Virus record (IMG/VR): IMGVR_UViG_3300005294_000012
Direction: 5' to 3' (one strand)
DNA: 20,000 nucleotides
Source of the DNA: an uncultured virus (IMG/VR IMGVR_UViG_3300005294_000012)
Taxonomy: Duplodnaviria > Heunggongvirae > Uroviricota > Caudoviricetes
In this document: piece after piece, positions 1 to 20,000 of the stretch
How positions within the stretch are numbered: the stretch's first letter is position 1
Layout: each line of letters opens with the position of its first letter
Notes under the pieces: model-generated
The model's input: the letters and a program-made list of their open reading frames with translations, nothing else
Told to the model about the DNA's origin: nothing
Databases searched by the model: none
Position numbers and translations under genes: made by a program

Positions 1-1
1 C

Positions 2-868
2 ATCCGTCATGGCGTACGCAGCACCCCGGATGGTCGAGCCCAGATGCACGTCACCATCACCCCTCGCGGCGATGACTTCGGATACCAAGGACGGATCGAG
101 CTGGACGCCTGGGAGCGACGTTGGGTGCACACCGTGAACAGCCTCAAAGCAGAAGATATCGACGCTCTGGCTGAGGACTGGGCCGACTCGATCGTGGCCA
201 AAAATCCTAATGAGCCCATCGAGATGGACCCGATAAGCACCACCGATGCGGTCTATTGGGCCGAGACGTTCACCAAGCGGTTCGGCGGGAAGTACATCAC
301 CGCCTACACAGCAGACCCTGAAGAGGGCGAGGTCGACTTCGGGACCATGGTGGCCTGGTTTGCCAATGCCATCGAAACTGGACGCAAAGCCGGTCATGTG
401 CAGATCGATCCGGAGGAGAAGCTGGTCGAGCTGCTACAGCGGAAGGTCGCCGGCCTCGAAGAGATGCTCGACCAGGAGCGGAAGAACAACAAGGCGCTGC
501 AGCAACACCTGGTCACCAAGAGCGAGGCTGTGCCCGATGAGGATGCGCTGCCCAAGGTGCCACTGGTGCCGGCAGATGACGTCGAGGCCAGCTTCATCGC
601 CGATCTGGACCGGCTGGTTGACGGGATGCGGGAGCGGATCCGGGTGCTGCAGCAATGGCGCACCAACCTGCTCAACGGCTCCGACCAATACGAGATCCAA
701 CGCAACGAGATCCAACGTCGCGAGGCCGCGCTCGATGACCAGATCGAGCAGGCGTATCTACGCGGCAAGGAGTTCGCAGTAACCCAAATCAAGAGCGGCC
801 TCGCCGACATCTGGTTCGGTGCAGACCCGCCACTACGAGAGGAGCAAGACCATGACGATGATCGATGA
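2..868 (+). CDS. Hypothetical phage protein, probably 5'-truncated, with C-terminal coiled coil
   Basis: Frame is open from position 2 through ATG 44 to TGA 868. Contains DAVYWAETF...MVAWFANAIETG and heptad-like segments. Confidence 0.75.
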   Translation: MRHGVRSTPDGRAQMHVTITPRGDDFGYQGRIELDAWERRWVHTVNSLKAEDIDALAEDWADSIVAKNPNEPIEMDPISTTDAVYWAETFTKRFGGKYITAYTADPEEGEVDFGTMVAWFANAIETGRKAGHVQIDPEEKLVELLQRKVAGLEEMLDQERKNNKALQQHLVTKSEAVPDEDALPKVPLVPADDVEASFIADLDRLVDGMRERIRVLQQWRTNLLNGSDQYEIQRNEIQRREAALDDQIEQAYLRGKEFAVTQIKSGLADIWFGADPPLREEQDHDDDR

Positions 869-1070
869 GCCGCGCTTGACCGACGCAGCGATCGCCCACC
901 GCAAGGACGTCGAGGCGATGCTGGCGCCCTTGCCACCGCACCCGGACGACCTGTTCATCCACATCTCGGGTGCTGACGTACCCGACAACGTTCCGGTGCA
1001 CGTCTGGCTGAAGTTCAAGGCCGAGGTGTACGCCTATATCGCGAACAAGCTCAAGGACCTCGGGACATGA
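852..1070 (+). CDS. Hypothetical protein
   Basis: ATG 852 preceded by GAGGAG; stop overlaps the next start (ATGA at 1067). Confidence 0.7.
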   Translation: MTMIDEPRLTDAAIAHRKDVEAMLAPLPPHPDDLFIHISGADVPDNVPVHVWLKFKAEVYAYIANKLKDLGT

Positions 1071-1564
1071 TGTTCTGGCGCAAGTGGTGGGGCAGCGCCT
1101 ACCGGAGGCGACTCCGCGAGCTCGAGCAACTCGCCGCGCAGAAGGCCGAAGGCGCGATGGGCCGGCACGTGCTGGTCAGTACGCGGAGCGGCAAGAAGGC
1201 GATGACCGAGGCTATGGTCGCCAAGGCGCAGGCCGAGGGCAAACAGGTCTTGATCTGGGATCCGAAAGGTGACCTCGAGGACTGGCCGGCGTACCTCCGT
1301 GAAGGGATCAGGATCGGCCAGTGGCCACGGTCGGGCAAGTCCCAGGTGATCGTCTCCGGTGGAGGCGGGATGGGCGGTTCGTACGACCAGCGCGCGCTAC
1401 AGATCATGACCGACGAGCTCGAGGGGCTGGCTGCGCAGCTGAACCTCTGGGCCGATGGCAACAACAAGACGACCACGCAGCGGGCCATCGCCACCGAGCA
1501 GCGCAACATCGCCCGCCAGCTGCGACAGATCGCCAAGGGAGGCAAGGCCGAGGATGGACGCTAG
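1067..1564 (+). CDS. Hypothetical protein with P-loop-like remnants
   Basis: ATGA-coupled start; contains HVLVSTRSGKK...VLIWDPKGD and PRSGKS. Confidence 0.7.
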   Translation: MMFWRKWWGSAYRRRLRELEQLAAQKAEGAMGRHVLVSTRSGKKAMTEAMVAKAQAEGKQVLIWDPKGDLEDWPAYLREGIRIGQWPRSGKSQVIVSGGGGMGGSYDQRALQIMTDELEGLAAQLNLWADGNNKTTTQRAIATEQRNIARQLRQIAKGGKAEDGR

Positions 1565-2183
1565 GTTCTCCCCGCAGCCCTGGACGCGGCCGGCCACGCC
1601 GAAGACCCAGCGCAAGCACGGCAACTTCCGAACCAGCTACACCCGGACCCTGGAGAAGCTGCAGTACGAGCTGGAGAAGATCGGCGCCACCGAGATTCTG
1701 TTCGAGTGTTCGTTCCACGCCAACCAGATCCGGCTCGACGGCTGGCCCAAGGCCAACCAGTCCCCGGAGTACAACGGGATCGCGGTCAGCTTCAACCATC
1801 CTGAAGTTGGCCGGGTCGAGTACGTCACCGACCGGTACTTCTTGTGGCAGGACAACCTGCACGCCATCGCCTTGACGCTGGAAGCGCTGCGCGGCGTCGA
1901 ACGCTGGGGTGTGGTCGCATCCGGCCAGCAATACACCGGGTTCAAGGCCATCGAATCGGGCAACGGATCGCGTCGGCCGGCAGCTGTGTGGATCGCCAAG
2001 CTGGTCGAACCCGACGACGCCGAGCGGCAGAAGGTCGTGGTCGACGGACTGCTGACCAAGTCCAGCCACATGACCAAGGTGGTGGTCCGACAGGCCAAGA
2101 TCCGGGCCCATCCAGACACCGGCGGCAGCCACGACATGTACCAGCTGCTCACCGAACGACTAGAGACATTGGGGTTGTCATGA
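1554..2183 (+). CDS. Phage DnaJ-like protein with C-terminal J-domain
   Basis: C-terminal AHPDTGGS (HPD motif); N-terminal RLDGWP...WQDNLHAIALTLEALRGVERWGV...QYTGFKAI is typical of this phage family. Confidence 0.85.
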   Translation: MDARFSPQPWTRPATPKTQRKHGNFRTSYTRTLEKLQYELEKIGATEILFECSFHANQIRLDGWPKANQSPEYNGIAVSFNHPEVGRVEYVTDRYFLWQDNLHAIALTLEALRGVERWGVVASGQQYTGFKAIESGNGSRRPAAVWIAKLVEPDDAERQKVVVDGLLTKSSHMTKVVVRQAKIRAHPDTGGSHDMYQLLTERLETLGLS

Positions 2184-2695
2184 GTGATTTGCAACCGTGG
2201 GGACGACCAGGCGGCGACAAGGGCCGGGTCAACTACGACACCATCAACGGCGGGCCCGAGATCGAATCGATCAACGGCGCCACCAAGAAGGGCGACAGCG
2301 GCTTCCACGATCCCTACCAGAAGCCGCCGGCAGGATTCGAGGACTGGCACCAGGTCGGGCAGTCCAACATGGACACGATCAACGAGGCCGCAGAACGGCA
2401 GAAGGCCCTGGAAGGCGCCGGGTTCAAGTACGACTCGAGCAACGGCACCTGGGTGGGACCGTCGGGCCGTACGACCACGCTGTTCGGCAACGATCCCGGC
2501 CCTGAGGGCGGCGTGGACTACCACTGGGATCGGCAGGGCGCAGGCAGCGAGCGAGGCCAGATCGAAGGCCAGTACGGCGACGATCCGCGCCGGCAGGGCG
2601 ACGACGACAAGGGCACCGAGATGCCTTCCGGGCTGAGCAGCTTTCTTGAGAAGTGGACCATCTGGGGGCGGATCCTGAAGCACTTCGGGCGGTGA
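2180..2695 (+). CDS. Hypothetical Gly/Asp-rich protein
   Basis: ATGA overlap at 2180 (MSDLQPWG...); high-GC3 codon use. Confidence 0.7.
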   Translation: MSDLQPWGRPGGDKGRVNYDTINGGPEIESINGATKKGDSGFHDPYQKPPAGFEDWHQVGQSNMDTINEAAERQKALEGAGFKYDSSNGTWVGPSGRTTTLFGNDPGPEGGVDYHWDRQGAGSERGQIEGQYGDDPRRQGDDDKGTEMPSGLSSFLEKWTIWGRILKHFGR

Positions 2696-2698
2696 GTC

Positions 2699-3196
2699 AT
2701 GGGTTGGGGCGACGATCAGGACGACCAGACCTGGGATGACGTCGCGTCCGACCGCAACCAGGAGCCGACCGACCGCTATCGCCGCGACCCGAACCAGCCC
2801 TACCGCTCCATCTGGGACGACCCCGATGATGATGAGGAGGAGAACCCGGCCGAAGGCTACAAGTACCGCAACAACGGTCTGGTCCAGAACAAGGGCAACA
2901 GCATCTGGGGCGCGCCGGCGCCCGGTACCCGGTGGGGCGACGGTCCGAACAACGTCGACCTGGACGATCATGGTGATCCGGTCGGACCGCGCGGCGGAGT
3001 CAGCTACGGCGGCTTCGGGTTCCACCGGGGGCAGACCGGGCACGGGGTCAAGACCAAGTACGACGACGTGCTGGCCAAGTACCAGACCATCCGCCATCCC
3101 GGCGGGGCGATGCGCAGGAAGATCAAGGCCGAACTGGAGCGCCGGATGCCGAAGGCCGAAGCGAGGAAGATCATGAAGGACCACAACTGGCTATGA
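2699..3196 (+). CDS. Hypothetical protein, acidic N-terminus and basic C-terminus
   Basis: Starts 3 nt after the previous stop; ATGA overlap downstream. Confidence 0.7.
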   Translation: MGWGDDQDDQTWDDVASDRNQEPTDRYRRDPNQPYRSIWDDPDDDEEENPAEGYKYRNNGLVQNKGNSIWGAPAPGTRWGDGPNNVDLDDHGDPVGPRGGVSYGGFGFHRGQTGHGVKTKYDDVLAKYQTIRHPGGAMRRKIKAELERRMPKAEARKIMKDHNWL

Positions 3197-3342
3197 CCTG
3201 GATGGAAATGCTGCACCAGCTGGCCGAGCGGAGCGCGACCGGATCGTTCGTCGCGTTGATGCTGCTCGGCCTGGTGCTCGGCGTTCCCGTGGTGACCTTC
3301 TTTGTGTGGCTGAACTCCCTTTTCGACGGGAGTAGGTCCTAA
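3193..3342 (+). CDS. Small membrane protein (49 aa), not in the ORF track
   Basis: ATGA overlap; MTWMEMLHQLAERSATGSFVALMLLGLVLGVPVVTFFVWLNSLFDGSRS has one hydrophobic helix and fills the gap before 3345. Confidence 0.7.
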   Translation: MTWMEMLHQLAERSATGSFVALMLLGLVLGVPVVTFFVWLNSLFDGSRS

Positions 3343-3344
3343 TT

Positions 3345-4745
3345 ATGGCCAGGCGTCCCGGCATGATCCGATACGGCAGTTTCGCCGAGGTGACCAACGG
3401 TGTCATCGGTTTCGTGCCGTGGGTCAAAGACAAGGTGCGGCGCTATATCTGGGGCATTGTCTGGCCCGGGATATTCGCAATTACGATGACGTGCCTGCTG
3501 GCTTATGGCCAGCACAAAATGGCCGAGATATTCGCCTCCGCCTCGATCGCCTTGGTCACGATCAAGCTGTTCATGGTCGCCTCGCAGCTGATATTGATGG
3601 GTTTCACGGCGGCGTTGCTGTGGGGAATGCACCACACCTCGCAGGCGGTGATGCCCACATTCAGTGTGGAGATTCCGCGTTTCGAGCCGCGTCCACCGCC
3701 GAACCTGGAGGCCGGCGAGACCTGGGAAGAGTGGCTCCGCAAGGGCGTACGCATCGGCCGTTGGCAGGGTGAGGTCGGGTCGCTCGAGCCCGGTGACATC
3801 TGCTGGATGCCGATCGTGGACGTCCACCCGTTCATCGCGGCCGAGTCCCGGATGGGCAAGTCGACGCTGCTCTGGGCGATCCTGTGGGAGCTGAAGCCGG
3901 CCATCGAGGCGGGCGTGGTCGAGATCATCTTGTTCGACCCGAAGAACGGCATGGAGATGGCGCCGGCAGTGGCGCTGGGTCTGGTCAAGTCCATGGAGCG
4001 GATGGGCCGTCCCGAGGGCATGGTGGACGAGGTCGATAACTTCTTCTACGGCCAAGACGTCGGGCACCCGGACCCGAACAATCCCGAGCGCTGGATCGGC
4101 AAGAAGTACGAGGAGACGTTCGTCCCGCCGCTGGAGCACCACGTGCAGCTGATGCGGGAACGCGCTTCTGAGGTGCGCGGTTCGATGCAGTGGATTCCGG
4201 CCAGCCGGAAGCATCCGCGCCGCATCGTGATCGTGGACGAGGGCGCCTCGCTGGCCCGCCCGTCGGCCAACCTGAACACCCGGCAGCGGATCATCTCCGC
4301 GATGCTGAACCTCTGCGACCAGGGCGCAGGCGCCGGCTACACGATCATCACCGCGACCCAGCATCCCGACGTCAAGAAGGTGCCGTGGCGCCACGGTCTG
4401 ATCGGTGCCGGCCTGTGTGGCCGGGTCAAGACCTGGGACGCGGTCGACATGGTGCTGGGCCGGGGCAGCTACGCGCGCGGCGCCTGGGGCGATCAGCTGA
4501 GCTCCAAGGTCAAGGGCGTGTTCTTCATGTCCGGTCACGGCGCCTGGCAGCTGCGGGTGCAGAACGCCAAGCCGAAGTTCACCCGGAAGCCTCCGGACCG
4601 TGGCGGCGGTAAGGAGATCGAGGAGTTCAACCCGAGTTCGGAGCCGACCAACGCGCAGCTGGCGCAGGTGGTGCCGCTCCGTAACCGCAACATCTGGCCG
4701 GTCCGGGAGAACGTCGGCGGGGACCGCGAAGTAGGGGCCGCATGA
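3345..4745 (+). CDS. Membrane-anchored FtsK/SpoIIIE (TraB-like) translocase-family protein
   Basis: N-terminal hydrophobic segments; Walker A AESRMGKST; IILFDPK; Walker B IVIVDE; GAGAGYTIITATQHP matches the FtsK GRaaGI...aTQRP block. Confidence 0.85.
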   Translation: MARRPGMIRYGSFAEVTNGVIGFVPWVKDKVRRYIWGIVWPGIFAITMTCLLAYGQHKMAEIFASASIALVTIKLFMVASQLILMGFTAALLWGMHHTSQAVMPTFSVEIPRFEPRPPPNLEAGETWEEWLRKGVRIGRWQGEVGSLEPGDICWMPIVDVHPFIAAESRMGKSTLLWAILWELKPAIEAGVVEIILFDPKNGMEMAPAVALGLVKSMERMGRPEGMVDEVDNFFYGQDVGHPDPNNPERWIGKKYEETFVPPLEHHVQLMRERASEVRGSMQWIPASRKHPRRIVIVDEGASLARPSANLNTRQRIISAMLNLCDQGAGAGYTIITATQHPDVKKVPWRHGLIGAGLCGRVKTWDAVDMVLGRGSYARGAWGDQLSSKVKGVFFMSGHGAWQLRVQNAKPKFTRKPPDRGGGKEIEEFNPSSEPTNAQLAQVVPLRNRNIWPVRENVGGDREVGAA

Positions 4746-4746
4746 G

Positions 4747-5283
4747 ATGGTTACCCGACTTCAGATCGTTGACGACCCGGGTGAGGACGACCGCGACGAG
4801 GAGGCTGCCGGCGTCCCGCAGCGGGAACGCGCGGCCAACATAATGGGCACCGAGCGCCGCCAGCTGATCATCGAGCTGGCCCGGGGTACCCGGCGGATCG
4901 TTGATCTTGCCTTCGAGCACGAACGCCCGCCGCAGGTCATCTCGAATTTCAAATACCGGAATAAGCAGGAGATCCTGCAGATGCGACGGGTGCTGGATTC
5001 CAAAACAGCTGATCTACATTTCGCAATTCAGCTGCACCGAATCGCCGATGCCGAGCGCCATCTGGCCTTTCTCGATGATCAGATCCGCAGAATGCAGGAG
5101 GGATTCCTGGACGGCGAGGAGGTCGACACCAAGGAATTGCGAGGTCTTATCGCCGACGCGTCGAAACTTCGTAAGGAGATCCGCGAGGAATTGAAGCCGA
5201 CCATGTCCCTGGGCGATATTCAGGTGACCCCGTCGAAGAAATACGGAGGCCAAAACTGGTTTGGTGAGGAGGGCGAGACATGA
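4747..5283 (+). CDS. Putative terminase small subunit-like protein
   Basis: Coupled by ATGA to the terminase large subunit homologue; HTH-like N-terminus followed by helical segments. The call rests mostly on position. Confidence 0.55.
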   Translation: MVTRLQIVDDPGEDDRDEEAAGVPQRERAANIMGTERRQLIIELARGTRRIVDLAFEHERPPQVISNFKYRNKQEILQMRRVLDSKTADLHFAIQLHRIADAERHLAFLDDQIRRMQEGFLDGEEVDTKELRGLIADASKLRKEIREELKPTMSLGDIQVTPSKKYGGQNWFGEEGET

Positions 5284-6575
5284 GTATGCCTGTTCTCCTC
5301 GACGACTACGTGGCGATCGGTTCCAACTGGGAGGCGTGCACAGCTACCGAGCAGGAGGTGATCGTCACCGGTCAATCGGGCAGCGGGAAGACCCGCGCGC
5401 TGCTGGAAAAGGTCCATCGGGCTTGCAAGGAGTTCACCAACATCAAGGTGTTGCTGCTGCGCAAGCGCAGTGCTGATCTGGCCGGCAGCGCTCTGGAGTT
5501 GTTCCGTGATCATGTCGCTGGGCCGGCGCTGCACACCGGTGAGGTGAGGTTCTTCGACGCTTCCCGCTCGGAGCCGGCGCGCTATGAGTACCGCAACAGC
5601 GGGTCGATGATCGTGCTGGGTGGGCTGTGGCCTCCGACGCAGGCGACCAAGGTCACCAACTCGGAGTGGGACATCGTCTGTGTGATCGCGGCGAACGAGC
5701 TGACCGAGCACGACTGGGAGCTACTGATCCCGCTATGCCGCAACGGGTCGCTGCCGATCAACCAGCTGATCGGAGAATGCCAGCCACAAGGCGATGATCA
5801 CTGGATCCTGCAGCGCGCCAAGCGCGGCCAGCTGCGACTCATCGAGGGCGTCATCGAGGACAACCCGCGCTGGTTCCGCAACGGCGAGATAACCAGGGAG
5901 GGACGGGCCTTCATCGCCAAGCTGGACGCTCTCACCGGGGTCACCAAGCTGCGCAACCGGTACGGCTACTGGGTGGCCGCACAAGGCCAGTGCTGGCCCA
6001 GCTACAACGACAAGGTCCACCTGATCGAGCCGTTCCCGTTCCCGTTCCACTGGCCCACCTGGTGGAGCATCGACTTCGGGAAGGTGCACCCGTTCGCGTT
6101 CGGGCTGTTCACCATGGACCCCAACGGCCGAGCGTTCCTAGTGAAGCAGATCCACATGTCCGGCCGGGAGACCGAGGAGCACTGCCGCGACATCCTGCGG
6201 ATCACCCAGCCGTACGCCTCGCCGACCGACATCATCACCGATCACGCGGCCAACGACGTGGCGATCTGTGAGCGGATGTTCGGCCGCAAGGTGGTCTTGG
6301 CCAACAAGTCCGTACTCGAGGGCATCGACTACGTGGAGAAGCGGTGGGCGCAGCGCAAGCTGTTCATCTTCGATGACTCCCTGGTCGAGATCGATGAGAC
6401 GTTGCGGTCGCGTGGCCGGCCGATCGACCTGCAGTCGGAGATCCCGGGGTACGTGTGGCAGTCGGGCAAGCGTTCCAAGGAGGGCCCGGTGAAGGCCTGG
6501 GACGATAGTTGTGACATGACGCGTTACTTCATCGCCGAGCAGGACGCGCCCGAGCAGTGGGAGGTGAGCTGGTGA
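5280..6575 (+). CDS. Terminase large subunit homologue (PBSX-like) with degenerate Walker B
   Basis: Walker A GQSGSGKT; HW and DNP motifs; nuclease-domain carboxylates in SIDFG..HPF, ITDH and DDSCDMTRY. Confidence 0.9.
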   Translation: MSMPVLLDDYVAIGSNWEACTATEQEVIVTGQSGSGKTRALLEKVHRACKEFTNIKVLLLRKRSADLAGSALELFRDHVAGPALHTGEVRFFDASRSEPARYEYRNSGSMIVLGGLWPPTQATKVTNSEWDIVCVIAANELTEHDWELLIPLCRNGSLPINQLIGECQPQGDDHWILQRAKRGQLRLIEGVIEDNPRWFRNGEITREGRAFIAKLDALTGVTKLRNRYGYWVAAQGQCWPSYNDKVHLIEPFPFPFHWPTWWSIDFGKVHPFAFGLFTMDPNGRAFLVKQIHMSGRETEEHCRDILRITQPYASPTDIITDHAANDVAICERMFGRKVVLANKSVLEGIDYVEKRWAQRKLFIFDDSLVEIDETLRSRGRPIDLQSEIPGYVWQSGKRSKEGPVKAWDDSCDMTRYFIAEQDAPEQWEVSW

Positions 6576-6763
6576 GCGCTCTAGGCGAGTACGCCGTCAA
6601 GACGGTCGCGGCAGGCATGGCCTTGATCAAGATGCTGGGGTTTCTCAAGACCGAGGACGAGAGCCTGGTACTGACCCGCGCCGAGGTGGAGGCGATCATC
6701 ATGACGATCCGCGAACAGGCGACAGAACTCAAACTTCGCAATATCAGGGGGCGGCAGCGGTGA
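6572..6763 (+). CDS. Hypothetical protein (63 aa)
   Basis: GTGA overlap with the terminase stop, preceded by GGAGG. Confidence 0.65.
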   Translation: MSALGEYAVKTVAAGMALIKMLGFLKTEDESLVLTRAEVEAIIMTIREQATELKLRNIRGRQR

Positions 6764-6873
6764 TCCCGATGATGATGGTCGACTGGAACCGGCCGATGTG
6801 GGTGATCTTCATGATCTGCATGACCGTGATCATCTGTGTGACGATCAGCAATCTGCACCGGTGGTTCAAGTGA
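6760..6873 (+). CDS. Membrane micropeptide (37 aa)
   Basis: GTGA overlaps at both ends; MIPMMMVDWNRPMWVIFMICMTVIICVTISNLHRWFK. Confidence 0.6.
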   Translation: MIPMMMVDWNRPMWVIFMICMTVIICVTISNLHRWFK

Positions 6874-6950
6874 AAGACGGCTGGAGCCTGGTCCGCTTCT
6901 GCATGGTCTTGGTGATCATTGCAGTGGTTGCAAACGAGTTGCTGAAGTGA
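6870..6950 (+). CDS. Membrane micropeptide (26 aa)
   Basis: GTGA overlaps at both ends; MKDGWSLVRFCMVLVIIAVVANELLK. Confidence 0.55.
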   Translation: MKDGWSLVRFCMVLVIIAVVANELLK

Positions 6951-7582
6951 TTAGCGTTGCAGCTGTCGGCCGGCCGTTCCGGTACGCCGGGATGTTCTCC
7001 GCCGCCGGCGCCAGCTGGATCTCTCGGAAGCTGGATCCCAAGGTGGACCGGGAGATCATGACTGAGATCGGTGAGCGGAAGGTGCTGGAGATTCGCAAGC
7101 ACTGGTTCGCCTCGAACTGGGCGATGATCCGGATCTTGTTCAGTGCGATCGTGCTGGGCTGGTTGACGGCGCTGACGCCCGAGCACTGGTATGAGTGGGT
7201 CGGTTTCTTCTGGGTGGTCTGGGTGATCATCTTCATCGCCACCCGCGCGGTGTGGCGGGTGCTGGAGCACTACCGGGACCGGTTCGTGATCACCAACCAG
7301 CGGATCCTGCGCTGTGATGGGGTAGTCGGCACCGATACCGCGATGATTCCGTTGAAGCGGATCACTGACATCACCGTCAAGCAGTCGGTGTGGGGGAAGC
7401 TGTTCAACTACGGCCACATGATCTTCGAGTCCGCCGGCCAGGTGCAGGGGCTGAACGAGATCCGCTACGTGGCCAACCCGCGCAAGCGCAAGCGCATCCT
7501 GCTGATCGCCATGAACGGCGACAATCCCGAGGCCCTGGTCCTCGACCCGTCCGAGGGGAACCCCAATGACGATGGCACCTGA
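6947..7582 (+). CDS. Bacterial PH-domain (bPH_2) membrane protein
   Basis: IRKHW, two TM helices, then RFVITNQRIL...GV...IPLKRITDITVKQSVWGKLFNYGHMIFESAG. Confidence 0.85.
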   Translation: MISVAAVGRPFRYAGMFSAAGASWISRKLDPKVDREIMTEIGERKVLEIRKHWFASNWAMIRILFSAIVLGWLTALTPEHWYEWVGFFWVVWVIIFIATRAVWRVLEHYRDRFVITNQRILRCDGVVGTDTAMIPLKRITDITVKQSVWGKLFNYGHMIFESAGQVQGLNEIRYVANPRKRKRILLIAMNGDNPEALVLDPSEGNPNDDGT

Positions 7583-7739
7583 GCAGATCCTGTTCTCGAT
7601 CGGACTGCTGCTCTGGCTGTTCGCCTGGATCGCCATCTTGCTCGAACTGCTGTACCACCTGGTGCGCTTCGAGATCTACCTGTGCAGGAAGCTCCGCCGG
7701 ATGATCAAAGCAAGACGGTCGGATCCCATCCCTCAGTGA
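7566..7739 (+). CDS. Small membrane protein (57 aa), not in the ORF track
   Basis: GAGGGG upstream; MTMAPEQILFSIGLLLWLFAWIAILLELLYHLVRFEIYLCRKLRRMIKARRSDPIPQ; 3' end overlaps the convergent PadR gene. Confidence 0.6.
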   Translation: MTMAPEQILFSIGLLLWLFAWIAILLELLYHLVRFEIYLCRKLRRMIKARRSDPIPQ

Positions 7740-7962
7740 TCTGGTAGACCCGCCGGCGGGGGCGTCCTGGCTCGAGATCGGGCTCGTGCTCCCAGGTGCT
7801 GGAGAGGCAGTGCTCGCGCTCGAGCCTGGCCAGAATCGGATAGACCACCCCGCTCGCTACGCCGGCGCGTACGGCGACCTCGTAGCCATAGATGCTTTCC
7901 TCCTCGTCGCGGAGTTGGATGATCGCTCGGACCACGGCTTTGACGGCCATCGTTTTCTTCAT
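7705..7962 (-). CDS. PadR-family winged-helix transcriptional regulator
   Basis: YGYEV...SGVVYPILARLE...STWE...GRPRRRVYQIT; likely ATG at 7962. Confidence 0.9.
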   Translation of the reverse strand: MKKTMAVKAVVRAIIQLRDEEESIYGYEVAVRAGVASGVVYPILARLEREHCLSSTWEHEPDLEPGRPRRRVYQITEGWDPTVLL

Positions 7963-7969
7963 AATCCGT

Positions 7970-7998
7970 ATGCTACATGTGTTGACTACGACCCGCAA
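7970..7998 (-). promoter_or_regulatory. Sigma70-type promoter for the PadR gene (probably leaderless)
   Basis: Minus strand reads TTGCGG-17nt-TAGCAT-7nt-ATG, with no SD sequence. Confidence 0.6.
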
Positions 7999-8010
7999 CT
8001 AGTTCATAAT
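7982..8010 (+). promoter_or_regulatory. Sigma70-type promoter for the rightward small-gene operon (probably leaderless)
   Basis: TTGACT-17nt-CATAAT-6nt-ATG(8017). Confidence 0.8.
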
Positions 8011-8016
8011 TGAGGT

Positions 8017-8223
8017 ATGGCCAAACAAGACTTGCAGAACGGCATCGAGGACATCGTCAACATCCTCAGCGACCTCCCCAACGATCAGGTCAAGATCATC
8101 GACCGCCTCGACACGATCACCGATCTGCTGCAGCGCATCGCAGTCGCCATGGAAACCCGCGAACTCCGCGAGGCTGGCCTCCCCAAGCACGCCGATCTCC
8201 TCCAGAAAGGGCGAGTGTCATGA
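8017..8223 (+). CDS. Hypothetical helical protein
   Basis: First gene after the promoter; ATGA-coupled to the next gene. Confidence 0.75.
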   Translation: MAKQDLQNGIEDIVNILSDLPNDQVKIIDRLDTITDLLQRIAVAMETRELREAGLPKHADLLQKGRVS

Positions 8224-8483
8224 CCTTCCGCCGCACCCCGTTCATCCCGTACGACACCTCCAGCTGGACCGCTAGCCCGGAGTGCATGGACGTCAGCTAC
8301 GCCGTCGCCCAAGAGCGCGCCCCCGAGGCTGGCGTCCCTCTCCGCCGCCCGACCGAGACCGACGAGGAGTACGCCGAGCGCAACGAGTCCGAGATCGAGA
8401 TGACTCCCTGGACCGAGAACGAGCCCGAGACCTACGCCGAGACCCTGGGCCTCGACGACTACGACGTGGTGAACGACCGATGA
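8220..8483 (+). CDS. Hypothetical acidic protein
   Basis: ATGA overlaps at both ends; Glu/Asp-rich C-terminus. Confidence 0.75.
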   Translation: MTFRRTPFIPYDTSSWTASPECMDVSYAVAQERAPEAGVPLRRPTETDEEYAERNESEIEMTPWTENEPETYAETLGLDDYDVVNDR

Positions 8484-8680
8484 AGCACTGGACCGAGGGC
8501 CGGATGAAGCTCCAGATGGTTGCGCTGGGGATGGCTGCGGTCCTTCTCGTCGTCACCATGGTTCCCGACGGCAAGCCCAGCATTATCGCCATCGTCTGCG
8601 CAGTCTCAGCACTCGTCAGCTGGGTCTCGAAACGCCTCTCCCTGTACGCCGAACTCCAAGACCAGGAGGACCAGTCATGA
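8480..8680 (+). CDS. Small two-TM membrane protein
   Basis: ATGA overlaps; two hydrophobic helices. Confidence 0.7.
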   Translation: MKHWTEGRMKLQMVALGMAAVLLVVTMVPDGKPSIIAIVCAVSALVSWVSKRLSLYAELQDQEDQS

Positions 8681-8880
8681 CCCCCGAACAGCTCTCCAAG
8701 ATCATCGCCGCATTCCCCAACGACTCCAAGCGCCATCACCACGCGCTGATCCGCCAGCTGGCGCAGCAGTGCTTGCAGTCAGGCTTCGAGGCCACCATGC
8801 TCAAGGCTCATGTTGATGGCCTCCGCGCCGAGTTGGCCAAGAAGCCTGTCCCGTTCAAGGCCGATTGCGACGCAGCATGA
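8677..8880 (+). CDS. Hypothetical protein
   Basis: AGGAGG SD and ATGA overlaps. Confidence 0.75.
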   Translation: MTPEQLSKIIAAFPNDSKRHHHALIRQLAQQCLQSGFEATMLKAHVDGLRAELAKKPVPFKADCDAA

Positions 8881-9077
8881 AGCCCTGCGAAGTCTGCGGC
8901 AGCGATCACTGGGCCATATCGGTCCAGTGTTTCGTCTGTGAGCACAAGGTCAAGCCGCCGACCCAAGCTCAGATCATGATGGCCCGTCTGCACATCCAGC
9001 TGCACGCCGCCGGCGACGAGGAGATCACCGAGGGGATGTGGGCCATCGCCGGCTTACCGCTCGAGGTGCACACATGA
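8877..9077 (+). CDS. Small zinc-ribbon protein
   Basis: CEVC...CFVC; ATGA overlaps. Confidence 0.7.
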   Translation: MKPCEVCGSDHWAISVQCFVCEHKVKPPTQAQIMMARLHIQLHAAGDEEITEGMWAIAGLPLEVHT

Positions 9078-9256
9078 GCTTTGAGGAGCAGATCAAGGAC
9101 CTGCGCGAAGGCTGCCCGTGCTGGACCAACGGCGCCCGCCTCGGCCACGAGGGCCACTGCTGTTTCCTGATCGATGACCGCGAAGGCAAGCCGATCAGCC
9201 AGTGCTGGCGTGAAACCGACGACATTTGCCACGTGCCGCCGAAGGTGAAGCGTTGA
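9074..9256 (+). CDS. Small Cys/His-rich protein
   Basis: GAGGT SD; CPC...HEGHCC...CH. Confidence 0.7.
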   Translation: MSFEEQIKDLREGCPCWTNGARLGHEGHCCFLIDDREGKPISQCWRETDDICHVPPKVKR

Positions 9257-9468
9257 AGCTCAGCAAGTCCTGCTCTCGGGGTTGGCACGGCAGATGCAGG
9301 GGCCTGATCTGGCCTCTCGGGCCCAAAGGCACCACGAACGTCCTGTGTCGCTGCACCTGCCACGAAGCGCATCCCACTACCGTGACCGAATGGCCACCCG
9401 AGAACGCTCCCCGCGAACCGTCAAAACTATCGACACCGAGCTGGCCCAAGCGGCCTACCGGCGGATGA
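9253..9468 (+). CDS. Small putative Zn-binding protein
   Basis: TTGA overlap start; C..GWH..C...CRCTCH. Confidence 0.6.
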   Translation: MKLSKSCSRGWHGRCRGLIWPLGPKGTTNVLCRCTCHEAHPTTVTEWPPENAPREPSKLSTPSWPKRPTGG

Positions 9469-9557
9469 TGCACGGCGACAACGAGATCTCGCGGCGCTCC
9501 AACATGAGCGCGATCGATGTTCTGTTGGATGAGCGTCTGCGCGTCGCCGGCCGATAG
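9390..9557 (+). CDS. Hypothetical protein
   Basis: Ends IDVLLDERL; overlaps the previous ORF by about 80 nt, so the start is uncertain. Confidence 0.55.
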   Translation: MATRERSPRTVKTIDTELAQAAYRRMMHGDNEISRRSNMSAIDVLLDERLRVAGR

Positions 9558-9619
9558 CTGAGAAATTCCCGATAGCTTTCGATCGGAATATTCCTCTCGG
9601 CTCTGTGAAAGGGCACCAC

Positions 9620-10732
9620 ATGAAGCGATCGGGGCGCTTACGGCGCGTCTTCGCAGGCTTCGCAGTGATGGGGATTCTCGGCGGCGGCATCACTGCGCTG
9701 ACCGAGACGCCAGCGTTCGCGGCATGGCCAGCGACCATCAAGATCTGTAACTCGACCTCCTCGGAAGACACCAACGGTGGCGGCACCGATGGCAAGAACA
9801 TCGACGTCGATCGGTTGCCAGGCAGCTCGTACGGCACCTACTCGAACGAGTTGCTGCCTGGCGACTGCACCGGGAACGTCAACGACCCGGCGAACGTCCG
9901 CATCGACGCGACCGACGACGGCGCGAACTACTCAGCCGCCGGCTCATTCCAGGTTGGAATCGACCAGGACGGCATCGACGACGGTCAAAGCACCTACGAC
10001 CCGGCATGCGCCAACACCGCCTCGATCAGCAATGAGAACGCCTACCCGGTGCCGCAGACCGCTGCGGAGCATGTCGTGGCCGGCTACGGCCTTGAGGTTC
10101 GCCTCCAGACTCGCACCTCGTGTGGTGCGGATGACCCGAACTTCGGGCGGATCTGCTCCGACTCTGGCAGCTACGACGACTTCGACGCTGAGGGCATCGG
10201 CACGAACACCTACAACAACAACCTGCCTCCAGGTGAGTGCACGGCGTTCTTCCCGGTCGCAGCTGCCGGAACCGAAGGCACCGAGAACGAGTACGAGGCC
10301 AACCGGATGCTCGCCGACCTGTCGGACGACAACTCGGCTGGTGAGACGGTGGCGTACAAGTGGAAGGACAACTACCAGCAGACCACTCTCACGCACTGCG
10401 AGCAGACCTTCTCCACGGAGCTGGGCGGCACATCTGGCACCGGCTGGGATGTACCAGTCCAGCACGACCCCACCACCGGCGCCCTGGTCGCCGGTAAGAC
10501 GGTGACGATTAAGACCTTCCTCGGCAATCAGGATCCTGACGAGGGAATCTGCGGTCTTGAGGCTCCGGTCGTGAGCTCGTTCGTGGACGAGAGCGCCTAC
10601 GGCAAGGCGACTGACACCGACTACGCGGAGGGCCAGGGCACTGACCCGGGAGACAGCCTCCCCACAGAGCAGGTGACGTGGCCATACCAGACCACGACCA
10701 CCGAGCCTCTCGGCGAACCGGATGGGAGCTAG
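9620..10732 (+). CDS. Secreted acidic protein with two tandem four-Cys domains
   Basis: GAAAGGG SD; signal peptide ending TPAFAA; internal repeat. Confidence 0.85.
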   Translation: MKRSGRLRRVFAGFAVMGILGGGITALTETPAFAAWPATIKICNSTSSEDTNGGGTDGKNIDVDRLPGSSYGTYSNELLPGDCTGNVNDPANVRIDATDDGANYSAAGSFQVGIDQDGIDDGQSTYDPACANTASISNENAYPVPQTAAEHVVAGYGLEVRLQTRTSCGADDPNFGRICSDSGSYDDFDAEGIGTNTYNNNLPPGECTAFFPVAAAGTEGTENEYEANRMLADLSDDNSAGETVAYKWKDNYQQTTLTHCEQTFSTELGGTSGTGWDVPVQHDPTTGALVAGKTVTIKTFLGNQDPDEGICGLEAPVVSSFVDESAYGKATDTDYAEGQGTDPGDSLPTEQVTWPYQTTTTEPLGEPDGS

Positions 10733-10735
10733 ATC

Positions 10736-11176
10736 ATGAATATCAAGAAGAGACTCCTCGCCCTGCTAGTGGCGATCCCGTTCTTGGCGATCATGATCAC
10801 CGGGATGACGGCGCCGGCAGCCTCGGCAGGCGACAACGCCTACACCGGCACGAAGTTCCTCTCGGTCGACTACGACATGATCAAGATGTGCCACAACTGG
10901 GCGACGAACACCTGTTCGAGCACCTCGGGCAACAAGAAGTTCATCTGGAAGAACAGCAGCTACTACCGTTGCACCAGCACCAACCTCAATGCGTGCGGGT
11001 CCAACGCCTTCAACTGGAACGACAGCGACGGGTTCTACCTGCCTTCCGGCTGGAAGGCTGCGACCAACGTCATGGGCATTCCGACAGGCTGGGTGCATTA
11101 CGGCCTGTGGGATGGCTACTGGAACAAGGTTGGCGACTGCGGGTGCTGGAAGTACATCAAGAGGTACCCGAAGTAG
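10736..11176 (+). CDS. Secreted Cys/Trp-rich protein
   Basis: Sec signal peptide ending PAASA; six Cys in the mature part; DSDGFYLPSG...GYWNKV. Confidence 0.85.
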   Translation: MNIKKRLLALLVAIPFLAIMITGMTAPAASAGDNAYTGTKFLSVDYDMIKMCHNWATNTCSSTSGNKKFIWKNSSYYRCTSTNLNACGSNAFNWNDSDGFYLPSGWKAATNVMGIPTGWVHYGLWDGYWNKVGDCGCWKYIKRYPK

Positions 11177-11707
11177 GTGAATAAGCGCCTCTGGCTCGTA
11201 GGGGTGGCGGCGGTCCTGTTGTCCGCCGTCACCGCCGTGCTCATCTACGTGAACGCATCCAAAGACGACGGTAAGTGGCGGCCCGATCAGGAGAACTGGC
11301 CGCCCGCGCAAATTTGGGGACAAGGTGAGGAAGGCAAGGATCTGCCTGCCGACTTCACCCCACCGAGGCCGCAGATCGAGGTGCTGTGGTCCGCCTATCG
11401 ACCCGGGTTCAAGAAAGAGATCGACCGGGCGGGAGACGCTGGGGACTGTGCGGCTCTCAACAGATACTTCGATGACGCCGCCGCTACCGACACTCAGGAC
11501 CGGCTAGCTCTAACCTACATCGACCGGTGGGGAATGCACTTGGAATGCCGCGAGTTCCTCGGGGACAGCGGTGACCCGTCCAAGCCCGTAGCTCCCGACG
11601 CCTACATGATCTGCGAACCGGAGGGCAAGAAGGCCCAGACCCCAGGTGGGACCAAAGTGGTCTGCAAGAAAGGCGCTGACGGCTCGCTCCGCTGGCAGAA
11701 GAGGTGA
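11177..11707 (+). CDS. Membrane-anchored extracellular protein
   Basis: N-terminal TM helix; C-terminal C.PEG...GG...VC...DGSLRW mini-domain. Confidence 0.8.
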   Translation: MNKRLWLVGVAAVLLSAVTAVLIYVNASKDDGKWRPDQENWPPAQIWGQGEEGKDLPADFTPPRPQIEVLWSAYRPGFKKEIDRAGDAGDCAALNRYFDDAAATDTQDRLALTYIDRWGMHLECREFLGDSGDPSKPVAPDAYMICEPEGKKAQTPGGTKVVCKKGADGSLRWQKR

Positions 11708-11717
11708 CGCAGATCAC

Positions 11718-11747
11718 TTGCCGCCTCAGCGTTACCACAGGTAACGT
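11718..11747 (+). promoter_or_regulatory. Candidate promoter overlapped by an operator-like inverted repeat
   Basis: TTGCCG-18nt-TAACGT; CGTTACC-aca-GGTAACG at 11730-11746. Confidence 0.45.
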
Positions 11748-11874
11748 GCTGTAACGGAAATGCGCACGGGGGAGCCGGCACTGTCGGCTGCATGGGGCGC
11801 CGCCTGTTGGGGGCGAGCTCGGGGGATGATTGGTGGGTCCGGCGATGTCAGGCCATGGCGCCGGACCCTTCCAA

Positions 11875-11947
11875 TCCTCGGTAGCTCAGCCGGCAGAGCG
11901 TCGGATTGTTAATCCGCAGGTCGCTGGTTCGAATCCAGCCCGGGGAG
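11875..11947 (+). tRNA. tRNA-Asn (GTT)
   Basis: Acceptor stem TCCTCGG/CCGGGGA; D arm GCTC/GAGC; anticodon loop TT-GTT-AA; T arm GCTGG-TTCGAAT-CCAGC; discriminator G; CCA not fully encoded (CCG). Confidence 0.95.
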
Positions 11948-11963
11948 CCGTAACCTGATCAGC

Positions 11964-12245
11964 ATGGCAACCTTCAACCCGCTCAAGTCGGCAGACAACG
12001 AGCCGGCGGAAGGCACCGAGTACGGCGGTCGGCCCGGATTCATCCAGCCCAAGTCTCTCGGCCACAACATCGACGCTCCTGATCATGTCGCCGAGAAGGT
12101 GGCGATCATCCACTTCGAGGCCTTCCATTCGGCCCAGGTGATGGAAGACCTGCCCCCGACTGACGAGCACTACGATGCCGTCCTGGAGCTCCAGACGTTG
12201 AGAGCCGCGCGACTCGGCGAGTACACGATCGAAGATGCGCTCTAG
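11964..12245 (+). CDS. Hypothetical protein
   Basis: 93-aa ORF just downstream of the tRNA with phage-like codon usage. Confidence 0.7.
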   Translation: MATFNPLKSADNEPAEGTEYGGRPGFIQPKSLGHNIDAPDHVAEKVAIIHFEAFHSAQVMEDLPPTDEHYDAVLELQTLRAARLGEYTIEDAL

Positions 12246-12292
12246 CTAGGTAAGCTCACCCGCGAGGCCATGATGGGGGAAAGGTCTCACGC

Positions 12293-14644
12293 ATGCCCAC
12301 GGTCAAGATGATCAACCCGGTGACCTTTGACGAGATCACCGTTGACGGCGGACAAGCCGATTACTGGGCCAACAAAGGCTGGGTCCAGATCCTCAACACT
12401 CCGGACGGGGTCTTCTGGGGTACCCCAGGGGCCAATCCGGTGGTCGCCCGCCCCTTGATCGAAAAGCTGCAGTCCGCCACCGAGTACGCGGCTGTGGCCG
12501 TGTTTGGCGACAACTCGGCGAACGCCAACACCGAGTGGTTCTTCCAGCTGATGCAGTGGCTGACGCTGAAATTCCCGGCCTACTCGGTCACCCATCTCAG
12601 CTGGAACGACACCCTGCAGTTCTGGGACAACCTCAGCCAGGCCGCTGGGATCAACTACCAGATGCAAACCGGTACCGCCGGCGACGCGTACGTCGATTTC
12701 ACCGGCGCCGGCACTCTGACCACCCCCAACGTTGCCGCACTGCAACTCACCGGCAGCCTGGACATCCGGGTCAAGGCCCGCGCCAACGACTGGACGCCGG
12801 CAGCCAACATGGTGCTCACCTCCAAGTACGGTGCCGCCGGCCAGCGCAGCTGGCGCTTCTACCTCTCCACAGCTGGCAATCTGATCCTGGAAGTCAGCAC
12901 CGACGGCACCGCGACAGCGGCAGCCACCTCCTCGGTAACCACCGGCCTCACAGACGGTACGGACAGCTGGGTCCGGGCCACTCTCGCGGCCTCCTCCGGA
13001 GCGGTGAACTTCTACCTCTCCACCGACGGTGTCACCTGGACACCACTCGGCACCCAGCAGACCATCGCCGGCTCCCCGCTGACGCTGTTCAACTCCACCC
13101 AGGCCCCCGAGGTCGGCGGGCGCGGTGGTGGCACCGAGCCGTGGTCCGGCCGGATCTACTACGTCGAATGGCGCTCCGGGCTGGACACCGCAGGCGAGCC
13201 CCGGCTGATCTTGGACCTGGACACCGCGATCGGTTCGGCAGCCGACATGTCCGGCGGCACCAACACGTTCAACGACTACGCAGGGCGAGTGTGGACGATC
13301 TCCACCTCGGCCCTGGTCTTCGGCGGAGCCCCCGGCATCGTGCTGTTCAACGGGTCCGGGCCGGCCACCGCGATCACCTACTCCAACGACGGCACCCGAG
13401 GCCCGAAGCAGCGCGCGATCATCGCCCCCGACATCGCCATGATCAACTACGGGCTGAGCGACGGTGGGCAGACCTACCGCACCGCGTACAAGCAGCTGGC
13501 CGACGCGTTCATCGCAGCCTGGGCCGACGTCGGCGTGGTGGCTGTGGTGCAGCCCCCGAAGGTGGCGCCGGCAACCTCTGTTCAGATCAAGCAGCACGCT
13601 GTCAGAAACCGTCAGATCGTCTCGCTCGCGCAGTCCCAGCGCTACGGTGTCATCGATGCTTTCTTGAGCTTCACCAAGGACCCGCGCGGCGCTGTCGCGT
13701 TGATGGACGGTACCGGGGTGATGCCCAACACTGACGGCTGGGCAGCCTGGCTGGATGCCGGGAAGCGTTTCTTCATCGACGTGATGGCCTCGGACTCGAT
13801 CTCTGAGCCGGCGATTAACGGCTTTCAGCCTTTCGTCTCGGTCAAGGTTGACAGGATCCTCGGTAGCGGCAACTGGAACAAGCCGGTCGGCGCCCGCGCC
13901 CACTATGTGGCCATCTTGGGCCCAGGCGCCGGCGGCGGCTCTGGCCGGCGAGGGGCAGCTGGCACCCAGTGTGGCGGTGGCGGTGGCGGTGGCGCCGGCG
14001 CCAAGGCCGTCTCCTGGTTCGCCTCCTCGAGCCTCACCGATGTGGTTGCTGTCAGCATCGGTACCGGTGGCGCCGGCGGTGCTGCGGTCACAGTCGACGA
14101 CACCGACGGCAACGCGGGATCCGCCGGATCCCAGTCGAGCGTCTTCGGGTCTTACCTGCTGGCAGCCAGGGGCCAGTCCGGCGGCGGAGGCGGCACAGCA
14201 GCTGCAGGCGGTGCTGCCGGGACCTCAGCCGGCTCTGTGGGTTCTGGCGGTGCTGGTGGTGCTTCAGGAGCTGGCGCTGCTGCCTCCTCGGCAGTGGCCG
14301 GGGCTGGCAACGGTGGCGGCGGTGGAGCCGGTATCACCTCCGGTGGCACGGCGAACACCGGTGGAGTGGCTTTCCCGCCGTGGGATGCCAACCAGACCTC
14401 GACCAGCGGCGGCGCAATCAACGGCTCCGGATCTGACGGTGTCGACCGGATCATCGGCGAGGCCCTCGGCGGTTACGGCGGAGGCGGTGGCGGATCTTCT
14501 GTCACCGGTCCTGGCGGAGCTGGTGGCAAGGGCGGCAAATACGGCGCAGCTGGTGGCGGCGGCGGAGCGTCTCGCAACGGCAACAACTCCGGTAAAGGCG
14601 GCGACGGTGCCGACGGCATCTGCGTCGTGGTATCGGTCTTCTAG
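12293..14644 (+). CDS. Probable minor tail/virion protein: SGNH-like fold with inserted LamG/concanavalin-like domain and Gly-rich C-terminus
   Basis: VAVFGD block, PDIAMINYG and GVMPN blocks; LDIRVKA...WVRATL...VNFYLS insert; GGGGGG-rich tail ending GGDGADGICVVVSVF. Confidence 0.8.
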   Translation: MPTVKMINPVTFDEITVDGGQADYWANKGWVQILNTPDGVFWGTPGANPVVARPLIEKLQSATEYAAVAVFGDNSANANTEWFFQLMQWLTLKFPAYSVTHLSWNDTLQFWDNLSQAAGINYQMQTGTAGDAYVDFTGAGTLTTPNVAALQLTGSLDIRVKARANDWTPAANMVLTSKYGAAGQRSWRFYLSTAGNLILEVSTDGTATAAATSSVTTGLTDGTDSWVRATLAASSGAVNFYLSTDGVTWTPLGTQQTIAGSPLTLFNSTQAPEVGGRGGGTEPWSGRIYYVEWRSGLDTAGEPRLILDLDTAIGSAADMSGGTNTFNDYAGRVWTISTSALVFGGAPGIVLFNGSGPATAITYSNDGTRGPKQRAIIAPDIAMINYGLSDGGQTYRTAYKQLADAFIAAWADVGVVAVVQPPKVAPATSVQIKQHAVRNRQIVSLAQSQRYGVIDAFLSFTKDPRGAVALMDGTGVMPNTDGWAAWLDAGKRFFIDVMASDSISEPAINGFQPFVSVKVDRILGSGNWNKPVGARAHYVAILGPGAGGGSGRRGAAGTQCGGGGGGGAGAKAVSWFASSSLTDVVAVSIGTGGAGGAAVTVDDTDGNAGSAGSQSSVFGSYLLAARGQSGGGGGTAAAGGAAGTSAGSVGSGGAGGASGAGAAASSAVAGAGNGGGGGAGITSGGTANTGGVAFPPWDANQTSTSGGAINGSGSDGVDRIIGEALGGYGGGGGGSSVTGPGGAGGKGGKYGAAGGGGGASRNGNNSGKGGDGADGICVVVSVF

Positions 14645-14653
14645 GGGGAGAGC

Positions 14654-14737
14654 ATGAACGGCAACGCTGTAATCGGGACCGTCATCGGAGTTCTGGTGAT
14701 CATCATCTTGGTCTTAGTGGTCTTGCGCCTGACATGA
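14654..14737 (+). CDS. Membrane micropeptide (27 aa)
   Basis: GGGGGAG SD; MNGNAVIGTVIGVLVIIILVLVVLRLT. Confidence 0.65.
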   Translation: MNGNAVIGTVIGVLVIIILVLVVLRLT

Positions 14738-14814
14738 GCGACGCGGCGGAGGCCGCAGTAGCGATCCTGATCGTCGTGATCATCGTGCTGATCTACACGC
14801 ATTGGGGTTCTTGA
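14734..14814 (+). CDS. Membrane micropeptide (26 aa)
   Basis: ATGA overlap; MSDAAEAAVAILIVVIIVLIYTHWGS. Confidence 0.55.
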   Translation: MSDAAEAAVAILIVVIIVLIYTHWGS

Positions 14815-14969
14815 CGAGGTTCGGTCGAGACCCTCATACTGGCCCGTAATTAGTAATTGCTCGACCAACGTAAGCGGCCTCGGAGTGAGGGACATCAGGC
14901 TAGCCTTCCCCTGCGAGCGAGTGCCGACCATCCTCCGAGGCCGAGACGACCCTACCGGAAAGACTGACC

Positions 14970-15428
14970 TTGCCTGAGACACCACGCATCACCAAAAAGA
15001 TGGCCGAAGATGCCGAGCAATGGGCCAACGGAACACCCGACTTCGAGGTCGGCGGGCTCTTCTTCTTCCCCGCCTCGGACGAGTGGGCCAATGAGCCCAA
15101 GTTCCTGCCGCTGACGAACCGGCACTTCGACCCCAAGAAGAACTTCGAGCTCACCTATGACGACCTGGCCGTAGCCATCAACGGCGCCTATACGCCGCAG
15201 CGATCCGCCGGCGGCAGCTTCGCGATCTTCCACAGCCACCCCTTTAGCTCCGGGACGCCCAGTCACAATGACGAGATGGGGATCAAGTTCATCGCCCAGG
15301 AAATGGCCGGCCACCCGTGGTGGGAGCCCACCGAGCGGCACATGATTTTCAGCCTCTGGGACCAGTCCTGGTGGTGGTACGACCTGCGGGCTTTTGGCCG
15401 TGTCGGCTGGCAGTGGCCCGATTCTTGA
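14970..15428 (+). CDS. JAB/MPN (Prok-JAB) metalloprotease
   Basis: EVGGL...FHSHP....PSHND, a complete JAMM motif; TTG start preceded by GGAAAG. Confidence 0.9.
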   Translation: MPETPRITKKMAEDAEQWANGTPDFEVGGLFFFPASDEWANEPKFLPLTNRHFDPKKNFELTYDDLAVAINGAYTPQRSAGGSFAIFHSHPFSSGTPSHNDEMGIKFIAQEMAGHPWWEPTERHMIFSLWDQSWWWYDLRAFGRVGWQWPDS

Positions 15429-15442
15429 TTACGATTCGAGCC

Positions 15443-16321
15443 GTGAAACTTCCCCTCAAGATCACCATGATGATCGTCTCAGCCCTGACCGTCACAGCCT
15501 TAGGAGCCCAAGCAGCAATGGCAGATCTCGCCGACCTCGTCCTGGTAGCGCATCGCGGACTTTCCGACGCAGCGCAGAACAAGTACGGCATTCCCGAGCA
15601 TTCGGCCAAGGCCTACAACTGGGCGCTCGGGCAGGGTGCTGAGGTGCTCGACTTCGACGTCCAGTACACCCGGGACGAGAAGCTGGTGATCATGCACAAC
15701 ACCTCGCTGAACGAGACGACTAACGTCTCCGACAGCAAGGCCCAATACGTCAAGAACTGGGACCTGGACGACATCAAGAAGCTGTGGCTCGAGCTGCCCC
15801 GCGACCTCGACGGCAACGGCAATGATGACAACACCGACCAGCACCCGCTGTCGCTGAGCCAGGGCCTCAACCTGGTGCAGCCGAGAACCTTCGACGGCCG
15901 TCCGGTGATGATCACCCTGGAGACCAAGGGCAGCTGGAGCCTGGACCGGATGAAGCGGCTGTACACCGTGATCAACGGCCGGGGCATGAGGGACCGGGTG
16001 ATCCTGCACTCGTTCAACCTGGACCACGTCAAGTGGGCCAAGACTGCCGGATTCCCATTGCGCGGCTATGTGGTCGATAGTGACGCCTCGGTGGCGCTGC
16101 CTTCGCCGGCGACGGTTAAGACCTACGCCACCTACGTGTTCGTGCCGCTCGCCAAGCTCACCGCAGCCAAGGCCGATGAGTACCGGGCAGCCGGGATTAA
16201 GGTCGCGGTCTGGACCCTGGACAACACCGGCGAGTACGACCAGGCGGTCCAGAAGAGCGCAGACATCTGGATCTGCAACGACATCGCCGAAGCCCAGGAG
16301 TACCTGGAGCAGGTTGCATGA
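15443..16321 (+). CDS. Glycerophosphodiester phosphodiesterase (GDPD) family protein with signal peptide
   Basis: AHRG, PEHS, DFDVQYTRD..LVIMH, LETK, SFN and VWTLD motifs; N-terminal MKLPLKITMMIVSALTVTALGAQAAMA. Start codon uncertain. Confidence 0.88.
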   Translation: MKLPLKITMMIVSALTVTALGAQAAMADLADLVLVAHRGLSDAAQNKYGIPEHSAKAYNWALGQGAEVLDFDVQYTRDEKLVIMHNTSLNETTNVSDSKAQYVKNWDLDDIKKLWLELPRDLDGNGNDDNTDQHPLSLSQGLNLVQPRTFDGRPVMITLETKGSWSLDRMKRLYTVINGRGMRDRVILHSFNLDHVKWAKTAGFPLRGYVVDSDASVALPSPATVKTYATYVFVPLAKLTAAKADEYRAAGIKVAVWTLDNTGEYDQAVQKSADIWICNDIAEAQEYLEQVA

Positions 16322-16527
16322 ACGATGAGCGACGCCTACGGGTCACCTTCGAGTACAAAAAGCCTCCCGAGTGGGGTGAGGGCTGGAACAAGACCAGTCG
16401 CGAGGGAGGCGAGGACATCATCGACCAGTACAACAAGCTGCGAGAGTGGGAGCGCACCGGTGAGGAGCCGATCCGCAATGTCGTGCTCGAGGAGCTGAGT
16501 GTGACCGCCCAAGTGATCAGCGAGTGA
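16318..16527 (+). CDS. Hypothetical protein
   Basis: ATGA and GTGA overlaps. Confidence 0.75.
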   Translation: MNDERRLRVTFEYKKPPEWGEGWNKTSREGGEDIIDQYNKLREWERTGEEPIRNVVLEELSVTAQVISE

Positions 16528-17195
16528 GCGCCGAAGAGGGACACCAGACCTTCACCACTGCCGATGGCCGGGAGATCCGCCGGCCGCGCCGCAAGAAGAA
16601 CAACAGGCTCACCGACCGCTACCAGAAGCTCGTCGATGGCGAGATCGACGTCGAGGACCTGGACGAGGAGGAGCTGTTCAAGGGCATGCTCCGGGACAGC
16701 CAGGGCCACATTCGAGGGCATCACCCGGCAGCGATCCCGTGGGTGATGCACGACGCGTACGTCAGGCACGTCAGCCGGCACCTCGAGGCCACCCTGGTCC
16801 AGTCGATGCCAGACATTCTCGAGTCCTTGATCGACATCGCCACCGGCGGCGGAGACTACGACGCCGGGATCACCATGGACGTCCGCGCGCGGGCAGCGAT
16901 GTACCTGACCGACCGCATCATGGGACGGCCAACCGAGCGCAAAGAGCTGGACGTCAAGGTTCATGCGCGTTGGGAGCAGGCTTTCGATGGCGGTTCTCTT
17001 GTGGTTGACATCCCTGATCCGGATATCATCGATGCGGAGCTGGTCGAGAGTCCCGCAGAACTCGAGCCAGCGCTCCCACAGGGCGAAGTTCTGGTCGAGC
17101 GCACGCCTGCAAGTGGTCGAGCCACGGACGGGGCTGGGAGCCCCCAAGAAGATCGCCCTCGGTCCCGTCCGCAGACCGGTGTCAAGCTCAGGTAG
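16524..17195 (+). CDS. Conserved actinophage protein, putative terminase small subunit
   Basis: GEIDVEDLDEEEL.KG..RD..G...G motif and RARAAMYLTDRIMGRP helix resemble actinophage small terminases. The function call is tentative. Confidence 0.55.
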   Translation: MSAEEGHQTFTTADGREIRRPRRKKNNRLTDRYQKLVDGEIDVEDLDEEELFKGMLRDSQGHIRGHHPAAIPWVMHDAYVRHVSRHLEATLVQSMPDILESLIDIATGGGDYDAGITMDVRARAAMYLTDRIMGRPTERKELDVKVHARWEQAFDGGSLVVDIPDPDIIDAELVESPAELEPALPQGEVLVERTPASGRATDGAGSPQEDRPRSRPQTGVKLR

Positions 17196-17216
17196 TGAAA
17201 GTTCATCTGATAACTG

Positions 17217-17245
17217 GTGACAGAAGTTCGGCCTAGGTCTAGTCT
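17217..17245 (+). promoter_or_regulatory. Candidate promoter for the lysis/structural operon
   Basis: GTGACA-17nt-TAGTCT, about 150 nt upstream of the endolysin start. Confidence 0.55.
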
Positions 17246-17402
17246 TCAAACGTCAGCCGGTCGCGACCATCCCCCGATCGCGGAGACCGACATCTCACGA
17301 GAGCCTCGCCTAGACACCTAACCCCCGATGGGTCGGCGAGGCTCTCCCAGTTCTCGGACCTGCTGTGCTTAGCTGCTGAAGAATCGGCACTTCGGGGGAG
17401 GC

Positions 17403-18353
17403 ATGGCGACCGGCGATCAGGTCTGGCACCGATGGACCGGTCCCGGGTATTCCGTCCGGGTCAACCGCAAAACCGATGACGCCATCCGCGAGGCCTATCG
17501 GCTTTTCCACCAGGTTTACCCCGACGTCCCCTCTCCCGGACTCAGCCAAGGCGGCATGTTCGGGCTCGGCGAAGGGGCCGACGCCTCAGCTGGTACTCAC
17601 AACGGCGGTGGGGTCGCGGACTTCATCGTCAAAGGCATGTCGCGGCTGCAGATCCTGTACTTCGTCACCTGCCTCAGATGGGTCGGTTTCGCCGCCTGGT
17701 TCCGGCCGTTCGTCAAGGACCTGTGGCCGGATCACATCCACGCCGTACGCATCGGTGATACCTCCCTCGCCAAGGGCGCCTACGACCAGACGGTGGACTT
17801 CAAGAACGGCCTCACCGGGCTCGCCAGCGACCGCAAGGACACCCTGCATCAGTGGGTGGGCTGGACGACCTGGGAGCAGTACTCAAAGGGAACGGAGTTT
17901 TTCGAGATGACCGCCAAGCACTACTTCACCCGCAAGGAAACGATCATCAACGTCGGGGTCGAGACCTTGCTGCCGATCGCTGACAACGGCAACGTCTCGC
18001 TGCTCTCCGGACCGCTCCCCGACTTCTACGCCGGTGTCAACATCCGCATCGCTAACCTGCCGTCTGGCGAGGTGCTGCGGCTCTACCTGTCGCACTGGGA
18101 CTACAAGGCCGGCGTGCCCAGCGAGATGGTGGCCAAGGGCCTGCAGGTGGAGATCCCCGGCAGCGGCGGCAGCACATACTTCGCCACCGCCTTCGATGGC
18201 GAGATCGAGAAGTCGGCCAGGTCCGGCTGGCAACGCCGCATCCGGCTACTTGCCGAGACCGACTCACGGGGTGTCGTGTTGCCTGACGCCCAGGGAATCG
18301 AGAACATCAGCCCGGTAACAGTCACCAGGCTGGCCGTCACAACCCGAAAGTAG
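17403..18353 (+). CDS. Endolysin, Zn-peptidase (M15-like) domain plus unassigned C-terminal domain
   Basis: SAGTHNGGGVAD (H-x6-D), LRWVGFAAWFR and HIHAV; adjacent to a holin; GGGGGAGG SD. Confidence 0.8.
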   Translation: MATGDQVWHRWTGPGYSVRVNRKTDDAIREAYRLFHQVYPDVPSPGLSQGGMFGLGEGADASAGTHNGGGVADFIVKGMSRLQILYFVTCLRWVGFAAWFRPFVKDLWPDHIHAVRIGDTSLAKGAYDQTVDFKNGLTGLASDRKDTLHQWVGWTTWEQYSKGTEFFEMTAKHYFTRKETIINVGVETLLPIADNGNVSLLSGPLPDFYAGVNIRIANLPSGEVLRLYLSHWDYKAGVPSEMVAKGLQVEIPGSGGSTYFATAFDGEIEKSARSGWQRRIRLLAETDSRGVVLPDAQGIENISPVTVTRLAVTTRK

Positions 18354-18357
18354 AGAC

Positions 18358-18831
18358 ATGATCCTCACGATCATCACCGCGCTCGCTGTCAAGGTCAGCA
18401 CACTGGCCCTGATCGTCCTCGCGATCATCATCGATCCGGCGCTGGCTGCCAAGATCAGCGCGCTGGCCTTGATCGTCGGCACGCTCGGCAGTACCGCGCA
18501 GGCCCTGCTGCAGAAGCCCTGGTGGAGCCCCAAGGTCAAGTGGGCGCTCAGCTGGGTCTGGGCCATCGTGGGCGGCGCGGCCAGCTACATCACCATCAAC
18601 GGTCTGCCGACTGATCTCATGGATCTGGCAACCGTCTTCGCCTTCGTAGTCGGTGCGTACGGCTCCATCCGGCTCGCCTACGAGGCCCTCAAGCGACCCG
18701 TCCTCGACAAGATCGAGAAGGATGCCGGCGTGGGTGCCGGCGAGACTCCGCCAGGCCAGCAGGATCCCGCCGATCTGGACGACGAGGACGGGCACCTTTC
18801 AGCAGTACCGAACCCTTATGAGGGCCGGTGA
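18358..18831 (+). CDS. Holin
   Basis: Several TM helices and a charged C-terminus; lies between two cell-wall hydrolases. Confidence 0.75.
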   Translation: MILTIITALAVKVSTLALIVLAIIIDPALAAKISALALIVGTLGSTAQALLQKPWWSPKVKWALSWVWAIVGGAASYITINGLPTDLMDLATVFAFVVGAYGSIRLAYEALKRPVLDKIEKDAGVGAGETPPGQQDPADLDDEDGHLSAVPNPYEGR

Positions 18832-19400
18832 CCGTCACCGCATCGCAGGTCAAGAGGGTCCAAGAAGCTGGATTCCAGAACGTTTCCGCCATGGCGGCGG
18901 CGTGCGACGAGACCAAGTGCCCGTTCTACCTGGCAGTGGCCATGTTCGACAAAGAGTCGAATGGGGCAAACATCTACGGCCACGACAAGGGTGGCGCGAT
19001 GAACTACCCCGGTGAGAGCGTCCAAGTTACCCGGGACAGCTACGCAGTCTTCCGATGGCTGGTCGACAAAGGGATCCCGGTCCAGCAGCCCGACGGTTCA
19101 CTCAAGATCGTCAAATACGGCCCTAACGGCATCGGCCCGGGACAGATTACCCATCCGGACCTGGTCGCGCGGATCAAGTCCCAGGGGCTCGACATCGTGA
19201 ACCCGGCGGACAACATCCTCTTCAGCACCAAGCTGCTCTACGGCTATTACCGGTATGGCCGCGACGAGAAGAAGCTGGGAGTTAGGGACTCGATCAAGTA
19301 CGCCGGCACCCGATACAACGGTAATCCTGACTATGGCGTCGATCTGCTCGAGCAGGCGCTGAAGTGGAAGGAACGTGTCGGCGACGCCGACTACACCTGA
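18828..19400 (+). CDS. Lysozyme-like/lytic transglycosylase-family lysin
   Basis: AMFDKES (catalytic Glu), GIGPGQIT, NPADNI and RYNG...YG motifs. Confidence 0.8.
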   Translation: MTVTASQVKRVQEAGFQNVSAMAAACDETKCPFYLAVAMFDKESNGANIYGHDKGGAMNYPGESVQVTRDSYAVFRWLVDKGIPVQQPDGSLKIVKYGPNGIGPGQITHPDLVARIKSQGLDIVNPADNILFSTKLLYGYYRYGRDEKKLGVRDSIKYAGTRYNGNPDYGVDLLEQALKWKERVGDADYT

Positions 19401-19452
19401 TCACTATTAGGCTCTCCCCCGAGGCCACAACTGAACAAACGGGGGAGTACCT

Positions 19453-19917
19453 GTGGCCGACTTCGTCTTCAACATCGCCAAGGGCCGTGCGGCCGAGCTG
19501 ATGAACAACGTGGACGTAGGTTCACCGGCGAACAGCCGGCTGATTTTGATCCCGTTCAGCTCCACCGACACCGATGACGCGGTAGGCGACTGTGACACCG
19601 TGGCAGCCGTCGAGGCGCTGTCCAGCACTGCAGAGGTATCGGCGAACGGTTGGAACCGCAAGACGCTCGCGGCAGCTGACGTAACGGTCACCATCGACGA
19701 CACGAACAACCGGGTCGACGTCGACATCGTCAATGATCAGAACTGGACGCCGACCGCGACCGCTGTGACCGACCTGCTGCTGGCGTACGACAACGACAAC
19801 ACCGCCGGCACCGATGCGAACCTGATCCCGCTGCTCTGGTTCGACTTCGCGATCACCCCGGACGGTTCGCAGGTCGTAGCCCAGTTCAACGCCGCCGGCG
19901 TCTTCCGGGCCAGCTAG
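19453..19917 (+). CDS. Probable minor structural/tail protein
   Basis: MADFVFNIAKGR...RKTL...DDTNNRVDVD...LIPL..FDF..TPDG...GVFRAS resembles a common actinophage virion family. Confidence 0.7.
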   Translation: MADFVFNIAKGRAAELMNNVDVGSPANSRLILIPFSSTDTDDAVGDCDTVAAVEALSSTAEVSANGWNRKTLAAADVTVTIDDTNNRVDVDIVNDQNWTPTATAVTDLLLAYDNDNTAGTDANLIPLLWFDFAITPDGSQVVAQFNAAGVFRAS

Positions 19918-19946
19918 CCCCTGCCCCTACTGAAAGGGGCTGAGCC

Positions 19947-20000
19947 GTGACACTGCTAGCGGAATACGGCTTCAAGGAGGGCGTCGGGCTTCACGCCTAC
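19947..20000 (+). CDS. Start of a probable LamG-like domain protein (truncated by the window)
   Basis: GTG start after AAAGGGG; MTLLAEYGFKEGVGLHAY resembles the LvAxYxFxEGxG start of LamG domains. Confidence 0.5.
   Translation, partial: MTLLAEYGFKEGVGLHAY

Follow-up and report, generated by a model that had tools for sequence, protein, structure and literature searches.

A phage gene cassette that links an FtsK-like membrane ATPase, a terminase-like pair and a bPH-domain protein

Our results indicate the presence, in a 20,000-nucleotide stretch of DNA from an uncultured virus, a soil actinophage (the window), of a cassette whose conserved core is five genes, coding for a single-pass membrane peptide, an FtsK/TraB/TcpA-like ATPase, a TerS-like HTH protein (TerS-A), a TerL-like protein (TerL-A) and a YdbS-like bPH membrane protein. 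For the relatives whose genomes are visible, at least, this cassette is not the capsid-packaging terminase. We favour, with a probability of about 40%, an accessory machine at the membrane: the terminase pair would recognise and cut DNA, the FtsK-like motor would move it, and the role we favour is to carry phage DNA across a membrane or septum independently of a capsid. No published description of the FtsK-terminase-bPH combination was found in the literature; the original prediction likewise knew of no such described system.

Table 1. Features of the cassette and its boundary in the window
Feature	Position	Strand	Basis
49-aa single-pass membrane peptide, directly 5' of the FtsK-like gene	3193..3342	+	hydrophobic helix residues 13-45; GC3 0.86
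FtsK/TraB/TcpA-like P-loop ATPase, 466 aa	3345..4745	+	PHROG 1358, E 8.6e-13
TerS-A, predicted TerS-like DNA-binding protein, 178 aa	4747..5283	+	profile from free-standing TerL neighbours
TerL-A, TerL-derived protein, 431 aa	5280..6575	+	three PHROG terminase families
68-aa ORF, variable	6557..6763	+	GC3 0.80
37-aa single-pass membrane peptide	6760..6873	+	GC3 0.92; helix residues 9-34
Probable 26-aa membrane peptide, variable	6870..6950	+	GTG at 6870 overlaps stop of preceding ORF
YdbS-like membrane protein with bPH_2 domain, 211 aa	6947..7582	+	Pfam PF03703, E 1.3e-11, 45 bits against a cut-off of 22; PHROG 3707
57-aa single-pass membrane peptide	7566..7739	+	helix residues 6-35; GC3 0.83
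PadR-family regulator	7705..7998	-	Pfam PF03551, E 8.2e-9, 35.8 bits against a cut-off of 27

Between 3193 and 7739, the plus strand carries a single run of genes that abut or overlap, with junctions in the ORF list that range from a 2-nt gap to a 19-nt overlap. TerS-A starts 1 nt past the FtsK stop, and its end overlaps the TerL-A start by 4 nt. All nine ORFs of the linked unit that had been predicted were found (Table 1), ending convergent with PadR, and third-position GC (GC3, 0.80-0.92) backs coding in eight of them. The tight linkage inside the unit thus stood, but its start did not, since the gene at 2699-3196 overlaps position 3193 by 4 nt and the operon therefore extends upstream. A Kyte-Doolittle scan gave membrane helices in six of the nine, as proposed: the 49-aa peptide, the FtsK-like protein, the 37-aa ORF, a listed 50-aa ORF (6798-6950), the bPH protein and the 57-aa peptide. 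In the same scan, the 68-aa ORF had no membrane helix or hydrophobic segment. The frame of the 50-aa ORF looks coding only after 6860, over its final 77 nt, so the real gene there is more likely the 26-aa peptide.

A relative 93% identical to the window (L007) served as the reference for dN/dS and insertion calls. The 68-aa ORF lies entirely within a ~200 bp insertion missing from L007, as is the 77-bp stretch 6874-6950. The small-peptide content is therefore variable, and the earlier idea that all micropeptides belong to the unit is not supported. The 49-aa peptide is 90% identical in L007 (dN/dS 0.39, from only 9 changes), the 37-aa peptide is 75% identical to a 42-aa ORF, and the 57-aa peptide is 95% identical, with no counterpart found in the four more distant contigs described below. 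The PadR gene, which overlaps the cassette end by 35 nt, is present in L007 and absent from those four contigs; it is a boundary outside the conserved core, and its membership of the unit is not supported. The core genes are under purifying selection relative to L007, with dN/dS of 0.058 for the FtsK-like gene, 0.15 for TerS-A, 0.12 for TerL-A and 0.036 for the bPH gene (0.04-0.15 overall).

The original prediction depended on the genes occurring together elsewhere, and the FtsK-like, TerS-like, TerL-like and bPH genes do so in all four IMG/VR contigs with an FtsK relative (L003-L006). The order in each is bPH, small membrane protein, FtsK, a ~150-aa protein and TerL-A, with a 4-nt overlap between the FtsK and ~150-aa genes in every case. 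The window bPH protein, which has two membrane helices (residues 58-106), is 40-48% identical to the product of the gene 0.6 kb upstream of FtsK in these contigs. A small protein with an N-terminal membrane helix is encoded immediately 5' of the FtsK-like gene in 7/7 loci whose flank is visible (the window, L007, L009 and L003-L006), the L003-L006 versions being 99-125 aa with an extra CxxC...CxxC tail. Of the 35 window proteins, only FtsK, TerL-A and bPH gave long matches in L003-L006, and neither the window tail protein nor the window PHROG 9210 protein had a match in the whole records G001-G003. Beyond the cassette, the four carrier contigs have almost nothing detectable in common with the window, and the pattern suggests that the cassette travels as a unit between actinophages.

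The ATPase resembles FtsK/TraB translocases, as had been claimed, its nearest annotated plasmid relative being a Tra protein and its nearest solved structure a conjugation coupling protein. It has an N-terminal two-helix membrane hairpin (residues 34-95) and no Pfam match, and three motifs (GKS of Walker A, DE of Walker B and TQ-x-P) are invariant across 14 sequences. The closest annotated plasmid relative is Tra of the integrative conjugative (AICE-type) plasmid pMR2 (WP_011265188.1; 27% identity over 259 aa, pairwise E 5e-22), in an alignment that spans all three motifs. Against PDB, TcpA of the Clostridium perfringens plasmid pCW3 (6o1w) is the best match of the family profile (E 5.8e-9; FtsK, 1.1e-5) and also of the fold (E 4.8e-7, TM 0.46 on target). 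The AF2 model (pLDDT 63.7) matches EccC/EssC, FtsK and HerA as well; since the protein-secreting EccC/EssC score nearly as high as TcpA (E 3.8e-6), the substrate need not be DNA. An EccC/EssC-type motor that secretes or inserts a protein cargo would agree with the rank of these ATPase domains in the fold search (4th to 7th, E 3.8e-6 to 6e-6), and with a membrane anchor and membrane-protein partners. However, EccC/EssC have three ATPase domains and the cassette protein has one, DNA motors match it best in both sequence and fold, and its conserved partners are DNA enzymes, all of which makes protein export scarcely credible.

TcpA consists of an N-terminal membrane anchor and one FtsK-like ATPase domain, a topology shared by the cassette protein. 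TcpA acts with a relaxase and transfers single-stranded DNA via a type IV-like apparatus, whereas the cassette has no relaxase or secretion apparatus, and identity to TcpA is only 16-18%. The likeness to the TraB/Tra plus Spd systems of actinomycete conjugative plasmids and AICEs (pSVH1, pMR2) lies in a membrane-associated FtsK-like ATPase whose gene is tightly clustered with those of several small hydrophobic proteins. Downstream of tra, pMR2 has small hypothetical genes and a DUF2637 gene. The cassette yielded no homologue of Spd or DUF2637 proteins. TraB transfers an uncut double-stranded plasmid. Unlike TraB, the FtsK-like model shows no C-terminal winged-helix domain for clt recognition (an FtsK gamma or TraB-type domain is not evident in the AF2 model, in which the C-terminal 60 residues have pLDDT <50), and recognition and cutting of DNA would fall to the terminase-derived pair. 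Unlike TraB/Tra plasmids and AICEs, moreover, the carrier is a phage without rep, int or xis genes. In PMC4447253, TraB and Spd proteins of pSVH1 are described as building a multiprotein DNA translocation complex. The layout of the cassette mirrors both this arrangement and that of a conjugative relaxosome with its coupling protein, with terminase parts for DNA recognition and processing. A fused FtsK-terminase protein was looked for and not found, which is weak evidence against our favoured reading.

TerL-A is 38.8% identical over 100% of its length to the TerL of Thermobifida phage P1312, and 34.7% identical to that of Dagobah. With this type of terminase it shares full-length homology, the nuclease aspartates and an overlapping upstream small-subunit gene. 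It was predicted to be degenerate, and its motor is: the Walker B glutamate is lost in 7/7 FtsK-linked TerLs (alanine in the window), compared with 81/81 free-standing relatives covering that column that retain it, and the Walker A lysine is kept in 3/7 linked copies (including the GSGKT of the window; lost in four) against 80/81. In contrast, the four nuclease aspartates (D265, D321, D408 and D412 in the window) are all kept in 6/6 full-length linked copies. A Dagobah-type portal lies within 3 kb of 51 of the 64 free-standing relatives with at least 2.5 kb of downstream sequence, and in none of the FtsK-linked loci across their available sequence. The linked TerLs, including those of the window and L003-L006, fall on one side of one branch (SH-aLRT 99), which suggests a single origin, although this clade joins two long branches (stems 1.42 and 0.81, median end branch 0.3) and long-branch attraction could contribute.

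For TerS-A no Pfam or PHROG family was matched. A profile of only 32 small proteins encoded upstream of free-standing TerL relatives gave E 1.4e-3 for the window copy and 4e-9 to 1.7e-4 for its counterparts in L003-L006 and L008, among 5470 ORFs. The AF2 model (pLDDT 76) has three short helices followed by a long helical hairpin, and its top Foldseek row is the small terminase of phage G20C, at E 0.87. With such values, the assignment of the window's own copy as a putative TerS is weak.

Three of the four distant contigs (L003, L005 and L006) carry a second set, TerS-B (PHROG 10899), TerL-B (PHROG 2, E 1e-42 to 1e-44) and a portal (PHROG 64), 1-5 kb downstream, and the fourth stops 3.9 kb past TerL-A. 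Because 3/4 have this separate canonical set, TerS-A/TerL-A is not the packaging enzyme of those relatives. In the window's own phage the pair may still package, because no second TerL or portal is seen within the 20-kb window and TerL-A keeps its Walker A lysine; this counts against our preferred explanation. The FtsK-like gene would then be an ordinary actinophage accessory gene and a chance neighbour. FtsK/SpoIIIE-like genes of unknown role are described for several Streptomyces phages in PMC13587820, and P1312 has one, ORF63, according to PMC4569894. Nevertheless, a working packaging terminase is very unlikely, given the alanine at the Walker B position, the missing downstream portal, the canonical terminase of the sister lineage and a TerS-B-like gene at 16524-17195 (PHROG 10899, E 1.1e-10), which hints at a second packaging set partly beyond the window.

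It could also be proposed that TerS-A and TerL-A are crippled look-alikes acting without the FtsK-like protein, either to poison or redirect terminases that belong to rival phages or satellites of the P1312/Dagobah type, or to serve as decoys for host immunity, with FtsK, bPH and the peptides as unrelated morons. Their lineage does differ from that of the carrier's TerL-B, and the motor glutamate is gone. However, a pure decoy has no need for all four nuclease aspartates, and FtsK and bPH stay linked to the pair in two phage backgrounds with almost nothing else detectable in common, even though protein identity has fallen to only 33-40%, and stop and start codons still overlap. The FtsK family of the cassette was found within 6 kb of 0/80 free-standing TerL relatives. 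Such look-alikes appear quite improbable.

A somewhat unlikely explanation is that the cassette captures and destroys DNA. The FtsK-like motor would reel in duplex DNA from a rival genome or the host chromosome and feed it to the TerL-A nuclease, causing superinfection exclusion or host-DNA breakdown, as in HerA-NurA or a membrane-triggered nuclease-recruiting defence. That TerL-A lost its motor residue and kept those of the nuclease is consistent with a translocase that supplies DNA to a nuclease. HerA-NurA likewise has an FtsK/HerA-superfamily ATPase gene beside an RNase-H-fold nuclease gene, and HerA is among the fold matches of the FtsK-like protein (rank 26, E 9.5e-5); yet HerA lacks a membrane anchor, NurA does not belong to the terminases and nothing TerS-like takes part in that system. 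The PHROGs class of the FtsK-like and bPH families is 'moron, auxiliary metabolic gene and host takeover', which also favours destruction. So does a match of the FtsK-like protein to the PADLOC model mad8 (E 1.8e-9), although this covers the generic P-loop core only and no other cassette protein matches PADLOC defence models. Carriers look lytic, because G001-G003 have no match to a tyrosine integrase, a serine recombinase or ParA; this suits destruction and makes a gain from DNA export less obvious, a further point against our reading. On the other hand, a TerS-like site-recognition protein is unexpected for indiscriminate degradation, and in L003-L006 the cassette stands at the head of the strand bearing packaging and head genes, atypical for early exclusion genes. 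To our knowledge, the characterised membrane-anchored FtsK-family DNA motors (FtsK, SpoIIIE, TraB, TcpA) all move DNA and do not degrade it.

In the accessory membrane machine that we favour, a terminase pair of the P1312/Dagobah lineage would have been captured, losing its portal partner and catalytic ATPase glutamate but keeping the RNase-H-type nuclease, and would have become translationally coupled to a membrane-anchored FtsK/TraB/TcpA-like ATPase. TerS-A would bind a DNA site and TerL-A would cut there, producing a free duplex end that it could no longer translocate. The crippled ATPase domain of TerL-A may then act as an adaptor, handing the DNA end to a hexameric FtsK-like motor that would sit in the cytoplasmic membrane next to bPH and the small membrane peptide, and the motor would pump dsDNA at the membrane or through it. 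What we infer is that the proteins touch each other, which substrate they act on and in which direction it is transported. As for the host, the bPH protein is 44-50% identical to chromosomal YdbS/YdbT-type proteins; the two named closest cellular homologues come from Propionibacteriaceae MAGs, so the host may be non-mycelial, which likewise counts against our reading. Taken together, the cassette points to an undescribed handling of DNA at the cell membrane, unlike ordinary capsid packaging.

The cassette encodes a predicted membrane-anchored ATPase of the FtsK/TraB/TcpA type with intact catalytic motifs, and a terminase-derived protein that keeps the DNA-cutting residues and has lost the Glu needed for ATP hydrolysis. 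It also has a TerS-like partner and membrane partners, and its relatives carry a separate, real terminase. All nine ORFs of the original prediction were recovered, neighbouring ones being at most 2 nt apart and overlapping by up to 19 nt, and the run indeed ends at a convergent PadR gene, with a 35-nt overlap. The expected membrane proteins were also borne out by a hydropathy scan, which placed helices in six proteins, namely those of the 49-aa, 37-aa, 50-aa and 57-aa ORFs, the bPH protein and the 466-aa FtsK-like protein (first 95 residues). The tight linkage reaches upstream of 3193, because the second of two acidic, Gly/Asp/Trp-rich low-complexity proteins directly 5' of the cassette overlaps its first gene by 4 nt. 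Both of these proteins are 40-54% conserved in the related locus L009.

Some small ORFs differ between the window and its 93%-identical relative, L007. Within the 50-aa ORF only the final 77 nt look coding, and a 26-aa peptide starting at GTG 6870 is probably the better reading. This coding-like tail and the whole of the 68-aa ORF are insertions that have no counterpart in L007. At three junctions in a row (6760, 6870 and 6947) stop and start codons overlap as GTGA, two of these reading AAGTGA, and micropeptide cassettes seem to be gained or lost as units. In four IMG/VR phage contigs that carry a relative of the FtsK-like gene (L003-L006, a sister lineage), the small membrane protein 5' of that gene has, after its predicted membrane helix, a cytoplasmic tail with two zinc-ribbon-like CxxC pairs; the window's 49-aa peptide is without a CxxC tail.

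Coordinates of the cassette, of other features of the window and of small membrane proteins in the sister lineage
Feature	Record	Position	Strand	Length	Assignment or remark
Gene run	window	44-7739	+		unbroken; high third-position GC
Gene 5' of the low-complexity pair	window	1455-2183	+		PHROG 9210, function unknown
Low-complexity protein	window	~2186-2695	+		no family match
Low-complexity protein	window	2699-3196	+		no family match
Cassette	window	3193-7739	+		nine ORFs
FtsK-like	window	3345-4745	+	466 aa	PHROG 1358
TerS-A (TerS-like)	window	4747-5283	+	178 aa
TerL-A (TerL-like)	window	5280-6575	+	431 aa
Two additional small-ORF insertions	window	6557-6950			compared with L007
bPH	window	6947-7582	+	211 aa	YdbS-like, PF03703
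PadR	window	7705-7998	-		Pfam PF03551, 35.8 bits (cut-off 27)
Sigma-70-like site	window	7982-8010			TTGACT, 17 nt, CATAAT
Variable region	window	9373-11704			26-56% protein identity to L007
Three consecutive proteins	window	9605-11707		375, 146, 176 aa	no family match
tRNA-Asn (GTT)	window	11875-11949			ARAGORN; Rfam 66.6 bits
Tail genes	window	12293-16321			minor-tail and tail-fibre PHROG hits
GDPD-domain protein	window	15317-16321		334 aa	Pfam GDPD (E 1e-23) and tail-fibre PHROG
TerS-B-like gene	window	16524-17195		223 aa	PHROG 10899 'terminase small subunit', E 1.1e-10
Small membrane protein	L003	9627-10004		99-125 aa	5' of FtsK
Small membrane protein	L004	9523-9840		99-125 aa	5' of FtsK
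Small membrane protein	L005	1871-2230		99-125 aa	5' of FtsK
Small membrane protein	L006	9678-9977		99-125 aa	5' of FtsK

By its core motifs and by profile and fold homology, the 466-aa protein appears to belong to the FtsK/SpoIIIE ATPase superfamily. No Pfam family was found at E ≤ 0.1, so PF01580 was not directly matched, and the protein falls in a PHROG described as 'FtsK/SpoIIIE-like' (E 8.6e-13). Only 14 homologues, all metagenomic, were present among 5.8 billion clustered proteins, and Walker A GKS, Walker B DE and TQ-x-P are invariant in 14/14 sequences. The family profile reached 3712 proteins at E ≤ 1e-3; PF01580 scored above cut-off in 17 of the 20 that were scanned and below it in one, with no hit in two. 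The best solved relatives by sequence profile and fold were TcpA, the coupling protein of pCW3 conjugation, and then FtsK, with EccC/EssC and HerA after them, the structure model used for the fold search having a pLDDT of 63.7. HerA was a lower fold match only, at rank 26, and EccC/EssC fold scores were close to that of TcpA. Protein export by the FtsK-like motor is highly improbable. Three records among 72,556 plasmids were matched, the best being Tra of Micromonospora pMR2 (27% over 259 aa, pairwise E 5e-22), and the FtsK-like protein thus shows kinship to Tra/TraB proteins by sequence. FtsK_gamma gave no Pfam hit, residues 408-466 being modelled with one short helix at pLDDT below 50, and no fused longer FtsK form was found, which is weak evidence.

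In 50,697 phage records tblastn with the FtsK-like protein gave no match at E ≤ 1e-5, and by this search none of the cultured phages on record has the family. A profile scan of genome contigs, one genome per species, found no relative. With the distant cellular relative P0037 as query, such a scan retrieved only generic FtsK genes, from Firmicutes and one Planctomycetota MAG, and was uninformative. Viral scans with a profile of more distant FtsK-family members, and with the single TerL-A sequence, returned nothing.

TerL-A is a full-length TerL homologue, with 38.8% identity and 100% coverage to the terminase of Thermobifida phage P1312. Its D265, D321, D408 and D412 are fully or almost fully conserved across 40 sequences. 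We gathered 80 further loci with TerLs of the same clade. Among free-standing copies, which have no FtsK-like gene beside them, the Walker B catalytic position is Glu in 81/81 sequences covering it, and the Walker A lysine is kept in 80/81. The seven linked copies (window, L007, the related locus L008 and L003-L006) have Ala, Asn or Gly at that position, and 4/7 have also lost the Walker A lysine. In the window the Walker A motif, GSGKT, retains its lysine, unlike in L003-L006, and the Walker B Glu is replaced by Ala, so TerL-A does not have the complete Lys-Glu pair of a catalytic ATPase. All four nuclease Asp are kept in 6/6 full-length linked copies, and by these residues the linked TerL is a predicted motor-dead nuclease. 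A capture-and-degrade role of the cassette is conceivable, if somewhat unlikely.

A Dagobah-type portal lies within 3 kb of 51 of the 64 free-standing relatives with enough flank, and at no linked locus. The window has no such portal anywhere, nor any portal PHROG or Pfam hit among its scanned genes. In a maximum-likelihood tree of 84 rows, from which eight loci and one extra ORF fragment were left out (duplicates, fragments and odd ORF calls), a branch with SH-aLRT 99 separates the linked TerLs from the rest; their stems are long, and their single clade could reflect long-branch attraction. Divergence from free-standing relatives is similar in both TerL domains. When the two linked subclades are compared with each other, conservation is somewhat lower in the ATPase-like half (31% vs 39%). 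The cassette genes are not decaying, because dN/dS against L007 is 0.058 for the FtsK-like gene, 0.15 for TerS-A, 0.12 for TerL-A and 0.036 for bPH. A TerL-like pseudogene in decay is rejected by its dN/dS together with its intact frame.

TerS-A overlaps the start of TerL-A by 4 nt, a position typical of TerS. In its AF2 model a long helical hairpin (73-149) comes after three short helices (35-71), pLDDT exceeding 84 over this span, and the predicted structure is consistent with the HTH and oligomerising-helix layout of a TerS. No Pfam, PHROG or NCBIfam hit was obtained. A profile built solely from 32 small proteins 5' of free-standing TerL relatives matched the window's TerS-A weakly (E 1.4e-3) and its L003 counterpart at E 4e-9. 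The top Foldseek row was G20C TerS at E 0.87, with nothing at E ≤ 0.001, and a wide VIA-align search gave generic helical hairpins only. That TerL-A and TerS-A act on their own, as a decoy or poison terminase, is distinctly unlikely; in the sister lineage the TerL-like gene and a ~150-aa gene, which overlaps the FtsK-like gene by 4 nt, follow the latter in 4/4 contigs.

The bPH protein matches PF03703 at 45 bits (cut-off 22), and two predicted membrane helices (residues 58-106) precede the domain. There are 173 homologues at E ≤ 1e-3, with PF03703 in 120/120 among the matches listed. Chromosomal proteins of actinobacteria share 44-50% identity with it; the two named ones come from Propionibacteriaceae MAGs, and therefore the host may be non-mycelial. 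A literature search for bPH_2 in phages found nothing relevant.

The cassette is conserved and horizontally shared. The FtsK relatives in L003-L006 are 38-40% identical, and all four contigs have the order bPH, small protein with N-terminal membrane helix, FtsK-like, ~150-aa protein, TerL-like. Chance juxtaposition is rejected by this recurrence and by the absence of the FtsK family within 6 kb of any of the 80 further TerL loci. When 35 window proteins were compared with these loci, only FtsK, TerL and bPH gave long matches, and two other window proteins searched in complete records of relatives gave nothing; by sequence comparison, these phages and the window appear to have essentially nothing but the cassette in common. 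Completeness by CheckV is 100% for one relative record and 94% for another. A second set of genes lies 1-5 kb 3' in three of these contigs, with TerS (TerS-B, PHROG 10899), TerL (TerL-B, PHROG 2, E ~1e-43), portal (PHROG 64), scaffold and head-morphogenesis genes, and the fourth contig ends too early to show one. Because of this separate set, packaging in the L003-L006 lineage is not the task of the FtsK-linked pair. A genuine packaging role of TerS-A/TerL-A in the window's own phage is very improbable; in its favour are the Walker A lysine of TerL-A and the 20 kb of the window, in which no second TerL or portal was found. The window does encode a 223-aa protein of the same PHROG as TerS-B, which weakly resembles genes just 5' of TerL-B in L003 and L005. 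In the window no TerL lies 3' of this gene, the four that come after it (316, 157, 190 and 154 aa) are without packaging hits, and a viral scan with the 316-aa protein gave nothing.

The remainder of the window, with its tail genes and tRNA-Asn, looks by sequence like an uncultured actinophage; neither near-identical DNA nor a close relative was found among 50,697 phage records. The 334-aa GDPD protein may be a cell-envelope-degrading tail enzyme. The tRNA lies at the edge of the variable region, whose flanks are 90-95% identical to L007 in DNA. The three consecutive proteins there, each starting with a hydrophobic helix, form the window's most diverged stretch relative to L007. The sigma-70-like site has 10/12 matches in a scan that is overall at chance level; it spans the PadR gene start and adjoins from upstream a + strand gene at 8017, which suggests a new transcription unit starting nearby. 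In 1-12500, promoter-like sites (2 vs 1.8 expected) and terminator-like sites (8 vs 6.8 expected) were at chance level, and a repeat scan found no clt- or pac-like array.

Our favoured reading, held tentatively at a probability of about 0.4, is that the cassette proteins form a joint machine for DNA transport at or across the membrane. The TerS-A/TerL-A pair would recognise and cut DNA, the cut end would be handed to the membrane FtsK-like motor, and the dead ATPase domain of TerL-A may serve as an adaptor. It is unlikely that this amounts to a conjugation-like export machine rebuilt by a tailed phage out of viral components, in which a TerS/TerL pair still able to recognise and cut the genome, though unable to pump it, feeds a membrane FtsK/TraB-like motor and not a portal. 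True cell-to-cell DNA transfer is likewise doubtful: three whole records of carriers (G001-G003) have no integrase, resolvase or ParA, the host may not form a mycelium and EccC/EssC nearly equal TcpA in the fold search. If it does occur, phage DNA could reach an adjacent cell or hyphal compartment without a capsid, and the virus would have a second way to spread, one that needs no particle.

The layout is a part-for-part match to a conjugative relaxosome with its coupling protein, and also to TraB with Spd proteins (PMC4447253). Streptomyces-type TraB resides on plasmids or AICEs with rep, int/xis and a clt locus, and pMR2 has the AICE-like layout int, xis, rep, Tra and small genes, whereas the context of the cassette is phage-like, with tail-protein hits in the window and terminase, portal and scaffold genes in relatives. 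HerA-NurA joins a HerA-type ATPase to the NurA nuclease; here HerA is a lower fold match of the FtsK-like protein. Full-text literature searches found no description of a cassette of FtsK with a crippled TerL. The nearest published item is a fusion of TerS with an FtsK gamma domain, described from Bacillus phages Sam46 and Sam112 (PMC8190038), and two other articles report FtsK/SpoIIIE-like genes, of unknown role, in Streptomyces phages (PMC13587820, PMC4569894). The cassette appears to be new as a combination, with parts of known kinds.

The cassette is a clear example of a duplicated terminase turned to new use. Terminases are portal-docked packaging motors, and pumps of the FtsK/TraB type act when chromosomes segregate and when actinomycetes conjugate. 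If a membrane FtsK-like motor is coupled to a terminase's nuclease half, this would represent a new division of labour between two types of machine. If the cassette destroys DNA, it would be a new device for exclusion or takeover carried by phages; if it moves DNA, it would blur the line between phage infection and conjugation.

Follow-up and report, generated by a model that had tools for sequence, protein, structure and literature searches.

Large terminases (TerLs) are regarded as motors that cannot work without burning ATP, and the catalytic glutamate serves as a defining feature. Every change at the equivalent residue of lambda, E179, is lethal according to the accessible part of PMC6379665, Table 1 of which gives the corresponding motif of Sf6 gp2 as ICWVE-E119. 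The accessible part of PMC5727402 states that the substitution E143A abolishes the ATPase activity of the D6E enzyme and that its trans-arginine finger, R158, sits in the alpha3-beta4 loop. In the accessible portions of the literature, no description was found of a TerL without the catalytic glutamate, of a module uniting an FtsK-like protein with a terminase, or of a natural, conserved and selected TerL lineage keeping ATP binding and nuclease but not hydrolysis.

The gene considered here lies in a 20-kb window, that is, the whole stretch of 20,000 nucleotides analysed, which is part of a 71,103-bp contig of an uncultured virus. Its stop-free 431-aa product, P0001 (Table 1), is clearly, by sequence and predicted structure, a full-length two-domain descendant of a phage large terminase. 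Full-length tblastn matches include the annotated TerLs of two cultured phages, Thermobifida phage P1312 (39%, E 2e-84) and Dagobah (35%). An AF2 model of high confidence (pLDDT 93) contains both parts of the TerL fold, an ASCE ATPase and an RNase H-like nuclease, and resembles the D6E TerL (Foldseek E 1.4e-27; Z 28 (VIA) over 379 residues), Sf6 (structural Z 21), the P74-26 ATPase domain (Z 19, rmsd 3.1-3.4) and the P22 nuclease domain (Z 19.2, rmsd 2.1). Comparison with Pfam Terminase_3 (PF04466), a check proposed in an earlier note on this DNA, gave no match for any of the six members of the P0001 clade, even at E<=10, whereas all three canonical relatives tested passed (30-38 bits against a cut-off of 23.2). 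The TerL families of PHROG match P0001 weakly (phrog_5653, E 2e-10).

Table 1. Features of the TerL-like gene and its surroundings, in window positions.
Feature	Position	Strand	Remarks
FtsK/TraB-like membrane ATPase (466 aa)	3345..4745	+	Walker A ...RMGKST, Walker B IVIVDE, N-terminal hydrophobic segments
TerS-like gene (178 aa)	4747..5283	+	stop overlaps TerL-like start (ATGA)
TerL-like protein P0001 (431 aa)	5280..6575	+	ATPase-like domain ~1-225, RNase H-like nuclease domain ~226-431
Walker A P-loop GQSGSGKT (G31-T38)	5370..5393	+	retained
W-P-P-T-Q segment in place of Asp120	5628..5642	+	clade-specific; from alignment
Ile136-Ala137, end of Walker B strand	5685..5690	+	codons ATC GCG; Ala137 at catalytic-Glu position
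Glu140, downstream Glu	5697..5699	+	GAG; retained in 6/6 clade members
Leu152 replacing conserved Arg	5733..5735	+	helix-to-strand loop preceding C-motif strand; from alignment
C-Q-P replacing coupling (C) motif C-N-P	5778..5786	+	GAA TGC CAG CCA at 5775-5786 = E-C-Q-P
Nuclease Asp265	6072..6074	+	invariant, 98/98; aligns with D6E D266
Nuclease Asp321	6240..6242	+	97/98 homologues (91/92 non-clade)
Nuclease Asp412	6513..6515	+	97/98 homologues (91/92 non-clade)
68-aa ORF overlapping TerL-like stop	6557..6763	+	6576-6758 without counterpart in colinear L003; dispensable
Run of small predicted membrane proteins	6760..7739	+	hydropathy segments
37-aa peptide	6760-6873	+	predicted membrane protein
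bPH_2 membrane protein	6947-7582	+	Pfam bPH_2, E 1.3e-11
57-aa peptide	7566-7739	+	predicted membrane protein
PadR-family regulator	7705..7998	-	convergent with operon; Pfam PadR, E 8.2e-9

Motif conservation was counted in 98 aligned homologues (six clade members and 92 others) and in a second set of 149 non-clade representatives of 50%-identity clusters. The earlier note had described Walker A and three nuclease aspartates as kept, and both descriptions hold in the set of 98. In Walker A, G31, G36, K37 and T38 are present in all six clade members, and the first three occur in 92, 91 and 92 of the 92 non-clade homologues. The same note had regarded the Ile-Ala pair ending the Walker B strand as deviant, which applies to the alanine, found to be part of a clade-wide change, and not to the isoleucine. 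Where relatives read V-(Q/N/D)-E-A-x-E, P0001 reads V-I-A-A-N-E. Position 136 is occupied in the 92 others by N (32), Q (30), F (11), P (6), I (4) and D (1), an acid being rare; with hydrophobic residues at this site in canonical members, Ile136 was rejected as part of the defect and the anomaly is Ala137. Glu137 is missing from all six clade members (Ala in five, Ser in one); the 92 others have Glu (71) or Gln (21) there, each Gln being accompanied by Glu139, and a glutamate at 137 or 139 is present in 148/149 representatives. Residue 137 was equated with the catalytic position through Sf6 E119, the ...ICWVEE... segment of Sf6 gp2 aligning with ...IVYVQE... of the P0001 family, together with spacing and without direct alignment of the D6E segment. 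The mapping of D6E residues has this basis because a PDB profile search with residues 105-233, made to place E143 and R158, did not retrieve D6E.

The departures from the canonical site extend beyond Glu137. The reading of the coupling motif as ECQP, made in the earlier note, agrees with the codons at 5775-5786; residue 168 is Q, R, E, Q, E and E across the six clade members, never Asn, against Asn in 91/92 homologues and 148/149 representatives. That close homologues share the substitutions was thereby confirmed for both Glu137 and Asn168. Asp120 is present in 0/6 clade members versus 90/92 homologues and 139/149 representatives, and the segment that replaces it is modelled with lower AF2 confidence (block means 84 and 74). 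Residue 152 is Leu throughout the clade and Arg in 86/92 homologues and 137/149 representatives; nearby, Arg154 is kept in P0001 and is His in three of the six. All six cultured phage relatives possess E137, N168, D120, R152 and R154. The family to which P0001 belongs was already deviant, without the Walker B Asp and without the P-loop Arg. Over the protein as a whole, the clade has lost 9 of 48 conserved sites in the ATPase half and 5 of 43 in the nuclease half. These patterns suggest that P0001 lost ATP hydrolysis and that it would still bind ATP.

A different reading of the same residues is that P0001 is the phage's one true packaging terminase, active through an unorthodox site and encoded away from the portal gene, with the catalytic carboxylate supplied by Glu140 or by Asp66 or Glu166, both of which are carboxylates specific to the clade. 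This appears unlikely. In its favour, along with Walker A, the residues R61, K124 and E140 are conserved in 6/6 clade members, and in an NQAEE-type sub-group (21/92) the glutamate has shifted from 137 to 139 while a member of that type, L015, still adjoins a portal; this family therefore allows its catalytic residues to move. A search for a cultured phage of the NQAEE type found none. Against it, every clade member has lost the same four active-site positions, each of them separately conserved elsewhere, the glutamate at 137 or 139 is kept almost everywhere else, and the variation at residue 168 (Q/R/E) resembles released constraint. Rescue by Glu140 is itself unlikely, as judged from the alignments, because this residue is Q or G in four of six cultured phage TerLs, in which it is evidently dispensable, and is absent from 14 of the 149 representatives (present in 135).

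In the nuclease half, the aspartate triad (Table 1) suggests that P0001 retains nuclease activity. Glu235 and Glu325 are among the conserved nuclease-half sites lost in the clade, so that the description of the nuclease as intact refers solely to the triad.

The six members of the clade, all from metagenomes, are 63-100% identical, share the loss of E137, N168, D120 and R152, and form a monophyletic group with support of 1.0. No other internal branch of the family tree is as long as the stem of this group (0.76; median 0.084), which also argues against an unorthodox but working terminase. The clade forms a single 50%-identity cluster, its next relative scoring 395 bits versus 870 bits. Viral contigs searched with P0001 and with the clade alignment yielded only distant canonical relatives (24-32% identity), genome contigs searched with the clade alignment gave no match, and metagenome contigs gave two close relatives, L003 and L004, both within the span of the window. 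The sister lineage, P0007, found only relatives at 38-43% identity among viral contigs. A second degenerate lineage is represented by P0122.

The loss of catalytic motifs and the long branch could in principle mark a duplicate that is degenerating into a pseudogene. This is extremely improbable: the window, L003 and five further clade members all have an intact reading frame, dN/dS between P0001 and L003 is 0.133 overall (0.147 in the ATPase half and 0.094 in the nuclease half, from this one sequence pair), and mean column identity over the clade is 79%. Identity within the clade is higher in the ATPase half (72.6%) than in the nuclease half (66.4%). Pseudogene decay was rejected on the dN/dS value and the conservation of the ATPase half. 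Given a dN/dS of about 0.13 and the stronger conservation of the ATPase half, both despite the longest branch, the motif loss is, as far as sequences can tell, a constrained functional shift and not decay. The strong purifying selection on the ATPase half also counts in favour of an unorthodox terminase. The proposal of the earlier note that P0001 is a repurposed pseudo-ATPase gains from these results in part: the loss is clade-wide and extends to Asp120 and Arg152, and purifying selection with an accelerated stem fits repurposing. None of the results singles out one of the roles named in that note, a stand-alone DNA-end nuclease, a dominant-negative inhibitor of packaging or an Avs decoy.

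Two features had escaped the earlier note: the TerS-like gene immediately upstream, and the membership of the TerL-like gene in a conserved module that also encodes an intact FtsK/TraB-like membrane ATPase. The TerS-like protein has no match in Pfam or PHROG; its eight homologues are 71-94% identical, and AF2 modelled it with low confidence (pLDDT 64). An hhalign comparison of its family with the genes upstream of seven canonical TerLs gave a probability of 67% and E 5.1e-5 over 49 columns only, an overlap that covers an HTH-like segment (34-82). A TerS-like gene placed directly upstream, with overlapping stop and start, counts in favour of the unorthodox terminase. The presence of this partner with translational coupling, together with the conserved C-terminal tail, is as in a working terminase and speaks against repurposing.

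The FtsK-like protein carries its hydrophobic segments within residues 34-95 and matches PHROG phrog_1358 (FtsK/SpoIIIE-like) with E 8.6e-13; no Pfam family, FtsK_SpoIIIE included, matches it at E<=10, and a search of genome contigs with it gave none. In PADLOC it matches mad8 (E 1.8e-9), which was read as general ATPase similarity. The FtsK-like, TerS-like and TerL-like genes stand side by side on the same strand with hardly any spacing, and the order recurs in L003 and L004. The module is also found with clade members of 65-78% identity: a 3814-bp contig would carry P0259, P0106 and P0002, and further pairs are P0261 with P0005 (5597-bp contig) and P0257 with P0108 (3988-bp contig), each association being deduced from equal-sized contigs of the same source. 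The predicted genes form a conserved module: FtsK/TraB-like ATPase, TerS-like and TerL-like, with small membrane proteins and a PadR regulator after them.

Such an arrangement could reflect a division of labour in which the FtsK/TraB-like ATPase is the motor and the TerS-like and TerL-like proteins provide recognition and cutting, all in one membrane DNA machine; it might pass the phage genome between the cells of a mycelial host without virions, much as in conjugation, or else capture incoming DNA and cut it. This reading, which is rather doubtful, draws on the tight spacing of the three genes and on the recurrence of the triad in relatives down to about 65% identity. It is also consistent with the conservation of GKS and DE in all 14 homologues of the FtsK-like protein, with the small membrane proteins flanking the module, and with the best tblastn matches of the FtsK-like protein, its nearest named relatives being FtsK/SpoIIIE proteins of small actinomycete plasmids (e.g. 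Micromonospora NC_006910, 27%, E 5e-15). As a precedent, HCMV splits ATPase and nuclease between the terminase subunits pUL56 and pUL89, as given in the accessible part of PMC6897398. Neighbouring genes alone are, however, weak evidence; actinophages commonly carry FtsK-like genes in their non-structural arms, at a distance from the terminase (P1312 ORF63 is one), and the adjacency may therefore be incidental. No clt-like array was present among 23 direct-repeat families in 1-12300, where short or degenerate repeats could be missed, and scans for repeats, promoters and terminators showed no pac, cos or clt array, counts being close to shuffled expectation. The recognisable genes of the window are phage genes, with no replication or integration genes of plasmids or AICEs.

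Downstream, in line with the earlier note, come genes for small predicted membrane proteins, none of which matches a portal or capsid. A promoter-like site at 7982-8010, a consensus match only (10/12), faces the next rightward genes. No match to portal, protease or capsid was found in the 20-kb window or in L003, whereas a portal directly follows TerL in four of five control metagenome loci and lies no more than three genes from it in P1312 and Dagobah. Upstream of the module, DnaJ-like and FtsK-like genes are typical of non-structural arms, and the module looks like part of the non-structural, regulator-proximal region of a temperate actinophage. This non-structural neighbourhood tells against P0001 being the packaging terminase. 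In support of P0001 being that terminase, the 20 kb show no second TerL, and the window does include late genes: minor tail proteins (12293-16321), a candidate lysin and a homologue of a structural-module gene (19453-19917). It also carries a tRNA, and its 316-aa and 223-aa proteins matched only hypothetical proteins in tblastn against phages.

Prophage-expressed conflict genes often sit beside regulators, and a PadR regulator adjoins the gene. P0001 might, as the earlier note proposed, be a dominant-negative subunit that poisons rival terminase rings, or a decoy that soaks up terminase-sensing Avs proteins. The TerL fold is fully kept, including similarity to an Avs3-bound terminase (8dgc_E, Z 13.5), and the better conservation of the ATPase half is what would be expected if surfaces mattered over catalysis. 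Neither role, though, needs an intact nuclease triad or a dedicated TerS-like partner, both of which are conserved, and neither the TerL-like nor the TerS-like protein matches any PADLOC defence family; such a function is considered decidedly improbable.

The explanation favoured here, held with about even confidence, is that P0001 is a repurposed, ATP-binding but hydrolysis-dead nuclease derived from a terminase, or 'pseudo-terminase'. Its task has probably changed, since the ATP-burning residues are lost, the ATP loop and the DNA-cutting site are kept, and its neighbours are a membrane pump rather than head genes. The protein keeps the TerL fold, the P-loop and the RNase H-like centre and lacks the residues for hydrolysis and coupling, namely the catalytic Glu past the Walker B strand, the Asn of the C motif, Asp120 and one loop Arg. 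This combination makes it most likely that ATP serves as a switch or as a cofactor for assembly and that the protein cuts double-stranded DNA without driving it into capsids. The TerS-like protein would act as its DNA-recognition partner and the FtsK-like protein as a further partner, and a separate packaging terminase is presumably encoded elsewhere in the genome. One possible role is the cutting of rival or own DNA at the membrane.

If true, a hydrolysis-dead lineage would be a terminase 'pseudo-enzyme', and would indicate that packaging enzymes are open to recruitment into a different DNA transaction. It would also be a naturally occurring separation-of-function variant, with which the gating of the nuclease by ATP binding could be studied. 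The conserved FtsK-like neighbour hints that, in actinophages, DNA machines of the packaging and the segregation type may be linked, and a three-protein machine, if real, would be of a new kind, with a terminase-derived recognition and cutting unit re-coupled to a membrane DNA pump. For annotation, the locus is a warning that a TerL match alone is no proof of a packaging module.

Among known systems, the TraB/FtsK translocases of actinomycete conjugative plasmids and AICEs resemble the FtsK-like neighbour in being membrane-anchored with small membrane proteins nearby. The similarity of the neighbour to the plasmid proteins is just 27-28% identity over about half its length, and, unlike in those elements, the locus has no clt-like array and its surroundings are minor tail proteins, a DnaJ-like gene and a tRNA. 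Shigella phage Sf6 gp2 (PDB 4IDH) aligns with P0001 by profile over the ATPase core (E 2e-6), ICWVEEAEAV of Sf6 corresponding to IVYVQEAxEL of the P0001 family and E118-E119 (numbered as in the accessible part of PMC6379665) to I136-A137. The closest solved structure is that of the TerL of Geobacillus phage D6E (PDB 5OE8/5OEA), with which P0001 aligns by sequence over the nuclease half (E 1e-33) and shares the strand of the C-N-P motif and a W-x-AEG linker. In the D6E enzyme, ATP hydrolysis depends on E143, on R44 of the P-loop and on R158, the trans finger (PMC5727402, in its accessible part); P0001, in contrast, has Ala at the Glu position, no P-loop Arg (a family-wide trait) and Leu at one of the two loop Args. 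The TerLs of P1312 (ORF3) and of the Streptomyces phages Dagobah, Xkcd426, Mischief19, phiSAJS1 and Asis have the same length and architecture as P0001, are 32-40% identical to it over the full length, and have in common with it Walker A, R61/K62, K124, the HW and DNP motifs and the nuclease Asp triad. All six of these cultured phages have Glu137, Asn168, Asp120, Arg152 and Arg154, whereas P0001 is without the first four; and while the TerL of these phages lies at the left end of the genome beside portal and capsid genes, P0001 is encoded beside an FtsK-like gene and membrane peptides.

P0001, the 431-residue TerL-like protein, is a genuine full-length large-terminase homologue. It matched 245 of 50,697 phage records searched by tblastn. 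Annotated terminases of cultured actinophages came out on top, that of Thermobifida phage P1312 at 39% identity (coverage 100%, E 2e-84) and that of Streptomyces phage Dagobah at 35%. Its AlphaFold2 model (98 homologues as input, mean pLDDT 93) resembles the full-length terminases of Geobacillus phage D6E (Foldseek E 1.4e-27; VIA Z 28, 379 residues) and Shigella phage Sf6 (gp2, Z 21). Taken separately, the nuclease half superposes on that of P22 with a Z of 19.2 at an rmsd of 2.1 A, and the ATPase half on the P74-26 domain with a Z of about 19 at 3.1-3.4 A. G+C is 63% over the window and 0.88 at the third codon positions of the ORF, as in other plus-strand genes.

The codons that the earlier note had given for the altered motifs are correct (Ile136-Ala137 at 5685-5690, Glu140 at 5697-5699, E-C-Q-P at 5775-5786), and the substitution proved common to all close homologues, so that the loss of ATPase motifs is clade-wide and broader than that note had it. 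A search of 5.8 billion proteins yielded 100 relatives of P0001. Five of them, P0002-P0006, form a clade with P0001 at 63-78% identity, and each comes from an assembly of a public sequencing run; beyond this clade identity is 42% or less. Motifs were counted in a 98-sequence alignment of the six clade members and 92 others. Position 137 is Glu in 71/92 non-clade sequences and Gln in 21/92, all 21 of which carry Glu two residues on (the 'NQAEE' type); the clade has Ala (five) or Ser (one) at 137 and N, N, N, D, T and N at 139. At position 168, the C-motif, 91/92 non-clade sequences have Asn and the clade has Q, R, E, Q, E and E. Asp120 (90/92) is replaced in the clade by a W-P-P-(T/P)-Q segment, Arg152 (86/92) by Leu in all six members, and position 154 (Arg in 87/92) reads R, R, H, R, H and H. 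Walker A is intact in all six, and the three nuclease aspartates are kept in 98/98, 97/98 and 97/98 of the aligned sequences. When 1.84 billion cluster representatives were searched with a profile, the clade came back as one 50%-identity cluster at 870 bits, the next match scoring 395 bits; among the 149 best other representatives, Glu stands at 137 or 139 in 148, Asn168 in 148, Asp120 in 139 and Arg152 in 137. The Pfam Terminase_3 model matches the three canonical relatives tested and, even with the threshold relaxed to E<=10, no member of the clade. Ile136, which had also been counted in the defect, is not part of it: an acidic residue is rare at this position in the family (N32, Q30, F11, P6, I4 and D1 in the 92 non-clade sequences). 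The P-loop arginine is absent from the whole TerL family of P0001. Sequence change extends beyond the ATPase half: of family positions at least 85% conserved, 9/48 in the ATPase half and 5/43 in the nuclease half, Glu235 and Glu325 included, are replaced in all six members.

Which residue is catalytic was assessed by comparison with characterized terminases. In a profile alignment the family segment IVYVQEAxEL aligns with ICWVEEAEAV of Sf6 gp2, where Walker B and the catalytic Glu are ICWVE-E119 (Table 1, excerpt of PMC6379665); by this alignment, position 137 is the catalytic Glu site. The abstract of the same paper states that every change of the equivalent lambda Glu179 is lethal. In D6E, the closest solved structure, ATP hydrolysis is lost in each of the mutants E143A, R44A and R158A according to an excerpt of PMC5727402, which assigns the trans-arginine finger R158 to the alpha3-beta4 loop. 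The P0001 model has this loop between helix 143-152 and strand 162-167, where positions 152 and 154 are found; the P0001-D6E correspondence rests on spacing and topology and not on residue-by-residue alignment of Walker B. The claim of a dead ATPase had been made subject to the downstream Glu of A-N-E not taking the catalytic place, and comparison across relatives counts against Glu140 as catalyst. Among six relatives from cultured, plaque-forming phages, four (Xkcd426, Mischief19, phiSAJS1 and Asis) have Gln or Gly in its place and retain Asp-Glu at 136-137. It is also missing from 14 of the 149 representatives, whereas nearly all of the 149 have Glu at 137 or 139. Glu140 thus appears a weak rescuer of catalysis.

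The main rival explanation, that P0001 is the sole terminase of the phage with its catalytic residue relocated, is unlikely, though it gains from one such relocation in the family: in the NQAEE sub-family (21/92; N-Q-A-E-E at 136-140, Walker A often being G-P-Y-E-T-G-K-T) the Glu seems to have shifted two residues on, from 137 to 139. Copies of this type lie in metagenome loci L015 (9905-11287) and L010 (902-2380). The type is probably a working terminase, since a portal gene (phrog_113, E 1.9e-48) directly follows the L015 copy. Another TerL homologue, P0122, also has a degenerate ATPase (Ser for the Walker A Lys, L-G-A-T-D at 136-140, Asn168 to Leu, both loop arginines gone, three nuclease aspartates kept). 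It branches apart from the clade, and its loss looks independent because the canonical P0007 and P0008 lie in between. Several homologues of 700-1260 aa have large insertions inside ATPase motifs, in P0161 just behind the point where the Walker B strand begins; these insertions look like inteins.

In the tree the six members form a monophyletic clade (support 1.0), whose sisters are P0007 and P0008, with canonical motifs (support 0.994). Its stem, at 0.76 substitutions per site, is the longest internal branch; the median branch measures 0.084 and the 95th percentile is 0.46. The reading frame is open in every member, and dN/dS between P0001 and a 93% identical DNA relative (L003; one pair only) is 0.133 overall; taken by halves it is 0.147 (ATPase) and 0.094 (nuclease). 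Mean pairwise identity inside the clade is higher in the ATPase half (72.6%) than in the nuclease half (66.4%). That P0001 is a decaying gene is contradicted by this dN/dS and by the better conserved ATPase half. A stem that evolved rapidly and a clade that was constrained afterwards make the pattern of a functional change.

Features of the window around the TerL-like ORF.
Feature	Coordinates	Strand	Remarks
165-aa protein	1067-1564		Residues 34-74 weakly match conjugative coupling proteins around Walker A (TIGR03743 SXT_TraD, E 6.9e-4); deviant P-loop-like S-T-R-S-G-K-K, then W-D-P-K-G-D; may be another degenerate NTPase remnant of the same operon
DnaJ-like gene	1455-2183		phrog_9210, E 4e-28; H-P-D tripeptide near C-terminus (translation)
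49-aa membrane peptide			Between DnaJ-like and FtsK/TraB-like genes
FtsK/TraB-like ATPase	3345-4745		N-terminal hydrophobic segments
178-aa gene	4747-5283		Stop overlaps start of TerL-like ORF
TerL-like ORF (P0001)	5280-6575	+	431 residues, stop-free translation
68-aa ORF	mostly within 6576-6758		Follows TerL-like ORF; stretch without counterpart in otherwise colinear L003
Small membrane peptides, bPH_2 membrane protein			Downstream of TerL-like ORF
PadR regulator			Downstream; convergent
Small ORFs			Downstream, after PadR regulator
Three consecutive proteins (375, 146, 176 aa)	9605-11707		Each with N-terminal hydrophobic segment, no library match; middle one Cys-rich; possibly secreted or surface
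tRNA-Asn (GTT)	11875-11949		About 88% over 74 bases to tRNA-Asn of Microbacterium phage Pumpernickel
Minor-tail and GDPD tail-fibre-like genes	12293-16321		783 aa, Gly-rich C-terminal third, phrog_754 minor tail E 7.7e-14; 152-aa tail protein, phrog_5556 E 4.9e-6; GDPD protein, Pfam GDPD E 1e-23, phrog_16641 tail fibre; no tape-measure or tail-tube gene ahead
223-aa protein	16524-17195		Residues 27-138 match small-terminase phrog_10899, E 1.1e-10; tblastn matches are hypothetical proteins in 27 Gordonia phage genomes, close to their right end; either a possible second TerS-like gene or a loose phrog_10899 annotation
Probable lysis cassette (lead only)	17403-19400		316 aa (nearest atlas clusters carry Peptidase_M15_4, score 0.85, lead only); 157 aa, N-terminal hydrophobic segments, holin-like; 190 aa, no match
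Homologue of Streptomyces phage Hiyaa structural-module gene			Last downstream

Nearly all genes of the window lie on the plus strand. Homologues of the DnaJ-like protein are annotated as DnaJ-like chaperonins and lie in non-structural arms of Microbacterium and Gordonia phages. The GKS and DE motifs of the FtsK/TraB-like ATPase are invariant in 14 homologues. The 178-aa protein has no match in protein-family libraries; its family shares an HTH-like 49-column stretch with genes preceding canonical TerLs (hhalign probability 67%, E 5.1e-5), by which it is assigned, with moderate confidence, as TerS-like. Such a partner would be expected of a working terminase, a second point for the sole-terminase explanation. 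The roles offered in the earlier note, a dominant-negative protein or an Avs decoy, are improbable and do not account for the retention of both the nuclease triad and a TerS-like partner of its own. That note's observation of membrane peptides, not portal or capsid, after the ORF holds, and no match to a portal, protease or capsid gene was found anywhere within the 20-kb window, which is part of a 71,103-bp contig. In four of five control loci, drawn from metagenomes and carrying TerLs of this family (L005, L011, L012 and L015; not L010), the portal is directly 3' of TerL, and in P1312 and Dagobah it lies within three genes.

The FtsK-like/TerS-like/TerL-like module is conserved, its distant members being recognized by matching lengths and source and not from mapped DNA. 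L003 (13.4 kb) is colinear with 2774-16325 of the window and a second metagenome locus, L004, with 3699-5794. By lengths and source, a 3814-bp contig would carry P0259 (FtsK-like, 68%), P0106 (TerS-like, 75%) and P0002 (TerL-like, 78%), and two further pairs of module proteins would share contigs, P0261 with P0005 one of 5597 bp and P0257 with P0108 one of 3988 bp. A bolder variant, in which the FtsK-like ATPase would be the motor for a TerS-like/TerL-like cutter, is quite unlikely. The reading we prefer, at about an even chance, is that P0001 is a terminase-derived protein predicted to keep nucleotide binding and DNA cutting and to have dropped ATP hydrolysis. Its own TerS-like protein would be its working partner, and its gene would have left the head-assembly module for one with an intact membrane DNA translocase.

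In literature searches at the level of listings, no natural TerL lineage lacking the catalytic Glu and no FtsK-terminase module was found described. P0001 fails three tested features that define TerL (catalytic Glu, C-motif Asn and portal adjacency) as well as the curated Pfam model, and for this reason it is not classed as a terminase; the large terminases are the proteins from which it descends and like which it would work.

Follow-up and report, generated by a model that had tools for sequence, protein, structure and literature searches.

The putative endolysin gene of an uncultured virus is preceded, in the 20,000-nucleotide stretch of DNA analysed here (the window), by a structured leader whose two hairpin loops display the complement of the gene's own Shine-Dalgarno (SD) sequence. 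The question raised by this locus is whether the leader controls lysin synthesis and, if so, how. The reading we favour, with a probability of about 0.5, is that an uncultured soil actinophage uses this leader, acting in cis, to keep its lysis cassette translationally repressed. The features discussed below are listed in Table 1.

Table 1 Features of the lysin leader and of the neighbouring genes, with their positions in the window
Feature	Position	Strand	Description
Candidate sigma-A/sigma-70-type promoter	17218..17245	+	-35 TGACA 17218-17222, 17-nt spacer, -10 TAGTCT 17240-17245
Putative transcription start	17250..17252	+	5-7 nt past the -10, placed by promoter geometry only
5' domain / hairpin 1	17252..17291	+	basal helix GUCAGCC 17252-17258 with GACCGAC 17285-17291
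5' arm of the window-lineage long-range helix, GCCGGTCGC	17256..17264	+	perfect 9-bp complement of 17406-17414; in MFE and centroid folds
Hairpin 2	17299..17346	+	outer 12-bp stem 17299-17310 with 17335-17346; inner stem 17313-17318 with 17330-17334
Conserved CCTGCTGTGC (17359-17368) and possible short hairpin 3 abutting the SD	17359..17390	+	GTGC 17365-17368 with GCAC 17387-17390
Lysin translation initiation region (TIR)	17392..17405	+	SD TCGGGGGAGG 17392-17401; ATG 17403-17405
Putative endolysin, 316 aa	17403..18353	+	N-terminal peptidase-like domain and C-terminal jelly-roll domain
3' arm of the long-range helix, GCGACCGGC, codons 2-4	17406..17414	+	in the MFE/centroid fold of the window
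TM-rich holin-like ORF	18358-18831		downstream of the lysin
Second ORF with an ESNG lysozyme-like motif	18828-19400		downstream of the holin-like ORF
Simpler anti-SD hairpin	19413..19455	+	CTCCCCCG 19413-19420 with SD CGGGGGAG 19440-19447; upstream of GTG 19453

With regard to the gene itself, the putative endolysin has no Pfam match (E <= 1), PHROG match or PDB sequence match. In relatives, the N-terminal domain is joined to PG_binding_1 or GH25 lysozyme domains, and the residues H66, D73, H111, and H113 are invariant in 8/8 sequences. These residues may correspond to H-x6-D and H-x-H, the metal-binding motifs of LAS/M15-like zinc peptidase endolysins. The LAS/M15 family profile was not matched by the window lysin, and one distant relative gave a weak match to Peptidase_M15_3 (E 0.15). 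The N-terminal part of the structural model is of low confidence (pLDDT 28-81 by block), and the C-terminal part (residues 170-316) resembles C1q/BxpB/BC2L-C/tail-needle-knob folds. The neighbours of the leader are phage genes, with an ORF of unassigned function upstream and the lysin downstream.

Four distinct leaders from three divergent lineages were compared, namely those of the window, L001, L002, and L003/L004. The lysins of the relatives are 93%, 67%, and 66% identical to that of the window (overall range 66-93%). Leader and coding sequence are conserved to a similar degree, the identities to the window being 0.96, 0.66, and 0.71 for the leader and 0.91, 0.72, and 0.72 for the coding sequence. 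Leader and lysin have also remained together at a mosaic boundary: in L004, the upstream gene is unrelated to that of the window and one downstream gene is 97% identical. All four leaders have kept the promoter, GUCAGCC, the UCCCCC loop, GACCGAC, hairpin 2, the ACCCCCGA loop, and UCGGGGGAGGC, and all the copies found adjoin the lysin gene directly on its 5' side. MAFFT alignments of the leaders were structurally inconsistent in hairpin 1 and in the interior of hairpin 2. No DNA match to 16500-18400 was present among 50,697 phage records (megablast and blastn), and no relative of the lysin alone was found in viral contigs. Contigs from four DNA sequencing runs contained the L001-type variant only and no further lineage, and no RNA sequencing run containing the locus was found.

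The candidate promoter that the original prediction placed just upstream of the leader is supported by its conservation across lineages, though a generic scan was silent. The window, L001, L002, and L003/L004 share TGACA-N17-TAGTCT without any change, with the first 11 nucleotides of the spacer varying among lineages, and a conserved TAGGTC (17234-17239) immediately precedes the -10 TAGTCT. A sigma-70 scan of 16800-17800 returned 0 promoter sites, to which the candidate would be invisible because TAGTCT matches TATAAT at only three of the six positions. This hexamer presumably fits the actinobacterial TANNNT consensus of the -10 element. The nearest cultured relatives of the phage, as judged by the terminase, are Thermobifida and Streptomyces phages, and its host is therefore plausibly an actinobacterium. 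Between hairpin 2 and the SD, no conserved -10-like hexamer was seen across the lineages by eye, this comparison being, like the scan, insensitive to a phage-specific promoter type.

Hairpin 1, as first described, pairs CGGTCGCGA (17258-17266) with TCGC..GACCG (17278-17289); both strands can be read directly in the sequence, and this pairing ties the MFE. The hairpin is weak: its folding energy is -10 to -11 kcal/mol, with 51 alternative structures within 2 kcal/mol. The CGGUC/GACCG pairing at its base, an alternative of equal energy, can form in the window lineage only. Across lineages, it is GUCAGCC and GACCGAC that are invariant. Above this basal helix lies a variable stem (17261-17266 with 17278-17283), which reads UCGCGA/UCGCGG in the window, GUGG..CCAG/CUGG.CCAC in L002, and AGCGAC/GUCGCU in L003. 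The loop at 17267-17277 is CCATCCCCCGA, within which UCCCCCGA occupies 17270-17277, and its UCCCCC is kept in every lineage while the sequence of the stem changes. Covariation in related phages had been put forward as a check on the predicted structure, and both the stem of hairpin 1 and the inner stem of hairpin 2 were found to covary around fixed loops. In this comparison, 96.2% of the cells are paired and four pairs are changed on both sides, slid controls pairing at only 33-49%; the covariation score was reached by one in 500 shuffles.

For hairpin 2, the predicted 12-bp stem of GAGAGCCTCGCC (17299-17310) and GGCGAGGCTCTC (17335-17346) shows 100% complementarity. The hairpin is GC-rich and folds by itself at -30.5 kcal/mol, and its apical loop (17319-17329) contains ACCCCCGA (17321-17328). 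The sequence of the outer stem is identical in all lineages, bar one A-U to A.C change in L002, so that 11 of the 12 pairs never vary, whereas the neighbouring stems covary freely, the inner one being of the ACC/GGU type in the window, CCCG/CGGG in L002, and GUCG/CGAC in L003. An invariant outer stem among covarying neighbours points to sequence-specific recognition. A DNA operator was considered and rejected, since the distance enclosed by the outer stem varies from 23 to 26 nucleotides among lineages, which favours an RNA hairpin over an operator of fixed spacing. The hairpins could serve the mRNA, as a 5'-terminal stabilizer or as a processing or protein-binding site (for example, for RNase III, or for a phage RNA-binding protein at hairpin 2), with the match between C5 and G5 being secondary or coincidental. 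The basal helix of hairpin 1, which begins 2-3 nucleotides from the putative 5' end, would suit such a role. We nevertheless consider this explanation unlikely, as it accounts neither for the CCCCC kept in both loops by all lineages, together with a GA in loop 2 that matches the UC before G5, nor for the most buried TIR of the window, nor for the explicit anti-SD at a second gene of the clade, all of which are described below.

The position of this very stable, GC-rich hairpin between the promoter and the lysis genes is also what would be expected if hairpin 2, or both hairpins, acted on transcription, either as a terminator or attenuator of the upstream operon or of a short transcript, or as a put-like RNA that modifies the polymerase so that transcription reads through into the lysis genes. 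In L002, a UUUU run begins 7 nucleotides past the stem. However, the U content past the stem is low and not conserved, the sequences there being CCCAGUUCUCGG, CCCUGGUUUUAGG, and UCUCAGAUUCCU, and 16800-17800 contains 0 terminator-like sites. The conserved promoter is located upstream, not downstream, of the hairpins, which excludes simple termination of the upstream operon, and no similarity to any Rfam antitermination RNA was observed. An action on transcription is therefore very improbable.

Downstream of hairpin 2, CTGCTGTGC(C/T) is retained in the window, L001, and L003, its counterpart in L002 being CACCGTGCC. A weak hairpin of 4-7 bp is possible in this region in each lineage. The conserved motif is not repeated in the window beyond chance, with 38 matches at two mismatches against 31 expected. 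An upstream ORF in the leader (ATG 17328, 14 codons) was rejected, as it is not conserved in L002 or L003.

The complementarity of the RBS to both loops, which formed the core of the original prediction, is exact: TCCCCCGA in loop 1 (17270-17277) is the 8-nt complement of TCGGGGGA, and CCCCCGA in loop 2 is the 7-nt complement of TCGGGGG. In the window alone, this double match is only moderately unlikely (about p = 0.02). Among 5000 dinucleotide-preserving shuffles of the leader, 112 contained at least two 7-mer complements of the TIR and 407 contained an 8-mer; at the other gene starts of the window, two such sites occur in 0/17 cases and one in 4/17. We take the match to be beyond chance because of its conservation in relatives, not because of the window statistics. 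The four sequences share an unchanged SD TCGGGGGAGGC, and the three divergent lineages have all retained the C5 run of each loop as well as the extended SD (UC + G5). Duplexes between loops and TIR have predicted energies of -14.7 to -16.9 kcal/mol across the four leaders. The coding start of L002 and L003 is ATGGGGGAT instead of codons 2-4 of the window, which creates a second G5 run; there, the best partner of loop 1 is CAUGGGGGA and that of loop 2 is the SD. The window lineage lacks the second G5 and has, in its place, the 9-bp complement to codons 2-4.

This complement belongs to a more extensive nested pairing, which the first analysis of this DNA had missed. In the predicted MFE and centroid folds of the window, 17256-17277 pairs with 17392-17414, covering the SD, the AUG, and codons 2-4. 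As the 5' arm of the long-range helix overlaps the 5' side of hairpin 1, the two structures are mutually exclusive. The MFE of the full leader is -96.4 kcal/mol (z = -3.66), and none of 200 shuffles folds as well. In the fold ensembles of the window and L001, the bases of the SD pair with the loop-1 region at a probability of 0.85-1.0. The computed cost to open the region from -13 to +5 is 21.7 kcal/mol in the window, which is the highest among 19 gene starts (the median of the 18 others being 10.6), and it amounts to 21.3 kcal/mol in L001 and 25.6 kcal/mol in L002. Without the 5' domain, these costs decrease to 12.1, 13.7, and 19.3 kcal/mol, respectively. In the nested model, the cost for L003 is ordinary (12.8 kcal/mol, vs 11.9 without the 5' domain), and the case of L003 rests on the putative loop contacts, not on nested burial. 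When the 5' segments were swapped against the TIRs, the pairing was not lineage-specific, the window segment binding the L003 TIR at -43.8 kcal/mol compared with -41.6 kcal/mol for its own; for L003, 185 of 1000 shuffled 5' segments bind the TIR no less well than the genuine segment.

A second gene of the window, starting at GTG 19453, is preceded by a simpler anti-SD hairpin (Table 1), which forms an 8-bp helix in the MFE (z = -1.9). Its outer pair is C-G in the window and U-A in L001, L004, and L168, which is a compensatory change. Opening the TIR of this gene costs 17.3 kcal/mol, the second highest value among the 19 starts. The GGGGGAG motif had been noted elsewhere in the window as well; it is found at 14644 and 19441, plus an additional site at 11768, and SDs of the GGGGG type precede at least three other phage genes. 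A hairpin region at 14838-14990 is no more stable than shuffles (z = -0.21). Taken together, the computed burial, the conserved loops and SD, and a second C5/G5 hairpin in the clade support the anti-SD part of the original prediction, and it is the switch timing lysin translation that stays at the level of inference.

The sequence elements, their conservation, the covariation of the stems, and the predicted burial of the TIR are established, and the cis mechanism that we propose is built on them. The conserved promoter TGACA-N17-TAGTCT, probably of the host type, would start an mRNA at about 17250, and the first 100 nucleotides of this mRNA would fold into two hairpins whose loops display UCCCCC(GA) and ACCCCCGA. 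Once the lysin TIR has been transcribed, the C-runs would pair with the G5 Shine-Dalgarno UCGGGGGAGG and, in the relatives, also with the additional G5 run in codons 2-3. For the window lineage, the contact of loop 1 may extend to a helix of about 20 bp (17256-17277/17392-17414) that takes the place of hairpin 1 and sequesters the SD together with the AUG and codons 2-4. As the TIR would be buried by default, the default state would be translationally closed, and lysin synthesis would require either a kinetic window or a factor opening or cutting the leader. In this mechanism, we infer the transcription start, the contact between loops and SD in vivo, the repression, and the role in timing.

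The cis model does not account for the two-hairpin design, nor for the sequence-invariant 12-bp stem. Masking an SD in this way takes no more than one simple hairpin, such as that at 19413, and the elaborate design of the leader goes beyond the model. Moreover, endolysins usually do no harm in the absence of a holin, and the need for tight repression is not obvious. In another explanation, the first 100 nucleotides (about 17250-17350) constitute a phage sRNA or a dual-function leader similar to 6C, Scr3202, or F6, which would act in trans on the G-rich RBSs of host mRNAs or of phage genes (12275, 14644, and 19441), the lysin being expressed by read-through. Two hairpins with C5 loops located directly after a strong conserved promoter are in line with this explanation, as are the SDs of the GGGGG type at other phage genes and the plausibly actinobacterial host. 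In addition, the loops of 6C are reported to bring about chaperone-free repression at a G-rich RBS, AGGGGGG (PMC6486639).

The Rfam search proposed with the original prediction revealed a sub-threshold likeness to Scr3202 and F6, but no match at the gathering level anywhere in the window. The Scr3202 model (RF02833) aligns weakly over its full length with 17251-17348, which covers exactly the putative transcription start through hairpin 2 (17 bits, E 4.9); the gathering score of 52 bits was not reached, and neither L002 nor L003 was recovered. Hairpin 2 matched F6 (RF01791) with 30.8 bits in L002 (E 6.7e-4) and 19.9 bits in L003 (E 0.28), below the gathering score of 46 bits, and the window copy gave no match at E <= 10. 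The loop GACCCCCGA is common to the leader and to the consensus of the F6 model. For 6C (RF01066), no match was obtained at E <= 10 in the window at 17100-17500, in L003 at 940-1200, or in L002 at 2770-3040.

Further evidence against a trans-acting RNA comes from the transcript end and from the distribution of the element. There is no U-tract or terminator-like site past hairpin 2, and the mycobacterial RNA polymerase is reported to require a U-tract (PMC3993855). All the copies found lie directly upstream of the lysin, and no free-standing copy was found. In viral contigs, the 15-mer CTAGGTCTAGTCTTC occurs in 34 stretches, of which 33 are chance matches and one lies on an already known contig, and the pattern of hairpin 2 occurs in four stretches, with the C-run loop only in the known contig. 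In genome contigs, this pattern is found in at least 120 stretches, which are generic GC-rich palindromes, and the leader architecture is present in none of those listed. With a covariance model of the element, no second copy was detected in the window and in the relatives' loci, and when the covariance model R2 was run on 66 loci surrounding relatives of the 19453 protein, the only match was in the known contig. When R2 was applied to 3 and then 151 Actinomycetes genomes (154), only a sample of the first-look candidates was scored, so that absence is not proven, and four weak matches (E 0.008-0.77) were obtained, none of them convincing; these four were inspected and rejected as coding or unrelated sequence. 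Overall, it is doubtful that the leader is an sRNA of this kind. Even more speculative is a combination of both roles in one phage RNA, in which the C5 loops would close the lysin mRNA in cis and, as an abundant leader or 5' fragment, mimic host sRNAs of the 6C/F6 type on G-rich RBSs of host or phage mRNAs in trans, the lysin being freed when G-rich targets that accumulate late in infection titrate the loops. If this were true, host takeover and lysis timing would be coupled through one RNA.

Post-transcriptional control of the lysis genes of actinophages is little known, and this phage clade has no cultured member. A leader repressing its own mRNA in cis would represent a compact, chaperone-free translational control, based on the same G-C pairing logic that 6C uses in trans; loops that also acted in trans would be a phage copy of an actinobacterial sRNA regulatory logic. 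As a short and clearly delimited RNA of about 150 nucleotides with defined loops, the element is suited to reporter and probing tests. A limited literature search, by title and start of abstract, retrieved no prior description of a comparable endolysin leader or of a phage-encoded C-rich sRNA.

Among known systems, one comparison is with simple cis anti-SD hairpins such as RNA thermometers, in which an upstream C/U-rich stretch pairs with the SD of its own mRNA. The site at 19413-19447 is exactly of this plain type. In contrast, the anti-SDs of the lysin leader are located in two separate stable hairpin loops, 70-120 nucleotides upstream, and the analyses run here gave no hint of temperature sensing by the leader.

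Six Cs are expected in the loops of 6C from the name of the family, and the loops of the leader have five. Like 6C (RF01066; PMC6486639), the leader has two hairpins with C-rich loops that could pair with a G-rich RBS by runs of G-C pairs, and a high-GC Gram-positive context is probably shared. However, 6C is a free-standing, trans-acting chromosomal sRNA, whereas the leader is fused 5' of a phage lysin and its loops match the SD of that very gene. The resemblance to F6 (RF01791) lies in hairpin 2, with its long GC-rich stem beginning with AGCC.CG and its apical GACCCCCGA loop. F6 is described with a SigF promoter and a fixed site between fadA2 and fadE5 (PMC8557902), while the promoter of the leader is sigma-70-like and its neighbours are phage genes. 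The Streptomyces sRNA Scr3202 is also modelled as two hairpins with C-rich loops, of about 95 nucleotides, which align end-to-end with the leader; this alignment is a resemblance of shape and not evidence of homology.

The T4 gene e encodes a lysis enzyme and offers a comparison at the level of function, with no sequence relationship to the leader. In gene e, as in soc, 49, and I-TevI, the SD and/or AUG is located in an intramolecular helix, as is predicted for the lysin leader, and the inhibitory helix at the TIR of gene e is reported to lower lysozyme synthesis 100-fold (PMC3014915). The conservation of the structure among related phages is a further likeness, and the poor translation of some transcripts would be another. 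In T4, the late promoters lie within the 5' strand of the helix, so that late transcripts are devoid of the inhibitory arm (PMC3014915). In contrast, the sole conserved promoter of the lysin leader lies upstream of the whole structure, no conserved internal promoter having been found, and its anti-SD is displayed twice, in hairpin loops, rather than as one strand of a stem.

With regard to the leader, a folded RNA of about 150 nt in front of the putative lysin gene, the original prediction proposed that two hairpin loops display the complement of the leader's own ribosome site. Its hairpins, loops, ribosome site and complementarities agree base for base with the sequence. In loop 1, TCCCCCGA complements TCGGGGGA exactly over 8 nt; in loop 2, CCCCCGA does the same for TCGGGGG over 7 nt. 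At -30.5 kcal/mol hairpin 2 is highly stable, and hairpin 1, at -10 to -11 kcal/mol, only marginally so: 51 alternatives lie within 2 kcal/mol, and the form originally drawn ties with the optimum fold. By itself, the presence of both complements is no more than moderately unlikely: a pair of 7-mers complementary to the initiation region occurs in 112 of 5000 dinucleotide-preserving leader shuffles and an 8-mer complement in 407 of 5000, and among 17 other gene starts in the window none exhibits two such sites and four exhibit one.

Features of the lysis region and of its surroundings in the window
Feature	Coordinates	Strand	Remarks
Terminase large subunit	5280-6575	+	nearest cultured: Thermobifida phage P1312 (39%), Streptomyces phages (33-35%)
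tRNA-Asn	11875-11949	+	
Tail-fibre-like proteins	12293-16321	+	one with GDPD domain
ORF, function unknown	16524-17195	+	
Intergenic gap	17196-17402		207 nt, contains the leader
Hairpin 1	17258-17266 / 17278-17289	+	CGGTCGCGA with TCGC..GACCG; loop CCATCCCCCGA
Hairpin 2	17299-17310 / 17335-17346	+	perfect 12-bp stem; 24-nt loop, ACCCCCGA at 17321-17328
Ribosome site of lysin gene	17392-17401	+	TCGGGGGAGG; 1 base 5' of ATG 17403
Putative endolysin ORF	17403-18353	+	316 codons
Holin-like ORF	18358-18831	+	TM-rich
ORF with ESNG lysozyme-like motif	18828-19400	+	

The window has a G+C content of 63%, the genes examined all lie on the + strand, and its DNA has no matching record in the phage collection. 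The glycerophosphodiester phosphodiesterase (GDPD) domain of the tail-fibre-like protein at 15317-16321 suggests that this is a tail enzyme which degrades teichoic acid. For the 17403 protein, Pfam, PHROG and PDB sequences give no match. Proteins related to its N-terminal 140 residues carry fused PG_binding_1 or GH25 lysozyme domains, and H66, D73, H111 and H113, invariant in all eight sequences, fit the LAS-type zinc peptidase pattern H-x6-D / H-x-H. Its confidently modelled C-terminal half (residues 170-316) is a C1q/TNF-like, lectin-like jelly roll resembling exosporium BxpB/ExsFA, the BC2L-C lectin and phage tail-needle knobs, an unusual candidate wall-binding module for an endolysin. Because of these fusions, invariant residues and jelly roll, we label the protein a putative endolysin; the label is not proven.

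Seven close protein relatives of the lysin were found in metagenomes, and DNA was compared from four loci, whose lysins are 93% (L001), 67% (L002), 66% (L003) and 67% (L004) identical to that of the window. The leaders of L003 and L004 are identical; together with the window's own, the comparison covers four different leader sequences from three divergent lineages. Contigs of four DNA runs contained only the L001-type variant, and further searches of viral and genome contigs and Actinomycetes genomes gave, among the matches listed, only known contigs or chance matches. The candidate promoter placed just upstream of the leader is supported by its conservation: TGACA, a spacer of exactly 17 nt ending in TAGGTC, and TAGTCT are kept across lineages, with the first 11 nt of the spacer varying. 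This putative sigma-70/sigma-A-type promoter occurs once in the window; a generic promoter scan did not call it, because TAGTCT agrees with TATAAT at only three of six positions.

Within the leader, GUCAGCC is kept throughout and is followed by a short lineage-specific hairpin-1 stem (UCGCGA/UCGCGG, GUGG..CCAG/CUGG.CCAC or AGCGAC/GUCGCU), a loop that always contains UCCCCC, and a conserved GACCGAC able to close the domain with GUCAGCC. The inner stem of hairpin 2 also covaries (ACC/GGU-type, CCCG/CGGG, GUCG/CGAC) below an apical loop with ACCCCCGA in every lineage. CUGCUGUGCC, between hairpin 2 and the Shine-Dalgarno sequence (SD), is partly conserved, with a possible small third hairpin, and UCGGGGGAGGC plus AUG is conserved in all lineages. 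In a model-guided alignment, which is fitted to the structure and holds only four sequences, 96.2% of cells are paired, four pairs (all in hairpin 1) are changed on both sides, the covariation score is reached by 1 of 500 shuffles, and slid controls pair at 33-49%. Stem conservation takes the form of covariation in hairpin 1 and inner hairpin 2, and of sequence invariance in the outer 12-bp stem of hairpin 2, where one A-U becomes A.C in L002. This invariance would be best accounted for if the leader stabilised the mRNA or served processing or protein binding, a reading that we consider rather unlikely overall.

Overall, conservation of the leader (identity 0.96/0.66/0.71) is on a par with that of the coding sequence (0.91/0.72/0.72). 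The promoter coincides exactly with a mosaic joint (window 17196-17250; L004 1700-1740). Upstream of the joint, the 223-aa ORF of L004 bears no relation to the equally long ORF of the window, and its stop codon falls within the conserved TAGGTCTAG; downstream, the L004 genes are collinear with the window's, one being 97% identical. The leader remains with the lysin across the joint. The window's upstream ORF contains an inverted repeat at its 3' end (17125-17171, 76% complementary). In L001 and L002 this place is taken by a cleaner stem of 12-14 bp, CGGACGGGGCUGAG with CUCAGCCCCGUCCG, both arms of which differ from the window's. The repeat may act on the upstream transcript as a 3' stabiliser or as a terminator.

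The fold of 17196-17420 reaches -96.4 kcal/mol (z = -3.66; none of 200 shuffles is as stable). In the minimum free energy and centroid folds hairpin 1 gives way to a helix between 17256-17277 and 17392-17414, in which the loop-1 octamer is matched to the SD and GCCGGUCGC to codons 2-4, GCGACCGGC, as a perfect 9-bp repeat. In the window and L001 the SD bases pair with probabilities of 0.85-1.0. Opening the translation initiation region (TIR, -13 to +5) has an ensemble cost of 21.7 kcal/mol with the full leader and 12.1 without the 5' domain (17252-17291) in the window, 21.3 and 13.7 in L001, 25.6 and 19.3 in L002, and 12.8 and 11.9 in L003. At 18 other starts of the window the median is 10.6 kcal/mol, the next highest value being 17.3 at gene 19453. 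The L002 and L003 lysins lack the Ala-Thr codons and start AUGGGGGAU, which provides a second G5 run; there the best partners are CAUGGGGGA for loop 1 and UCGGGGG for loop 2. Across the four sequences, loop-to-TIR duplexes range from -14.7 to -16.9 kcal/mol. Each lineage is therefore predicted to be complementary to its SD and start-codon region by a different route. This is only suggestive, because the extended 5'-to-TIR pairing is not lineage-specific in a swap test (the window's 5' segment gives -43.8 kcal/mol on the L003 TIR vs -41.6 on its own), 185 of 1000 shuffled 5' segments bind the L003 TIR as well as the real one, and loop-SD contacts with both hairpins intact are pseudoknots, outside the nested folds used here. 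We give a probability of about one half to the leader repressing translation of the lysis cassette in cis.

Upstream of the GTG 19453 gene, the stretch 19413-19455 can form a plain anti-SD hairpin of CTCCCCCG with CGGGGGAG; here CUCCCCCG (19413-19420) is the partner of the gene's SD, CGGGGGAG (19440-19447). L001, L004 and L168, a further locus, carry UUCCCCCG with CGGGGGAA or UGGGGGAA, so the outer C-G pair of the window becomes U-A. Predicted masking of G5 SDs by C5 runs is thus a habit of this small clade; relatives of the 19453 gene at 57% identity or less (64 of 66 loci) exhibit AGGAG-type sites, with no such hairpin seen by eye. A further complementarity joins GGCCACA (19422-19428) to TGTGGCC, which spans the GTG 19453 start codon; this pairing and the anti-SD helix cross. 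The gene (19453-19917) encodes a 154-aa protein of unknown function (phrog_26662, beginning MAD), with relatives in 66 viral contigs (37-96% identity, wide G+C range), and is probably a conserved virion protein. GGGGG-type sites also precede a short ORF (ATG 14654; 14644-14738) and tail-fibre gene 12293 (GGGGGAAAGG, 12275-12295), with no C5 partner within 60 nt upstream of either. The + strand has 12 CCCCC runs, nine of which continue as CCCCCGA; most lie in coding sequence. A second promoter-like site, TTGACG-18-CATACT in 14811-14950, precedes a long hairpin (GGCCTCGGAG with CTCCGAGGCC) that encloses CCTTCCCCTG and has a GCCTCG/CGAGGC core in common with hairpin 2; its fold is no more stable than shuffles (z = -0.21).

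The original prediction also allowed for a two-loop sRNA. At gathering level, Rfam matches only the tRNA in the window and the leader none. Below it, Scr3202 aligns end to end with 17251-17348 (17 bits, E 4.9; gathering score 52), F6 matches hairpin 2 in L002 (30.8 bits, E 6.7e-4) and L003 (19.9 bits; gathering score 46), and 6C gives no match at permissive thresholds in the window, L002 or L003. The resemblances to actinobacterial C-rich-loop sRNAs concern design, family membership not being established. Such a design does have functional meaning: 6C uses its C-rich loops to bind the G-rich ribosome site AGGGGGG and represses translation with no need of a chaperone (PMC6486639). That the leader is a 6C-type sRNA, acting in trans or with a dual function, seems rather unlikely. 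An action on transcription is improbable. Hairpin 2 has no U-tract and a terminator scan called none; mycobacterial RNA polymerase is reported to require a U-tract (PMC3993855). In the literature searched, no earlier account of such a lysin leader was found. Functionally, T4 gene e comes closest: its TIR helix cuts the synthesis of lysozyme on early transcripts 100-fold, and late promoters inside the 5' strand bypass it (PMC3014915); a promoter scan and motif search found no such internal promoter in the leader, which in this respect differs from gene e.
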